Below, piece after piece: positions 1 to 64,000 of a stretch of 64,000 bases of DNA; within the stretch, counting starts at the first letter, position 1; each line of letters begins with the position of its first letter. The stretch is from Candidatus Eiseniibacteriota bacterium (GTDB lineage: Bacteria; Eisenbacteria; RBG-16-71-46). The stretch lies in NCBI GenBank assembly GCA_041483195.1, contig JBGPFC010000013.1, forward strand, positions 30,437-94,436. The letters run 5' to 3'. Both the position numbers and the translations under genes were made by a program. Below the pieces are notes generated by a model that was given only the letters and a program-made list of their open reading frames with translations, had not been told where the DNA came from and did not search any database.

Positions 1-441
1 CTCGACCTGGTCGCGAGCCGCAGCACGCTGTGGCCGGACACGCTCGACGTGATGGGCTGGGACGTGGACGACCGCGGACTGCACGTGGTGTTCTCGCGCG
101 ACATCCCGACCATCGTGCGCGAGTGGGTGCGGCCAACGCTCGATGGCTTTCTCGCGGCGCACGGACTCGACCTCGCAACGCTCGCCCACGTGGTCGCGCA
201 CCCCGGCGGCCCCAAGGTGCTCTCCGCCTACGCCGAATCCCTGGGGCTCGACCCCTCGGCCTTCCGCCACGCGGCCGCCGTGCTGCGCGAGTGCGGCAAC
301 ATGTCGTCGCCCACCTGCCTGTTCGTTCTCGAGCGCGTGCTGGCGGCGCACGACATCCGGCCGGGGGAAGCGGCGGTGCTCAGCGCGCTGGGCCCCGGGT
401 TTTCGTCGGAGCTGGTGCTGATGCGCGCGCGCGCGACATGA
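1..441 (+). CDS. Type III polyketide synthase (chalcone/stilbene synthase family), 5'-truncated by the window edge
   Basis: Open frame from base 1; HPGGPKVL and GNMSSPT motifs and C-terminal LGPGFSSE, typical of type III PKS. Confidence 0.92.
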   Translation, partial: LDLVASRSTLWPDTLDVMGWDVDDRGLHVVFSRDIPTIVREWVRPTLDGFLAAHGLDLATLAHVVAHPGGPKVLSAYAESLGLDPSAFRHAAAVLRECGNMSSPTCLFVLERVLAAHDIRPGEAAVLSALGPGFSSELVLMRARAT

Positions 442-1007
442 CGCTGCCCCCGCTGCCGGCGGCGCTCGGCCTCGCGGGATTTCTCGCCGCCCTGATCGTG
501 CAGCGCCTGTGGGAGCTCGGGCGCTCGCGGCGCAATGCCCGCGCGCTCGCGGCGCGCGGCGGGATCGAGACCGGCGCCCGGCACTTTCCGCTGTTCGTCG
601 TGCTCCACGCGGGATTCCCGCTCGCGCTCGCGGCCGAGGTGCTCGCGCTCGGCGCGCGCCCCGGTTCGACCTGGCCGCTGTGGCTCGCGCTGCTCGCGGC
701 GGCCGAAGGGCTGCGGGCCGCCGCGATCCACGCGCTCGGCGAGCGCTGGACGGTGCGCATCGTGGTGGTGCCCGGGCTCGCGCCGGTGCGGCGCGGAGTC
801 TACCGGGTGCTGCGCCATCCGAATTACGTCGCGGTGTCGGTCGAGCTGGCGGCGGCCGCGCTGCTGTTCGGCGCCTGGCGCACCGCGATCGCGGCCTCCG
901 CGCTCAACGCGGTCGCGCTCGCGATCCGGATTCCCGCCGAAGAACGCGCCATCGCGCGCGCGGGCGGCGACCCGGCGGCGCTCGCGACCCCCGCCCCGGC
1001 TCCGTGA
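438..1007 (+). CDS. Isoprenylcysteine carboxyl methyltransferase (ICMT)-family membrane protein, BpsB/SrsB-like partner of the type III PKS
   Basis: ATGA overlap with the PKS stop; hydrophobic; QRLWEL, LGERWTVRI, GVYRVLRHPNY and RIPAEERA motifs. Confidence 0.88.
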   Translation: MTLPPLPAALGLAGFLAALIVQRLWELGRSRRNARALAARGGIETGARHFPLFVVLHAGFPLALAAEVLALGARPGSTWPLWLALLAAAEGLRAAAIHALGERWTVRIVVVPGLAPVRRGVYRVLRHPNYVAVSVELAAAALLFGAWRTAIAASALNAVALAIRIPAEERAIARAGGDPAALATPAPAP

Positions 1008-1011
1008 CGCG

Positions 1012-3309
1012 CTAGCGCGTCGCGACCGCGGCTTCGGTCTCGACGCTGACCCGCGCGGCGGGCTGAGGCTCCAGCACGCGCAGCACCAGCAGCGTCATGT
1101 CGTCCTGCGCCTCGAGCTCGCCCAGGAACTCGCGCAACGCGGCGAGCAGCCGCTCGGCCACCTCGCGCGCGCCGAGCTCGCGCGGGAGCGCGTGCGCGAC
1201 CGAGCACAATCGCTCCTCGCCGAACAGCTCGCCGCTCGCGTTCGCGGCTTCGCTGATTCCGTCGGTATAGAGCACGACCAGGTCGCCGGGCGCGAGCGCC
1301 ACCTCCGCCTCCTCGTATCCGGTCTGCTCCATGATCCCGAGCAGCATGCCGCCCCGCTCCAGGAATTCGCGGTCGCCGTTGCGGCGCAGCACCACCGGCC
1401 AGTTGTGGCCGGCGTTCGAGAACGTGAGCCGCAGGCGCTCGCCGTCGATGCGCGCGAGGAAGAAGGTCGCGAACTGATGCTGGGCGGTGCTGCGGTAGAG
1501 CAGGGCGTTGATGTTCTGGAGGATGGTGCCGAGCGAGCCCGCCGAGCTCTGCGTGCGCAGCGAAGCCTGGAGCATCGCGGAGAGCAGCGCGGCGGGCACG
1601 CCCTTGCCCGAGACGTCGGCGATCGCGACCAGGTGGGATCCGTCGGCGGCCTCGACCACGTCGTAGAAATCGCCGCCCACCTGCTTCGATGGAATGTAGA
1701 GCGCGTGCACGTCGCAGCGCGGAATCCGCGGGAACTCGGAGAGCAGCGAGGTGCGCTGGATCTGGCGCGCGAGGTTGAGCTCCTCCTCGAAACGCGCGAC
1801 CGCGACCCGGTCCCGCAGCAGCAGCGCGTTCTGGAGCGAGACCGACACCTGCGCCGCGAGCGTGGTGAGCAGGTTCACGTCCTCCGAGCTGAATCCGGTG
1901 CCGGTGAGCTTGTCGCCGAGCAGCAGCGCGCCCAGCACGTCGCCGTGCCAGCGCAGCGGCACCAGCAGCGCGGCCGAGCGGCCGTCCCCGAGCTCGGCCT
2001 GCTCCTCGGGAGTCAGGCCCTCCACGCCCTCGCTCACCCGGTAGCTGCTCGCCCGCGCGGACACGCGCGGCAGGATGTCCGCGAGCCGCGAGAGCGCGCC
2101 GGGGGCCAGCGGCGCCCCACCCCCGCTGTGCGCGATCGCGCCGTTCCCGGTGAGCGCGACGACGTGCGCGCCTTGCAGCAGCAGCGCGTCGGCCAGCGTG
2201 CGGATGGTGCGCGACATCAGCACCTCGAGATCGATCGTGGTCTGGAGATCGCGGCCCAGCTGACGGAGCACGTTGCGATAGTCCGCCGGGTCCTTGAGCA
2301 GCACGCGGTCCAGCACCTCCTCGAGTCGTGCGATGGCGGGCTGGAACAACGCGAGCGCCATGACCAGGAATACCGGCGTGAACACCCGTGCGTCCACGCC
2401 GGGAACGGCCGTGAGGATGCGATTGAGGGGCTGGAGCACGACCAGGTAGAGCCCGACCAGCGCCGCGGAGGCCAGCGCGTACAGGATGCCGCGCCGCGCG
2501 AGCAGGCGCGCGTCGAGGAACTTGTGGCGAACGATCGCGTAGGCGATCGAGCCCGGCCCCAGGGTGAGGGCGGCGATGGTGAGCCACGAGCGCACGCCCG
2601 GGTCGACCTGGAGGTTCAGCATCTGTGGAATGGTGGTCGCGAAGCTGTAGCAGCCGAGGCACGCGCTCAATCCCACCGCGATCACGCGCAGCTGCTGCTT
2701 GAGTCGCGGCACCTGCGAGCGGCGGTAGCTGTCGAACAGCAGCGCCATGGTCGCGAGTCCGAAGCCGAGATTGACCAGCGAGAACAGCGCCTGGTGCACG
2801 AGCAGGAACATTCGCACGAACACCCCGGCCACCCCGACGATCGATCCGAGGTACCGCAACGCGCCGACCCGCGGCAGCTCGACCTCGGGGCGCCACACCA
2901 GCAGCACCAGCATCAGCGCGAAGTGGAAGAGATGCGGCGCGAACACCAGCGTGCCGAAGCCCGGCGCGAACGGGCGCCCCGCGAGGAACGGGATGCGGCG
3001 GGTGTACGCGCGCTCGACCGGGAAGATGCTCGCGAACAGGAACAGCGTCGGGAAGAAGAACTCCCAGACGTAGGACACGCTCTCGATCAGGCTGGGCGCG
3101 CCTGCCGCGCCGCCGGTCGCGGCCGGGGCATGCGCGGCCATCAGGCTGAGCGCCGCGAGCACCGCGCCGACGCCGCCGAAGAACAGCATCATCGCCACCG
3201 TGCGGTTCAGACGGTGGCGCGGATTCTCGCGCAGGATGATGAGCCCGAGGAGGAAGACCAGGCCTCCCAGGGACAGGTTCAGCGTCGAGAGAATCAGGAA
3301 CGAACTCAT
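1012..3309 (-). CDS. Multi-TM sensor + GAF + SpoIIE/PP2C (RsbU-like) serine phosphatase
   Basis: N-terminal hydrophobic helices; GAF-like LVPLRW...GALLLG...FSSEDVNLL; GGDFYD, IADVSGKG, NAGH, YTDGI and DDMT motifs. Confidence 0.9.
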   Translation of the reverse strand: MSSFLILSTLNLSLGGLVFLLGLIILRENPRHRLNRTVAMMLFFGGVGAVLAALSLMAAHAPAATGGAAGAPSLIESVSYVWEFFFPTLFLFASIFPVERAYTRRIPFLAGRPFAPGFGTLVFAPHLFHFALMLVLLVWRPEVELPRVGALRYLGSIVGVAGVFVRMFLLVHQALFSLVNLGFGLATMALLFDSYRRSQVPRLKQQLRVIAVGLSACLGCYSFATTIPQMLNLQVDPGVRSWLTIAALTLGPGSIAYAIVRHKFLDARLLARRGILYALASAALVGLYLVVLQPLNRILTAVPGVDARVFTPVFLVMALALFQPAIARLEEVLDRVLLKDPADYRNVLRQLGRDLQTTIDLEVLMSRTIRTLADALLLQGAHVVALTGNGAIAHSGGGAPLAPGALSRLADILPRVSARASSYRVSEGVEGLTPEEQAELGDGRSAALLVPLRWHGDVLGALLLGDKLTGTGFSSEDVNLLTTLAAQVSVSLQNALLLRDRVAVARFEEELNLARQIQRTSLLSEFPRIPRCDVHALYIPSKQVGGDFYDVVEAADGSHLVAIADVSGKGVPAALLSAMLQASLRTQSSAGSLGTILQNINALLYRSTAQHQFATFFLARIDGERLRLTFSNAGHNWPVVLRRNGDREFLERGGMLLGIMEQTGYEEAEVALAPGDLVVLYTDGISEAANASGELFGEERLCSVAHALPRELGAREVAERLLAALREFLGELEAQDDMTLLVLRVLEPQPAARVSVETEAAVATR

Positions 3310-3523
3310 CGGCCCCCGGGCTCCCCCTCAGGGTGGGGGTGCGTGAGTCGGAGCGTGCGACGGTGAGTACGGCCTCACGCCGCGTGGGTTGCACCGTTCG
3401 GGCGCGGCCCGCCCGCCGCGGCGAATGGACCGACCAGCGCCCGCACGGCACGTGACACCGCCAGTGTTTCGTCCCCGGCCCGTCGCGTCAAGTCGCGAGC
3501 CTCGCGAGGACGGCGCGGCGCGA

Positions 3524-3913
3524 TCAGCGCCCGATGGACTTCCTCCCGGCGCGCGCCGGGCCGCGCGCGAAGCGCGCGACCACGGTCGAGCCGATTCCTC
3601 CGCGCACGTTGAACCGTCCGATCACCGTCATCCGCCGCGGGCGCAGCGCGCGCACCAGATCGTCCAGGATTTGATTCGTCGCCTGTTCGAAGAAATGGCC
3701 CTCGTCGCGGAACGACCAGAGGTAGAGCTTGAGCGACTTGAGCTCGACGCACAGCCGGTCCGGGACGTATACGACGACGATGGTGCCGAAGTCCGGCTGC
3801 CCGGTCACGGGGCAGACGGCGGTGTACTCCGGGCACTCGTGGCGAACGATGTAGTCGCGCCGGGGCGCGGGGTTCGGAAACGTCTCGAGCCGTTTCGACG
3901 GTCGGGCCGGCAT
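3524..3913 (-). CDS. queF: NADPH-dependent 7-cyano-7-deazaguanine (preQ0) reductase, short form
   Basis: CPVTGQPDF and VELKSLKLY motifs; FNVRGGI. Confidence 0.95.
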
Positions 3914-4094
3914 GGGATCCTCGGGTGAAGGGGCGCAGTGTGCGCGAGGCGCGGAAAGCGGGTCAAGCGCGGGATCGTGGCGCGGGCCGTGACCCCGAGG
4001 ACGCGCGCCGGCTCAAGTCCGCCCCCGATCGCGCCGATACCGGCTCCATCGCGTCCGGCCCCTCTCCGAGCGACCCTCGAGAGGAGTCTGCCAC

Positions 4095-5381
4095 ATGCTC
4101 GCGTCCTCGCCGTCCTCTTCCAACCTCGCTTCGACTTCTCTCGACCCTGCCCGCATCGAGGCGGCGTTCGCGACCACCTGTGAGCGCGTCGGATCCGCGG
4201 AGGGACTCGCGGCGCCATGCGCCGAGATCCTCGCGGCGCTGGTCGCCGAGTCCGGAGCGAGCCGCGCCTCGCTGCTGCTCCTCAACCCCGACACCGGGCG
4301 CCTCAACATGGCGGCGGCGATCGGGCTGCCCGCCGACATCGTGGGCCGCGACATGACGCCGCGCCCGCGCAGCATCTCGGAGTGGGTGTTCCGCAATCGC
4401 CGTGGCCTGGTGTTGAACGGCGAGGTGCGCGACGAGCGATTCGAAGGCACGTCGCGCCACGCGGTGACCGAATCCTCGATGTGCGTCCCGATCGAGACCA
4501 CGGCCGGACCGCTCGGCGTGCTCAGCCTCGCGCGTCATTCGCCCGCGCTGTCGTTTGCCGATCCCGACTTGCTCACGCTCTCGCACGCATTGCCACCCGT
4601 CATCGACGTGATCCGCCGCGCCTGGCGGATGGAGCGTGCCGAGCGGAGCCTGCAGCGGCTCGAAGTGGCCGACGGCGCGCCCGACCGCACGCTCGTCCCG
4701 CGCGGCGCGTTCGCGATGCGCAGCTACGACGTGGGGCTCGCGCGGCGCCCGAGCTGGAATCTCGGCGGCGACTTCTGCGATCGCGTCCCGCACGCGAACG
4801 GCGGCAACACGGTGCTGGTGGCGGACGTGAGCGGCGAGGGCGCGCTCGCCGCGCTCTCGGCCGGATTCGCGCAGGGTCTGTTCGTGGGGGCCGCTTCGCC
4901 AGAGCGCTCGGCGGCCGGCATCGTCGCGCAGCTCAACGCCGGGCTCCACAGCCGGATCGGCGAGCGCCAGTTCGTCGCGCTGTGGCTCGCCCAGCTCGAG
5001 AAGAACGGCGAGGTCTCGTACTGCGACGCCGGCTATCCCGCCCCGTTCTGGGTGCCGGCGGATGGATCCCCCACGCTCCGCCTCGATCGTGGCGGCCCGG
5101 TGGCCGGGGCGTTGCCGCACGCGCAGTATCAGGAGGAGCACGTGCGGATGCTCGCCGGCGATCTGCTGGTCGCGGTGAGCGACGGGTTGCTCGCCGAACG
5201 CGGTCCGACCGACCAGCCCTATGGCGCGGAGCGCGTCGCCGAATTGCTGCAGGAGATGCGGCGCGAGCCGCTCGACCGGCTCACGCACGAGCTGTGCGAG
5301 TCGGTGCGCGCGTACTCCGCGCGGGCGACTCCCACCGACGACATCCTGGTGCTCGCGATCCGCTACCGCCCCGGAGACTGA
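4095..5381 (+). CDS. GAF + SpoIIE/PP2C phosphatase
   Basis: GAF-like N-terminus (SSMCVPI...LGVLSL); GGDFCD, VADVSGEG, SDGL and DDI motifs. Confidence 0.85.
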   Translation: MLASSPSSSNLASTSLDPARIEAAFATTCERVGSAEGLAAPCAEILAALVAESGASRASLLLLNPDTGRLNMAAAIGLPADIVGRDMTPRPRSISEWVFRNRRGLVLNGEVRDERFEGTSRHAVTESSMCVPIETTAGPLGVLSLARHSPALSFADPDLLTLSHALPPVIDVIRRAWRMERAERSLQRLEVADGAPDRTLVPRGAFAMRSYDVGLARRPSWNLGGDFCDRVPHANGGNTVLVADVSGEGALAALSAGFAQGLFVGAASPERSAAGIVAQLNAGLHSRIGERQFVALWLAQLEKNGEVSYCDAGYPAPFWVPADGSPTLRLDRGGPVAGALPHAQYQEEHVRMLAGDLLVAVSDGLLAERGPTDQPYGAERVAELLQEMRREPLDRLTHELCESVRAYSARATPTDDILVLAIRYRPGD

Positions 5382-5458
5382 GCTTCGGGAACGGCACGCC
5401 TTCGCGTGCGCTCGCCCGCTGGCCGCGCTCGCGCGGCGCGTGCTATCGTCGCATCCTC

Positions 5459-6793
<1,335 letters not shown>

Positions 6794-6814
6794 CGCCCGG
6801 GAGTCTCGCCCGCG

Positions 6815-7537
6815 TCACGACGGATGCGCCGTGAGCGAGAATCGCACCCGGCGCGCGATCCACACCGCGACCGGCCGGTTGTTGCAGAGCGCCGGCTTGA
6901 ACACCCAGCTGCGGGCCGCGACGATCGCCGCCTCGTCGAGCATCGGGATGGACTGGTCGACGTGCACCTCGGTGACTCGCCCGTCCTTGCCCACCAGCAC
7001 GCGAAGGTACACGTCGCCTTCGACCGCGGCCTCCCTCGCCATCTCCGGATATTTCGGCGGCGTGTCGGTGATCAGCGCCGGCAACTCGTCGACGTAGACG
7101 TAGTCGCCGAGCTTCGGCAGCTCGTCGGCGGGCGGCATCTGGACGACGATCGGCTGGTCGCCGCCGGTCTCTGCGCTGCCGACCGCTGCCGCGATCTCCT
7201 GCTGCGAGGCGATCGTCTGATCCGGGGGCGCCTGGATGTCGGGCACCGGAACCGGAACGCCGACCGCCGGAGGCGTGGTGGTCCTCGCGATTAGAATCTG
7301 GGGCGGCGGCTCGTTTTGCGTGAGCGGAGGCGGAGCGGCCAGCTCGCGAAACGGAATGACGATCGTCCGCGGCGGTTCGCTCGCCTTCGGCCGAACCACC
7401 GTCCAGCCGAGCGCGATCAGGAAGGCGAGAACCCAGAGCGCGACGCTCAGCGTGGTCGCGCGCCACATCCGGGGCCGCGCGCCCTCGATCAGCTCCGGCG
7501 CGCCATATGGCATGAACTCGTAAAGTGCGGAGGCCAT
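6815..7537 (-). CDS. tonB: Energy transducer TonB
   Basis: Single N-terminal TM, Pro-rich linker, C-terminal PKYPEMARE...EGDVYLRVLVGKDGRV...WVFKPA TonB_C pattern. Confidence 0.85.
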   Translation of the reverse strand: MASALYEFMPYGAPELIEGARPRMWRATTLSVALWVLAFLIALGWTVVRPKASEPPRTIVIPFRELAAPPPLTQNEPPPQILIARTTTPPAVGVPVPVPDIQAPPDQTIASQQEIAAAVGSAETGGDQPIVVQMPPADELPKLGDYVYVDELPALITDTPPKYPEMAREAAVEGDVYLRVLVGKDGRVTEVHVDQSIPMLDEAAIVAARSWVFKPALCNNRPVAVWIARRVRFSLTAHPS

Positions 7538-7773
7538 GACTCGCTCCGATCGTTGCGGCCCCTGTTCTGATGCGCCACGATCGTGATCCAGCGATCACCG
7601 AATTCTCCTGCATAACGCATTCCGGGGCCGACCTCGAACCCCGCGAGTCCCAATCGCAGGGCCGGCAGGGGATTGCGTTGGCGGCCGGGTGCGCCGGCAG
7701 TCGGGTCGCTCTGCCAGAACGGTCGGGCCGGTCGCAAATTGGCAGGAGCGCCGCGGAAAATCCCGGAACGAAC

Positions 7774-8697
7774 CTAGTCGACCGCCCGCTCCTCCCACGC
7801 GAGCAGCCCCGCGCCGATCACGCCCGCTCGTTCGCCGAGCGCGGCGGGCACGATGCGCAATCCCTGACGGTGCGAGGCGAGCGCGTAGCGCTCGACCGCC
7901 GCGCGCAGTCTCGAGAACAGCGGCTCCCCCGCCTGCGCCACGCCGCCGCCCACCACCACGACGTCGGGGTTCAGCAGGTTGATCGCGACCGCCAGCAGCG
8001 CGCCCAGTCGATCGGCCATGTGATCCACGAGACGCAGCGCGCGGGCGTCCCCGGCCGCGGCGAGCGCGAAAACGGCGGCCGCATCGGGCGCTTCGATCCC
8101 GGCCTCCCGCGCCATCGCGATCAGGCCGCTGGCCGATGCCTCGGGCTCGACGCAGTCCGCGATGCCGCAGCGACACGCGCGCCCGAGCTTCCCGAGCGGC
8201 AGGTGGCCCAGCTCGCCGGCGCCGCCGAACGCCCCGTGCAGCACGCGGCCGCCCTCGACGATGCCGCAACCCACGCCGGTCCCGAGCGTGACGGTGAGCG
8301 CGCAGCGCGCGTTGCGCGCGGCGCCGAGGGTGGCCTCCGCGAGCGCCGCGCAGTTGGCGTCGTTGTCGACCCGCACCGCGAGCGCGAGCCGCGCCTCGAG
8401 CCGCTCGCGCAGCGGGATCGCGTTCCAGTGCGGCAGGTGCGCGGTCGACGCGACCTGCGCCCCGGTCCGCGGGTGGATGACGCCGGGACAACCGAGACCG
8501 GCCGTCGCGGGCGGATGGGGCGAGAGCGCACGCAATTCCGCCACCGCCGCCTCGATCGCGGCGAGCGGCGCCTCCGCGCTCTCGAGCGTTCGCGAGGGCC
8601 GGCGCGTGAAGTGCGAGAGCGCGCCGTCGCGCGCGAGCAGCCCCGCCTTGAGATCCGTGCCCCCGAGATCGAGGGCGATCACGTGTGAGATCGCCAT
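7774..8697 (-). CDS. ROK family sugar kinase (glucokinase-like)
   Basis: LDLGGT, DNDANCAALAE, GTGVGCG and GELGH...CRCG...CVE motifs; start ATG 8697 inside the longer tracked ORF. Confidence 0.92.
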   Translation of the reverse strand: MAISHVIALDLGGTDLKAGLLARDGALSHFTRRPSRTLESAEAPLAAIEAAVAELRALSPHPPATAGLGCPGVIHPRTGAQVASTAHLPHWNAIPLRERLEARLALAVRVDNDANCAALAEATLGAARNARCALTVTLGTGVGCGIVEGGRVLHGAFGGAGELGHLPLGKLGRACRCGIADCVEPEASASGLIAMAREAGIEAPDAAAVFALAAAGDARALRLVDHMADRLGALLAVAINLLNPDVVVVGGGVAQAGEPLFSRLRAAVERYALASHRQGLRIVPAALGERAGVIGAGLLAWEERAVD

Positions 8698-8781
8698 GCC
8701 GGCGATTATCCACGTCGCGACGCGCGCGGCCACTCCAATTCGTGATGGACCGGCCGCGTTCCCCGATGGCACAGTACGCGC

Positions 8782-11217
8782 ATGATCACATCCCTGCTGC
8801 TCGCGATCGGGCTCGCGGCCGCGCCGCCGTTGGCGCGCGCCGCGCGCGCCGCGCCGGAGCGCGCGCGGGTCGTGCCCGGGCTCTCCGCGCCGGTGCGGAT
8901 CGTGGTGGACCGCTACGGCGTGTCGCACCTGCGCGCGGCGAGCCTCGCGGATCTCTATTTCGCGTGGGGCTACGTCACCGCCCGCGATCGTCTCTGGCAG
9001 CTGGAGTACACTCGGCAGGCGGCGCGGGGCGAGCTCTGGCGCTGGTTCGGAAATTCCGCGCTCCGCGCCGACGGGGGCGCGCAGCTCTTCGAGTTCCGCG
9101 AGCGGGCCGCGCGCATCTGGGCGCGCGACCGCGCCCATCCCGAGCTCGCCCTCGCGATGGAGCGCTACGCGGCCGGCATCAACGCGTTCATTGACCGCTG
9201 TCGCGCGGGGGACGAGAGCTGGCCGCCCGAGCTGACACGGCTGCGCGCGCGCCCCACAGCATGGAGGCCCGAGGATTCGGTCGCGCTGTTGCTGGGGCTG
9301 GGCGTGACGCTCGATCTCGACCTCCCGGAGCTGTCGGAGGGCGTCAGCATCGACCGCTACGGCATGGACTGGACGATCCGCCGGCGGCGTTTCGAGGGCC
9401 AGTGGATCTACGACTCGATCCCGGACAGCGCGGCGCTGCGGCTCTACGGCGCGCCGGCGACCGCGGCGCCACGGCGCGCCCGCGCGACGACGCGCGCGTC
9501 GGCCCCTGCGCTCGAGCCGGAGTTTCCGCAGGTCGCGGGCGATCTGCTGCGCGATGCGCGCGCATGCCTGGCGCCGCTGCTCGCCGAGCGCGATCCGGAC
9601 GGGGCCAGCCGCGCGAGCAACGTGTTCGCGGTGGGGCCGAGGCGAAGCGCGAGCGGAGCCCCGCTGTTCGCCAACGATCCGCACCTCACGCTTGCGACCC
9701 CCGGACCCTTCCACGTGATCCATCTCTCGGTCCCGGGCGTGCTCGATGCGATCGGCGCGAGCGTGCCCGGACTGCCCGCGATCGTGAGCGGGCGGAGCGC
9801 GCGCTGCGCGTGGGGCGTCACGGCGCTGGGCGCGGACATGCTCGATCTCTACGCCGACACGCTCTCGAGCGACGGACGCCGCGTGAAGACCGCGGAAGGA
9901 TGGGCGGCGCTGCGCGAGGCGCCTTACGATCTGCGTTACGCGCTGCTCGGCATTCCGCTGCCACCCTTCGGACAGGTCCGGCGCTACACGCCGCACGGGC
10001 CGGTGGTCGCGTTCGATCGCAGGCGCGGGATCGCGCTGAGCGTGCGGTGGTCGGCCCTCGAGGATCGCCGCATCTCGCTCGCCGGGCTGGTGGGCGTCGA
10101 GCGCTCGGCGTCCGCCGCCGAGGTCGCGCGGCGCTTCGGCACCCTGGTGACGCCCGGCGTCAACCTGGTGGTGGCCGACCGCGGCGGCGACGTGGTGTAT
10201 CGGGCCTGCGGCCTGCTGCCGCGCCGCCGCCTCATCCCGCCGCCCGGACCGCTGCCTTCGAATGGCCGCTACGAATGGGCCGGGTTCATCGAGCCCGATT
10301 CGATGCCGGCGTGGCACGTCCCGCCTCAAACGTTCGTCGTGAACAGCAACAATCGCCCGGTGGGCGCGGCCTATCCCGAGGCGTGGCCGCGCTTCGACTG
10401 GGCGCACGATCGCGCCTTGCGCATCGCGCAGCGGCTGGGCGGCGATCCCAGCCTTACGCTCGCGGACCTGCGCAGCGTGCAGAACGACGTGTACGCGCGC
10501 GCCGGAGTGCGCATCGTGCCGCTGCTCATCCGCCGCGCCGAGTCCGAGCCCGGCCGCCTCACGCCGCGCATGCGCGAGGCGCTCGACACCCTGCGCGCCT
10601 GGGACTTCGTCGCCCGGCGCGATCGCGTCGCGCCCACGCTGTTCCGGGCGTGGACCGGCGCGCTCACCCGGCGCTCGCGGGTCGAGGGGCTTCAGGGATT
10701 GCTGGTGGCGGCGCTCGACGGGCGCGCGCCCGACGCGTTGCGCGGCCCGGGCGGCGAGGCGCCAGAGTCGCCCGCGAGCGCCGCGATCGCCGCCCTCGAC
10801 ACCGCGCTCACGCGGCTCTCGATCATGCTCGGCCCCGACCTCGCGCGCTGGACGTGGGGACGCGTCCATCGCGCGCGCTTTCGCCACGAGCTGAGCGATT
10901 TCGCGCACGACGGCCGCGGCGCGTGGGAGCCGGCGCCGATCGCGGTGGACGGCGACGGCAGCAGCCCGGCGGTGGCGCCATCGCGCCTGCCGTGGAACAC
11001 CGAGGTCACGCACGGCCCGGCGTGGCGCGTGCTCGTGGACCTCGCGATCGCGGATTCCGCGCTGGGCGTGGTGCCGCCCGGCAACGCGGGCTCCGGCCCG
11101 CATCAACGCGATCTGCTCGCGCGCTGGGCCGGGCACGGCTACGTGCCGCTCTACCTCGCGTGGGATCGGATCGAGGCCGCGAAGGAATCCGAGCTGACGC
11201 TGAACCCCGCGCGCTGA
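8782..11217 (+). CDS. Penicillin acylase family (Ntn-hydrolase) secreted protein
   Basis: Signal peptide; DRYGVSH, GYVTARDRLWQLE, nucleophile ASNVFAVG, ANDPHL and NSNNRP motifs. Confidence 0.9.
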   Translation: MITSLLLAIGLAAAPPLARAARAAPERARVVPGLSAPVRIVVDRYGVSHLRAASLADLYFAWGYVTARDRLWQLEYTRQAARGELWRWFGNSALRADGGAQLFEFRERAARIWARDRAHPELALAMERYAAGINAFIDRCRAGDESWPPELTRLRARPTAWRPEDSVALLLGLGVTLDLDLPELSEGVSIDRYGMDWTIRRRRFEGQWIYDSIPDSAALRLYGAPATAAPRRARATTRASAPALEPEFPQVAGDLLRDARACLAPLLAERDPDGASRASNVFAVGPRRSASGAPLFANDPHLTLATPGPFHVIHLSVPGVLDAIGASVPGLPAIVSGRSARCAWGVTALGADMLDLYADTLSSDGRRVKTAEGWAALREAPYDLRYALLGIPLPPFGQVRRYTPHGPVVAFDRRRGIALSVRWSALEDRRISLAGLVGVERSASAAEVARRFGTLVTPGVNLVVADRGGDVVYRACGLLPRRRLIPPPGPLPSNGRYEWAGFIEPDSMPAWHVPPQTFVVNSNNRPVGAAYPEAWPRFDWAHDRALRIAQRLGGDPSLTLADLRSVQNDVYARAGVRIVPLLIRRAESEPGRLTPRMREALDTLRAWDFVARRDRVAPTLFRAWTGALTRRSRVEGLQGLLVAALDGRAPDALRGPGGEAPESPASAAIAALDTALTRLSIMLGPDLARWTWGRVHRARFRHELSDFAHDGRGAWEPAPIAVDGDGSSPAVAPSRLPWNTEVTHGPAWRVLVDLAIADSALGVVPPGNAGSGPHQRDLLARWAGHGYVPLYLAWDRIEAAKESELTLNPAR

Positions 11218-11269
11218 GAGGGTGCCGGGGTCCGCTCGAGGGCTGCGGCCCACGATGGCCGCGCTCCGC

Positions 11270-11902
11270 TCAGCGGTCGTTCCGGAACAGCAGCGTGACG
11301 CCCGCCAGCAGCTCGTGCTCCGAGAAATCCGCGACCGGATCGGAGAGGATCCGGCGGTAGCGATATTCGAAGCGCAGCGCGGCGCGCGCGTCGACCAGCT
11401 CCCGCAGGCCGACGCTGGCCCCGAGCGGATGTCGCGCCTGCCGGAAGCTGCCGAGCCATTCCTCGCGCACTCCCCCGCCGATCGCCGCGAACGCGACGAG
11501 CCGGCCCCCGCCGATCCGCCGGTGGAGCGAGACGCCGAGCTCGAGATCCATCTCGTCGAGGCCGCCGACGTGGAGGTACGAGAGCTCCGGCTCGAGCCCG
11601 ATGAGCGCCGGGCCGCACGAGGCGAATCGCCCGGCGCGAATCTGCACGGTCGCGTGCGAGGCGCCATCGACGCTGGTGTACGATCCCGCGATCCCGGCCT
11701 CGATCGCGCCGGCGTGCAGCGTCGGCGCGGCCGGCCGGCTCGATTCCACCGCCGAAGACGCGGCCGCCGGGGATGCGGGCGCGGCGGCGGTCGCGGTCGC
11801 GGTCCTCGCGTTCATCACGCCCAGCAGGACCGCCGCCAGCCAAACGATCGCGTTCGCTCTCACGCGATCGGACTCGCGCGCGAATGCCACGTTCACCTCC
11901 AT
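11270..11902 (-). CDS. Putative outer-membrane beta-barrel protein
   Basis: Signal-like hydrophobic segment and amphipathic strands (ALRFEYRYRR, ELLAGVTLLF); start uncertain. Confidence 0.6.
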   Translation of the reverse strand: MEVNVAFARESDRVRANAIVWLAAVLLGVMNARTATATAAAPASPAAASSAVESSRPAAPTLHAGAIEAGIAGSYTSVDGASHATVQIRAGRFASCGPALIGLEPELSYLHVGGLDEMDLELGVSLHRRIGGGRLVAFAAIGGGVREEWLGSFRQARHPLGASVGLRELVDARAALRFEYRYRRILSDPVADFSEHELLAGVTLLFRNDR

Positions 11903-12945
11903 GCGGCCGCGAGCTCCGCGGCAGCCGGCTTTCCGTTCGGCGTGTAGTCCGCGTTCGCGGCACCGCCCGATCCGTCCGCGAGCCAGTTCCACCACCACAG
12001 TCCCGCGATCCACGGCTTGCCGCCGGTGGCTTCGAGCGCGGCCCAGTAGAGATCCGCCTGCTCGGCCACGTCGACGGGCGCGCCGCGATCGAACGCGTAG
12101 GGACGCATGCCCGCGCCGTTCACGCTCGGATAGCCGATCTCCGTGATCAGGATCGGCCTTCCGCTCTGCCGATGAAGGCGCTCGAGACGTTCGAGCCAGG
12201 GCTGCCAGCCCGCGAGCAGCTCGAGGCGGCCCGGATTCTCACGCGACGCCACCGGAAAATAGAAGTCGACGCCCACGCGATCGAGCGCGTCCCAGAACCT
12301 CACGCGCGCGGCTTCGTCCCACGAAGCCGCGTACACGATCTCACCGGAGTAGACCGCGCGCACCTCGCGGATGGTCTCGCGCCACTCCGCCTCGTGCTCG
12401 AGCGTCCCCGCGAGCTCGGTGCCGATCACGAATTGGGGCGCGCCGATCGACTCGGCGAGCGCCGCCCACGGGCGGATGAACGCGCGATAGGCCGCGAACC
12501 ACGCTGCCGCGTCGCCGGGCTCGATGGTGCCGCGCCACCCACCGCCGTCGAGATCGACGTGAGGCTTGAACGCGACGGCGAGCCCGCGCGCGGCGGCCGC
12601 GGCGACCAGCGTGCGCACCGCCCCCGCGCTGGGGGTGCGCGCCGCATCCACGCGCGGGGCGCTCGCGCGCGCGTCCGCCTGGTAGGCGGTGACCACGACC
12701 GGCAGCACGCGCGCCCCGGTGCGCGCGATGGCGTCGAGGGCCGAGAGCGCGGAGGGCGCCGCGTAGCCGTTCGCGGTCCAGTCGGCGAGGATGATCCCGC
12801 GCGCGGGCGCGCGCGGCGCGTGGGCGGGACCGGTGGGCAGCCGATCGCAGGCCACCGCCGCGATCAGGCTCAGCGCCGCGAGGGATCGAAGCGTGCGTCC
12901 TGCGCGGCGGCCGCGCGGGGCCGGCAACTCCCGCCTCGCGCTCAG
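11893..12945 (-). CDS. Glycoside hydrolase family 113-like TIM-barrel, probable lipoprotein
   Basis: [43 protein letters not shown] and GLWWWNW motifs; lipobox-like LIAAVAC; start approximate. Confidence 0.8.
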
Positions 12946-15077
12946 TACGCCGCGAGCTCGCGAATCGCCCGCAGCATGTCGGCCTTCTGCGGAAGGATGT
13001 GATCCTCGAGCTGGGGCGAGTAGGCGACCGGGGTGTCGAGCGCCGCGACGCGACGCACCGGGGCGTCGAGGTCCATGAAGCACTCCGACGCGATGCGGGC
13101 CGCGACCTCGGCGCCGTAACCACAGAACAGCGTGTCCTCGTGCGCGACGATCACGCGTCCGGTCTTCTGCACGGAGCGCGCGACACTCTCGAAGTCGAGC
13201 GGCTGGAGCGTGCGCAGGTCGAGGATCTCGGTCTCGATGCCCTCCTCGGCCAGCTCCTGCGCGGCGAGGTAACTGCGCTGCACCATCGCGCCATAGGTCA
13301 CCACCGTGAGGTCGTGGCCGGAGCGCACCAGACGCGCTCGGCCGAATGGCACGGTGTAGTCGGGGCCGGGATACGGTCCCTTCGCGTAGGGCTGGCGGTA
13401 GAGGTGCTTGTGCTCGAGGAACAGCACCGGATCCTCGCAGCGCAGCGCGGTGCGCATCAGCCCGTTCGCGTCGAGCGCGGTGCTGGGCAATACCACGCGC
13501 AGCCCCGGACAGTGCGCGAAGATGCTCTCGCCGCACTGGCTGTGATACGGCGCGCCTCCGCGCAGGTATCCGCCGTAGGCGGTGCGGATGATGACCGGGC
13601 ACGCGAACGCGTTGTTGGAGCGGTAGCGCATGTATCCCAGCTCGTTTCGGATCTGCATCATCGCCGGCCAGATGTAGTCGAAGAACTGCACCTCGACCAC
13701 CGGCCGGAAGCCCAGCGTCGCGAGGCCGATCGCGCGTCCCACGATGTTGGCCTCGGCGAGCGGCGAGTTGTAGACGCGGGTGCTTCCGAACTGTTTCTGG
13801 AGCCCCCACGTGACCCCGAACACTCCGCCCTTTCCCCGGGTCTCGTCCAGCACCTGCTCGCGTGAGGCGTCTGCGATGTCCTCGCCGAACATCAGGATTC
13901 GCGGGTCGCGGCGCATCTCGTCGCGCAGGCAGTAGTTGATGTTCTGGAGCATGGTCTCGTTCGAGGCCGGGTTCTCGATGCTCGGTTCCACCGCGAACCG
14001 CTCCGAGGTGGGATCGACGTCCGGCGAGAACACGTAGAGCGTGGCGGTCGAGGTCGCGGGCTGGGCGCTCTGCTGCGCCTCCTCGCTGGAGCGCCGGATC
14101 AGGGCGAGTGCCTCCTGCTCGATTCGCTCCAGCCCTTCACGGTCGGCGAAGCCCTCGTCGATCAGGAAGCGCGCGTAGGTCCGCAGGCAATCCTTCTCGG
14201 CTTCGGTGTCGCGTTCCGCCTTCGAGCGATACTTGGTCTCGTCATCCGACATCGAGTGCGAGTAGGGGCGCGTGACGAGCGCGCGCACCAGCGCGGGGCC
14301 GCGTCGCGCCCGGCAGTGATCGATCGCCTCCTTCAGGATCCCGTACGACTCGACCGGGTCGCTGCCGTTGATCTCCCCCACCCAGTGCAGATTCGGGAAG
14401 TTGCGCACCAGCTGCGCGACGTTGCCCCCCGCGGTCTGAACGTCGACCGGAACCGAGATCGCGTAGCCGTTGTCCTCGATCAGGAACAGCACCGGCAGCT
14501 TCAGGTTGCACGCCGAATTCATCGCCTCCCAGAACTCGCCTTCGCTGGTGGTGCCGTCGCCCGCCGTGACCAGCACGACGTCGTCGCCGTGCGCGCGGCC
14601 GCGCAGCGAAGGATGCTCGCCCTCGAGCGCCGAGTACTTCACCAGCGCCTCGGCCGCGCCCACCGCCTGGAGGAACTGGGTGCCGGTCGGGCTCGACTGC
14701 GAAACGATGTGGAGCGCCTGGTGGCCCCAGTGGCTCGGCATCTGGCGGCCGCCCGAGTTGGGATCGTCGGCGGAGGCCAGCGCCGAGAGCAGCATCTCCC
14801 TCGGGGTCATGCCCAGCTGGAGGCAGAGCGCGCGGTCGCGATAGTACGGGTAGAACCAGTCGTACCCGGGACGCAGCAGCTTGCCGGCCGCGATCAGCAC
14901 CGCCTCGTGCCCCGCGCCCGAGATCTGAAAGAAGATCTTGTCCAGCTTCTTGAGGCGAATCTCCTCGTCGTCGAGGCGGCGCGAGGTGAACATCGTGCGG
15001 TAAAAGCCGACCAGGTCGGGGACCGTGAGGCCGTGATAACGGGTTACCGGGGTCGCGGTCGTGCGCGTCGCCGCCAT
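12942..15077 (-). CDS. 2-oxoacid dehydrogenase E1 component, fused alpha/beta subunits
   Basis: ThDP-binding GDGTTSEG...[29 protein letters not shown] and FLEHK motifs. Confidence 0.93.
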
Positions 15078-15177
15078 CGGAATGGCTTCTCCTTGCGCTA
15101 GAGGGTCCAGACTCCACGAAAGACTAGCCGACCGCACGCGACGCTTCAACCGCGGGGACCGCGCGACCCGCGGCGCT

Positions 15178-16896
15178 TCAGGCCGACGCGCGCGGGCGAG
15201 GATCGCGGCGTGCGCCGCTCAGCAGCAGGCCCACCGCCATCACCACCCCGCAGCCGATCAGGTTGTACCAGAGGAACGAGATGCGCGTGAGCCGGAAGCA
15301 CGCGATCACCACGGTTTCCGCGACGATCGCGCCCCAGAACACGGCGGAGCCGCCCACCCGCTTCAGCAGGAACGCTGTGAGGAAGATGCCGAGGATGGTG
15401 CCGTAGAAGAGCGAGCCCAGGATGTTGACCGCCTCGATCAGGCTCCCGAGCCGCGCCGCGTACTCCGCGAATCCGACCGCGAAGGCGGCCCAGATCACGG
15501 TCGCCCATCGCGAGACGTCGAGCTCGTGGCGGGCGACGGTCTCGGATCCGGCCGGCACACTCGAACGCAGGCGGCGCCACACATCCACGACCGTGGTCGA
15601 CGCGAGCGCGCTCATCTCAGCGGAGCTGGAGTTCATCGAGGCGGCGAACATCGCCGCCAGCACCAGGCCGATCAGCCCGATCGGGAGGTGGTGGAGCACG
15701 AAGGTGAGGAAGACGTAGTTCGTGTCGCTGGTCTGCGCGCCGGGATCGGTCGCCTGCACGATCGCCACCGCCTCGCCGCGCAGGCTCTGGGTGGAATCGT
15801 GCGCCGCCCGCAGCGCGCGCCCCGCGGCCGCGATCGCGGCCGCGTCGCCCGCGTGGCGCGCCGCGACCAGCGCCAGCGCCCGATCGCGCCTCGCATCGCT
15901 CGCGCGCGCGTAGCGTCGCTCCAGATCGCGCCACGCCTCGCCGTGCGGACCGCTCGCGGCCTTGTGCGATTCCACGGGATTGAAGAACAGCGGAGCGGGC
16001 GCGAACTGGTAGAACGCGAACACCATCACCCCGAGCAGCAGGATGAAGAGCTGCATCGGCACCTTCACCATTCCGTTGAACAGCAGCCCCAGCCGGCTCT
16101 GCGTCACCGACCGGCCGGACAGGTAGCGGCCGACCTCCGACTGGTCGGTTCCGAAGTAGGACAGTTGCAGGAAGAACCCGCCGATCAGGCCGGACCACAG
16201 GTTGTATCGGTCGTTCGGATCGAACGCCGGGTTGAGCGCGTTGAAGCGCCCGAGCCGCCCCGCGACCGCGGCGGCGTCGAGGGGTCCCACCCCGTGCGGC
16301 AACGAGCCGAGGATGGTGACGAACGCCGCCACCATGGTGGCCATGATGATGCTGAACTGCAGGACGTGAGAGTGGCTCACCGCACGGCTCCCGCCGCTGG
16401 TGATCGCCAGCGCCACCAGCGCGCCGAGCAGCGCGCAGGTCCAGCCCACGTCCCACCCGAGCAGCACCGAGAGCACCAGGGCGGGCGCGTAGATCGTGAC
16501 CCCGGCCGAGAGACCGCGCTGCACCAGGAACAGCAGGGAGGCGAGCGTTCGCGTCTTCGCATCGAACCGCCCCTCGAGGAACTCGTACGCCGTGAACACC
16601 TTCATGCGGTGGTAGACCGGCACCGCGGTCATGCACAGCACGACCATCGCGAGCGGCAGGCCGAAGTAGAACTGCACGAAGCGCAGCCCGTCCGCGTACC
16701 CCTGGCCCGGCGTCGAGATGAACGTGACCGCGCTCGCCTGGGTCGCCATCACCGAGAGCGCGACCACCGGCCACGGCATGCTGCGATCGGCGAGCAGGTA
16801 GCCGGTGAGATCGCGGTTGCCGCGCCCGCGCCAGTTTCCGTACGCGACGAAGCCGAGCAGCGCGACGCACAGCACGAACCAGTCGAGCGCGCTCAC
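15178..16896 (-). CDS. Sodium:solute symporter (SSS) family transporter
   Basis: Many TM helices; [28 protein letters not shown] and [11 protein letters not shown] motifs. Confidence 0.92.
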
Positions 16897-16936
16897 GAAC
16901 GCCCCCGCGGCGCGCCGCGGGCGGAGCGCGCGGCGA

Positions 16937-17086
16937 TCATGCGAAGCGGTGCGTCAGCCACGCGCACAGCGCGATCAGCGCGATCAGCGCGCCCAGCACC
17001 ACCGCGTAGAGGTTGCGCCAGCGGCCCAGGATCGGCGGCGGCTCCTCCCGTTCGGGGAGAGTCGGCGGCCCCCCGCCCGCGTTCAT
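16937..17086 (-). CDS. Small (49 aa) single-TM protein between PIG-L and SSS genes
   Basis: ATGA overlap with PIG-L stop; EEPPPILGRWRNLYAVVLGALIALIALCAWLTHRFA. Confidence 0.7.
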   Translation of the reverse strand: MNAGGGPPTLPEREEPPPILGRWRNLYAVVLGALIALIALCAWLTHRFA

Positions 17087-19620
17087 CGCGCGATCTCGCC
17101 GCTCACCAGATTCGCGAACAGGCGGTACGCGCCCGGCACCCCCGCGGGCAGCTGACGGAAGAACGCGAGCCCGGTGTAGATGAACGCGCCCTTTCCGATT
17201 CGCGCGTAGAGCACGCCGCCGTCCCGCGCCGGCTCGCCGGGATCGTTCGCGGACAGCACCGTCTGGTATCGCGGATCCCACGGCCTCGCGTACCAGAGCC
17301 CGCGCTCCTGGACCCAGCCCGCGAAATCGGCGGGCGTGATCCGGTTGGGCGTGGTGAGCAGCGCGTGCGCCGGCAGCAGCGGGCGCATCTCGGCCTCCTC
17401 GACCGTGACGCGATCGCTCGAGACCTTGAACGGAAACGGGCCCAGTCGGTCGTCGAGCGCGGGATCGGGGGTCTGGTACTGCGTCACCAGCCGGCCCCCG
17501 CCCGCCGCATACGCGAGCAGCCGCGGCACCAGCGCCCTGAGCCGCGGCCGCGTGTTGTACGCGCGCACGCCGATCACGATCGCGTCGAAGCGCGAGAGCT
17601 CTTCGCGCTCCAGGCTCTCGTCGCCGAGCGCCGTCACGCGGTATCCCATCTGCTGGAGCGCCTCTGGCACCTGATCGCCGGAGCCCATCACGTAGCCAAC
17701 GGTCGAGCCGCGATGGCGGACTTCCGCGCGCACCAGGTGCGCCTCGGCCGGGGGCAGCAGGGTCTGGATCGGAATGTGCGGATAGTCGAGCCGCACGCGC
17801 TGCGCCTCGCAGCGCGTGCCGTCTTCGGTCTCGAACCGCGCGGAGACGATCGCGCCATCGGATGCCGGGCCGGGCATCACGCGGAAGCTCACGGTGGTGT
17901 CGGCTTCGCCGCCGGGCAGCGCGAGCGAGACCCGCGGCGGTTCGGCGCGCCAGCCGCCCGGCAGCCGCAGCTCGAGCGCGCCGCGCACCGGCTGGTCCGC
18001 GGACTGAACCGTGACCCGCAGCTCGCGCGGACGCGCATCCGGGAACAGATAGACGCCATGATCGAACCGGAGCGCGGCGGGCGGTACCACGCACAGGTCG
18101 CGATATCGCTCGCCCTGGACCGGGTCGATCCAGCGATAGACCACCGGAACCTCGAACGTCAGCGTGCGACCGCCGATCGCCACGGCGAAGCGCGCGAGCA
18201 ATGCCGGCTCGTTCTCCGCGCGTCCGATCGCCGACGGATCGCGCAGCTCGAAGGATCCGGGGAGCGGGCGCTCCGAGAGCCAGTAGGGTTCGCTGGTCGG
18301 CATGTCGTGCGGGAGCGCGACCAGCAGCGTGTCGCTGCGGGGCTGGTTCCGCGCGAGCGTCCAGCCCAGCGTGCGCTCGGCCTGTTGCGGGGCAGCTCCC
18401 GTGCCGGCCGCGTGCGAGGTGCGCAGCGCGACGCCCGGCAGCCGCGTCTCGATACCGCTGCGCACCAGCGCCGTCACCACGACCCGCACCCGGGAGCCCG
18501 GGGAGGCGGTGTGCTGGGTCGCGACCGCCTCGAGCCACAGCCCGCTGCATGCGCGGATCGCGTCGTTCAGCTCAATACGCTTGCGGCGCACGATCGGCGT
18601 GTCCTCGAGCTTGCGCATGCGGTCGTAGGCCTCGAGCAGCGTCGGCACCGCCCGCTCCGGGTGCTCCGGGTCGAATTCCCGCGCCGCCTTCGCGAACAGG
18701 GGCGTGAGCGGCGCCGCCCCGGGCACGCGCGACCACCCGAGGTTCACGCCGTCGAACAGGTCGGAGGTCGCGGGCGCGCCGAGCCGGTGCGCGAAAGTGT
18801 TGTCCCACGCGCCGCGGCGCTCCGCCGCCCCGAAGCCCTGGCTCTTGTGCATGCTCCGGCCCTCGCCCCCGATCTCGGTGAAGGAGCGGCCGAGCAGCGG
18901 CTGGTATTCGCCGAGATCCACGTGCAGCCGTCCGCGCGTGGTGTCGGGGCCCTGCTGGCCGAAGCGGAACGCGTTCCACACCAGTCGCGTCGCGCGCCAC
19001 GTCCGCACGCGGCCCAGCTGGTCCGGAAAGCGCGTCGAGTCGGCGGCGGCGGCGAACGCTTCCTCGGCGAGGATCGCGGAAGCGGTGTGATGCCCGTGCC
19101 CGCCGCTGCCGTCGGTCGGGAATCGCGTGATGATCACGTCGGGCTCGAGGCTCCGGATGACCCACACCACGTCGGCGAGGATGCGATCGTGTCCCCACTT
19201 CGCGAGCGTCTCCTCCGGGTTCTTCGAGTAGCCGAAGTCCAGCGCTCGCGCGAAGTACTGCTCGCCGCCGGCGATGCGGCGCGCGGCGAGCAGCTCCTGG
19301 GTGCGGATCACCCCCAGGCGTTCGCCGATGTCGGGCCCGATGAGATTCTGCCCGCCGTCCCCGCGCGTCAGCGAGAGGTACGCGGTGCGCACCATGCGCC
19401 CCTTCGAGAGCCACGCGAGGCACGCCGTGTTCTCATCGTCGGGGTGCGCGCCCACGTAGAGCGCCGTGCCGACCACGTTGAGCCTCTCGATCGCGAGCCG
19501 GAGTCCGGCCGCGTCGAGCGGCTCGGGGGGCCGGGGGTCGGCGTGCAGCGGCAGCGAGCCCATCAGCGCGATCGCGACGAGCGCGAGAGCGAAGCGCATG
19601 GCCGGAATGGAATGCTTCAC
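17083..19620 (-). CDS. PIG-L/LmbE family deacetylase, large secreted form
   Basis: AHPDDE, LTRGDGGQN, IRTQEL, DFGYSK and GHGHH motifs; C-terminal GWVQERG; start uncertain (19599-19662). Confidence 0.9.
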   Translation of the reverse strand: MKHSIPAMRFALALVAIALMGSLPLHADPRPPEPLDAAGLRLAIERLNVVGTALYVGAHPDDENTACLAWLSKGRMVRTAYLSLTRGDGGQNLIGPDIGERLGVIRTQELLAARRIAGGEQYFARALDFGYSKNPEETLAKWGHDRILADVVWVIRSLEPDVIITRFPTDGSGGHGHHTASAILAEEAFAAAADSTRFPDQLGRVRTWRATRLVWNAFRFGQQGPDTTRGRLHVDLGEYQPLLGRSFTEIGGEGRSMHKSQGFGAAERRGAWDNTFAHRLGAPATSDLFDGVNLGWSRVPGAAPLTPLFAKAAREFDPEHPERAVPTLLEAYDRMRKLEDTPIVRRKRIELNDAIRACSGLWLEAVATQHTASPGSRVRVVVTALVRSGIETRLPGVALRTSHAAGTGAAPQQAERTLGWTLARNQPRSDTLLVALPHDMPTSEPYWLSERPLPGSFELRDPSAIGRAENEPALLARFAVAIGGRTLTFEVPVVYRWIDPVQGERYRDLCVVPPAALRFDHGVYLFPDARPRELRVTVQSADQPVRGALELRLPGGWRAEPPRVSLALPGGEADTTVSFRVMPGPASDGAIVSARFETEDGTRCEAQRVRLDYPHIPIQTLLPPAEAHLVRAEVRHRGSTVGYVMGSGDQVPEALQQMGYRVTALGDESLEREELSRFDAIVIGVRAYNTRPRLRALVPRLLAYAAGGGRLVTQYQTPDPALDDRLGPFPFKVSSDRVTVEEAEMRPLLPAHALLTTPNRITPADFAGWVQERGLWYARPWDPRYQTVLSANDPGEPARDGGVLYARIGKGAFIYTGLAFFRQLPAGVPGAYRLFANLVSGEIAR

Positions 19621-19868
19621 GAGTGCCTCCCTGATTGAGCTCGAGCCACGAGGATCCGCCATGGGCCACCGGCCGCCCGCGTGGCGCGGCAGATTACACG
19701 CGCGGCGCCCGGCCCACCACCGCGCCGCGGCGCCGGAAGCGAGCCGCGCGCGACTACCCCATGAGTCGCCTTGCCGGCGCGATGGCCGGCGCGCACACTG
19801 CGCTGAACGCAGTATGCTCGCGGAGCCGTGGTCTCATCCGTCACGCCGCGAGACTACACGATGGAGGC

Positions 19869-20639
19869 ATGGTGATCGCGAGCCGCGTTCTGCTGGGTGG
19901 GCTGATCGTGCTGCTCCCGCTCGCGATCGACGTTCCCGGTCCGGCGCGCGACAGCAGCGAGACCCGCGTGTCGCTCTCGGGCGGCACTGGAAGCTACGCG
20001 ATCATCGCTCGCGCCTGTGACAACTCCGTGGTCAATCGCCGTTCGGTCCACTTCACCGACCAGAGCGCCTCCCTCGACCACAAATTCGCGAGCCCGGTCC
20101 GGCTCGGGGTGCGCGCCGGGCTGCTCGATGACGAGGGAGCGACCGACGGCGCCAACCGCTACATCAATCCAAACTTCTCGCTCGACTGGCGGCTCGCCTC
20201 GGTCGGCGCCGGATACTTCGAGGCGCGGAACGATCTTCCGACCGGCGAGGGCGCGATCTTTCGCAAGCAACTCAGCTTCCACGTCCGGTTCGGCGATCCG
20301 AAGTCGGGCGCGGTGTGGGCCGAATTCCTCGAGAGCGAGCCGCTCTATTCGGGCGGGGGCTACTTCTGCGCGGGAGCCGAGACGCAGGTCGGGCGCGTGG
20401 TTAGTTTCAAGCTCGGGCTCAGCGTCCGGCCGTACGACGCAGGCGGGGTTTCCGCGCGGGGGGAGTTTCGGATCGCGCCCGCGCTCGACGCCGTGCTCAA
20501 GGCGCGGCTCGGGGAGTCCGCGGGCATCGGCGAGAACGCGTTCGCGGCGGGGTTGACCTACCGCATGTGGGGCCGCGGACACTTCGTGCGCCCCGCGCGC
20601 GCCGCCCCGGCGCAGCCCGATACCGCGCGCGGCCCATAA
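19869..20639 (+). CDS. Hypothetical exported/outer-membrane beta-rich protein
   Basis: N-terminal hydrophobic segment, alternating beta-strand pattern, AAGLTYRMW near C-terminus. Confidence 0.6.
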   Translation: MVIASRVLLGGLIVLLPLAIDVPGPARDSSETRVSLSGGTGSYAIIARACDNSVVNRRSVHFTDQSASLDHKFASPVRLGVRAGLLDDEGATDGANRYINPNFSLDWRLASVGAGYFEARNDLPTGEGAIFRKQLSFHVRFGDPKSGAVWAEFLESEPLYSGGGYFCAGAETQVGRVVSFKLGLSVRPYDAGGVSARGEFRIAPALDAVLKARLGESAGIGENAFAAGLTYRMWGRGHFVRPARAAPAQPDTARGP

Positions 20640-20676
20640 TCATCGCGCATCGGGCGCGCTCCCTACCCTGGCGCGC

Positions 20677-22407
20677 TCAGTACCCGAGCGCGCAGCCGTC
20701 TTTGCGCTTCTCCGTTGCGCCGGCGTACATGCCGGTCGAGGGATCGCGCCAGATCGCCTGATAGCCGCCGTACGAGCCGACCGACTCGGGCTTGAGCACG
20801 TGGCCGCGCCGGGCCAGCTCGTCGAGCACCGACTGCGGCAGCCCGTCCTCGATGTGGAGCACGCCGCCATCCAGCATCACCGTGCCGGTGGGCTCGCTCG
20901 AGCCGGTGTGGTGGAACCGCGCCGCGTCCCCCGCCTCCTGCAAGTTCATTCCCAAGTCGACGAGGTTCACGATCACCTGCGCATGACCCTGCGGCTGCAT
21001 GTCGCCGCCCATCACGCCGAACGCCATGAGCGGCCGGCCATTCTGCGTGACGAACGCGGGGATGATGGTCTGGAACGGGCGCTTGCCGGGCTCGAGCCGG
21101 TTGGGATGACCGGCGTGGAGCGAGAACAGCCCGCCGCGATCCTGGATTCCGAATCCCAGCTCCGGCACGACGTAACCCGAGCCGAAGCCGGTGTAGTTGC
21201 TCTGGATCAGCGACACCATCATGCCGTTCGCGTCGGCGGTGCACAGATAGGTCGTCTCCTTGCGATCCAGCGCCGCGACCTCTCCCGGCGCGTCGGCGGT
21301 GGCGGCGTGCCGCATGTCGATCAGCGATGCGCGCTGCTTCGCATATTCCTTCGACAGCAGCTGCGCGACCGGCACCTTCGCGAACGCCGGATCGGCGTAG
21401 TAGCGCGCGCGGTCGGCGAAGGCCAGCTTCTTGGCTTCGACGAACACGTGCCAGTAGTCGGCGGAGCCGCGGCCCATCGCCTTCAGATCGAAGTTCTCGA
21501 GAATGTTCAGCAGCTGGAGCGCGGCGAGGCCCTGGCTGTTGGGCGGCATCTCCCACACCGTAACGCCGTGGTAGTCGGTCGAGATCGGTGCGTCCCAGGT
21601 CGAGTGATGGCGCGAGAAATCTTCCTTCGCGAAGAATCCGCCGTTGGCCTTCGAGTAGCGCACCAGCGCATCGGCGATCGGTCCGTCGTAGTAGGCGTCG
21701 CGACCGCGCTCGGCGAGCAGGCGCAGCGTCTTCGCGAGCGCCGGGTTCTTGAACAGCTCGCCCTCGTGCGGCGCGCGGCCGCCCGGCATGAAGACCTCCT
21801 TGAAGCCGGGCTTGTCCGCGAACACCTTCGTCGAGCGCCCCCAGTCTCCGGCGATCACCGGCGAGAGCGGGAAGCCCTCTTCCGCGTAGCGGATCGCGGG
21901 CGCGAGAATCTGCCGCATCGGGAGCTTGCCGTACTTCGCGTGCAACGTGAACCAGCCGTCGCATGCGCCGGGCACCGTCCACGAGAACGGCGAGTAGAGC
22001 GGGATGGTGCCGTCCGAGTCGGGCTTCACCTGGTCCGCGGTGAGCGCGAGCGGCGCGCGCCCCGACGCGTTGAGGCCCACCACCTGCCTGGTGCTCGGGT
22101 CCCACACCAGCGCGAACAGATCGCCGCCGAGCCCGTTCGCCGTCGGCTCCATCAGTCCGAGGCAGGCGTTGGCCGCGATCGCGGCGTCCACGGCGGTGCC
22201 GCCCGCCTTCAGCATCTCGAGGCCGGCCTGCACCGCGAGCGGCTGCGCCGCGCACACCATGCCGTGTTGGGCCCAGACCACGGATCGCGTCGCGGTGCCG
22301 CGACCGAGCGCGGCCTGGGTCGTCGAGTCGTTGCTCATGAGCAGAACGAACGCGACCGCGAGCGCGAGTGCGCGCGGCGCGAGCGTGGACCGGAGCGGAC
22401 GAAGCAT
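20677..22407 (-). CDS. ggt: Gamma-glutamyltransferase
   Basis: GGTAVDAAIA, GLGGDLF, TVPG, PPNSQG, nucleophile ETTYL and GVMGGDMQPQG motifs. Confidence 0.93.
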   Translation of the reverse strand: MLRPLRSTLAPRALALAVAFVLLMSNDSTTQAALGRGTATRSVVWAQHGMVCAAQPLAVQAGLEMLKAGGTAVDAAIAANACLGLMEPTANGLGGDLFALVWDPSTRQVVGLNASGRAPLALTADQVKPDSDGTIPLYSPFSWTVPGACDGWFTLHAKYGKLPMRQILAPAIRYAEEGFPLSPVIAGDWGRSTKVFADKPGFKEVFMPGGRAPHEGELFKNPALAKTLRLLAERGRDAYYDGPIADALVRYSKANGGFFAKEDFSRHHSTWDAPISTDYHGVTVWEMPPNSQGLAALQLLNILENFDLKAMGRGSADYWHVFVEAKKLAFADRARYYADPAFAKVPVAQLLSKEYAKQRASLIDMRHAATADAPGEVAALDRKETTYLCTADANGMMVSLIQSNYTGFGSGYVVPELGFGIQDRGGLFSLHAGHPNRLEPGKRPFQTIIPAFVTQNGRPLMAFGVMGGDMQPQGHAQVIVNLVDLGMNLQEAGDAARFHHTGSSEPTGTVMLDGGVLHIEDGLPQSVLDELARRGHVLKPESVGSYGGYQAIWRDPSTGMYAGATEKRKDGCALGY

Positions 22408-22623
22408 GGCGAATCCTCCCCTCGTGATGGACGCATGATGAGGCGAGCCTAGGCGAAACGCGGGGCCGCGCACAACACCGGCCCGCAAACCACGTAACCG
22501 TCGCCCGCGGCGGTCGGCAGGCACGCGCCCCGGAGAATCCGCGCGGTCGCTTGACCCGACGCCCCCTTCCTGAAATCCTGCCGCGGTTCATCGTCCCATC
22601 CCGCATCCTGGAGAGCTCGCTCC

Positions 22624-23304
22624 ATGCGCCGCACCCCGCTGGTGACGCTCGCGATCGCCGTGCTCGCGATCGCCGTTGCACGTCCCGGCGAAGCCGCCGT
22701 CTCGGTGGGGCTGCACTTCAACGGCGGGTACGATCGGTACGCGATGGGTGACTGGGCGGACCTCATGACCGGACTCCGTGTCCCCCGTGACTTCTTCGGC
22801 ACCGTGGACGCCGGCCACACCTTCGGCGTCGGCCCCGAGATCCTCTGGGGCGATCACCTCGTCGTGGCCGGCGCGTACGAGCGCATGAGCCCCGCGGAGC
22901 GACGCGGCCCGCTGGACATTTCGCTCCGCCTTCCGACCAACGCCCTCACCCTGACGCTGCGCCTCGAGCGCCGCGCGGGCGCCGCGTTCCGCTACGGGAT
23001 CGGCGGAGGCGCCGGCTATTACCAGGCGGGCGACGAGGTGGAGTTCCGGCCGTTCGCCGAAAACATCTCGGGCAACGGGGTGGGATTCCACGGCGTCGGC
23101 ATCGTCGAGCGGCGTGTTCGAAGCTCGACCTTCGTCACGCTCCAGGCCGGTTACCGCTGGGCGCGGGTCAAGGTGGACGGGATCAACGGGCGGCCCCCGA
23201 CCCGATTCGTGAGCGGAGTCGGACTCCAGCCGCTCGACGTCGATCTCGACTACTCGGGGCTGCTCACGCGCATCGGCCTGCTGTTCCACACGCCGCTGCG
23301 CTGA
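22624..23304 (+). CDS. Putative outer-membrane beta-barrel protein
   Basis: Signal peptide; YGIGGGAGYY, LQAGYRWA and LDYSGLLTRIGLLF strands. Confidence 0.65.
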   Translation: MRRTPLVTLAIAVLAIAVARPGEAAVSVGLHFNGGYDRYAMGDWADLMTGLRVPRDFFGTVDAGHTFGVGPEILWGDHLVVAGAYERMSPAERRGPLDISLRLPTNALTLTLRLERRAGAAFRYGIGGGAGYYQAGDEVEFRPFAENISGNGVGFHGVGIVERRVRSSTFVTLQAGYRWARVKVDGINGRPPTRFVSGVGLQPLDVDLDYSGLLTRIGLLFHTPLR

Positions 23305-23423
23305 GCGCGGGCGCCGCGCGGCTCACGCCCCGTCCGGTTGTCGCCCTCCTGCCCCTTTCCTATACTGCTGCGCAATCGCGCTGCGCCCTCCATGCGTCGC
23401 CCGCACTCCCGAAGGAGCCCGGA

Positions 23424-24611
23424 ATGCCCCGCTTCACAGGCGTGGATTTCTACGAGATCGACTCGCTGCTGACCGAGGAGGAGCGCCAGATCCGCGACCA
23501 CGTGCGGGACTGGGTCGAGGAACGCTTTCTCCCGCTGGTCGAGAAGGCCTACGAAGACGCGTACTTCCCAAAGGAGATCATCCCCGAGGTCGCGGAGCTG
23601 GGACTGCTCGGGGCGACCCTGCCGGAGCGCTACGGTTGCGCCGGCGTGAATCCGACGGCATACGGACTCGCGATGCAGGAGCTGGAGCGCGGCGATTCGG
23701 GCCTGCGCTCTTTCGCCTCGGTGCAGGGCTCGCTCGCGATGTACCCGATCTACGAGTACGGATCCGAGGCCCAGCGCACGAAGTGGCTGCCGGGAATGGC
23801 GAAGGGCGAGATCATCGGCTGCTTCGGCCTCACCGAGCCCGACTTCGGCTCGAACCCCGCTGGCATGATCACGCGCGCGGTGCCGCGCGACGGCGGATAC
23901 GTCCTGAACGGCGCGAAGATGTGGATCACGAACGGAACCGTGGCGGATGTCGCGATCGTGTGGGCGCGGCTCAAGGCCGCGGGCGGCGGGCGCGAGGAGA
24001 TTCGCGGCTTCATCGTCGAGAAGGGGACCAGGGGATTCTCGGCGCCCGAACAAAAGCACAAGTACAGCCTGCGTGCTTCGGTCACGAGCGAGCTGATCCT
24101 GGAAGACGTGTTCGTCCCGGAGGAAAACCTGCTGCCCAACGTCACCGGGCTCAAGGGTCCGCTCGGCTGCCTCTCGCAGGCGCGATTCGGCATCGCGTTC
24201 GGGGTGGTGGGCGCTGCGATGGCCTGCTTCCATGCGGCCACCGAGTACAGCAAGAGCCGCGTCCAGTTCGACCGCCCGATCGGGGGCTTCCAGCTGGTGC
24301 AGGGCAAGCTCGCCGACATGCTGACCGAGATCACCAAGGCGCAGCTGCTCAGCATCCAGCTCGGGCGCATGAAGGAACGCGGCACGGTGAAGCCCGAGCA
24401 GATCTCGCTCGCGAAGCGAAACAATTGCGAGATCGCGCTCGAGATCGCGCGCGAATCGCGTGACATCCTGGGCGCCAACGGCATCACGGCCGAATACCCG
24501 GTCATGCGCCACATGTGCAACCTCGAGTCGGTGAAGACCTACGAGGGCACCCACAACATTCACACGCTGGTGCTGGGCGAGTCGATCACCGGGATCGCGG
24601 CCTACCGCTGA
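23424..24611 (+). CDS. gcdH: Acyl-CoA dehydrogenase, glutaryl-CoA dehydrogenase-like
   Basis: ELERGDSGLRSFASVQGSL, GCFGLTEPDFGSNP, KMWITNG, SLRASVT and TYEGT motifs. Confidence 0.85.
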   Translation: MPRFTGVDFYEIDSLLTEEERQIRDHVRDWVEERFLPLVEKAYEDAYFPKEIIPEVAELGLLGATLPERYGCAGVNPTAYGLAMQELERGDSGLRSFASVQGSLAMYPIYEYGSEAQRTKWLPGMAKGEIIGCFGLTEPDFGSNPAGMITRAVPRDGGYVLNGAKMWITNGTVADVAIVWARLKAAGGGREEIRGFIVEKGTRGFSAPEQKHKYSLRASVTSELILEDVFVPEENLLPNVTGLKGPLGCLSQARFGIAFGVVGAAMACFHAATEYSKSRVQFDRPIGGFQLVQGKLADMLTEITKAQLLSIQLGRMKERGTVKPEQISLAKRNNCEIALEIARESRDILGANGITAEYPVMRHMCNLESVKTYEGTHNIHTLVLGESITGIAAYR

Positions 24612-24632
24612 GCGGCCGCGCCGTGGCGGGGG

Positions 24633-27600
24633 TTACGGTGGGCTGCCCAACCGGGCGAGCGCGTCAGAGAGCTCGACGGCATCGGGGTTCGCCTGCAGCC
24701 CGCGCTTGAGCGCTGCGCGCGCGCCCGCAAGGTCGCCGCCGTCGCGAAGCGTGTTCGCCTCCAACAGGTACGCCCGCGCGCGGTGCGGCACCCTGCGCTC
24801 CGTCTCGCGGAAGCGCTCGAGCGCGATCAGCGGCCGCTGGCGGTGGAGCTCGATCGTTCCGGCCACCAGCGCGGCCTCTCCGAGGGCCTCCGGAGTGCCT
24901 ACCGCGCGCGCGCGCTCCAGCGCGGCCTCGGCGCCCGGGAGATCGTCCACGTAATAGCGCCATTCCGCGAGCATCGCCCACGACAGCCAGTCCGCGGGAT
25001 CGATCGAGACCGCCCGCTCCAGCGCGGCGCGCGCAGCGTCGGTCTGTCCGCCGGCATACAGGAATTTCGCCCGCTCGCGCTCGGCCGCCGCGCGGTGGCT
25101 GCGCGCCGCAGCTTGCACCTCCCGGTCGAGGCGCGCGCCGGCGGAATCGAGACCCGCATCGCGCGCCGCCCGCACGACCTGCCGCGCGCGATCGTCCTCG
25201 TCGATCGCCAGCAGCCCGCGCACGCGCCCAACGAACCACGCCCCCGAGGTCCAGGCCGCGAACCTGAGACCCGCGGGTCGCCCGGCCTCGAACGGAACCG
25301 GGCCAGCGACCCGCAGGTTGGCGGCACTCGCGATCCGGCCCACTTCAATCAGATCCCGCGGCGCGCGGTACTCGACCACCGGGCGATCGTCGCGGTTCAG
25401 CGCCGCGCCGCGCGCGAGCGCCTTCAATGAACCGAACGATCCGGCCCAGTAGCCGGCGACCTCTTCCGGTGAGGAGATCCTCGCCCGCTCGAGCAGTCGT
25501 CGCGCCGCGGGCGTGCGAAGCCGTTCGAGCGCGAAGGTGTTGCCGGCGGGCATCGCGATCAGCAGCACGTCGTTCGCGCCCCACACCGAGAACACCTCGC
25601 CATCGGGAAACACCTCGAGGAACGACGCGAGCATCGATGCGAAGGTCTCGGGGGACAACTCGTAGAGCTGCATCCACTGGCAGAACACGCCACGTGGCTC
25701 GAGCCGCGCACGCACGCGCCTGTAGAAATCCACGGTGAACAGATTGTTCACGCCGGCGATCCAGGGGTTCGACGGCTCGGAGACGATCAGCCCGAATCGC
25801 CCGCCGCCGTGCGCGAGGTGGGTGCGCGCATCTCCCAGCACCAGCCGCACGCGCGGATCGTCGAGCGGATGTTCGCCATGCGCGTGGAAGAACCGCGACG
25901 CCTCGACCACCGCCGGCTCGAGCTCCACCACGTCGGTGATCCCGGCCCCGGCCGCGAGGACTCCGCTCGCGGTGATCCCGGACCCCAGGCCGATCACCAG
26001 CGTGCGCGCGCCGGAGTCCGCGCACGCGGCCGGCAGCAATCCGAGCAGCGCCTGGGTCTGCATGTCGGAGGTGCTCGCGTCGACCTTGCCCCCGACGCGC
26101 AGCCAGCGGTCCTTCCCGTCCTCGTTCGAGCCGACCAGGACCGAGGCATTGACCCCCTCGCGATAGAACAGCACGCGCTGCTGCCGCGTCGCGCGGCGCA
26201 CGGTGGGCTCGGCGCCGGGCGTGTATCGCGCGAGCAGTCCCATGTTCATGGCCTGGATCGGACGGAAGAGTCCGGCCGACATCAGCATCGGGTCCCAGCG
26301 CGGCGCGAGGATCACGAGTGCCGCGGCGAGCGCCGCGCCGCCCGCGACGAACGCGAAGCGGGCGGCCTTCCGCGGATGCGGCGCCGTCATCGCGATCGCG
26401 GCGAGACCCACGGCGGCCGAGAGCGCGAGCGCGGCCACGTGCGTGCCCTGCACCCCCCACCTCGGAACCAGCACGAAGCCCGCCGCGAGCGATCCCGCGA
26501 TGGTGCCGAGCGTGTTCATCGCGTACGCGAACCCGGTCGCGTGGCCCCCGTCACGCACCTGGAGCAGCCGCGTCGCCACCGGAAAGACCGCGCCCAGCAT
26601 CGCGCACGGCGCGAGCAGGAGCGCCGCGCACATCGCCACCTCTCCCGCGAACAGGTCGGCCCAGCGGATTCCCGGGCGCTGGGTGAGCGCGAACATCCAC
26701 TCGGGCAATCGCGTGAAGGCGTGGAGCGCGAGCGCGGCCGCGACTGCGAGCGCCACCTGCAGCGACGCGAAGCTGGTGAGCGAGACTCCGCGGCGCAGAG
26801 CCGGCGCGGCGAGCGCGCTCCCCAGCGCGAGACCGGTGAGATACACCGCGAGCACCGCCGAGAACGAGTAGACCGACGAGCCGAACATCAGCCCGAACAA
26901 CCTTACCCACGCGATCTGAAACGCGAGCGCCGCGAACCCCGAGAGCGCGAACAGCGCGGCGAACAGGTGACGCCTCGATCCCGCGAGGGCCGGCGGCTCG
27001 CTCGCCCGCGCGGCCGGCGCGCCGCGTCGCGCGGAACGCTCCCCCGCCGCTTTCGCCCCGCGATCGATCGCGGAACGAGTGGAATCCGCCCCCCCGACCG
27101 GAACCGGCGCCGCCGGCGCGCGGACCCGCCACGCCACCAGCGCCACGGAGGCGTTGAGCGCCGCCGCGACCCACGTGGTGGCCGCGAGTCCGATCGCGGG
27201 GAGCAGCGCGAAGCCGCCCAGCATCGAGCCCGCCACCGCGCCCAGCGTGTTGAGCGCGTACAGCCGCGCGAGCCCCGGCCCCACCCGGTCGCGCTCGAAG
27301 TGTCCGACCAGCACCGGCAGCGTTGCGCCCATCAGCGCTGCGGGCGGCAGCAGCAGCACGACGAGGCCGACGAGGCGGGCGCATCCGAACGCAGCGCCTT
27401 CACCCCCGAACGCGCGGTAGAGCGCTCCGATCGGCGCATCGAGGCCGCGCAGGACCGGGACCGACGCGAGGCCGAGCGCGAGCACTCCCAGCTCGAGCAG
27501 CGCGTAGGTGCGCGGTCCGCGCCCGCGGCGCGCGAGCGGCACGCCGAGCCAGTAGGCGCCGAGCGCGAGGCCGCCGAGGAAAGCGGCCACCACCGTCGCG

Positions 27601-27767
27601 GTCGCCTGCAGCGAATTGCCCAGCAGGTAGCCCAGCTCCTTCGTCCACACGACTTCGTAGAGGAGGCCCGCGACCCCCGAGAGGAAGAAACAGATCGCGC
27701 CCCATGCGGGCAGCACTGCCGCGCCCTTCGGGCGCGGGGATCTTATGGCGCGGCGGGGATCGGTCAT
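24633..27767 (-). CDS. Fused MFS-like membrane domain / spermidine synthase-like domain with C-terminal TPRs
   Basis: LSGVAGLLYEVVW, MGATLP and LYALNTLG repeats; GKVDAS, IGLGSGIT, VELEPAV and SEPSNPW motifs; helical TPR-like tail. Confidence 0.88.
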   Translation of the reverse strand: MTDPRRAIRSPRPKGAAVLPAWGAICFFLSGVAGLLYEVVWTKELGYLLGNSLQATATVVAAFLGGLALGAYWLGVPLARRGRGPRTYALLELGVLALGLASVPVLRGLDAPIGALYRAFGGEGAAFGCARLVGLVVLLLPPAALMGATLPVLVGHFERDRVGPGLARLYALNTLGAVAGSMLGGFALLPAIGLAATTWVAAALNASVALVAWRVRAPAAPVPVGGADSTRSAIDRGAKAAGERSARRGAPAARASEPPALAGSRRHLFAALFALSGFAALAFQIAWVRLFGLMFGSSVYSFSAVLAVYLTGLALGSALAAPALRRGVSLTSFASLQVALAVAAALALHAFTRLPEWMFALTQRPGIRWADLFAGEVAMCAALLLAPCAMLGAVFPVATRLLQVRDGGHATGFAYAMNTLGTIAGSLAAGFVLVPRWGVQGTHVAALALSAAVGLAAIAMTAPHPRKAARFAFVAGGAALAAALVILAPRWDPMLMSAGLFRPIQAMNMGLLARYTPGAEPTVRRATRQQRVLFYREGVNASVLVGSNEDGKDRWLRVGGKVDASTSDMQTQALLGLLPAACADSGARTLVIGLGSGITASGVLAAGAGITDVVELEPAVVEASRFFHAHGEHPLDDPRVRLVLGDARTHLAHGGGRFGLIVSEPSNPWIAGVNNLFTVDFYRRVRARLEPRGVFCQWMQLYELSPETFASMLASFLEVFPDGEVFSVWGANDVLLIAMPAGNTFALERLRTPAARRLLERARISSPEEVAGYWAGSFGSLKALARGAALNRDDRPVVEYRAPRDLIEVGRIASAANLRVAGPVPFEAGRPAGLRFAAWTSGAWFVGRVRGLLAIDEDDRARQVVRAARDAGLDSAGARLDREVQAAARSHRAAAERERAKFLYAGGQTDAARAALERAVSIDPADWLSWAMLAEWRYYVDDLPGAEAALERARAVGTPEALGEAALVAGTIELHRQRPLIALERFRETERRVPHRARAYLLEANTLRDGGDLAGARAALKRGLQANPDAVELSDALARLGSPP

Positions 27768-27982
27768 CGGCGTGAGCGCGGAATCCTATCGGCAATCCGC
27801 GCGAGCCGCCAGCCGCGTCGCCGACTTGTGGGACTCGCCGGGCGCGGGCGATCGCGCCCGGAATTCGCGTCTCGGGAGCCTCAAGCGAGGGGCGCGGGCT
27901 GCCGAAAACTCCGGTGAGCACCCGAAGCTGGCGGCCGCTCGCGTTCCCCCACCGTGAGTTCCTCGAAATGGGTCGGTCCCAC

Positions 27983-28651
27983 ATGCACGTGCGCGATGCT
28001 CTGATGGCCGTTGCGATGATCGTCGCGGCCCCCGCCGTGCACGCCGGGGTGATCCGGGGCACGGTCCGCGTTCCGAGCCTCGGGCAGGGCGGCGCACCGG
28101 CGCCCGATCCGTACGCGGGACGCGCGAGCGCGATGCCCATGGCGCGCAGCGTGCCCCACGGCAGCGTCACGGACGCCGTGGTGTTCGTCGAGAGCGTCTC
28201 GCCAGCTGTCGACTCGGCGCTCGCGGCCTCGGCCCCGCGTCCGCGGCTCGCGCAGAAGGACCAGTCGTTCGTGCCGCGCGTGCTCCCGATCGCGGTGGGA
28301 ACCACCGTCGACTTTCCGAATCTCGACCCGATCTATCACAACGTCTTCAGCCCTTCACCGCTCAAGCGCTTCGACCTGGGCAAGTATCCCCGCGGCCAGT
28401 CGAAGAGCGTGACCTTCGGGCGGCCGGGCGTGGTCAACGTGTACTGCGACATCCACTCCGACATGGAGGCGTTCGTGCTGGTGCTCCCGCATCATGCGTT
28501 CACGCAACCCTCCGCTTCCGGCGCGTTCGAGCTTCCCTCGCTCCCGCCGGGAAGCTACGTGCTGCGCGCGTGGCACCCCGACTTCCACGAGCTGCGGCGC
28601 GAGGTCGAGGTGCCGGCCAACGGCGACGTCTCGGTGGACCTGAGCTTCTGA
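27983..28651 (+). CDS. Exported cupredoxin-like protein with carboxypeptidase-regulatory-like domain
   Basis: Signal peptide; FVPRVL...FPNLDPIYHNVFS and YCDIHSDM (candidate Cu ligands H, C, H, M); start 27968 or 27983. Confidence 0.8.
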   Translation: MHVRDALMAVAMIVAAPAVHAGVIRGTVRVPSLGQGGAPAPDPYAGRASAMPMARSVPHGSVTDAVVFVESVSPAVDSALAASAPRPRLAQKDQSFVPRVLPIAVGTTVDFPNLDPIYHNVFSPSPLKRFDLGKYPRGQSKSVTFGRPGVVNVYCDIHSDMEAFVLVLPHHAFTQPSASGAFELPSLPPGSYVLRAWHPDFHELRREVEVPANGDVSVDLSF

Positions 28652-28653
28652 CC

Positions 28654-30480
28654 ATGCGGTTCCCGCTACGCTGGAAGATCGTGCTCTTCACGGTGCTGCC
28701 GCTGGTCACCCTGACCATCTCCGTGCTGTGGATGGTGAACCGGAGCATCTCCGAGCAGGTCCAGCGCAGCATCCAGGACGATCTCCGCCGTTCGTCCGCC
28801 GTGTTCGAGAACATGCTGGCCTCGCGCGCGCGCGAGCTCGCGATCGAGGGCCAGGTCATCGCGCAGGACCCGAAGTTCTTCTCGATCCTGACGCTGCCGG
28901 GCGGGCACCTCGATCCCCAGGTGCTCGCTACCGTGAGCGGGGTCGCGCGCGATTTCAACACGCTCACCGCGAGCGACGTGTTCGAGGTGCTGGATGCCGA
29001 GGGCCGGCTCATGGCCTCGGTGAGCCGCGAGGTGCTCGCGGATGACGGGCGTCGCGCGCTGTTCGCCGCCGCGCGCTCCGGGCGCCCGGCATCGGGAGTC
29101 GTCGTGGAGCGCGACGCGCACTACCAGGTGGCGATGACGCCGGTGTTCGCGGGCGGGCGCGTGGTCGGCGCGCTCCTGCTCGGCGCGCGCATCGGCGACG
29201 AGCTCGCCGAGCGCCTCGAATCGTTCACCCGCAGCGAGGTCACGTTCCTCGCGGGGGCCACGCCGACGGTCAGCACGCTCGCACACGCCGAAGACCGCGC
29301 GGCGCTGGTGGACGCGATGCCCCGCATCGATGCCGGCCTCGCGACCGGCCCGGCCGCCGGAACGGTGCTCCAGATCCACAGCGGGAGCGACGTCTACCTC
29401 ACCCTCGCCCGCGTCATCCCGCAGACCTCGGCCGGGGCGCGCCAGACCTACGTCATGCAGCGCTCGCTGCGCACCGAGACCGCCTTCCTGCGCGCGATTC
29501 AAACCGCGCTCCTCGAGCTCGGGGTCATCGCGCTGATCGCCGCGCTGCTGGCGGGGGTGCTGATCGCCGAGCGCATCGTCTCGCCGATGCAGAAGCTGGT
29601 GCGGGTCGCCGAGGAGATGGAGCGCGGCAACTACGATTATCCGCTCGAGGTTCACACCCGCGACGAGCTGGGCTACCTCGCGACGCGGTTTCGTGACATG
29701 CGCCAGCAGCAGCGCACCTACGTGAACAGCCTGCAGGAGATCGCGCGACTGAAGAGCGAGTTCATCAGCGTCGCATCGCACGAGCTTCGCACGCCGATCA
29801 GCATCGTCCACGGCTACCAGCAGCTGATGCGCGACGGGTTGCTCGGCCCGGTCACCCCGGATCAGAACGAGGCGCTCCAGGCGATCGGCCGCAGCGTCGC
29901 CGATCTCACACGCATCGCGGAGGACGCGACCCGGATGGCGCAGATCGAGGGAGAGCGCCTGGTGCTCGCCCGCGCGGCGCACGACCCGCGCCGGCTGGTC
30001 GAGGAGGCGGTGCGGACCGCGTTCGCCGAGGCCGCGTCGCGCAGCCTGCGGGTGACGACCCAGGTGGACGCGGCGCTCGACACGATCTGGGTGGACGGAC
30101 CGCGGCTGACGATGGCGATCTCGAACCTGGTGCGAAACGCGGTGCGGTTCACGCCCGACGGCGGCGAGATCGACGTGCGGGTGCGCGGCGCCGGCGACCA
30201 GCTGGAGATCGCGGTGCGCGACACCGGGGTGGGCATCCCACCCGAGAAGCAGCGGCTGGTGTTCGAGCGTTCGTTCGTCATCCGCGACTCGCGCAACCAT
30301 CATTCCTCGGGGGCGCTCGAGTTCAACTCCGGCGGGCTCGGCCTCGGGCTCTCGATCGCATGGGGCATCGTCGCGGCGCACGGAGGCGACATCCGCGTCG
30401 AGAGCGAAGTCGGCCGCGGCAGCACGTTCACGATTCGCCTGCCGCTCGCCGGCGAGCCGGAGATGGAACTGGCGGCGTGA
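28654..30480 (+). CDS. Membrane HAMP-domain sensor histidine kinase
   Basis: Two TM segments, HAMP (RDELGYL), H-box ASHELRTP, N-box NLVRNA, DTGVGI and GLGLGL. Confidence 0.92.
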   Translation: MRFPLRWKIVLFTVLPLVTLTISVLWMVNRSISEQVQRSIQDDLRRSSAVFENMLASRARELAIEGQVIAQDPKFFSILTLPGGHLDPQVLATVSGVARDFNTLTASDVFEVLDAEGRLMASVSREVLADDGRRALFAAARSGRPASGVVVERDAHYQVAMTPVFAGGRVVGALLLGARIGDELAERLESFTRSEVTFLAGATPTVSTLAHAEDRAALVDAMPRIDAGLATGPAAGTVLQIHSGSDVYLTLARVIPQTSAGARQTYVMQRSLRTETAFLRAIQTALLELGVIALIAALLAGVLIAERIVSPMQKLVRVAEEMERGNYDYPLEVHTRDELGYLATRFRDMRQQQRTYVNSLQEIARLKSEFISVASHELRTPISIVHGYQQLMRDGLLGPVTPDQNEALQAIGRSVADLTRIAEDATRMAQIEGERLVLARAAHDPRRLVEEAVRTAFAEAASRSLRVTTQVDAALDTIWVDGPRLTMAISNLVRNAVRFTPDGGEIDVRVRGAGDQLEIAVRDTGVGIPPEKQRLVFERSFVIRDSRNHHSSGALEFNSGGLGLGLSIAWGIVAAHGGDIRVESEVGRGSTFTIRLPLAGEPEMELAA

Positions 30481-30637
30481 GCATCCGAGCGCGCCGGAGC
30501 TGAATCCCCCGCGCGTCCGGGCTTCATCCCGTCGTCGCGTGCCGACCGTTCATCCCCCGCCCGCGACCAACGGTCGCCCTCGCGCTTGGTTCAGGGTGCG
30601 CTCCCCGCCTATGCTGCGCGGCCGAAAGGAGCCCCCC

Positions 30638-31879
30638 ATGCCGCGAGCCGCGAAGCGCGACACCCCGCTGCGAGACTTCCTCAACCTGCTCTGGCGCCAG
30701 CCGCTGATCGCCGTTCCGTTCGCGCTCTTCTTCGGCACCATCTTCGGACGCGGACGGAACGCGTACGTTGGCGCCTACTGGGTCTCGCTCATCTTCGCGT
30801 ATAGCGAGGCCCTGTGCATGTGGGCGCTGACGGAATTCATCCTCCCGCGGCTGCGGGGGCCGAAGGACGGGTCGGGCGGCTCGAGGTGGATGACCCACAC
30901 GATCTGGTACGCGGGGGCGGGTCTGTTCGGCGCCTTCATCGCGGCGGTGATCCTGCACTTCACGCTGATCCCCGGCCTGCTGGGCGACGCGCACGCCGTC
31001 ACCGTGATCCTCATGTTCACCCTGCTGTTCATGGTGCTGTTCTCCGCCGTGTACTTCGCGAATCACTACTACCGAAAGTCGCTCGATCGGGTGCGCGCCG
31101 ACGAAGAGATGAACCTCGCGCGCCGCATCCAGCGCTCCTTCCTGCTCTCGAGCTTCCCCGAGCGGCCGCGCTTCGACGTGCACGCGCTCAACGTCTCGTC
31201 CAAGCAGGTGAGCGGCGACTTCTACGACGTGGTGCCCGCCGGGGACCGCGCGTTCCTGCTGGCGATCGCCGACGTGGCGGGCAAGGGCATGCCGGCCGCC
31301 CTGCTCTCGTCCATGCTGCAGGCCTCGTTGCGCACGCAGGCGAACGGCGAACGCTCGGTCGCGACCATCCTGCGCAACATCAACGCGCTGGTCTACCGCA
31401 GCACGGCGGTCCACCAGTTCGCGACCTTCTTCCTCGCGCGCATCGACGAGGACTCCCTCTCGTTCTCGTTCTCGAACGCCGGGCACAATTACCCGGTGGT
31501 GTTTCGCGAGGGCGGCGCGCGCGAGCTGCTCGTGAAGGGCGGCGTGGTGGTGGGCATCCTCGAGGACGCGACCTTCGAGGAGGAGCGCATGACGCTGGCC
31601 GCGGGCGACCGCCTGGTGTTCTACACCGACGGCGTGACCGAGGCCGCGAACGCGGCCGGCGAGATGTTCGGCGAGGAACGCCTCTACCAGCTGGTGGACG
31701 CCCTGCCGAAGACGCTCCCCGCGCGCGAGGTGACCGAACGCATCCTCGCCGGGGTGCGCGGATTCCTCGACGGCGTCGAGGCCGGCGATGACATCACGCT
31801 CATGGTGATGCGCGTCACCCCGCCGGCCCCCGCCCGCGCGCCGGCCGGCGCGCCGGGCGCGAGCGCCCCGACCGCCTGA
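30638..31879 (+). CDS. Membrane-anchored SpoIIE/PP2C phosphatase
   Basis: About 4 TM helices; SGDFYD, IADVAGKG, NAGH, YTDGV and DDIT motifs; AAGGAG before ATG 30638. Confidence 0.9.
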   Translation: MPRAAKRDTPLRDFLNLLWRQPLIAVPFALFFGTIFGRGRNAYVGAYWVSLIFAYSEALCMWALTEFILPRLRGPKDGSGGSRWMTHTIWYAGAGLFGAFIAAVILHFTLIPGLLGDAHAVTVILMFTLLFMVLFSAVYFANHYYRKSLDRVRADEEMNLARRIQRSFLLSSFPERPRFDVHALNVSSKQVSGDFYDVVPAGDRAFLLAIADVAGKGMPAALLSSMLQASLRTQANGERSVATILRNINALVYRSTAVHQFATFFLARIDEDSLSFSFSNAGHNYPVVFREGGARELLVKGGVVVGILEDATFEEERMTLAAGDRLVFYTDGVTEAANAAGEMFGEERLYQLVDALPKTLPAREVTERILAGVRGFLDGVEAGDDITLMVMRVTPPAPARAPAGAPGASAPTA

Positions 31880-31908
31880 ATCCCGGGCTCCGCCCGCCCG
31901 GGCGGCCG

Positions 31909-31938
31909 ACCGTTCGTCCATCCCGTTCGACCGTTCAT
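31909..31938 (+). promoter_or_regulatory. LytTR-type binding site: 9-bp direct repeats with 12-bp spacer
   Basis: ACCGTTCGT (31909-31917) and ACCGTTCAT (31930-31938) upstream of the LytS-like kinase; matches the LytTR 9-12-9 geometry and the AlgR core CCGTTCGTC. Confidence 0.75.
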
Positions 31939-32001
31939 CGGCTCGCCGTACCCGGCACCGGCCGGGCGGGCGATGCTGTGGGCGAGGAAAGGAGATTCCC
32001 G

Positions 32002-33108
32002 ATGCCCCGCATGCATCCCGCAGTTCGCGCGCTGATCGACGTCGTGTGGCAGATGCCGTTCGTCGCGCTCCCATTCGCGCTGTTCTTCGGCACCCTCTTC
32101 GGCGCGACCGCGCGCGACTACATCCTCGCGTACAAGCTCTCGCTGGTGTTCGGATTCTCGATCTCGCTCGGCCTGTGGGGGGTGAAGCAGTTCGTGCGAC
32201 CGCGCGTGATGCGCCTCGAGGGCGGGCGAACCGGACGCGCGAACTTCCAGATCGGGGTGTGGATCTCGACCGTCTGCATCGTCATGTCGTACCTGGCGGC
32301 CTACATCATCCATCGCACGCTGCTCCCCGGATTCCTCGGCAGCCCGCGGGCGGTCGCGGTGTCCGGCATGTTCACGCTGCTGTTCACCGGCCTGTTCGGC
32401 GGCATCAACTACGCGATCCTGTTCTATCGCCAGGCCGTGGACCGGGCGCGCGCGGTGGAGCAGATCCGCGCCGAGCTGGCGCAGGCCGAGGTGCGCGCGC
32501 TGCGCGCCCAGATCAATCCCCACTTCCTCTTCAACACCCTCAACACGATCGCGGCCCTGATCGCGGAGAACCCGGCCGCCGCCGAAGACATCACGACGCG
32601 GCTCGCCGAGGTGTTCCGCTACACGCTCACCGCCTCGGGACGCGAGCACGCCCGGCTCGGCGACGAGCTGGATTTTCTCCGCAACTACCTCGCGATCGAG
32701 CACGCGCGTTACGAAGACCGGCTGCGCTTCGAGGAGTCGATCGAGCCCGGCCTCGACGCGGCGTTGGTGCCGAGCATGCTGCTCCAGCCGCTGGTCGAGA
32801 ACGCCGTCCGCTACGGCGTCTCGGCGCGCGACGAGGGCGGCACGGTGCGGCTCAGCGCGCGACGCGATGGCTCGCTGCTCGTGATCGAGATCGCGGACGA
32901 CGGGCCCGGCATGCGGCCCGAGGCGGCCGCCTCCGGGAACGGCTTCGGACTTCACTCGGTGCGGGAACGGCTGCGGGTCGCCGGCGCCCCGCACGCGATC
33001 GATATCGACGGCGCCTCGGGACACGGAACCCGGGTGCGCATCACCCTGCCGCTCGCACCTCGCGAGACGGCCACTCTTCCCGAACCTCACGGAGAATCGA
33101 CTTCATGA
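32002..33108 (+). CDS. LytS/YehU-type sensor histidine kinase
   Basis: ALRAQINPHFLFNTLN, YLAIEHARY, LQPLVENAVRYG and GFGLHSVRERL motifs. Confidence 0.93.
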   Translation: MPRMHPAVRALIDVVWQMPFVALPFALFFGTLFGATARDYILAYKLSLVFGFSISLGLWGVKQFVRPRVMRLEGGRTGRANFQIGVWISTVCIVMSYLAAYIIHRTLLPGFLGSPRAVAVSGMFTLLFTGLFGGINYAILFYRQAVDRARAVEQIRAELAQAEVRALRAQINPHFLFNTLNTIAALIAENPAAAEDITTRLAEVFRYTLTASGREHARLGDELDFLRNYLAIEHARYEDRLRFEESIEPGLDAALVPSMLLQPLVENAVRYGVSARDEGGTVRLSARRDGSLLVIEIADDGPGMRPEAAASGNGFGLHSVRERLRVAGAPHAIDIDGASGHGTRVRITLPLAPRETATLPEPHGESTS

Positions 33109-33935
33109 AGACGCTCGCATCCGCAACACTCGTCGCCGCGCTGACGGTCGCCATCCTCCACTCGCCGTGCGCCGCATCGGACGCCGGCATCGCCGCCGCC
33201 AAGCGCACGCTGCAGCAGGCGGTCTCCTCCGGGAAGCCCGACGCCCTGCTCGGGGCGCGCGCGCAGTTCCAGGCGCTGTCCGCGGCCGAGCCCGCTTCCG
33301 CAGCGCTCCAATACTGGGTCGCCGTCGCGAGCTGGCGCGCGGTGCCGGTGGTCGCGAGCGTGGACCGCAAGAAGGCGGAGCTGATGGCGAAGGACGGGCT
33401 CGCGCACTGCGACGAGGCGCTGCGGCTCGACCCCGGCTTCGCGGAGGCCCTCGCGCTCAAGGGCGGCCTCCAGGGGATGTCGATCATGTTCGACCCCTCC
33501 TCGATGATGACGCTCGGCCCGCAGAGCGGCGCGAACATCGCGCGCGCGCTCGCGATGGCGCCCGGGAATCCGCGGGTGCGACTGCTGCAGGGGATCGGCA
33601 TTCTGAACACGCCGGCGCAGTTCGGCGGCGGCGCGGACAAGGCGCTCGAGCTCTTCAAGCAGGCGCAGGCGCTGTACGCCGCGGACACCACGGTCAAGGC
33701 CGCGGACTCGACGGCGCACGCCGCGGAAACGACGGCGAACGCCGCGGCGCCCGACTGGGGCCGTGACGATGCGGCGCTCTGGGCGGGACAGTCCGCGATG
33801 CGGCTCGGCGATTTTTCGACGGCCCGCGATTTCTACCTGGCCGCGCTGCGGACCAATCCCCAGCAGGGGTGGGTGAAGTTCCGCCTGCTGCCCGCCGCCG
33901 AGGATTCGCTCGCGGCAAGGAAGCAGACGCCATGA
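33105..33935 (+). CDS. Exported TPR-like protein
   Basis: ATGA overlaps at both ends; signal peptide; ALRLDPGFAEA, APGNPRV, TPAQFGGG and PDWG motifs. Confidence 0.75.
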   Translation: MKTLASATLVAALTVAILHSPCAASDAGIAAAKRTLQQAVSSGKPDALLGARAQFQALSAAEPASAALQYWVAVASWRAVPVVASVDRKKAELMAKDGLAHCDEALRLDPGFAEALALKGGLQGMSIMFDPSSMMTLGPQSGANIARALAMAPGNPRVRLLQGIGILNTPAQFGGGADKALELFKQAQALYAADTTVKAADSTAHAAETTANAAAPDWGRDDAALWAGQSAMRLGDFSTARDFYLAALRTNPQQGWVKFRLLPAAEDSLAARKQTP

Positions 33936-36136
33936 AGACGGGCGCGTTCGCGCTGTTCGTGGTCGCCGCGCTCGCGGTGGCTGGCCCGGCTCATGCCGTG
34001 CTCGTCACCGGAACGGTGGTGGACCACGCCGGCAAGCCGGTGGAGTTCGCGACCGTGTCGGTGCCGGCGCTCAAGCTCGGCGCGGCGACCGACACCGAGG
34101 GACGCTTCACGCTCGATCTGCCCGAGGGTCGCTTCGCGATCGAGGTGGCGCAGCTCGGATACGAGCGGGCGAAGCTCGAGCTGTCGGTGAGCGCCGCGAT
34201 CCGCCCGCTGCGCGTCGTGCTCGCCGATCAGCCGGTCGAGCTCGCGGAGGTGAGCGTCACGGCCTCCTCGTTCGGCAAGGTGGGCAAGAGCGAGGGCGCG
34301 ACGCTGCGCCGCATGCAGGTGATGACGACCCCCGGCGGCGCCGCCGACGTTTTCCAGTCGCTGCGCGCGCTGCCCGGCAGCAACGCCCCCAACGAGGGCG
34401 CGGCCGTGTACGTGCGCGGCGGACCGCCCTCGGAGACGCTGATCCGGCTCGATGGCGGGACCATCGGGCATCCGTATCACTACGAGCGCGCGTCGGGCGG
34501 CCTGTTCAGCGCGCTCGACTCCTACATGCTGAAGAGCGCGTTCTTCTCGAGCGGCGGCTTCTCCGCGAAGTACGGCGGCGTGCTCTCGGGCGTGCTCGAC
34601 ATCGAGACCCAGGATCCCATGAACCTCAAGACCGTCTCGTTCGGAGCCAACCTGGTGGGCGGAGGGCTCTCGTCCAGCTGGTCGCTGATCCCGGACAAGC
34701 TCGCGTTCGTCGGCTCGATGCGCGCGAGCGACTCGGGGCTGCTGTTCCGGCTGTACGGCTCGAGCACCGAGTTCGAGACCGCGCCCAGCAGCCAGGACGG
34801 CGCGGGGCGCATCCTGTATCGGTACTCCCCTACCGGCCGGCTCGCGCTCACATCGCTCACAACGAGCGATCGCAGCGACGTGATCGCGCACGTGCTCAAC
34901 TTCCGCGGCGCCTACATCGAGCAGGCCGCAAACCAGTTCACGGCGCTCCAGCTCCAGGACGTGATCGCGCGAAAGATCGCGATCAAGGGACAACTCTCGG
35001 GCCAGTACTACCACAGCGACTGGACCTACGGACCGTTCGGAGCATCGCAGACCGAGCGCAACGCGCAGGGCAGCGTCGACCTGGTGTGGCCGCTGGGGCC
35101 AAGGCACGAGCTTTCGTTCGGCGCGAGCGCGATCCACCACGACGTCGAGATCACGGGGGCGTTCGCGGCCGACAGCACCGACTACCAGCGCGGCGCGCCG
35201 GTTCGCTACTACGACACGCGGCCCACGATCGACACCCCCGGATTCTACGTCGAGGACAAGATGCGGGTGTGGGGCCCGCTCTACGCGACGGCCGGGGCGC
35301 GCGCCGACTGGCAATCGACGAATCGGGCCTGGACCGCGGATCCGCGCGCGGCGCTCGCGTGGCGCGTGGACGAGCACCAGACGCTGCGCGTCGCGGGCGG
35401 ACGCTACCACCAGCCGCCAGAGGCCCGCTTCCTCGATCCGACCTACGGCAACCCGCGGCTCTCGGCGCTCACCGCGGATCACGCGATCGCCGGCTACGAA
35501 TGGAAGTCCGACTACGGGAACGTGCGGCTCGAGGTCTATCGCAAGCGCTACCGGGACCTCGTCACCAACGAGGCGGCGACGTTTTACGCGAACGGCGGCC
35601 GCGGCGAGTCGCGCGGCGTCGACGTGTTCACGCAGGGCACCTATCGCTGGCTCACGGGCTGGGTCTCGTACGGCTACATGGAGGCGAAGCGCAAGGAGCT
35701 GGACGACCCGCGCGTGGTGCCGAGCGTCTACGGCGTGAAGCACTCGCTCACGCTGGTCTCGACCTACCAGGTGCGATCGGCGTGGCAGCTGGGCGGACGC
35801 TACGGCTACTCGTCGGGGCGGCCGTATACGCCCGTGATCGGACGCACCTACGACGCGGGGCGCGCGCTGTGGCGGCCGGTGTTCGGCGAGCACCAGTCGG
35901 CGCGGATGCCCGACACTCACCGGCTCGATGCGCGCGTGACACGGCTGTTCTCGCTGCCGAAGGGCATCGGACTTCCCGCGAGCAGCATCTGCGTGGGCTA
36001 CGCCGAGATCATGAACGTGCTCGCGACCCACAACGCGCTCGAGTACTACTACAACGCCGATTACAGCCAGCGCTACGCGCGCGCCTCGTACTTCGCGCGC
36101 CGGCTGATCGTGGCCGGCTTCGCGCTGACGTGGTAA
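33932..36136 (+). CDS. TonB-dependent receptor with N-terminal carboxypeptidase-regulatory-like domain
   Basis: Signal peptide; plug (TPGGAADVFQSLRALPG, YVRGG, GGFSAKYGG); barrel strands; C-terminal aromatic (FALTW). Confidence 0.9.
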   Translation: MKTGAFALFVVAALAVAGPAHAVLVTGTVVDHAGKPVEFATVSVPALKLGAATDTEGRFTLDLPEGRFAIEVAQLGYERAKLELSVSAAIRPLRVVLADQPVELAEVSVTASSFGKVGKSEGATLRRMQVMTTPGGAADVFQSLRALPGSNAPNEGAAVYVRGGPPSETLIRLDGGTIGHPYHYERASGGLFSALDSYMLKSAFFSSGGFSAKYGGVLSGVLDIETQDPMNLKTVSFGANLVGGGLSSSWSLIPDKLAFVGSMRASDSGLLFRLYGSSTEFETAPSSQDGAGRILYRYSPTGRLALTSLTTSDRSDVIAHVLNFRGAYIEQAANQFTALQLQDVIARKIAIKGQLSGQYYHSDWTYGPFGASQTERNAQGSVDLVWPLGPRHELSFGASAIHHDVEITGAFAADSTDYQRGAPVRYYDTRPTIDTPGFYVEDKMRVWGPLYATAGARADWQSTNRAWTADPRAALAWRVDEHQTLRVAGGRYHQPPEARFLDPTYGNPRLSALTADHAIAGYEWKSDYGNVRLEVYRKRYRDLVTNEAATFYANGGRGESRGVDVFTQGTYRWLTGWVSYGYMEAKRKELDDPRVVPSVYGVKHSLTLVSTYQVRSAWQLGGRYGYSSGRPYTPVIGRTYDAGRALWRPVFGEHQSARMPDTHRLDARVTRLFSLPKGIGLPASSICVGYAEIMNVLATHNALEYYYNADYSQRYARASYFARRLIVAGFALTW

Positions 36137-36146
36137 GAGTTCGCGC

Positions 36147-36920
36147 ATGGAGGGATCGAACCTGCGCGTGCTGATCGTCGACGACGAGCCGCTGGCCCGC
36201 GCCCGCGCGCGCCGGCTGCTCGCCGACGTCGGCGGCGCGACGCTGGTGGGCGAGGCGGGTTCGGCCGCCGAAGCGCGGCGCATGATCGCGGAGCGCAAGC
36301 CCGATCTGCTGCTGCTCGACATCCAGATGCCGGGCGACGACGGCTTCGCGCTGCTCCAGAGCCTCGACCCGCGCCCCGCCGTGATCTTCATCACGGCGTT
36401 CGACCACTACGCGGTGCGCGCGTTCGAGGAGAACGCGGTGGACTACCTGCTGAAGCCGTTCCGGCGCGAGCGGCTCGCCGACGCGATGGAGCGCGCGCGC
36501 CGCGAGCTGGCCCACCCGGCCGAGATCTCGCAGCGGCTCGAGGCGCTGCTCGCTGGCCTCGATCGCTCGGGAGGCGCATCGCCCCATCTCGAGCGCTTCA
36601 CGGTGCGGATCGGGCAGCGCCAGCTGATCTTGAAGGCCGAGGACGTGCTGTGGTTCGGCGCGGACGAGAAGCTGGTGTTCGCGGCGACCGCGGCGGATCG
36701 CCACTACGTGAACTTCACGCTCGATCAGCTCGAACGCCGGCTCGACCCGCGCCGCTTCGCGCGCGTGCATCGCAGCGCGATCGTGAACCTCGATTACGCA
36801 GCAGCGCTGCGGCCCGGCTTCGCAGGCACCTATCGGTTGCAGCTGCGCGACGAAGCCCGCACCGAGGTGCCGGTGAGCCGCGCGCGCGCGCGGCAGCTGC
36901 GCGAGCGGCTCGGGGCGTAG
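36147..36920 (+). CDS. LytTR family response regulator
   Basis: IVDDEPLAR, LDIQMP, TAFDHYA, DYLLKP, FARVHRSAIVN and VSRAR motifs. Confidence 0.95.
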   Translation: MEGSNLRVLIVDDEPLARARARRLLADVGGATLVGEAGSAAEARRMIAERKPDLLLLDIQMPGDDGFALLQSLDPRPAVIFITAFDHYAVRAFEENAVDYLLKPFRRERLADAMERARRELAHPAEISQRLEALLAGLDRSGGASPHLERFTVRIGQRQLILKAEDVLWFGADEKLVFAATAADRHYVNFTLDQLERRLDPRRFARVHRSAIVNLDYAAALRPGFAGTYRLQLRDEARTEVPVSRARARQLRERLGA

Positions 36921-37040
36921 CGGGACGCTGCGCAGCAACTGGCGAGAGAGTCTGGCGCATGGGTACCCTTGTCGATCATCTTCCCCAAGTCGCCATCATC
37001 GTTATTACCTGATGGACATCATGGTCACGTTTCAAGCCGA

Positions 37041-37811
37041 TTAGATGAGCACGACGTGATCCTGTTCGAGGATGGCTGTGACCTCGCGTGCGGCGGGCAC
37101 CATCTCCGGGCTCGACGGCACGTCCCAGGGCGCGTCTTGATCGGTAAGCGCTGCCGCGAAACTATCTGGCGTCGGGTGGAACCAGATCAACTCTGCCTCC
37201 TTTTGGCGAACGGTTGCCTCCGACATATCCGGGACCAGTCCGAAGAAGTCCATTCCAGCCCGCCACGAGGACACTCTTCGCGCTTTCACCAACTCGTGCA
37301 TGAGGGCCTCATCAGTTAGGTCGGGCCGGAGAGTCTTCAACTGGTCAAAGTTTGCCCGTTGCAGGTTCCGTGTCGTCATTGGGTGTCCTGAGATGTGCAT
37401 GGAGAAGTCACGATGACCGATGCGGTACTTTCTGCGGACGGTTTCGAGCGCGTCGTACTGGCTCGGGCGTAGATGGTTCGGGAGCATCGTCAACCACGTC
37501 CGCTTTCCGAGCAGAACGAGGCCGATGAATAAACGCGACAAGGTGAGGAGAATCGGCGACACAAGTGGAACCACTCTGAACGTGGCGAGTGGGCCAGCGA
37601 GGTAGCCGACCGGGATCAGCCACGCCAAGTGCAGCTTGTTCCACGGCATCAGCAGAAACAATGCAGCCACGGCGCAGAAGTAGAATGCGATCACGGCCGT
37701 GCCTGGGTGGAAGCCGCGCTGCGTGTTCGCGTTCCTGCGGCAGCCCCACGCGATTGACAGACCCGAGGAAGCGGTGAAAGCCCAGAGCACCCAGCCGACC
37801 CATGTCCACAT
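37041..37811 (-). CDS. Hypothetical membrane protein in A/T-richer insert
   Basis: 256-aa ORF with AAGGAGG RBS; N-terminal TM segments (WNKLHLAWLIPVG). Confidence 0.65.
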   Translation of the reverse strand: MWTWVGWVLWAFTASSGLSIAWGCRRNANTQRGFHPGTAVIAFYFCAVAALFLLMPWNKLHLAWLIPVGYLAGPLATFRVVPLVSPILLTLSRLFIGLVLLGKRTWLTMLPNHLRPSQYDALETVRRKYRIGHRDFSMHISGHPMTTRNLQRANFDQLKTLRPDLTDEALMHELVKARRVSSWRAGMDFFGLVPDMSEATVRQKEAELIWFHPTPDSFAAALTDQDAPWDVPSSPEMVPAAREVTAILEQDHVVLI

Positions 37812-37977
37812 GCGCGGGCCTCCTTCGTTCTCAGCTGTGCGGGCTTCGAGCCAAGCACCTACCGCACGTAGCTCGCTATCTCCTCGTTGACGACCTCGGA
37901 GAGAAGTTCCCGTACTGCTGCGAAAGAATCACGAGCGCAATCATCAGGGTCTTGATCGCTCTGCCCATCGTACCGCC

Positions 37978-38283
37978 TCAGCTTGTCTTGGTCATCGTTC
38001 CGCGAAAGCGGAAGGCACCAACCCACAGACACCCGAGCGAGATGATGTTCAATCCGATCCACAAGCCCTTGTTACCGAGCTTGAGGGGCAAGATGGGGTT
38101 GTAGAGCACCGCGAGGGCTCCGTAGACCCACAACCAGACGTAACTGTCTCGGCGTCGGGCTGCGGCGATGCCCACAGCGCCCGCGAGGCAGAGCACAATG
38201 CGGAGCAGCGTGTAATAGCCGAATGGCATCCGGAGCAACCCGAGCCCAACGGCGAGCGTGCAGACGAAGGCCAGAAGAATCAT
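37978..38283 (-). CDS. DUF6804-like small membrane protein
   Basis: MPFGYYTLLRIVLC...LAVLYNPILPLKL...WIGLNI pattern. Confidence 0.75.
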   Translation of the reverse strand: MILLAFVCTLAVGLGLLRMPFGYYTLLRIVLCLAGAVGIAAARRRDSYVWLWVYGALAVLYNPILPLKLGNKGLWIGLNIISLGCLWVGAFRFRGTMTKTS

Positions 38284-38284
38284 C

Positions 38285-38668
38285 TCACTCTGCGGGGGTG
38301 AGTTGACGCATCCCCAGGTGGTTCCACGCTTCGCTGAATACCTCAAAATCCTCGACGATGGCCGGCTCAACTGTTAGTGCGTCGGAGAGAGTGCCGTCTG
38401 GCTGCTCGATGGCATCGGAAAGCTGGGTGAGAATGTACCAATGCACTCGTTCGCAAACGATGTCAGCGGGTAGCCAAGCAGGCAGATCATTCGGGACGAT
38501 GGGAAGCTCGATGCGAAAGTTGTCGGGGGACTTCTGCCACGCGCCAACGAAACCTGCGTAGGGGGTCTGTCCTTCCTTCGTCGCGCTCAGCGCGATCTGC
38601 CAATGAACCGCCCGCGGGCCGGTGCTGCTGCGGCGGCTCGCTCTGGTGATCCTGATTTCCACCTTCAT
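38285..38668 (-). CDS. Hypothetical protein
   Basis: GGAGG RBS before ATG 38668; stop lies 1 nt from the next start. Confidence 0.55.
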   Translation of the reverse strand: MKVEIRITRASRRSSTGPRAVHWQIALSATKEGQTPYAGFVGAWQKSPDNFRIELPIVPNDLPAWLPADIVCERVHWYILTQLSDAIEQPDGTLSDALTVEPAIVEDFEVFSEAWNHLGMRQLTPAE

Positions 38669-38720
38669 CGCTGCCTCCAGTCCCTTGATCGGCACGACCT
38701 GTCTATCTTGAGCCGAACGC

Positions 38721-38935
38721 TTAGGCGATCTCCTCACGAATGATCGAGGGGATCAACTCGTGCACTCGCGCTTGAGCATCGGCGCGGATCATCGAGGCCA
38801 GGGAGCCGCCCGCTGAATCCCGGCTCGCACCAAGTTCCCTCGTTGGCTTGTCCCCGCGCCTCCGCTTCCAGATCGCGACCTCGGCGACCCCAAACTTCTT
38901 CAACGCTTGCGAGTAGGTGAGTCCGTCAAGGTTGA
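38721..38935 (-). pseudogene. Probable remnant of a small HTH protein gene
   Basis: LTYSQALKKFGVAEVAIWKRR resembles an HTH; ends ARVHELIPSIIREEIA; no independent start outside the upstream ORF. Confidence 0.35.
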
Positions 38936-38985
38936 TGGCCGCAAAATCCTTGCCCACCCCTGGTCGGCGCAAGGCCGTGCTCCGA

Positions 38986-39456
38986 TCATCTGCGAGCAAC
39001 CTCCAAGTCCTTGTGAGCGAATCTTGCGAATCGCTCGGTTCCTCGACCAACAATCCGTGCGCATTCATTGATTCCAGCTAAGTAGTCCAGTCCGGGGTCG
39101 AACGACTCAAGCTCCTCGTGAATCTTGCTGAGACAGTTTCGAGCCTCCGAGGAGATCAGGAATGTCTCTTGGTTCGCAACCACTTCGACTCGCTCAGCCA
39201 CTGGGTTCCATCGATCCCTGAGAACCTTGAAGGTCTCTATCCTCGATGGCTCGTGCTCCAGTGCTTCCATGGCGTCGAGCAGTGCCCCTCGAAGTTGAGC
39301 TAGTTGCGCCATGACCTCGGAGTAGGCCGCCGCCTTCCGTTCCCACCATCTCTCCGAAACAAACTGCTTCCGCGAGAGAAGGTGGTTGACCCATGCGACG
39401 ATCACGCCGGCCACAGTACCACCGAGGGCACCGGCAACTACCGAATCGAGCGTCAC
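38986..39456 (-). CDS. Hypothetical protein with N-terminal TM and helical domain
   Basis: GALGGTVAGVIVAWVNH TM followed by ERWWERKAAAYSEV. Confidence 0.65.
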   Translation of the reverse strand: MTLDSVVAGALGGTVAGVIVAWVNHLLSRKQFVSERWWERKAAAYSEVMAQLAQLRGALLDAMEALEHEPSRIETFKVLRDRWNPVAERVEVVANQETFLISSEARNCLSKIHEELESFDPGLDYLAGINECARIVGRGTERFARFAHKDLEVARR

Positions 39457-39478
39457 GCGGAGATTACCCGGTGGGGGT

Positions 39479-40675
39479 TCATCCCCTCCGGGCGGCTCCC
39501 GCGGGTGCGGGCACGGCGGCGAGCGCCGGCCCGGGGGCGAGCTCGGCGGTGCGCTTCAGCTCGTCCACCCGCTTCTGCTCGGCGCGCGACAGGAAGTAGA
39601 CCGAGACCAGGATGAACAGCACCGACACCCAGTCCTGCGCCGACGGGAACTTGAGCTTGAAGAACACCGCGGTGAGCACCGTCGCGGTGGTGCCCGCGAT
39701 CAGCGACGTGAGCCGGTTCACGAGGCCGGCGAAGGTCGCGGTGCGGCCGCGGAACATGAAGATGAAGACCGAGAAGAACGCGACGATGCCGTAGGGGAGC
39801 CCCGAGAGGAACGCCGTGAAGTGCGGCTGGTGCACCGCCTCGTGCCACTGCGCGATCGGCTTCGCGACCCAGCCCAGCGCGCCGGGAGCGAAGTAGAACA
39901 GCGCGCCGAGCAGCACCATCGAGACGCTCGCCGCGATCTGCTCGATCGCGAAGAAGCCCTTGTTGTCCTGCGGCACGCCCTTGCCGCGCGTGTTCTTGAA
40001 GAAGTTCATGATGTAGAGCCGGAACGCGTAGGCCACGATGTACGAGCCGAGGATGCTCATCGCCACCGGCGAGTGCAGAAACTCGAAGCTCCCCTTGCCC
40101 GCGCCGGGCTTGAGGCCCAGCAGGTGCGCGACCGCGATCCCCCGCGCCTCGAGCGCGTCCACCACCGGGATCAGCAGCACGTTGGTGGCGACCGCGCACA
40201 GCGCGAAAACCACCGCCCAGTTCTCCTCGGCGTACACGCGCTTCTTGAGGATGCCCTGCCGCAGCTGGAGCTCGTCCACCAGCCGGCTGATCACGATGAT
40301 GCTGCCGCGCATGATGACCATCGCGACCAGCACCGAGATCGGGAGGCTGTACATGAGGGTGGTGGTGGGGATCACGATCGCGGTGCACACACCGGAGGGG
40401 ATGATGTACGCCACCTCGGACGGCACCTTGAACGGGCCCCACGGGACCAGCCGGTTGGACTTGAGCTTGATCCAGCCGAGCACGATCACGAGCCCGAGGG
40501 CGAAGACGCTCCCGCCGATGGTGTTGTTGAAGAGGTACGTCATCTCGGAGAGCTTGGGCTCGCGGACGACGGTGAACCATTTCACCAGCACGCCGGTGAG
40601 CACGTAGGAGGCGTAGTAGCCCGCGCACAGCTGGAGCAGCTGCGAGGTGGTCCCCGAGCGGTCGTCGCGACTCAA
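39479..40675 (-). CDS. Uncharacterised polytopic membrane protein (about 10 TM), possibly a DMT-like transporter
   Basis: 398-aa ORF with host-like codon bias and about 10 hydrophobic segments. Confidence 0.7.
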   Translation of the reverse strand: MSRDDRSGTTSQLLQLCAGYYASYVLTGVLVKWFTVVREPKLSEMTYLFNNTIGGSVFALGLVIVLGWIKLKSNRLVPWGPFKVPSEVAYIIPSGVCTAIVIPTTTLMYSLPISVLVAMVIMRGSIIVISRLVDELQLRQGILKKRVYAEENWAVVFALCAVATNVLLIPVVDALEARGIAVAHLLGLKPGAGKGSFEFLHSPVAMSILGSYIVAYAFRLYIMNFFKNTRGKGVPQDNKGFFAIEQIAASVSMVLLGALFYFAPGALGWVAKPIAQWHEAVHQPHFTAFLSGLPYGIVAFFSVFIFMFRGRTATFAGLVNRLTSLIAGTTATVLTAVFFKLKFPSAQDWVSVLFILVSVYFLSRAEQKRVDELKRTAELAPGPALAAVPAPAGAARRG

Positions 40676-40705
40676 CGAACGATGCCTCTCATGATGTCGC
40701 GCATG

Positions 40706-41533
40706 CTAGCACGCTCCCGCGAGGCGCTCCACGCCGCAGTACACGTTCATCCGGCCCTCGCGCAGGAATCCCACCAGCGTCATGCCGGCCGCGCTCGCGA
40801 GATCGATCGCGAGCGAGCTGGGCGCGCCGACCGCCGCCAGCACCGGGATGCGCGCGCGCGCCGCCTTGAGCACGATCTCCGCGCCGGCGCGGCCGCTCAC
40901 CCACAGCACGCCGCCGCGCGATGGATAGCGGCCGGTCTCGATCAGCACGCCGGCGATCTTGTCGACCGCGTTGTGTCGCCCCACGTCCTCGCGCAGCGCG
41001 ATCGGGGCGAGATCGTCGCCACAGAGCGCGGCCGCGTGCAGCCCGCCGGTGGCCGAGAACGCCACCTGGGAGTCGCGCAGACGCGCGGGCAATGCGGCGA
41101 GCGCTGCGGGATCGATGCTGCGCGTCACCTCGATCGGCGTGAGCCCCGCGCGCAGCGCGTCGAGGTGCGCGCGGCCGCACAGCCCGCACGCCGCGCTCGC
41201 CGCGAAGTGGCGCTCGAAGCGCGCCCAGTCCATCGGCACCCCGGGCGCGAGCCGGATCTCGACCGCATCGGGCTCGTCCGCGCAGGCCGCGGCATGCGGC
41301 TCGAGCGCCACGACCTGCTCGCGCCGCGCGATCAGCCCCTCGCCCGCCAGGAATCCGAGCGCGAGCTCCGCGTCGTGGCCGGGAGTGCGCAGCGTGACCG
41401 AGAGCGTGCGACCGTCCACCCGGATCTCGAGCGCGCCCTCGACCGCGACCGCGTCGTCGCTGCGCGTGATCGCGCCGCCCGCGATCCGCGTGACCGGCCG
41501 CGAGACCAGCTGCAGGCCGGATGCCTCGCTCAT
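40706..41533 (-). CDS. fdhD: Formate dehydrogenase accessory sulfurtransferase
   Basis: RTPGHDAELALGFL, ACGLCG, FSATGGLHAA, REDVGRHNAVDK, SGR and APSSLA motifs. Confidence 0.93.
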   Translation of the reverse strand: MSEASGLQLVSRPVTRIAGGAITRSDDAVAVEGALEIRVDGRTLSVTLRTPGHDAELALGFLAGEGLIARREQVVALEPHAAACADEPDAVEIRLAPGVPMDWARFERHFAASAACGLCGRAHLDALRAGLTPIEVTRSIDPAALAALPARLRDSQVAFSATGGLHAAALCGDDLAPIALREDVGRHNAVDKIAGVLIETGRYPSRGGVLWVSGRAGAEIVLKAARARIPVLAAVGAPSSLAIDLASAAGMTLVGFLREGRMNVYCGVERLAGAC

Positions 41534-41546
41534 CGCGGGATCCGGG

Positions 41547-42347
41547 CTACACCTTGACGTGATCGGTGTGCGTCGCGAAGCCGCCGCCCGCGAGCGGGAC
41601 CAGCGTGTAGTCGCCGAACAGCGATGGCGACTCGCGCTGCATGATGCGCAACATCTCGACCGCGACCTTGCGGATCTCGACGTCGGCGTGCTCGCTGCCG
41701 CGCAGCTCGATGAAGTGGCGCAGCGCGCGCGCGTTGCCGGTCACGAAGATCTTGGTCTCGGTGGCGTTGGGCAGCACCGATCGCGCGGCCTGCCGCGCGA
41801 GCTTGCGGCGCAGCGTGCGGTCCTGGACATCCGTGAACTTCTCGATCAGCCCCGCGACCAGCGCGTCGTACGCGCGCCGCGTGGCGTTCACCGCCTCGCA
41901 CCACGTCGCATGCAGCGCGGGATCGGCGGCGATCGCGTCGGGCTCGATGAAATCCGAGTCGGACTCGTCGACGTAGCGCTGCGAGAGCTGCGAGTACGAG
42001 AAGTGGCGGTGCCGGACCAGCTCGTGCGTGAACGAGCGCGACACGCCCGTGATCAGGAAGCTCCACACCGCGTGCTCCAGCACCGAGCCGTGCCCGACCT
42101 CGACGATGTGCTCGATGAACTCGCGATTGGTCTTGCGCCCCTTGCCGTACGACATGTAACAGACGCGCCCGGCCATCTCGGCGAGCTGCTCGGCCCCGAC
42201 TTCGGTGTCGGTCTTCCAGCTGACCTCGTGCTCCGAGAGAAAGCGCTCGACCTCGGCCGTATCGACGGTCTGGCGTCCCACGAGATGGATGCGCGGCTCG
42301 CGGACGATCTTGAGCTCTCGCTTCTCGGTCACTGCGGCCGTCTCCAT
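41547..42347 (-). CDS. thyX: FAD-dependent thymidylate synthase
   Basis: AGRVCYMS, GHGSVLEH, signature RHRHFSYSQLSQR and ARSVLPNATET; GAGGAG RBS. Confidence 0.96.
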   Translation of the reverse strand: METAAVTEKRELKIVREPRIHLVGRQTVDTAEVERFLSEHEVSWKTDTEVGAEQLAEMAGRVCYMSYGKGRKTNREFIEHIVEVGHGSVLEHAVWSFLITGVSRSFTHELVRHRHFSYSQLSQRYVDESDSDFIEPDAIAADPALHATWCEAVNATRRAYDALVAGLIEKFTDVQDRTLRRKLARQAARSVLPNATETKIFVTGNARALRHFIELRGSEHADVEIRKVAVEMLRIMQRESPSLFGDYTLVPLAGGGFATHTDHVKV

Positions 42348-42464
42348 GGCTGTCTCCTCGGGCGCATCGTGCGGTGGGCCGCGCTCATCGCGGGCGTCGT
42401 CGCGGCATTGGGGCGATTCGCCCCGCGCGCGGCACTGTAGCAAAGCGCGCGCGGGCGAGGAAGA
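42259..42464. repeat. thyX leader + 5' coding segment, copy 1 (direct repeat with 45165-45370)
   Basis: Manual ungapped alignment at offset 2906: about 23 mismatches in 206 bp. Confidence 0.93.
42433..42441 (-). promoter_or_regulatory. Putative extended -10 promoter of thyX (TGCTACAGT)
   Basis: TGnTACAGT on the minus strand about 85 bp upstream of the thyX ATG; lies in the block that is identical in both repeat copies. Confidence 0.55.
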
Positions 42465-42487
42465 AGCCCGGCCCCGCCGTGCCGGGC
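42460..42487 (-). terminator. Putative intrinsic terminator after the TBDR gene
   Basis: GCCCGGC-8nt-GCCGGGC stem followed by TTCTT on the minus strand, about 10 nt after the stop. Confidence 0.5.
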
Positions 42488-42496
42488 GACGCACCA

Positions 42497-44917
42497 CTAC
42501 CTCGGCACCGGCGCGTCCTGCTGCTGTTGCTCGCCGCTCTGGCGCCGCGGCTTTTCTTCCGGCGGCTTGCCCCACGTCCAGGTGAGCGTGAACGAGAACC
42601 AGTGCGATCCCCACTGAGTCGAGCTCGTCTGCGCGTACGCGCTGTCCCCGGTCGTGGTCACGAATCGGGCGACGTTGAACGGGTTGCTGATCCACAGGCT
42701 GGCCCATGCGCTCTTCCCAAGCTTGAGGCGCAAGCCCAGGCTCGAATAGGTGTACGCCGAGACGCGCCCCTGCGCGAGCGTCTGCGCCGGGCTGTAGCGC
42801 AGGTAGCCCTGCAGGTCGAGGCTCTTCGTCGTCTTGAACACGGCATTGCCGTTGGCGGACCAGTTGGTCGCCTCCCGCCGGAACTGGCCGGAGAGGTTGC
42901 CCGCGTCGTGGTGTTCGCGGTAGACGCTCACGCTCATCGTGCCCCCGAGCCGCTTCGTCTGCCGCAGCGACGCCGTGAGGCTCGTGCCGAAGAAGCGAAT
43001 CGACGACGCGTTCAGCCACGTCGTGGTCGCGACGCCTGCCGCGTCGACCCGCGTGACCCGATCCCAGTTGTCGACGGTCTCGCGATAGTAGGGCGACATC
43101 CGCAGCGAGCCGCGCCCGCCGGTCCAGCTCGCGTCGAGGCTGTACGAGTGCGTGTACTTGGGCTGGAGGTACGGATTGCCGACGAAGCGGTTGAGCGAGT
43201 CGCTCGATGGCACGTCGGGGTTCAGGTAGGTCGCCGGAGGGCGCTCGATCCGCTTCGAGTAGGTCAGCCGCAGGTTGCGGCCCCTGCCGAAGTCCCACGC
43301 CGCGTTCGCGCTGGGGAAGAGGCTCCGGTATTCGTTCTCGAACCGTTGTCCCGCCGAGCGCGCGTCGAACGTGCGGTGGGCGGCCTCGGCGCGGGCGCCG
43401 ACCTGCAGCGACAGTCGGCGGATGGTGGAGCCCAGCGTGAGGTAGCCCGAGTGGTAAACCTCGCGATGGGAGTAGTCGCTCGCGTCGCTCAGCGGCGTGG
43501 AAACGAGGCTGCCGTCTTCGAAGAAACTCAGGCCGCTGGAGTTCGTGGTGGTGCGGGCCGAGCCGCGGTAGCCGCTCTCGAGCTTGCCGTGTGCGCCGAG
43601 CGGATGCGTGTCGTCGATCTGAAGCGAGCGCTCGTGATCTCCGTACGCGCCCCGCTGCCGCGACGCCTGGTCGCCCCGGCCCGCTGGCACGAGCGTGCGC
43701 GAGAATCCAAGGTCGCGGTTCTCGTTGTCCGTGTCGCTCTGCATGAATTCGATCTCGCGCTCGTCCTTGCCCTGCGAGACGAGGTGCTGGAAGCCCAGCG
43801 TGACGGAGTTCGTGGAGCCGGCGTAGTGGCCGGCGGAGCTGCGGTCGTAGCGGCTGGTCGCGACCTGCGCAGAGTCCAGCACGGTGGAGTAGTGCGTGAG
43901 GGCGGCGTTGTCGCTGGCGTTGAGCGAGCTGTTGATCGTGCCGTAGAGCGTGGAGCGCTTGCTGAGCGCGTAGTCGAGCGAGGCGTCGAACGCGCCGTAC
44001 CCGCTCGTGAAGTCGTAGTTCGAGGCCGACCCGAACTCGTTCACCGGGCGCGCGAGCAGGTTCCGGCGCGCGACGCCGCTCTGGTACTCGTAGCCGCCCC
44101 GCGATCCGTACACCCCGCTGAACAGCGTCACCGGCCCCTTCTGCCACGCGACGCGCGCGCCCGGGCCGCTGTAACGCTGGCCCGTCGTCAGATTGACGTT
44201 CCCGCTGAGTCCCAGGTCGACGTTGTCCTTGAGCACGATGTTCACGATCCCCGCCGTGCCCTCGGGGTCGAACTTCGCGGATGGGTTGGCAATCACCTCG
44301 ATCCGCTCGATGCGGCTGGCCGGGAACTGGCGAAGGTAGGTGGTGAGTGCGTCGCCCTTCATCGGCGCCGCGCGGCCGTTGAACTGGATGTTGACGCTCG
44401 AGCTGCCGCGCAGGCTGACGTGACCATCGATGTCGACGTCCAGCTCGGGGACGGTGCGCAGGACGTCGGTCGCCGTGCCCGACGTGGCCGCTGGCATGTC
44501 TTTCGTGAGGTAGATATTCCGGTCCGCCGCGACGATCGCGGTCGCGGTCTCGGTGCTGACCGAGACGCCCGGGACCGCGATCGGGCTGACCGCCAGCGCC
44601 TGAGTGCCCAGATCGAGATCCGGCGCCTGCTCGCTGAGCACGAGGTCCGCGCGCGTGAGCGAAACGTGTCCGAGCAGCGAGGCGCGCAGCAGGTAGCGCC
44701 CGGGCGGCAGCCCATCGAGATGGATGTGGCCATCGGCGGACGTCGATGCGTGCGCGACCACCGTCGAATCCGCGGCGCGCCGCACGACGACCTCGACCCC
44801 CGCCAGCGGTGAGTTGGCCGGCTTCTCGACGAACACGCCGGTGATGCTGCCGGCGCGTGAGGCCGCGGGCGAAGCCGCGACCGTGACGACGGCGGCTAGG
44901 ACGAGGAGGCGGCGCAT
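42497..44917 (-). CDS. TonB-dependent receptor / outer-membrane beta-barrel family protein
   Basis: Signal peptide, carboxypeptidase-like N-domain, plug (DVLRTVP...VSLRG...IERIEVIANPSAKFDPEG), GNPYLQP, FSFTLTWTWG. Confidence 0.9.
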   Translation of the reverse strand: MRRLLVLAAVVTVAASPAASRAGSITGVFVEKPANSPLAGVEVVVRRAADSTVVAHASTSADGHIHLDGLPPGRYLLRASLLGHVSLTRADLVLSEQAPDLDLGTQALAVSPIAVPGVSVSTETATAIVAADRNIYLTKDMPAATSGTATDVLRTVPELDVDIDGHVSLRGSSSVNIQFNGRAAPMKGDALTTYLRQFPASRIERIEVIANPSAKFDPEGTAGIVNIVLKDNVDLGLSGNVNLTTGQRYSGPGARVAWQKGPVTLFSGVYGSRGGYEYQSGVARRNLLARPVNEFGSASNYDFTSGYGAFDASLDYALSKRSTLYGTINSSLNASDNAALTHYSTVLDSAQVATSRYDRSSAGHYAGSTNSVTLGFQHLVSQGKDEREIEFMQSDTDNENRDLGFSRTLVPAGRGDQASRQRGAYGDHERSLQIDDTHPLGAHGKLESGYRGSARTTTNSSGLSFFEDGSLVSTPLSDASDYSHREVYHSGYLTLGSTIRRLSLQVGARAEAAHRTFDARSAGQRFENEYRSLFPSANAAWDFGRGRNLRLTYSKRIERPPATYLNPDVPSSDSLNRFVGNPYLQPKYTHSYSLDASWTGGRGSLRMSPYYRETVDNWDRVTRVDAAGVATTTWLNASSIRFFGTSLTASLRQTKRLGGTMSVSVYREHHDAGNLSGQFRREATNWSANGNAVFKTTKSLDLQGYLRYSPAQTLAQGRVSAYTYSSLGLRLKLGKSAWASLWISNPFNVARFVTTTGDSAYAQTSSTQWGSHWFSFTLTWTWGKPPEEKPRRQSGEQQQQDAPVPR

Positions 44918-44921
44918 GGGG

Positions 44922-45157
44922 TCATGGCCGGGCCCCCGCCTTCGCGACCTCGTCGCGCACGCGCTTCATCACCAGCTCCACCTCGTCGTCGTGCGTGTAG
45001 AAGTGCGGAGCGAGGCGCAGGCCGACGCCCGGGCGGAAGTCTAGCAGCACGTCGTCGGCCAGCAGCGCGGCGCACACCGCGTCGGCGTGCGGCACGTCGA
45101 GCACCACGGTGCCGCCGCGGAGCGCGTCCCCGAGCGGCGAGGTGACGCGCAGGCCGT
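44922..45157 (-). pseudogene. Orphan 3' fragment of the kynureninase-like gene (repeat of 53467-53687)
   Basis: 44937-45157 aligns ungapped with 53467-53687 (offset 8530, about 7 mismatches in 221 bp); ends VAKAGARP-stop, 4 nt before the TBDR ATG. Confidence 0.92.
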
Positions 45158-45164
45158 CTTGCCG

Positions 45165-45370
45165 GTATCGACGGTCTGGCGTCCCACCAGGTGGATGCGC
45201 GGCTCGCGCACGATCTTGAGCTCTCGGGTCTCGGTCGTTTCGGCCGCTGCCATGGCAGTCTCCTCGGGCGACTTGTGCAGTGGGCCGCGCTCTTCGCGCT
45301 CGTCATCGCGGCGGTGGGGCGAATCGCCCCGCGCGCGGCACTGTAGCAAAGCGCGCGCGGGCGAGGAAGA
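45165..45370 (-). pseudogene. Orphan thyX promoter/leader + first about 30 codons, copy 2
   Basis: Encodes MAAAETTETRELKIVREPRIHLVGRQTVDT versus METAAVTEKRELKIVREPRIHLVGRQTVDT in thyX; similarity stops abruptly. Confidence 0.92.
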
Positions 45371-45669
45371 CGCCAAGCAACCGGGGGACGTATCCATTCT
45401 GATTTTCAAGAGGGCGGAGGGCTCAGGGCCACGGCCCGGGACTGAACGCATCCGGAATTGCCATAATTTCAAGATCCTCTTCGGACAGATCGCCAAGCCC
45501 ATCGGATCGAGGGCAGAATCCCGGCGCGTGAGCCCCCTACGCCCCGGTGTTCAATGCGGCAATGATTTCGAGGAGGTGGTCGCCGGCCTTGGTTCTCAGC
45601 CTGAGCCTGTGAAATCTGTTCGTCACGAGCACCCCTTCGCGAGAGGGGGAGAACGAGTCACCCACCGAA

Positions 45670-45733
45670 CCGATGCTCCGCCGATGCACCGCCGATGCTC
45701 CGCCTTCTGCGATGATGCATCGTGCGCTATAGT
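45670..45733 (+). promoter_or_regulatory. Three tandem 11-bp repeats CCGATGC(T/A)CCG followed by a TATAGT -10 box
   Basis: Units at 45670, 45681 and 45692; TATAGT at 45728-45733, upstream of the DUF4236/TerY-P-like genes. Confidence 0.55.
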
Positions 45734-45795
45734 GTTCCAGCTAGCGTGTTGCTGCACGCGGGTTTTCCCGTGCTCATCCTGCGAGGAGCGCTTTC

Positions 45796-46122
45796 GTGGG
45801 TTGGCGTCTGCGCCGAGTATTACAGGCAGGTCCGTTTCGCGCGAATCTCTCGCGGAGCGGCGTTGGATGGAGTGTGGGAATCCCGGGGCTGCGCTATGGT
45901 CGCTCTCCAACCGGCATTCCCTACGTTTCGGTCGGCATTCCCGGAACCGGCGTCTACTTCATCAAGTACTTTGGACGCAGATTTCCATCAGCCACTCATC
46001 CCTCACTCGTGCCGCCCCCCGTGCTCTCGGGCCCTGCGGCCAAGACTCAACCACCAGCCAACGGCCCGAAGGCATCTACCCCTTGGTGGCGGTCATTCCG
46101 AAATCCCCCTGGAGCGCCCTAG
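45796..46122 (+). CDS. DUF4236-domain protein
   Basis: GAGGAG RBS, GTG start; GWRLRR...GPFRANLSRSGVGWSVG...GIPGTGVYF pattern. Confidence 0.8.
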   Translation: MGWRLRRVLQAGPFRANLSRSGVGWSVGIPGLRYGRSPTGIPYVSVGIPGTGVYFIKYFGRRFPSATHPSLVPPPVLSGPAAKTQPPANGPKASTPWWRSFRNPPGAP

Positions 46123-46142
46123 ACAAACCGCATGGAGGCCGT

Positions 46143-46979
46143 ATGCCCTACTCGGCAGAGATCAGCCGCGTACACCCGGGTTGCTTTCTCTTTCTCATCG
46201 ATCAGTCCGGCTCCATGCAGGATCCGATTCCTGATGGCACCGGACAACGAAAGAGCGAAGTCGTCGCGACGGCTCTGAATCGGCTGCTCCAGGAGCTGTC
46301 GCTTCGCTGCGCCCGCGAGGAGGGCATACGCGACTACTTCAATGTCTCTGTTCTCGGCTACGGCGCCTCAGTCGGTCCAACTCTCAGCGGGACACTGTCG
46401 GGGCGTGACATTGTGAAGCTGAGTGAAATTGCAAACGCGCCAGCCCGGATCGAGGATCGAACGAAACGCGAGTCCGACGGGGCGGGTGGCGTCTTTGAGC
46501 GTCCCATCAAACTGCCAATCTGGCTCGACCCTGTAGCCAATGGCGGCACGCCGATGACTGAAGCGCTGCGGCGAGGCACGGACATTCTTCGGGGCTGGGT
46601 CGACCAGAATCCTGCGTCATTTCCCCCGGTGGCCCTAAACCTGACCGATGGCGAGGCAACAGACGGCGATCCCACTGCCCAAGCCACTCAGCTAGCTTCC
46701 CTCGCGACCAACGATGGCCCGGCCATGCTCTTCAATCTCATGGTGTCCTCGGCTGGGGGCCAGCCGATCGTGTTTCCCGACAACGAGGGATCTTTGCCAA
46801 ATGACTACGCGAAGATGCTCTTCCGAATCTCGAGCTACCTGACCGATGCGATGCGCAACTATGCCCGCAGTCAGGGACTCTCAGCCACAGATGCCTCGAA
46901 GGGACTCGTGTACAACGCCGACGTTGTCTCTATCGTCCAGTTCTTGGACATTGGCACTCGCGGAACCGACTTGAGGTGA
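46143..46979 (+). CDS. vWA (TerY-like) domain protein
   Basis: GGAGG RBS; MIDAS DQSGS, GGTPM and TDG motifs. Confidence 0.85.
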   Translation: MPYSAEISRVHPGCFLFLIDQSGSMQDPIPDGTGQRKSEVVATALNRLLQELSLRCAREEGIRDYFNVSVLGYGASVGPTLSGTLSGRDIVKLSEIANAPARIEDRTKRESDGAGGVFERPIKLPIWLDPVANGGTPMTEALRRGTDILRGWVDQNPASFPPVALNLTDGEATDGDPTAQATQLASLATNDGPAMLFNLMVSSAGGQPIVFPDNEGSLPNDYAKMLFRISSYLTDAMRNYARSQGLSATDASKGLVYNADVVSIVQFLDIGTRGTDLR

Positions 46980-47773
46980 CGGCGTTGTCGTGCCGGGTTG
47001 TCACTTTGACGGTGGAGAAGGCTGGGAACAGGGCAGGACAATCGGATGACGCGGCTTGGCCGGCTCCCGCCGCGTACCCCCGCGACCTCCTGGAGCCGCA
47101 GGTCCGACTGGCGCTCGCCGACGGGGCAACTGAGAGTTACCTCGCCGGGCAATGGGCGCAGGTCCTCGTAGGCCAAGTCGGAGCAGACAAGCGAGCCCGA
47201 GTAGTCGACGCAGTTCAGTCGGCCCGAAGAAGATGGACTGGGCTTGTCGCCGACTATGTCGCCGACCGCGTCAAAACGTCGCGTCCGCTGCAGTGGTATG
47301 AAGAGCCAGCAATCGAGAGAGGTGCGGGAGCCACGCTCTTGGTTGTCGATCTCCACTTTCCCGGCGAACAAGCACGCCCTGCGAAGTGGAAGGCCTGCGC
47401 CATTGGAGATTCATGTGTCTTCATCGCCCGTGAGGGGCGTTTGGCGCGCCGCTTTCCCATGATGGCAAGTGCGGACTTCGGGACGCGACCGACTCTGGTG
47501 AGTTCACTGCAGACCGACCCCCTGATGCTGATCAAGCACATGCGGCACGCTCATGGGACCTGCCTTCCTGGGGACAACATGCTGCTGATGACAGATGCGC
47601 TTGCTCAATGGCTTCTTGATAGACCCCATCACCGTCGGGCGCGCGTCGGCGCCTGTCTGCGATGGCTCGAGGAGGCGCAGCCCGATGCTTTTCTCACTTG
47701 GATCACGGAATTGCGCGAGGCCGACGACCTGCGCAACGACGACACCACGCTGATACTCGTATCTATCGGCTAG
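46976..47773 (+). CDS. PP2C-like phosphatase (TerY-P type)
   Basis: GTGA overlap with vWA stop; SDDA, ALADGATES, AIGDSC, MTDAL and NDDTT motifs. Confidence 0.85.
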   Translation: MTALSCRVVTLTVEKAGNRAGQSDDAAWPAPAAYPRDLLEPQVRLALADGATESYLAGQWAQVLVGQVGADKRARVVDAVQSARRRWTGLVADYVADRVKTSRPLQWYEEPAIERGAGATLLVVDLHFPGEQARPAKWKACAIGDSCVFIAREGRLARRFPMMASADFGTRPTLVSSLQTDPLMLIKHMRHAHGTCLPGDNMLLMTDALAQWLLDRPHHRRARVGACLRWLEEAQPDAFLTWITELREADDLRNDDTTLILVSIG

Positions 47774-47816
47774 GACCACTGGAGGACGCAGGCTGACGGT
47801 TGGCCTGCGCGAGGCG

Positions 47817-50111
47817 ATGCCGGAGTCCAAGCGCACGATAACCTGTCCACGTTGCGGGCGAGCGCTCCGCGTCCCAAGCGGAATGGGCACACTCCGTGTG
47901 CGTTGCGTGGCGTGTAGTCACGAATTCGCTTGGTCCCCCCGACCAGCGGTAGTTCAGCTCCCGACCATCAGTGAGTACCGTGACGCGGTCTCCGACCCGT
48001 CCCACGCGTTTCGTGACGGAAGTCTACGCGCCTCGCGCCCGTTCACGGACAATCTTGGAATGCCCAAGGCGGTGAGTGGGAATTTTGCCGCCGTATTTCG
48101 GCTCTCCAACGACGCGGCGCCCGCCTACGCGGTCAAGTGCTTCACGCGGGCCGTCGAGAATCAACAGGCTCGCTACGCGGCCATCGCGCAAGCGCTCGAA
48201 CGCCTTTCTGTGCCATGGAGAGTCGCGTTCGAACACCTTCCCGAAGGTGTGCTGGTCCGCGGACAGTGGTTCCCGGTCCTGAAGATGGAGTGGATAGAGG
48301 GCAAGGGGCTACTTCAATACATTGATGTCCACGCATCGGAACGCACCCGTATGCTCGACCTCGCGCAGCGCTTCACGGCGATGACGCAGGACCTTGCGGC
48401 AAGCAATCTCGCGCATGGAGACTTGCAGCATGGCAACCTCATCATCTGCCCGGATGGCACCCTGAAGTTGGTCGACTATGACGGCATGTTCGTCCCCGGG
48501 TTGGAGCTGTTCGGAGCGAGCGATTGCGGTCATAGGCACTACCAGCCACCATCGCGGCGCCTGTCCGACTATGACGCGACTCTGGATCGGTTCTCGAGCT
48601 GGGTGATCCTCTGGTCACTCCTAGCAATCGCGGTGGACGGTGACATCTGGCGGGCAGTGCGGACTGAGGGAGTCGAGGCCATTCTCCTCCAGGAAGCCGA
48701 CTACGTTGACCCAGAGAGGTCAACAACCCTGTCAGTAATGCGCGACGGGGGCCAGAAACTACTGACGGGGATCGCCGACCAGATTTTGAAACTTGTCCGT
48801 ACGCCGCCGACCGCTATTCCGCCGCTAAGCGAATCCAGCCTCCCAACGCTTGCCCGCGAGATCCTGTCCAACCGGATTCCCTCTGTTTCTCGCATTCCTC
48901 CCTGGATCAAAGGTGGATCAGATCAGGCCGAGGGAGGTGGGGGCGCGGCAGTCTGGATGGAGTCGCATCTGGGAGCGCCCCTGCTGAGGCGATTCTCGGA
49001 CATCACACCAGTCATCCGGTGGTGCGTTCGACTTGGCATAGGGCTCGATGTAGCCGCGTCGGCAGGGTTCCTGTTCTTGCTGTCGCTCGCGCGTGCGGAG
49101 GCGCCTGCAGTCGGCACAGGCGTGCTTGCGCTGAGCGCAACCATCCTCGCGACTGTTGTGGCGCGCTATCAGCGAAGCCCGGAAAGACGGGAGAAACGCG
49201 TGCGGATACGGACCCTTGCTGACAAACGCAGGGCACTCGCGACTCTCACCGCACGAGTCTCGGAGCTCGATATCCAACTTGCCGGGCTGGGAGCATCAGA
49301 GGCGAAGGCGACGGAAGCGAACGAGATCAGGAAAAGGGCACTCGCGGCGGAAGAGACCCGCAAGCTCAAGGAAGCTGGCGACAGGCGAACCAAGGCCATT
49401 GTTGAAGCGGAACGCCAACTGTCTATCTTGACGACAGAGGAGATTGACGAACGCGCCAAGGCACTCAGTGCGCTTCGGGAAGCGCACGTTGCCGAGAGGC
49501 TCACACAGTACGATTTGTGGTCGGCGAGCGTCCCGGGGCTTGGCGACACGCTCAAGCCACGATTGGTTGCAGCTGGCTTGCGCACCGCCGCAGATTTCGT
49601 GGGAGTGTCGGCGACGACCTCCTACTCTGGGCGATACGCGAACACCAGGGCCTCCATCCGACTTAGAGGTGGCAGCACAATCTTCGTCGATGGCATCGGT
49701 CCCGCAAAGGCGGAGGCTTTGGATGCTTGGCGCGAGAAGTGTCGGCGGATCGCGCTTCATTTTGCTCCATCGCAGCTTTCTGGGGACGCTTCTGCCGACA
49801 TTGGTCGCAAGTACCGAGCCTCCCGAGATCCGCACGAAAGCAAGAGACAAGAAGCCGACAGCCTGCACTCGCGCGAGGTCGCGCGAGTGCGGGATGAGTC
49901 AACGAAAACGAGAATGGAACTGGAGGGTGAGCTTCGAGACTCAAGGGCGCAGCGAGAGAGACAGCGGGGCAACTCCAAAGCCGCTCGGGCAGAGGCTGAG
50001 AGGACAATGGCAGGAGCCCGCTGGGCCGCAATGCAGCATGAAAGAGAAGCGACGGCCTACAACGGAATCTCCTTCAAGCGTTACCTGAGAGAACTACTGT
50101 TTTCGACGTAA
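47817..50111 (+). CDS. Atypical Ser/Thr kinase with N-terminal Zn ribbon, two TM helices, coiled coil and HhH-like motifs
   Basis: CPRC...CVAC; SGNFAAVF, AVKCF, HGDLQHGN and VDYDG; VPGLG and VDGIGPAKA HhH-like motifs. Confidence 0.85.
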   Translation: MPESKRTITCPRCGRALRVPSGMGTLRVRCVACSHEFAWSPRPAVVQLPTISEYRDAVSDPSHAFRDGSLRASRPFTDNLGMPKAVSGNFAAVFRLSNDAAPAYAVKCFTRAVENQQARYAAIAQALERLSVPWRVAFEHLPEGVLVRGQWFPVLKMEWIEGKGLLQYIDVHASERTRMLDLAQRFTAMTQDLAASNLAHGDLQHGNLIICPDGTLKLVDYDGMFVPGLELFGASDCGHRHYQPPSRRLSDYDATLDRFSSWVILWSLLAIAVDGDIWRAVRTEGVEAILLQEADYVDPERSTTLSVMRDGGQKLLTGIADQILKLVRTPPTAIPPLSESSLPTLAREILSNRIPSVSRIPPWIKGGSDQAEGGGGAAVWMESHLGAPLLRRFSDITPVIRWCVRLGIGLDVAASAGFLFLLSLARAEAPAVGTGVLALSATILATVVARYQRSPERREKRVRIRTLADKRRALATLTARVSELDIQLAGLGASEAKATEANEIRKRALAAEETRKLKEAGDRRTKAIVEAERQLSILTTEEIDERAKALSALREAHVAERLTQYDLWSASVPGLGDTLKPRLVAAGLRTAADFVGVSATTSYSGRYANTRASIRLRGGSTIFVDGIGPAKAEALDAWREKCRRIALHFAPSQLSGDASADIGRKYRASRDPHESKRQEADSLHSREVARVRDESTKTRMELEGELRDSRAQRERQRGNSKAARAEAERTMAGARWAAMQHEREATAYNGISFKRYLRELLFST

Positions 50112-50406
50112 GCGTGTATTGTGAGAGGTTTCGGAGACGTAATCCCGCTTGGCGTTGCATCAACGATCGCTGCTGGGTTGGGACTCCTGCCGATGCCTTC
50201 GGGGTGTGCCCTACAGAATCTCGCATTCGTGTCGGACAATTGCGAAGGAAATGCATGGGCGCATCGCGCGTCGGGCCGTCCATGCCATCGGCCCCGTCAC
50301 GGGGCTTGGGAGCGAGCGCGGGACACGGCGCGGGTGAATCCGTCCTGGGGCTCCAAGGCGAAGGCCGTCGCGACCGGCGACGGCTGCCACCTTCTGAACG
50401 ACGCGT

Positions 50407-51612
50407 CTAGAGTGCGGACCACTTTCGCCGAAGGATGGGGCCGCGCGTGTCTGAGAGCCTGACGAGCCCGGCGCGATTCACGTCGAGGATGTCTTCGAAA
50501 CTGCGGCCCTGAGCTCGCACGCCGGCGGCAGCGAGCCGCCGGAGGAGGGCTTGAGCCTGATCGAGAAGGTCCCTGTGCGAAGTCACGGTTGCGTCGAAGG
50601 TGTCCTTCTCAGCCGAAATCGCTTGGTGACGCAAAGATGTTAGGTAGTGACGGAACGCAGCTTGTTCTGTGAATTGCATGGAGGAAGGTTGCGCTCCAGC
50701 GAACAGCGGCGCCACATAGCTCGTACTAATCCCCGGCCCGGGCAACATCGCGGCGAGCACTCCTTGCGCGTGCGCAAAGTCGAGGAACGGTATCTGGTAT
50801 TCAGACAGTGCCTGAGGGCAGTAGTACCAGGTTGAGCGCTGCCTGTTCTCATCCTCGTCCGGGCTCTGGAACTTGTCCGGCGGGAACGAGCGCACGTTCA
50901 TCCACGTTCCCGAGCAAATCGCTGTGGCCCGTGTGGTGGAAGCGAGGAGCATCTGCTGGTTGCAATAGCCGACAATCACGCGGGCACCGCGGAGGCGGAG
51001 ACCCGCGAGGAGATCGAGCACGTTCGACAACCAGATGGGGTCGTCGGAGAGATACCTACCGGCCGGATGCTCGCACACGACGTAATAGCCTGCGGGCGTC
51101 CACCCAGCCGTCCTCTCAAGGAGTGCTCCCATCTGGGCGGTGTTCCGAGACGCATCAGCGCCAAGCGCGATCGTCTGAATCAGCGGAAGTTCGCTATCCT
51201 GGGCTTGGGCCTCCTCGAGCGTCGCGCGTTGGGTTTCAAGCCAGTCATCATCCGCTGCTCCGGCTAGGATCCCGGGGAGAATGAACGCCGATGCCCCAAG
51301 CGCCCGGTTTAGTGCGAGGAGTCTTGAAATGAGCGTCGCCAGGGGCGGGCCATCCCAGAAAGCCCCGGTTTGGTAGTCGGCCGGCCAGTAATCGTGTGTG
51401 CGAAGTCTTTCGTGATCTGCGTGGGGGAGGTAGAACTGAGGATCTAGGAGCACTACTCCGCCGGGTAGTGCTCTTACCTGGCCCGCGAGTCGTGTGAGCT
51501 GCTGCGCCGTCAAGTCGCGAGGGCTCAAGACGACGGTGCCGCCTCCCCATTCGGTAAGAAGGTGGCGGGTGTGCTCCATCATCCCGTGGCCGAATTGCAG
51601 GTAGAGGTCCAT
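50407..51612 (-). CDS. Uncharacterised 401-aa alpha/beta protein (possible TIM-barrel), third gene of the nuclease-kinase operon
   Basis: Long ORF; alternating short hydrophobic strands and helices (LYLQFGHG, VVLSP, LLDPQFY, FILP, YYVV, VIVGY, ICSG); start at ATG 51612 inferred. Confidence 0.7.
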   Translation of the reverse strand: MDLYLQFGHGMMEHTRHLLTEWGGGTVVLSPRDLTAQQLTRLAGQVRALPGGVVLLDPQFYLPHADHERLRTHDYWPADYQTGAFWDGPPLATLISRLLALNRALGASAFILPGILAGAADDDWLETQRATLEEAQAQDSELPLIQTIALGADASRNTAQMGALLERTAGWTPAGYYVVCEHPAGRYLSDDPIWLSNVLDLLAGLRLRGARVIVGYCNQQMLLASTTRATAICSGTWMNVRSFPPDKFQSPDEDENRQRSTWYYCPQALSEYQIPFLDFAHAQGVLAAMLPGPGISTSYVAPLFAGAQPSSMQFTEQAAFRHYLTSLRHQAISAEKDTFDATVTSHRDLLDQAQALLRRLAAAGVRAQGRSFEDILDVNRAGLVRLSDTRGPILRRKWSAL

Positions 51613-51679
51613 TAGAGTCCGTGCTCGAGGAGAGGCAGAGGCAAGGGTCTTCTCCAGGCAGAGTCGTCCCAATCGGCGC

Positions 51680-52531
51680 TCACTTTGCGCATATCTCCCG
51701 CATCCAGGCAAGAGCCTCCGCCGCGGCATCTGGCCGATGGTCGCGGCGTTTCTGAGTCATCGCTGAAACGAGTTCGGCGAACTGCTCCGCCTGCGGGAAC
51801 GAAAGCGCCAATCGGGGCAGGGGCTGAGCCTCGACGCGGGTGACGATCTCGAGTGGATTTGAAGCTCCTGTAATGAATGGATTTGAACCGGTCGCGCATT
51901 CGAAGAGGGTCACGCCTAGCGCAAAGAGATCCGATCGGGCGTCGATGTCGAGCTTTACGTTCCGGCACTGTTCTGGAGGAGCATAACCCCAGGTGCCCCT
52001 CCCGAATGGCGCGTTTGACTGCGTCATGGATTCGAGCTGCAGGTGACGAGCGATGCCGAAATCGAGGACCCAGAAGTCCCCCGCTGGCGTGCAGATCAAG
52101 TTTTCAGGTTTGATGTCGCGGTGGACGATCTTCACTCGCTCAGCGTCGGCGAGAACCTCAAGCACGTGAACGCCGAGACGCAAGACAGTTGAGGAGGGGA
52201 GCGCGCCTGAGTGCAGGCACTGACGCACCGTTTGTCCATCGATGCGCTGTTCCCTCACCCATACGCAGTCGCCGATCTGGGTCGGCAGCGTGCCCTGACC
52301 AAAAATGCGTGGAACGCGGCTCGACTGGACTTGTTCCGTGGCAAGGATTTCTCGGCGAATGCTCTCGAAGCCCTGCTGGGGATGGATGACCTTGAGCACG
52401 ACGGGGCCATCGGTTGGATGGGCTGCCGCGAAGACGAGTTTGAACGTGCCTCTGTCTAGCGGGGTAAGACCCGAGAGGTCGGGGAACTGGGCGCTTAGCC
52501 AAGCGAGATCTACTTGGGGCGTGCCGTTCAC
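51680..52531 (-). CDS. Stand-alone Hanks-type Ser/Thr protein kinase
   Basis: RGTFKLVF, VLKVI, HRDIKPEN, DFG, GTWGYAPPEQ and SDLFALG motifs; GTGA overlap with the upstream gene. Confidence 0.92.
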   Translation of the reverse strand: MNGTPQVDLAWLSAQFPDLSGLTPLDRGTFKLVFAAAHPTDGPVVLKVIHPQQGFESIRREILATEQVQSSRVPRIFGQGTLPTQIGDCVWVREQRIDGQTVRQCLHSGALPSSTVLRLGVHVLEVLADAERVKIVHRDIKPENLICTPAGDFWVLDFGIARHLQLESMTQSNAPFGRGTWGYAPPEQCRNVKLDIDARSDLFALGVTLFECATGSNPFITGASNPLEIVTRVEAQPLPRLALSFPQAEQFAELVSAMTQKRRDHRPDAAAEALAWMREICAK

Positions 52532-53253
52532 GCGCGGCCCTTCGCGTCAATCGTAGCGGCCCGCCAAGCCCACTCGTTGAAGAGCCACGAGGCGTAGGAG
52601 CGGGGCAATCTGGCGGGACCAAGCGACGGGGCGTCCAAGTAGGCATCGTCTCTTGACCACACGCCGATTCCGGATGCATTTGCCGCCTCCTGAAACTTGG
52701 AGTCTCTTGGCAAACGAGGGAAAAGGACAAAGGAATTCGATGCGAACCAGAAGTTCTGCCGGGCCTGGTCAAGGGCAGCGCCCCACTCGCTGATTTTCGC
52801 CTCAATCGCGATTATGTGTCTTGCGGCGAACACAGCGGAGAGGGCTCGCGGGACCCACTCGTCCGCGACCAATCGAATCATGTCCGCCGCTTCGAGGCGC
52901 TCCAGAGCTTGCGGTAGTTGCTTGGGGAAAAAGCGCTCAAGATCCTCTTCGTCTTGGGGCCCCATGATTGCGAGGTAGTGCATCAGCCGCAGGTCGCCAT
53001 TGGTGAGATCCAGCCGAGAGGGACTCCACTTTCGAGTCACAGCTTCATTCCAGAGTACGAGAACGAGGTCCGGGACTCCGGAATCGAGCTGCGGCTCGCA
53101 GAAAAGCGTTGCGCGGCAACCGCGGGGGATTCGGATCGGTTCTCGCTCGATGAACCACTCAATCAAGTCACGCTCGGGACCGGGGCGATGAGCACGGAAA
53201 GTCGCGCCGAAGTCGATTGGGGCAAGCTTTCGGTCCATCAAAGTGAGAGCCAT
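52528..53253 (-). CDS. PD-(D/E)XK nuclease-like protein with inserted winged-helix-like segment
   Basis: GGAGGAG RBS; E...GVPDLVLV...IIAIEAK...ALDQA motif set; intervening LRLMHYL...QALERLEAADMI resembles a wHTH. Confidence 0.7.
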   Translation of the reverse strand: MALTLMDRKLAPIDFGATFRAHRPGPERDLIEWFIEREPIRIPRGCRATLFCEPQLDSGVPDLVLVLWNEAVTRKWSPSRLDLTNGDLRLMHYLAIMGPQDEEDLERFFPKQLPQALERLEAADMIRLVADEWVPRALSAVFAARHIIAIEAKISEWGAALDQARQNFWFASNSFVLFPRLPRDSKFQEAANASGIGVWSRDDAYLDAPSLGPARLPRSYASWLFNEWAWRAATIDAKGRA

Positions 53254-53457
53254 TCTCCTCCCTATGGTCTCGCATGCTCTACGCCGTCGAGCCTGATTCA
53301 ACTCAGTACTCCCATGAGATGATCTGGAGCACACCCACATCGGTCTGCGATCTGTATTCTGCCTTCCCTCGGCAGCGTGTTCTCGACGTCGGCTCCCGTC
53401 GCTGCGCGATTTGATTACCGCGAGGAGACCGGTCTGATCGGTTTGTTCGGCGCCCCG

Positions 53458-54666
53458 CTAGCCGTTCGCCTTCGCGACCTCGTCGCGCACGCGCCTCATC
53501 ACCAGCTCCACCTCGTCGTCGTGCGTGTAGAAGTGCGGGGCGAGGCGCAGGCCGACGCCCGGGCGGAAGTCGAGCAGCACGTCGTCGGCCAGCAGCGCCG
53601 CGCACACCGCGTCGGCGTGCGGCACGTCGAGCACCATGGTGCCGCCGCGGAGCGCGTCCCCGCGCGGCGAGGTGACGCGCATGCCGTACTCGTCCGCGAG
53701 CGCGATCATGCGCGCGGTCTGGCGCAGCGACTTCTCGCGGATCGCGTCCACGCCAATCCGCGCGATGATCTCGTAGCCGGGCCGCGCGGCCATGAACGCC
53801 GGGATCGCCGGGGTTCCGGTCCAGAACCGGCGCGCGCCGGGGTCGCGGCGGGTCGGGCCGGGGTCGAAGTCGAACGGGCGCTCGTGCGCCATCCATCCGG
53901 TGAGCGCGGGCTCGAGCCGGTCGCGCACGCGCGGGCTCACGTAGAGGTACCCCGCGCCCGGCCCGCCGCACAGCCACTTCACGGAGCCGCCGCTCAGCAT
54001 GTCGATCCCGAGCGCGGCCACGTCCACCGGCACCGTGCCCACCGACTGGTAGGCGTCGATCAGCGTGAGCGCGCCGGCCTCGCGCGCGCGGCGCGCGATC
54101 GCGCCGACGTCGAGCACGCGCGAGCTGCGGAACAGCACGTGCGAGATCGCGACCACGGCGGTGCGCTCGTCGATCGCGGCGAACAGGTCGGCCTCGTCGA
54201 CGGTGTGGCCGTCGCGCGATGGGACGCGCACGATCTCGGCCCCGCGGCGCGCGAGGCCCTCGTAGAGGTAGAGCACCGACGGAAAATCATCGGCGGTGCA
54301 CACCAGCCGGTTGCGCGGCGGCGCGAACGGGATCGCCGAGAGCGCGATCGCCTGCGCCATGGTGACGTTCTCGCACATCGAGACCGTGCCGGGCTCCGCG
54401 TGGAGGATGCCCGCGAGCAGGTCGCCGATCTCGGTGGGGAGCGCGAACCAGCTCTCCCCCCACGCGCGGATGCCGCGCGCCTTCCAGGTCTGCGCGTAGA
54501 GGCGCAGCGCCTCCTCGACCCCGCGCGGCATCGCGCCCAGCGAGTGCGAGATGAAGTGCAGCGTCGCCTCGACCGTCGGGAATTCCGCGCGCCACTCGAG
54601 CAGCCGATCGGTTTTCGCGGGGGCCGCACCGCCGGTGCGGACGCCGCCCTCCGAGATCTCCCGCAT
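53458..54666 (-). CDS. Kynureninase-like PLP-dependent enzyme (aminotransferase class V)
   Basis: SHSLGAMP, DFPS, IDAYQSVG, GGSVKWLCGGPG, GWMAH and LRLAPHFY motifs. Confidence 0.85.
   Translation of the reverse strand: MREISEGGVRTGGAAPAKTDRLLEWRAEFPTVEATLHFISHSLGAMPRGVEEALRLYAQTWKARGIRAWGESWFALPTEIGDLLAGILHAEPGTVSMCENVTMAQAIALSAIPFAPPRNRLVCTADDFPSVLYLYEGLARRGAEIVRVPSRDGHTVDEADLFAAIDERTAVVAISHVLFRSSRVLDVGAIARRAREAGALTLIDAYQSVGTVPVDVAALGIDMLSGGSVKWLCGGPGAGYLYVSPRVRDRLEPALTGWMAHERPFDFDPGPTRRDPGARRFWTGTPAIPAFMAARPGYEIIARIGVDAIREKSLRQTARMIALADEYGMRVTSPRGDALRGGTMVLDVPHADAVCAALLADDVLLDFRPGVGLRLAPHFYTHDDEVELVMRRVRDEVAKANG
53467..53687. repeat. 3' end of the kynureninase-like gene, direct repeat with 44937-45157
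   Basis: About 7 mismatches in 221 bp by manual alignment. Confidence 0.93.
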
Positions 54667-54667
54667 C

Positions 54668-55255
54668 TCAGTGACTACCGCGCGCCGCGCCAACCCCGGC
54701 GAGCGCCCACTGCGCGGCCTGCTCCGGCGTCGAGGCCACCCGCACGTGGTCGAAGAGATGCGGCAGCACGCGGTCGGGATGGCGGTGCGCATCGAGATAG
54801 TCCGCCCAGTGGTCGCCGAGCAGCACCAGCGGCGCGGACGAACGGCCTCCGGTCGAGAGCAGCGTCCAGGTGAGGAACAGCTCGGTGAGCGTGCCGATGC
54901 TTCCGGGCAGCGTCACGAATCCGTCCGCGCGCTCGACGATGTGGCGGAGGCGCTCGTAGAGGTCGGGGGTGTGGACGCGCTCGCGCACCCACGCGTTGGC
55001 GGGGCCGCGCTTCTCGAACAGCTCGACGGTGACGCCCACCACGTGTCCGCCGGCCTCGGCGGCGCCGCGCGAACAACCCTCCATCGTGCCGCCGTAGCCT
55101 CCGGTCATCACGCCCGCCCCGGCGCGCGCGATGGCCGCGCCCAGCGCGTACGCGAGCGCGTACGCCGGATCGCCCTCGCGCACCGCGCTGCTGCCGAACA
55201 CGGCGATCAGCGGGCGGGCGGCGCCGGGCGGGACATTCGCAGCCGAGCGTTCCAT
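54668..55255 (-). CDS. LOG family protein (nucleotide phosphoribohydrolase-like)
   Basis: AVFGSS, TGGYGGTMEG and LPGSIGTLTE motifs. Confidence 0.88.
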   Translation of the reverse strand: MERSAANVPPGAARPLIAVFGSSAVREGDPAYALAYALGAAIARAGAGVMTGGYGGTMEGCSRGAAEAGGHVVGVTVELFEKRGPANAWVRERVHTPDLYERLRHIVERADGFVTLPGSIGTLTELFLTWTLLSTGGRSSAPLVLLGDHWADYLDAHRHPDRVLPHLFDHVRVASTPEQAAQWALAGVGAARGSH

Positions 55256-55314
55256 GGCCGAGCATTGTGACACGAACTCGACGCGCTCAACCAGTGCCGC
55301 TTAGACTGCGGCGC

Positions 55315-55683
55315 ATGCTCCGGGACGAGTTCGCCGAGGTGCGGGTGCACGCGGAACCCGGCCGACTCGCCGAAGGCGCGGGCGTTCGCTTCGGCGTGGT
55401 GGTCGAGGGCGTCGCGCGCGACGCCTTCGCGGTGCGCTATCGCGGGCGGTGGTTCGCGTACGTGAACGTCTGCCGTCACCAGTTGCAGCCGCTCGATTTC
55501 GGCGACGCGCACTTCTTCGACGATGCGTTCGACGCGCTGGTGTGCTGCCATCACGGGGCGCGCTACCGGCCCGAGACCGGCGAGTGCTTCGATGGCCCCT
55601 GCCGCGGCGCTCGGCTCACCGCGCTCGCGCTCGAGACGCGCGACGGCGCGCTGTGGTGCGTGGGGCTGCGGGCCGAGGGCTGA
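55315..55683 (+). CDS. Rieske [2Fe-2S] domain protein
   Basis: CRH...CCHHG Rieske ligands, GECFDGPC; start 55315 (or 55267). Confidence 0.88.
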   Translation: MLRDEFAEVRVHAEPGRLAEGAGVRFGVVVEGVARDAFAVRYRGRWFAYVNVCRHQLQPLDFGDAHFFDDAFDALVCCHHGARYRPETGECFDGPCRGARLTALALETRDGALWCVGLRAEG

Positions 55684-55734
55684 AGCGGGCGTCGCCGCGG
55701 CGCCCGGGGCGTCATCGCCGCGACGCCAGCGGCT

Positions 55735-56406
55735 TCACCCCCGCGGCGTGTTGCGGTTCACGACGACGCCGCGATCGGCGACGTCGAGGTAGCCCACCAG
55801 CCGCGCGTTGCGGCGGATCGCGTCGCTCAGGCTCTCGGCGACGCGATCCTCCGCGATCGCGTGCGCGAGCGCGGGCGACAGCACGACCGGGTGCCCGCGC
55901 CGCCCGTGAAAACGCGGGACCAGCGCGTAGCAGAATCGCGAGCGCTCGCGCGCGCTGCGGCACGCCGCGAGCGCATCGAGCATGACCTGGGCGAGGCTCG
56001 CGACGGTGAAGGACCGCACCGCCGGATGATCGACCGGCAGCACCATCACCCCAGCTGGCTTGAGCTCCAGCGCGTCCTCGAGCCCGATCCGCACCGAAGA
56101 CAACATGCCGTGTCGCCAGCGCGGGTTGAACGTGAAGTGCACCTCGAGCCCGTTCGCGCCCTTGCGGCGCGCCTGCACCAGCTCGTCGCGCAGCCGGCCG
56201 CTCGCCACCAGCGCCTCGAACTCGCCCTGCGCCTGCCGCTTGATCGCGGCCGCTCCCGCGCCGAGCACCACCACCACCGCGTCGCAGGCTCCCCACAGGT
56301 GACGCACGCCGTTCGCGAGGAACGAGTCGCGGCCCTCCCGCACCGTCGCCTTGGGCGTTCCCATCCGGGTGGATGCCCCGGCCGCCAGCAGCACGCCCGC
56401 CATCAT
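55735..56406 (-). CDS. MocA/MobA-like nucleotidyltransferase (molybdenum cofactor cytidylyltransferase-like)
   Basis: LLAAGASTRMGTPKA, NPRWRHGMLSS, PVDHP and GHPV motifs; follows xdhC. Confidence 0.85.
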   Translation of the reverse strand: MMAGVLLAAGASTRMGTPKATVREGRDSFLANGVRHLWGACDAVVVVLGAGAAAIKRQAQGEFEALVASGRLRDELVQARRKGANGLEVHFTFNPRWRHGMLSSVRIGLEDALELKPAGVMVLPVDHPAVRSFTVASLAQVMLDALAACRSARERSRFCYALVPRFHGRRGHPVVLSPALAHAIAEDRVAESLSDAIRRNARLVGYLDVADRGVVVNRNTPRG

Positions 56407-57371
56407 CACTCGTCCCTCCCCTGAATCCGGTCGGCATCCACCTCGTGATCGTCCGTTTCCGTCTCGCGCGGCTTTCCCGCTCTCGATGGCGGCACCCAGC
56501 CGGGCGCGGCTTCGCCCCCGCGCCGCACCGAGACCAGCTGCGCCATCACGCTCACCGCGATCTCCTCCGGCGTGGCCGCCCCGATCGGAAGCCCGAGCGG
56601 CGTGTGCAGCCGCGCGATCTCATCGTCGCCGAACCCGCGCGCGCGCAGGCGCAGCGCGAACTTCCGCTGCTTCGGCACGCTGCCGATCATGCCGATGAAG
56701 CGGAGCGGCTTGCGCAGCAGATGCTGCACGATGCGCTGATCGAGCGCGTGATCGTGGGTCACCACCACCGCGTAATCGCCGGCCTCGGTCTCGAGCGCGC
56801 GCGCCACGTCGTCCGCGGATTCCACGCGCACGCGCGAGGTGGGGAACCGCTCGCTGGTCGCCCACTCCGCGCGCTCGTCCACCACCGTCACCTCGAAGCC
56901 GCAGCCCGCCGCGATCGCGGCGAGCGGCTTCGCGATGTAGCCGGCGCCGAACACCGTGAGCCGCGGGGCGGGCTCCACGATCTCGAGGAACACCGTCATC
57001 TCGCCGCCGCAGCACATGCCGAGCTCCTGCGTGAGATGGCGATGGAGCATGACGTGGCCGCCGCGTGCGAACAGCGCGCGCGCCTGATCGAGCACCACGC
57101 TCTCGATCGCGCCGCCGCCGATGGTGCCCACCGTCGCGCCGTCCTCCGCGATCAGCATGTGCGCGCCGGGCTTGCGCGGCGTGTAGCCGCGCGAGTCGAT
57201 GACCGAGGCCAGCGCGAAGCGCCGGCGTTCCGCGCGCCAGCGCGCGAGCGCGTCCCATACCTCGCTGTCGCGCGTGAGCCCTGGGGCGTCGAATCCCGCG
57301 GGGCCTCCGCCCTTCCGCGGCTCGCGATCCTCGCGATGTCCGCGGTCCGCTTCGTCGCGCTCCTCGTTCAT
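56406..57371 (-). CDS. xdhC: XdhC/CoxI family molybdoenzyme maturation factor
   Basis: TPRKPGAHML, GTIGGGAIE, GMCCGG, FGAGYIA, VTHDH and PLGLPIGAATPEEIAVS motifs. Confidence 0.92.
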   Translation of the reverse strand: MNEERDEADRGHREDREPRKGGGPAGFDAPGLTRDSEVWDALARWRAERRRFALASVIDSRGYTPRKPGAHMLIAEDGATVGTIGGGAIESVVLDQARALFARGGHVMLHRHLTQELGMCCGGEMTVFLEIVEPAPRLTVFGAGYIAKPLAAIAAGCGFEVTVVDERAEWATSERFPTSRVRVESADDVARALETEAGDYAVVVTHDHALDQRIVQHLLRKPLRFIGMIGSVPKQRKFALRLRARGFGDDEIARLHTPLGLPIGAATPEEIAVSVMAQLVSVRRGGEAAPGWVPPSRAGKPRETETDDHEVDADRIQGRDE

Positions 57372-58360
57372 GGCGCACCCCCCCCCATCGCATCGCGCAC
57401 CGCGCGGCGCACGAACACCGGAACCATCGCGTGGCGGTAGTCGGGATCGTACGCCACGCTGATCTGCGGGCGGCACTGGCGGTGGGCGGCATCGGCGAGC
57501 GTCGCGGCCAGCGCCTCGTCGAGCGGCCGGCCCCTCACCATCTCGTCCACCCCGTGGATCAGGCGCGGCTTCGCGGCGATGGCGCTCACCACCAGCCGCG
57601 CGTGCGAGCAGCGCTCGCCCGCGACCCTTGCAGCAAACGCCACCGACAGCATCGGGAAGTCGATCGCGCCGCGCGGGCGCAGCTTTTGATACCCGGCCTT
57701 CAGGCCGCGCGACGCCGCGGGGACGAACACCCGCACCACCAGCTCTGCGGGCGCCAGCACATTGTTGTGAAGCCCGTCCGCCACGAAGAAGTCGTCGGCC
57801 GCCACCGTGCGGCGGCCGCCGGGCCCCGCGATCTCGATCGCGGCGTCGAGCGCGATCAGCACCGGGGCGACGTCCGAGGAATGCGCGGCGACGCAGCGCT
57901 TGCCGGCGGGAACGACGTGGCAGTGCACCCCGTCCTTCTTCAGGCAGAACCCGAGCGCCGCGCGCCAGTCGTAGGTCTGGTTGTAGTAGGTGCAGCGCGT
58001 GTCGAGGCACAGGTTCCCGCCCAGCGTCCCCATGTTGCGAAGCTGGGGCCCCGCGACCAGGCCCGCCGCCTTCGCGAGGACGGGGAAATCGCGGAGCAAC
58101 GCCGGGAGCCGCGCGAGCTCGCTGAGCGTGAGCAGCGGCCCGAGATGAAGACCGTCCGCATCATCGCGCGCGAAATGCAGCTCGCGCACCGCCCCGAGAT
58201 GCACCAGCACGCGCGGCTCGTGCAGCCCGTGCTTGAGATTGGGCACCGCGTCGGTGCCGCCCGCCACGACCAGCGCCTCGCCGCCGCGCGCGGCGAGCGT
58301 CGCCAGGGTCTCGTCGACGGTGCGCGGCGCGCTCCACTCGTAACGCGGCAGGGTCAGCAT
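57368..58360 (-). CDS. hcrB: Xanthine-oxidase-family FAD subunit with extra [4Fe-4S] insertion (4-hydroxybenzoyl-CoA reductase beta-like)
   Basis: AGGTD and RNMGTLGGNL; Cys spacing C-x15-C-x7-C-x8-C; KLRPRGAIDF. Confidence 0.75.
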   Translation of the reverse strand: MLTLPRYEWSAPRTVDETLATLAARGGEALVVAGGTDAVPNLKHGLHEPRVLVHLGAVRELHFARDDADGLHLGPLLTLSELARLPALLRDFPVLAKAAGLVAGPQLRNMGTLGGNLCLDTRCTYYNQTYDWRAALGFCLKKDGVHCHVVPAGKRCVAAHSSDVAPVLIALDAAIEIAGPGGRRTVAADDFFVADGLHNNVLAPAELVVRVFVPAASRGLKAGYQKLRPRGAIDFPMLSVAFAARVAGERCSHARLVVSAIAAKPRLIHGVDEMVRGRPLDEALAATLADAAHRQCRPQISVAYDPDYRHAMVPVFVRRAVRDAMGGGAP

Positions 58361-60855
58361 CGCGCGCTCCCGGCGGCGCTCGCGGGCACGCCCGCGATCT
58401 GCGCGCGCGCGATGCCCCACCGCGCGCGGGGATCGCCGGCCGCGAGCAGCGAGAGCACGCGGGGCGGGCTGAAGGGAAGGCGGTCGCAGCGGATTCCGAG
58501 CGCGTCGTAGATGGCGTTCGCGAGCGCGGGCACGCTGGGATGGAGCGGACCCTCGCCCGCCTCCTTCGCGCCGTACGGGCCCTCGGGGTCCACCGATTCC
58601 ACGATCAGCGAGACGAACTCGGGCACGTCGAGCGAGGTCGGAATGCGATAGTCGAGGAGCGATGGGCCGTGATGAATCCCCGGGCCGTGATGGGGACCCG
58701 CCGGCTTGAACACCTGCTCCTCGAGCAGCGCCTCCGCGAGCCCCATGTAGGCGCTGCCCTCCATCTGTCCTTCGACCGCCACCGGGCTCAGCGCGCGGCC
58801 GCAGTCGTGGGCGATCCAGACCTTCTCCACCTTCACGAAGCCGGTCTCGGGATCGCACGCGACCTCGACAACGTGCGCCGTGAAGGAGTAGGCCGGGGAG
58901 GCGCCGATGGTGCCGCCGCGGTAGTCGCCGCCCAGCTTCGGGCTCTGGTACCAGCCCACCGATCCCAGCGTTCCGAACCGCGATTCGGCCAGCTGGAACG
59001 CGTCCCTGACGCTCATGCACTCGCGCCCCGGATCGCGAATGGTGCACGCGACCCCGCCCGCGAGCGACACCTCGGAAGGCGCGCAGCCCCAGCGCGCGGA
59101 GAGCGCCTCGGCCACCTGCAGGCGCAGCTTGCGCGCCGCGTCGAGGCAGGCGTTGCCCACCATGAAGGTCTCGCGGCTCGAGTACGAGCCGAGATCGACC
59201 GGCGTGAGATCGGTGTCGGCCGCGACCACCCGGATGTCGCCGAGCGCGAGCCCCAGCTCCTCGGCGACGATCGTGGCCAGCACCGAGTCGGAGCCCTGGC
59301 CGATGTCGGAGGCGCCGCTGAACACCGTGGCGCGCCCGCTGCGGTCGAGCTTGATCTGCACTCCCGACTGCGGCATCTCGTTCGGATAGATGCAGTAGTT
59401 GGTGCCGCTGATGTACATGCTGCCCGCGACGCCGACCCCGCGCCCGTAGGGCAGCCGACGGAACTTCCCGCCCCAGCCCGAGGCCGACTCGACCGCCTCG
59501 AGGCATTTCAGAAACCCGTTGGAGGTGACGCGCATGCCGTTCACGGTGCGGGTGTGCTCGCCGATCGAGTTCTTGCGGCGCACCGCGATCGGGTCCATCC
59601 CGATCGCCTCGGACAGCTTGTCGATCTGGCACTCGAATGCGAAGCGCGGCTGCACCGAGCCGTGCCCGCGCTTCGGCCCGCAGCAGGGCTTGTTCGTGAA
59701 CACCCGCGTCGAGTCGAAGCGGTAGGCCTCCATCGAATAGGGCGCGGTCAGCAGCTGGCCCGAGTAGTAGGTCGTGACCAGCCCGAACGACGAGTAGGCG
59801 CCGCCGTCGATCTGGATCGCGGCGTCCACCCCGGTGAGCGTGCCGTCGCGGCGGATGCCGGTGCGATAGCGCATGCGCATCGGATGGCGGCCGCGATGCG
59901 CGTAGAACACCTCCTCGCGCGTGTAGAGGATCTTGACCGGACGGCCCAGGTTCATCGAGAGCTTCGCAGCGCAGAACTCGAGCGAGAACGGCTCGCTCTT
60001 GCCGCCGAACGCGCCGCCCACCACCGGCTGGATCACGCGGATGCGCTGGGTGGGGAGCCCCAGCACCTTCGCCAGATCGCGGTGCAGGTAGTGCGCGACC
60101 TGGGTGCTCGACCACAGGGTGAGGAACCCGGAGGCGTCGAAGTCGGCGATCGCGCAGTGCGGCTCGATCGGCGCGTGGGTGGAGCCCTCGTACCAGTATT
60201 CGCCATCGATCACGGTGTCGCTCGCGGCGAGCGCCCCCTCGACGTCGCCGAACGCGAGGTGCACGTGCTTCGAGATGTTGCCTTCGCTCGCCTTCTCGTT
60301 CACCCGCCACTCCGGATGCGCGAGCGCATCGTCGATGCCGGTGACGGCCGGCAGCGGCTCGTAGCTGACGTCGATCAGGCGCAGGGCCTCCTCTGCGATG
60401 CGCTCGCTGTCGGCGGCGACCGCCGCGATCGCATCGCCCACGTAGCGCGCCTTCGTCTCGCACAACGCCTGCTCGTCCTGCGTCCAGGGGATGATCCCGA
60501 AGTACTCGGGCAGATCGCGGCCGGTGATGACCGCGTGAACGCCGGGCAGCGCGAGCGCCCGCGATGCGTCGATCGCGAGGATGCGTGCGTGCGCGTGGAT
60601 GCTGCGCTTGAGCTTGGCGTGCAGCATGCGCGGCAGCGTGATGTCGTCTGCGTAGATCGCGCGGCCGGTCACCTTCGCCAGGCCCTCGATCTTGCGGTTG
60701 CGCCGGCCCACCACGTGAAACGCGCGATCGGGCGGCGCGGCGCGGCCCCCCGGCCACTCGGGCGGCGTGAGGCGGTCGTCGCGCGGCATGCTGCGGCCCG
60801 CGGGAATCGCCATCCCCGGCGGCGCGGCGGCGGCGGGCTTGCGCGGCGCGCTCAC
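58354..60855 (-). CDS. hcrA: Xanthine-oxidase-family molybdopterin subunit (4-hydroxybenzoyl-CoA reductase alpha-like)
   Basis: KVTGRAIYADD, GGAFGGK, RGHG, DIGQGS, GSYSSR and GPYGAKEAGEG motifs; GTG start overlaps the upstream stop. Confidence 0.72.
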   Translation of the reverse strand: MSAPRKPAAAAPPGMAIPAGRSMPRDDRLTPPEWPGGRAAPPDRAFHVVGRRNRKIEGLAKVTGRAIYADDITLPRMLHAKLKRSIHAHARILAIDASRALALPGVHAVITGRDLPEYFGIIPWTQDEQALCETKARYVGDAIAAVAADSERIAEEALRLIDVSYEPLPAVTGIDDALAHPEWRVNEKASEGNISKHVHLAFGDVEGALAASDTVIDGEYWYEGSTHAPIEPHCAIADFDASGFLTLWSSTQVAHYLHRDLAKVLGLPTQRIRVIQPVVGGAFGGKSEPFSLEFCAAKLSMNLGRPVKILYTREEVFYAHRGRHPMRMRYRTGIRRDGTLTGVDAAIQIDGGAYSSFGLVTTYYSGQLLTAPYSMEAYRFDSTRVFTNKPCCGPKRGHGSVQPRFAFECQIDKLSEAIGMDPIAVRRKNSIGEHTRTVNGMRVTSNGFLKCLEAVESASGWGGKFRRLPYGRGVGVAGSMYISGTNYCIYPNEMPQSGVQIKLDRSGRATVFSGASDIGQGSDSVLATIVAEELGLALGDIRVVAADTDLTPVDLGSYSSRETFMVGNACLDAARKLRLQVAEALSARWGCAPSEVSLAGGVACTIRDPGRECMSVRDAFQLAESRFGTLGSVGWYQSPKLGGDYRGGTIGASPAYSFTAHVVEVACDPETGFVKVEKVWIAHDCGRALSPVAVEGQMEGSAYMGLAEALLEEQVFKPAGPHHGPGIHHGPSLLDYRIPTSLDVPEFVSLIVESVDPEGPYGAKEAGEGPLHPSVPALANAIYDALGIRCDRLPFSPPRVLSLLAAGDPRARWGIARAQIAGVPASAAGSARC

Positions 60856-61340
60856 GTTCGCTCCGCGAGTTGGGCGGCTGCGAGCTCCACCGCTTCGAAG
60901 ATCTTCGTGTAGCCCGTGCAGCGGCAGAGGTTCCCGGACAAGGCGTGCGCGATCTCGTCGCGCGTGGGCGCCGGATTGCGGCGCAGCAGCGCCCACGCGC
61001 TCATGAGGATGCCCGGCGTGCAGAATCCGCACTGGGCGCCGCCGGTCGCATCGAGCGCGTCCTGGAGCGCATGCGGCCTGCCGTTCTCGGCGAGTCCCTC
61101 GATCGTCAGGATCTCGCGCGCCTCGCACGCCATGGCGAGCGTGATGCAGGCGAGCACCGGCTCCCCGTCCGCCACCACGGTGCACGCCCCGCAGTCGCCC
61201 TTGTCGCAACCCTGCTTGGAGCCGGTCAGGCCGAGGCCGTAGCGCAGGGCCTCGAGCAGCGTGGTTCCCGGGCTCACCGCGCAGGTGCGAAGGTCGCCGT
61301 TGACCCGGAGGCGGACGACCGCGGTCGATGTGGACTCCAC
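60852..61340 (-). CDS. hcrC: 2x[2Fe-2S] small subunit (4-hydroxybenzoyl-CoA reductase gamma-like)
   Basis: GCDKGDCGACTV, QCGFCTPG and NLCRCTGY motifs. Confidence 0.75.
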   Translation of the reverse strand: MESTSTAVVRLRVNGDLRTCAVSPGTTLLEALRYGLGLTGSKQGCDKGDCGACTVVADGEPVLACITLAMACEAREILTIEGLAENGRPHALQDALDATGGAQCGFCTPGILMSAWALLRRNPAPTRDEIAHALSGNLCRCTGYTKIFEAVELAAAQLAERT

Positions 61341-61385
61341 GATTCTCCTCTCGTACCGCCTGCAAGGATGGGAAAGCTCACAGCG

Positions 61386-61459
61386 ATTGAAGCCGCTCGC
61401 ACACGGCCTGTCAAACCGCGTGCGGCGCTTTGACAGCCTCCCGCTTTCGCATCTAGGCT
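61386..61459. promoter_or_regulatory. Back-to-back sigma70-like promoters forming an inverted repeat
   Basis: CTGTCAAA-13nt-TTTGACAG (61408-61436); + strand TTGACA-18-TAGGCT; - strand TTGACA-17-TTCAAT. Confidence 0.5.
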
Positions 61460-61555
61460 GCCCCGCCGCACGCTCGGGCGCGCGATCCGCGCCGCTCGCG
61501 TGCGCGCTCCGGTCGCGCGATCCGGGACCATCGCCGAGGGCCCAGCTCCGAACTC

Positions 61556-62170
61556 ATGACGCGCTCTCCATGGATGATGCTCCTCGCGCTCGCGTGCGTG
61601 CTCGCGGGCGGGATCGGCTGCGGCAGACCCAAGCCGGCCGCCCGCGCCGAGGAGATCACGTTTCGCGTGGATTCCACGCGGCTGGGCGAGCGCTTCGAGG
61701 ATGCCGCGCGGTCGCTCACGCTGAGCGCCCCCGCCCACTGGGCGCCGCTGCCGGCGGAGGCGATCGAGGAGGGGATGCGGCGATTGCGCGCCGCCGCCGG
61801 GCCGGATTCCACGCGCGAGCCGCGGTTGCTCGCGCTCTACCGCGAGGACCACGAGGGCGCATCGCTCGCGGTGTCGGGCTTCGATCGCGCATTCTCGGGC
61901 GCGGCGCTCGATTCGCTGGGCCGCGAGCATCTCACCCGGCTCAAGGCCCGGACCCCGGACGGCCGGGTAGACCAAGGTCGCTACAGCTATCGCGGGTTCG
62001 ACGTGCTACAGTTCCGCGTCGTTGACTTACGGGCGGTACACTTCAAACTGCTCGTGAATCGTCCGCGGACCGCGCTGCTCCAACTCGATTACGTCGTTCC
62101 CCGCGGTGTGTACGAACGAGAGCTCGAGTCGATCGAGTCCTCGATTGGGTCGCTTCGACCCCTGTCCTGA
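61556..62170 (+). CDS. Hypothetical lipoprotein
   Basis: Signal peptide ending GGIGC; ends IESSIGSLRPLS. Confidence 0.7.
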   Translation: MTRSPWMMLLALACVLAGGIGCGRPKPAARAEEITFRVDSTRLGERFEDAARSLTLSAPAHWAPLPAEAIEEGMRRLRAAAGPDSTREPRLLALYREDHEGASLAVSGFDRAFSGAALDSLGREHLTRLKARTPDGRVDQGRYSYRGFDVLQFRVVDLRAVHFKLLVNRPRTALLQLDYVVPRGVYERELESIESSIGSLRPLS

Positions 62171-62191
62171 ACCAGAAGGGAGGCCGAACCA

Positions 62192-62488
62192 ATGTTTCGG
62201 AAGCTGTCATCGGTGTTGTTCCTTGCTCTGCTGGTCTTCATGCTCGTCGGTTGCGAAGCGCATACCCACATCGTGGGCACCGGTCCTGCCGGGTCTGACG
62301 TGCTGATCAAGCGCCAGTGGTACGCGCTGTGGGGCCTGGTGCCGATCAACCAGGTGGACACGGGCGCGATGGCCGCCGGTGCGACCAACTACTCGATCCA
62401 CACCGAGATGAACTTCCTCGATGTCGTGATGAACATCTTCACGGGCTACGTGACGATCTACTCCCGCACCGTGACGGTGAAGAAGTAG
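62192..62488 (+). CDS. Bor/Iss-like small lipoprotein
   Basis: GGAGG RBS; lipobox LVGC; RQWYALWGLVPIN...FLDVV...TIYSRTVTV pattern. Confidence 0.78.
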   Translation: MFRKLSSVLFLALLVFMLVGCEAHTHIVGTGPAGSDVLIKRQWYALWGLVPINQVDTGAMAAGATNYSIHTEMNFLDVVMNIFTGYVTIYSRTVTVKK

Positions 62489-62516
62489 CGCAGTCGCTTC
62501 CCGCAGTCGCAGCACG

Positions 62517-62558
62517 GCGCCGTCGATCGCCCCGAGCGATCGACGGCGTCCTCTTTTT
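62517..62558 (+). terminator. Intrinsic terminator
   Basis: CGCCGTCGATCGC-CCCGA-GCGATCGACGGCG stem followed by TCCTCTTTTT. Confidence 0.75.
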
Positions 62559-62606
62559 CGCAGGGCGGTTTGCCGCCCGCGCGAGGGCGGTGCACAATGC
62601 GCGCCC

Positions 62607-63866
62607 ATGTTCACGCCCTCCGCATCGCCCGCCTCGCACTGGTGGATCGAGCCGCAGCCGCCGTTTCCGCCGCTCGATAGCGAGATCGCCGCCGACGTCG
62701 TGATCGTGGGGGGCGGGATCAGCGGCATCACGCTGGCCTGGACGCTGATCGAGCACGACGCGAAGGTCGCGCTGCTCGAGGCCGGGCCGCTGGCGGGCGC
62801 GGCGAGCGCGCGCAACGCCGGCTTCCTGATGGCGTCCCCCTCCGAGCCGTACGTCGAGCAGATCGAATTCTGGGGCCGCCCCGGCGCGCGCGCCATGCTC
62901 GAAACCGGGCGCCGCAATCACGAGCGGATCCGGTCGATCATCCAGACGCTCGGCATCGAGTGCGACTATCGCGCGGCGGGCAGCGCGCGGCTCGCGCGCG
63001 ATCCGGACGAGGCCGAGGCGCTGCGCGCGTCGCTCCCGCTGCTGCAGGCCGACGGCTTCCCGATGCGCGAGATGCCGGTCGCGGACGCCGTGCCGGGCGA
63101 TGCCGCCTCCGGCTTCGCGGCAGCGTTCCTCATGGCCGAGGACGGAGAGCTGGACCCGGTGCGCTTCCTCCACGGCGTGGCGCGCGCCGCCGAGGCGCGG
63201 GGCGCGCGGATCCACGCGGGGTCGCAGGTCACGGCGGCGCGCTGGAGCAACGGGGAATGGGAGGTGACGGCCGGAGCCGGCATCGCGCGCGCCCGAGCGC
63301 TGGTGCTCGCGACCAACGCGTACTCCCCGTCGCTCTGCCCGGCGCTCACGCCGCTGATCGTGCCGCGGCGCGGCCAGATGCTCTCCACCGCGCCGCTGTC
63401 GCGCGTGATCGCGCCGCGCCCCACCTACGCGCACGGCGGCTATCAGTACTGGCGCCAGCTCCCGGACTCGCGTCTCCTGATCGGCGGCTGGCGCGACCTC
63501 GACCTCGACGGCGAGTCCGGCTACGAAACCGAGCCGACGCCCATGATCCAGGGCGCGATCGAGCGCGGGCTGCTGGAGCTCGTGCCCGAAGGGGTCGCGA
63601 TCGAGCGCCGCTGGGCGGGGACGATGGGCTTCGCGCGCGACGGGCGGCCGCTGGTGGGCTGGCTCGATCCCACGCACCACCTCGCGCTGTGCGCGGGCTT
63701 CACCGGCCACGGGATGGGGATGGCCGCGGCCTGCACGCGCGATCTCGCCGAGCTGCTGAGCTGGAAGAAGGCGCCGGGCATCATCACCTTCGATCCCGGC
63801 CGCTTCGCGGAGCTGCAGCACGGTCGCGACGGCTTCGTGACGCTGGGAGTGCCGGCGGTCCGCTAG
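62607..63866 (+). CDS. FAD-dependent oxidoreductase (DAO / PuuB-like)
   Basis: VVIVGGGISG, ASARNAG, LATNAY, WAGTMGF and GFTGHGMG motifs. Confidence 0.9.
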   Translation: MFTPSASPASHWWIEPQPPFPPLDSEIAADVVIVGGGISGITLAWTLIEHDAKVALLEAGPLAGAASARNAGFLMASPSEPYVEQIEFWGRPGARAMLETGRRNHERIRSIIQTLGIECDYRAAGSARLARDPDEAEALRASLPLLQADGFPMREMPVADAVPGDAASGFAAAFLMAEDGELDPVRFLHGVARAAEARGARIHAGSQVTAARWSNGEWEVTAGAGIARARALVLATNAYSPSLCPALTPLIVPRRGQMLSTAPLSRVIAPRPTYAHGGYQYWRQLPDSRLLIGGWRDLDLDGESGYETEPTPMIQGAIERGLLELVPEGVAIERRWAGTMGFARDGRPLVGWLDPTHHLALCAGFTGHGMGMAAACTRDLAELLSWKKAPGIITFDPGRFAELQHGRDGFVTLGVPAVR

Positions 63867-64000
63867 GAGCCTGTCCGAGTATTCGTCAAAGTTCTGGCGT
63901 GGACTGGTGACGGTGTGGAAGATGCGGACATGAAGACCTTCCGCCCGTACCAGCCCGATCAGCAGTTGCTGTTGCCGCCCTCCATCGAGGAGTGGCTTCC
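63867..64000 (+). mobile_element. Left end of an IS1182-family-like insertion sequence; transposase starts at ATG 63930 and runs off the window
   Basis: Begins GAGCCTGTCCGA right after CTAG; ORF MKTFRPYQPDQQLLLPPSIEEWL resembles IS1182 transposase N-termini. Confidence 0.75.

Follow-up and report, generated by a model that had tools for sequence, protein, structure and literature searches.

A conserved trio of nuclease-like, Ser/Thr kinase and TGT-fold barrel genes that is probably a new defence system

Three co-oriented ORFs lie on the minus strand at 50407–53253 of the window, by which we mean the whole stretch of 64,000 nucleotides that was analysed, and together they encode three proteins totalling 925 residues. 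The ORF calls agree in this respect with the original prediction, which had also noted a composition foreign to the host and a coupling of the first two genes by a GTGA overlap. The genes and the elements around them are as follows.

52528..53253, minus strand: ORF1, 241 aa, predicted PD-(D/E)xK nuclease in which a winged-helix domain separates the PD motif from EAK
51680..52531, minus strand: ORF2, 283 aa, minimal Hanks-type Ser/Thr protein kinase
51613..51679, minus strand: spacer between ORF2 and ORF3, 67 nt, from the sequence
50407..51612, minus strand: ORF3, 401 aa, predicted TIM barrel of the tRNA-guanine/deazaguanine transglycosylase (TGT) fold
44937..45157, strand not given: left copy of a 221-nt direct repeat, from a repeat search
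53467..53687, strand not given: right copy of the 221-nt direct repeat, which is the 3' end of a minus-strand gene at 53458–54792

ORF1 starts at the ATG at 53253, with GGGAGGAG just before it, and ends at 52528. A longer frame from 53340 exists; homologues of 233–260 aa align from the 53253 start. The GTG start of ORF2 at 52531 overlaps the stop of ORF1 as GTGA, so that the predicted coupling can be read directly from the sequence. The 401-aa form of ORF3 begins at the ATG at 51612 (MDLYLQFGHG), and its homologues among the matches listed are mostly of 400–403 aa, with some of 419–438 aa. At other loci the junction between ORF2 and ORF3 ranges from a 4-nt overlap to a gap of about 80 nt. Chance ORFs are excluded by the existence of at least 1079 homologues of ORF3 and at least 211 of ORF1.

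The two copies of the direct repeat are 97% identical, are spaced 8530 nt apart, and bound a low-GC island that holds the trio and the defence system TerY-P, the latter adjoining the trio at approximately 46.1–50.1 kb as determined by PADLOC. The island measures 8.5 kb and has a GC content of 0.61 compared to about 0.71; by region, GC is 0.61–0.65 over 45–53 kb and 0.68–0.76 for most of the window, confirming the non-host composition. A promoter and terminator scan found no promoter-like site and a single terminator-like site, within ORF1, which is fewer than in shuffled sequences. Around the island there were no Rfam families and no tRNAs by ARAGORN.

The order ORF1-ORF2-ORF3 was the same in all 20 related loci with upstream DNA. 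These comprise genome contigs from many phyla (12 of 12, with locus L003, which is cut at the match, left out of the count), plasmids (4 of 4, one of them haloarchaeal) and IMG/VR contigs (4 of 4). Two distant relatives of ORF3 (E about 1e-13) each lie downstream of a Pkinase gene, and in one of these two, the distant variant G007, a 201-aa relative of ORF1 is convergent to the barrel gene and overlaps it. Full-length ORF3 was found in 1 of 206 genomes of the phylum and in none of the three other genomes of the genus, and a tblastn search of the phage GenBank collection gave no match for ORF3. These data show that the trio is co-inherited as a single unit in bacteria and on at least one plasmid from an archaeon, and that the module is patchily distributed. 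The trio had been proposed to form one conserved operon-like module, with a survey of homologue neighbourhoods as the check; that survey returned both co-occurrence and conserved order.

The prediction that ORF1 would have a restriction-endonuclease fold with an inserted wHTH-like segment was upheld by structural modelling. The AF2 model of ORF1 (pLDDT 92.3) was aligned by VIA-align with NucS (2vld; Z 10.3, 95 residues aligned, rmsd 2.3), Cdn1 (Z 10.1), VC1899 (Z 9.9) and Can2 (Z 9.5), the repair nuclease NucS/EndoMS being the top structural match, and residues 71–145 matched MarR/ArsR wHTH structures. VIA-align was needed for these fold matches, as a Foldseek search of ORF1 against the PDB gave nothing below E 0.001. 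Sequence and profile searches against PDB chains returned weak wHTH regulators only, and the matches in Pfam, PADLOC, NCBIfam and PHROGs were confined to chance-level rows. The PD...EAK motif and downstream Q that had been picked out in ORF1 are among its invariant residues, which in 28 aligned homologues are E53, P61, D62, E151, A152, K153, Q163, N167 and W169; the C-terminal helix YASWLFNEWAW is also conserved. Based on the fold of the model and the D...(D/E)xK residues, ORF1 is a member of the PD-(D/E)xK superfamily.

ORF2 is, as had been predicted, a minimal and intact stand-alone Hanks kinase. Pkinase matches residues 27–269 of 283 (5.4e-22; 78.9 bits against a cut-off of 31.7), no further domain was found by the Pfam scan, and the VAIK lysine, HRD, DFG and APE motifs are intact. 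Residues K47, E61, HRD137–139, N144, DFG157–159, E187, D201 and R266 are invariant in 12 of 12 sequences. The kinase domain also matches PADLOC models for PD-T4-6 (PDLC04042: 1.7e-42, 144 bits, positions 16–270 of 292), and an automatic PADLOC run might give ORF2 that name. PD-T4-6 is, however, a single protein in PADLOC, whereas the kinase of the trio is flanked by the same two genes, for the nuclease and the barrel, in 20 of 20 loci, and we rejected an assignment of ORF2 to single-gene PD-T4-6. A profile of the ORF2 family scored 273–387 bits on true members compared to the 144 bits of the PD-T4-6 model on ORF2.

The AF2 model of ORF3 (pLDDT 88.7, pTM 0.90) is an 8-stranded beta/alpha barrel whose C-terminal part consists of a hairpin (262–273 in the model) and a helical extension. 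The top 50 Foldseek matches were all TGT entries, with a best E of 5.5e-6. By VIA-align the best matches were ArcTGT (Z 20.4, 305 residues aligned, rmsd 3.3), TGT (18.6) and QTRT2 (16.1), followed by the DNA preQ0 insertase DpdA (7ui4; 14.7) and Cap10 of CBASS (13.8), with generic barrels at 13.5 or below; the five top structural matches are thus all deazaguanine transglycosylases. Viral structures in BFVD gave weak rows (best E 2.2e-4), and P4 beta was absent from the best 50. ORF3 had been described as a TIM-barrel-like sensor or nucleic-acid-modifying subunit with several short motifs and an alternation of beta and alpha elements. The barrel, the alternation and the motifs, several of which are invariant, all stand; as to function, the model indicates a fold that is common to nucleic-acid base-exchange enzymes.

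A profile search with ORF3 gave 989 clusters at 50% identity (E up to 0.001), and identity across phyla is 45–65%. Such conservation is unusually high for a defence gene, a point that weighs against a defensive reading of the trio. In a 29-sequence alignment the invariant residues are Q6, F7 and G8; S30, P31, R32 and D33; D57 and Q59; G235, T236 and W237; and W262, Y264 and P266, with those of the pocket located at the C-terminal ends of the strands that make up the barrel. The sole invariant carboxylate, kept even in distant homologues, is D57, which lies where strand 3 ends; judged from the model, it appears to occupy the place in the strand order of the TGT motif TDSGGFQ. The catalytic aspartate pair of TGT is Asp102/Asp280 (Z. 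mobilis numbering). Because ORF3 lacks a second invariant carboxylate, a classical two-Asp base exchange is doubtful. The TGT Zn motif CxCxxC...H, represented by C296, C298, C301 and H327, which are invariant in the TGT alignment, is also missing, there being no invariant or nearly invariant Cys among the 29 ORF3 sequences. The barrel could bind a ligand or catalyse a different reaction.

Unlike its fold, the sequence of ORF3 does not connect it to the TGT family. The Pfam scan gave no families at E up to 0.1, and PADLOC, NCBIfam and PHROGs gave chance-level rows only. Comparisons by hhalign yielded probabilities of 0.2% with a TGT alignment (nine sequences of low diversity, an insensitive template), 0.1% with P4 beta (a single-sequence and likewise insensitive template) and 0.2% with a 21-sequence Beta_protein alignment. 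Sequence and profile searches against PDB chains returned chance matches (DnaB, antibodies), and the ESM Atlas returned only unnamed clusters of 'hypothetical protein'. PF14350 matched neither ORF3 nor anything in its own genome, and PF01702 detected in that genome a canonical TGT on contig C10 only. That neither sequences nor profiles link ORF3 to TGT, DpdA-type TGTs or Beta_protein also weighs against a defensive reading. On the basis of the predicted structure, ORF3 is a new sequence family of the TGT fold.

We also examined a predicted complex of the three proteins. ORF3 scored an ipSAE of 0.83 against ORF1 plus ORF2 in each of three runs, which agreed on at least 93% of contacts and had partner pLDDT of at least 90; of three controls, the best, in which the kinase was replaced, reached 0.46 and the other two 0.00. 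The ipSAE mark was reached by 116 of 157 solved complexes compared to 2 of 215 mismatched pairs, a calibration that is only rough here because custom alignments and three chains were used. The three proteins are predicted to form a heterotrimer with ORF3 in the middle, flanked by the nuclease and the kinase. In the model, the kinase C-lobe is held by the C-terminal helix of ORF3 and helix 158–168, and the nuclease by the hairpin region and the 302–315 loop. By residue, ORF3 388–396 is predicted to touch kinase 253–267, and ORF3 273–279 and 302–315 to touch nuclease 162–169 and 219–221. The kinase active site and the nuclease catalytic residues are excluded from the predicted interface, so the interface is silent on which protein regulates which. 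The predicted nuclease site on ORF3 corresponds to the surface on which enzymes of the TGT family bind their macromolecular substrate; a recent preprint describes the part played by the hairpin (10.64898/2026.10.19.760177).

The surroundings of the trio at 13 other loci were analyzed for defence genes. PADLOC defence proteins were present within 6 kb in 6 of the 13 (a raw count), with no PADLOC match in the flanks of the other seven; at one locus (L013) the trio lies inside a BREX locus, with PglXI on one side and BrxHI on the other. Pfam adds ParE, HNH, HSDR_N and HicAB in four further loci, and another locus (L045) carries Ant, baseplate genes, a toxin-repressor pair and a methyltransferase. 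These data show that the trio has known defence genes as neighbours and at times lies in accessory regions of prophages; together with the TerY-P neighbour they substantiate the defence-cluster setting that had been anticipated. TerY-P resembles the trio in being a three-gene, kinase-containing defence system in the same island, but its parts (vWA, PP2C and a kinase with a large C-terminal part) are unrelated to those of the trio. It was found by tblastn in none of the 13 other loci, and we therefore rejected it as part of the same system and consider it an independent neighbour.

No such trio is named in PADLOC 2023, Pfam, NCBIfam or PHROGs, and neither ORF1 nor ORF3 matched a named system in PADLOC-DB 2.0.0, consistent with the earlier failure to assign the trio. 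A Dpd DNA-modification system was rejected as an identity, since ORF1 and ORF3 have no PADLOC Dpd match; the partners of DpdA and Cap10 (DpdB/C, Cap9/QueC, CD-NTase) are not in the trio. A literature search that included discovery papers, an E. coli pangenome preprint and passages from the text of the preprint on TIM-B systems, whose supplementary neighbourhood tables might list kinase-linked barrels, found no description of the trio.

A similar logic has been described for the TIM-B systems, which have a TGT-fold barrel (P4 beta), in an October 2026 preprint, where beta of P4 gop-beta-cII restrains the Gop toxin (10.64898/2026.10.19.760177). The pairing of a TGT-like barrel with effectors is therefore no longer an entirely new idea. 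As in those systems, the barrel of the trio has a C-terminal hairpin and helix, its gene lies directly 3' of an effector gene, a PD-(D/E)xK nuclease accompanies it, and the setting is one of defence or mobile elements. The kinase gene precedes the barrel gene in all loci, and the nuclease gene is either upstream or, in G007, convergent and overlapping as with P4 cII. ORF3 differs from TIM-B in lacking a PF14350 match, Beta_protein profile similarity and the conserved His/Cys of the Beta_protein consensus. ORF1 gave no profile match to P4 cII by hhalign, for which the template is insensitive, and it has a wHTH insert where cII-type nucleases are described as having helical extensions with a C-terminal HeH domain (10.64898/2026.10.19.760177). 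The trio includes a protein kinase, which is not among the TIM-B partners listed in the relevant section of the preprint (10.64898/2026.10.19.760177).

We consider it reasonably probable that the trio is a horizontally mobile three-protein defence module directed against phages or mobile elements. It is probably a new defence system, for which we infer the following mechanism. The ORF3 barrel pocket (Q6, S30-P31, D57-P58-Q59, G235, N239, R241) may bind or transfer a nucleobase-type ligand, by which ORF3 would sense infection or hold its partners silent. The kinase would serve as a switch or second effector, phosphorylating a partner or host and phage proteins, and the wHTH-bearing PD-(D/E)xK nuclease would then cut DNA, with the result that the phage is stopped or the infected cell killed. 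The layout of an effector gene followed by a TGT-fold barrel gene, with a nuclease, parallels P4 gop-beta-cII/TIM-B, where the barrel restrains the effector.

An alternative, which we judge unlikely, is that the trio is a toxin-antitoxin or addiction module, with the kinase and/or nuclease as toxin and the barrel as antitoxin, that would stabilise plasmids, prophages and islands rather than act on phages. The trio does occur on plasmids and prophage-like contigs with toxin-antitoxin genes as frequent neighbours, ORF3 is predicted to bind both partners, and the layout parallels P4 gop-beta-cII, in which beta is described as restraining the Gop toxin; most copies, however, are on chromosomes, next to R-M, BREX or Abi genes. 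Because addiction and abortive-infection defence are not mutually exclusive, this alternative overlaps with the defence module.

It is similarly improbable that the trio acts in the manner of restriction-modification, with a DpdA-like ORF3 marking host DNA by an exchanged, deazaguanine-type base, ORF1 restricting unmarked DNA through its wHTH, and the kinase tuning the balance. The fold shared with DpdA (7ui4, Z 14.7) and TGT, the obligate linkage of ORF3 to a nuclease with a DNA-binding insert, and the availability of deazaguanine precursors in a host with QueC and a canonical TGT are consistent with such a role. However, the ORFs called in the flanks of the 13 loci include no recognisable genes for DpdB/DpdC, QueC or other precursor functions, and DpdE models matched there only SNF2 helicases of neighbouring systems (loci L002 and L013). 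ORF3 lacks a Zn site, keeps a single invariant Asp and is highly conserved, whereas modification enzymes that set specificity usually vary. The predicted placement of the nuclease on the macromolecular-substrate surface of the TGT family suggests that ORF3 has a protein partner rather than DNA. A housekeeping or stress operon (for example in DNA repair or nucleoside salvage), in which damaged bases would be the target of a NucS-like nuclease and a glycosylase-like barrel, both controlled by the kinase, might account for the NucS/EndoMS match, the high conservation of ORF3 and a fold that targets N-glycosidic bonds, but is very improbable given the rarity of full-length ORF3 in the phylum (1 of 206 genomes) and genus (0 of 3 others), the foreign composition of an island flanked by direct repeats, and the presence of the trio in prophage, plasmid and defence settings.

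If the trio is a module that defends against phages, it represents a widespread addition to the immune repertoire, present in many bacterial phyla and on a haloarchaeal plasmid, and ORF3 a second family of TGT-fold barrels, unrelated in sequence, that is linked to immune effectors. The emerging idea from Cap10 and TIM-B that base-transfer enzymes regulate immunity would be strengthened. As a tentative extension of the defence module, ORF3 might be a new branch of TGT-fold enzymes that attaches or exchanges a nucleobase on the nuclease, the kinase or nucleic acid. In that case the trio would work as an immune switch, joining nucleobase transfer and Ser/Thr phosphorylation to license a DNA nuclease, and would be related distantly to P4 gop-beta-cII, or be its convergent counterpart, across bacteria and archaea. 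The kinase-nuclease-barrel logic is directly testable given its small size, confident predicted architecture and clear residues, the candidate catalytic residues being D62, E151 and K153 of the nuclease, K47 and D139 of the kinase, and D57 and R241 of the barrel.

The three genes constitute a real, coherent system made up of a nuclease (ORF1), a kinase (ORF2) and a barrel protein with the fold of tRNA-guanine transglycosylase (TGT; ORF3). Their common orientation and the coupling of the first two genes, both recognized in the original prediction, are evident from the coordinates and the overlap seen in the sequence:

53253-52528, minus strand: ORF1, 241 aa, ATG start preceded by GGGAGGAG
52531-51680, minus strand: ORF2, 283 aa, GTG start, GTGA overlap with the ORF1 stop
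51612-50407, minus strand: ORF3, 401 aa, 67-nt spacer after ORF2

A longer ORF1 frame runs from 53340; the homologues (233-260 aa) align instead from the 53253 start. Most of the ORF3 homologues listed are 400-403 aa long.

At least 1079 homologues of ORF3 were found, and the ORF3 profile finds 989 clusters at 50% identity. The order ORF1-ORF2-ORF3 was kept in every collection examined, the three homologues occurring together as had been anticipated. A scan of genome contigs yielded 13 loci with ORF3 relatives, from Planctomycetota, Myxococcota, Acidobacteriota, Actinomycetota, Nitrospirota, Chloroflexota, Desulfobacterota-type MAGs and others. The order was found in all 12 loci with upstream DNA, L003 falling outside this count as it is cut at the match; one locus, from a Chloroflexia MAG, has decayed, its ORF3 being broken by several frameshifts and its ORF1 and ORF2 matching only in part. 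The same order was present in all four plasmid records with an ORF3 relative (two Bacillus plasmids, one of Polaromonas and one of the haloarchaeon Natribaculum) and on 4 of 4 IMG/VR contigs, in one of which anti-repressor, baseplate, toxin-repressor and methyltransferase genes surround the trio. The Bacillus bombysepticus plasmid carries a decayed copy whose ORF3 appears in the annotation as two genes. A search of the host's phylum detected ORF3 at full length in a single genome of 206, and the three other genomes of the genus lacked it. These data demonstrate that the genes are co-inherited and mobile.

The context of the trio was likewise apparent. PADLOC defence proteins lay within 6 kb of it in 6 of the 13 genome loci, a descriptive count and not a measure of enrichment. 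These were PLD-helicase and PDC-S02 (L002); AbiU, PsyrA and a type IIG R-M (L005); a type I REase (L006); AbiEi/AbiEii (L008); type IIG/DrmMI, JAB and E1-E2 (L011); and, in L013, a BREX locus with the trio between PglXI and BrxHI. The gene order of the last (L013:1-12783) is BrxC, PDC-S70-like, PglXI, trio, BrxHI, PglZ and BrxA; a frameshift near residue 80 apparently divides its ORF3. Pfam matches in the flanks of four other loci were to ParE, HNH, HSDR_N, HicAB and an IS integrase.

Structure modeling established the folds of ORF1 and ORF3. ORF1 had no match in family HMM scans, including Pfam and PADLOC, and its confident model (pLDDT 92.3) aligned best to PD-(D/E)xK nucleases, with NucS first (Z 10.3, 95 residues, rmsd 2.3), followed by Cdn1 (Z 10.1), VC1899 (Z 9.9) and Can2 (Z 9.5). 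Residues 71-145 are covered by MarR/ArsR-type winged helices in the structure alignment, and this stretch gave weak matches to wHTH regulators in a profile search of PDB sequences. An alignment of 28 sequences shows complete or near-complete conservation of E53, P61, D62, E151, A152, K153, Q163, N167, W169 and the helix YASWLFNEWAW at the C-terminus. In ORF2, Pfam recognizes a Hanks kinase domain (Pkinase, 5.4e-22) and nothing else; the 12 family members compared all retain its catalytic motifs unchanged, as they do T170 and T180 of the activation segment, and PADLOC PD-T4-6 models match it (best 1.7e-42). The PD...E-A-K motif with downstream Q, restriction-endonuclease fold and inserted wHTH proposed for ORF1, the minimal intact kinase proposed for ORF2 and the TIM-barrel-like character proposed for ORF3 were all upheld.

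In the model of ORF3 (pLDDT 88.7, pTM 0.90), eight strands form a barrel, after which come a hairpin (262-273) and helices. The top 50 Foldseek matches were all tRNA-guanine transglycosylases (best E 5.5e-6), and an independent aligner placed ArcTGT first (Z 20.4, 305 aligned), ahead of TGT (18.6), QTRT2 (16.1), DpdA (14.7), Cap10 (13.8) and unrelated barrels (at most 13.5). At the level of sequence, ORF3 is a separate family: it has no family match and no PDB sequence match, hhalign gave a probability of 0.2% against each of the TGT and Beta_protein (PF14350) alignments, and neither PF01702 nor PF14350 matched it in a search of the host genome. No cysteine is conserved in the ORF3 alignment, and ORF3 therefore lacks the zinc site of TGT. 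The residues kept unchanged even in very distant homologues, one of them archaeal, are Q6, G8, L29, S30, P31, D57, P58, P113, Y177, L205, V212, G235 and R241. Among these D57 is the sole carboxylate and, judged by strand order alone, would occupy the place of the TGT motif TDSGGFQ.

With ORF3 as the scored partner against ORF1 and ORF2, all three complex-prediction runs gave an ipSAE of 0.83 and agreed in at least 93% of contacts (partner pLDDT at least 90), compared with 0.00, 0.00 and, with the kinase replaced, 0.46 for controls. Among solved complexes, 116 of 157 reach the ipSAE mark, and among mismatched pairs 2 of 215; this calibration applies only roughly, because the alignments were our own and the prediction involved three chains. 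The prediction supports, rather than shows, a heterotrimer with ORF3 at its center. ORF3 residues 162-169, 204 and 388-396 are predicted to contact the kinase C-lobe (237, 253-267, 276), and 260-261, 273-279, 302-315 and 364-366 the nuclease (57-59, 86-97, 108-111, 162-169, 219-221). In this prediction the nuclease sits on the hairpin side of ORF3, the side on which, according to the accessible part of a preprint, members of the transglycosylase family hold their macromolecular substrate (bioRxiv 10.64898/2026.10.19.760177).

Two remote ORF3 relatives (E about 1e-13) were found in the host's phylum, each directly after a Pkinase gene. In the genome G007 (L036:5502-8249), a divergent version encodes the kinase together with the barrel on one strand; the opposite strand encodes a short nuclease, an ORF1 relative of 201 aa lacking the wHTH insert (motif FECKLKEW...QAARYQFFA), whose gene is convergent with the barrel gene and shares 56 nt with the 3' end of the latter. 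A Mrr_N protein and a C5-methylase/NgoMIV pair are neighbors. The genome G135 (L037:74-1342 and 3165-3896) has a remote kinase-barrel pair, the kinase being 204 aa and without an N-lobe. Its flanking proteins (423 and 243 aa), which matched neither a family nor the ORF1 profile, may be alternative partners.

We favor, with some reserve, a three-component defence module, possibly acting via abortive infection, in which ORF3 would bind or transfer a nucleobase-type ligand and would restrain or sense, the kinase would switch and the nuclease would execute. An R-M-like scheme, in which ORF3 would mark DNA by base exchange, is unlikely, as is, to the same degree, a pure addiction module, which overlaps with the defence explanation. 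An operon for housekeeping repair or salvage is very improbable. For the defence module, the nearest logic described is that of the P4 gop-beta-cII/TIM-B systems, in which, in the accessible part of the preprint, a TGT-fold barrel (PF14350) lies downstream of varied effectors with a nuclease alongside and is proposed to restrain them (bioRxiv 10.64898/2026.10.19.760177). The layout there is shared, down to the convergent nuclease of G007, an arrangement that matches P4 beta/cII. However, ORF3, whose nearest enzymes by fold are ArcTGT, TGT, DpdA and Cap10, fails the sequence tests of TIM-B membership, and a kinase is absent from the TIM-B partners listed in that part (bioRxiv 10.64898/2026.10.19.760177). 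The kinase resembles PD-T4-6, but that of the trio is never alone. We found no description of the trio in the literature, the TIM-B preprint being available in part and its supplementary material possibly bearing on the point. The original proposal of an undescribed defence system stands as to the conserved trio and its defence neighbors, and the trio is probably undescribed; its logic is close to TIM-B, and it is best filed as a variant within an emerging class of TGT-fold-barrel immune modules.

In the window, the trio shares a low-GC island with a second system:

44937-45157 and 53467-53687: 221-nt direct repeats, 97% identical, bracketing the island
42252-42468 and 45158-45374: second direct-repeat pair, 217 nt, 88% identical
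46143-50111, plus strand: complete TerY-P triad, in the island's other half and convergent with the trio
about 46143-46979, plus strand: TerY vWA (PADLOC 3.9e-97)
46976-47773, plus strand: PP2C (PADLOC 6.3e-30)
47817-50111, plus strand: STK_OB kinase, 764 aa, N-terminal zinc ribbon (PADLOC 9.5e-67)

The non-host composition first remarked on is seen in a GC of 0.61-0.65 at 45-53 kb, against 0.68-0.76 in most of the window. A scan of six ORFs of the island recognized no integrase, and no tRNA gene was detected by ARAGORN between 40000 and 56000. The sequence duplicated in the 221-nt pair is the 3' end of the gene at 53458-54792; that of the 217-nt pair, which directly abuts it, is the 5' region of a thyX-like gene. 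The repeats suggest an ancestral junction copied when the island and a TonB-type receptor gene (42497-44917) were inserted. The composition profile also contains a further low-GC stretch at 37000-40000 (GC 0.595-0.637).
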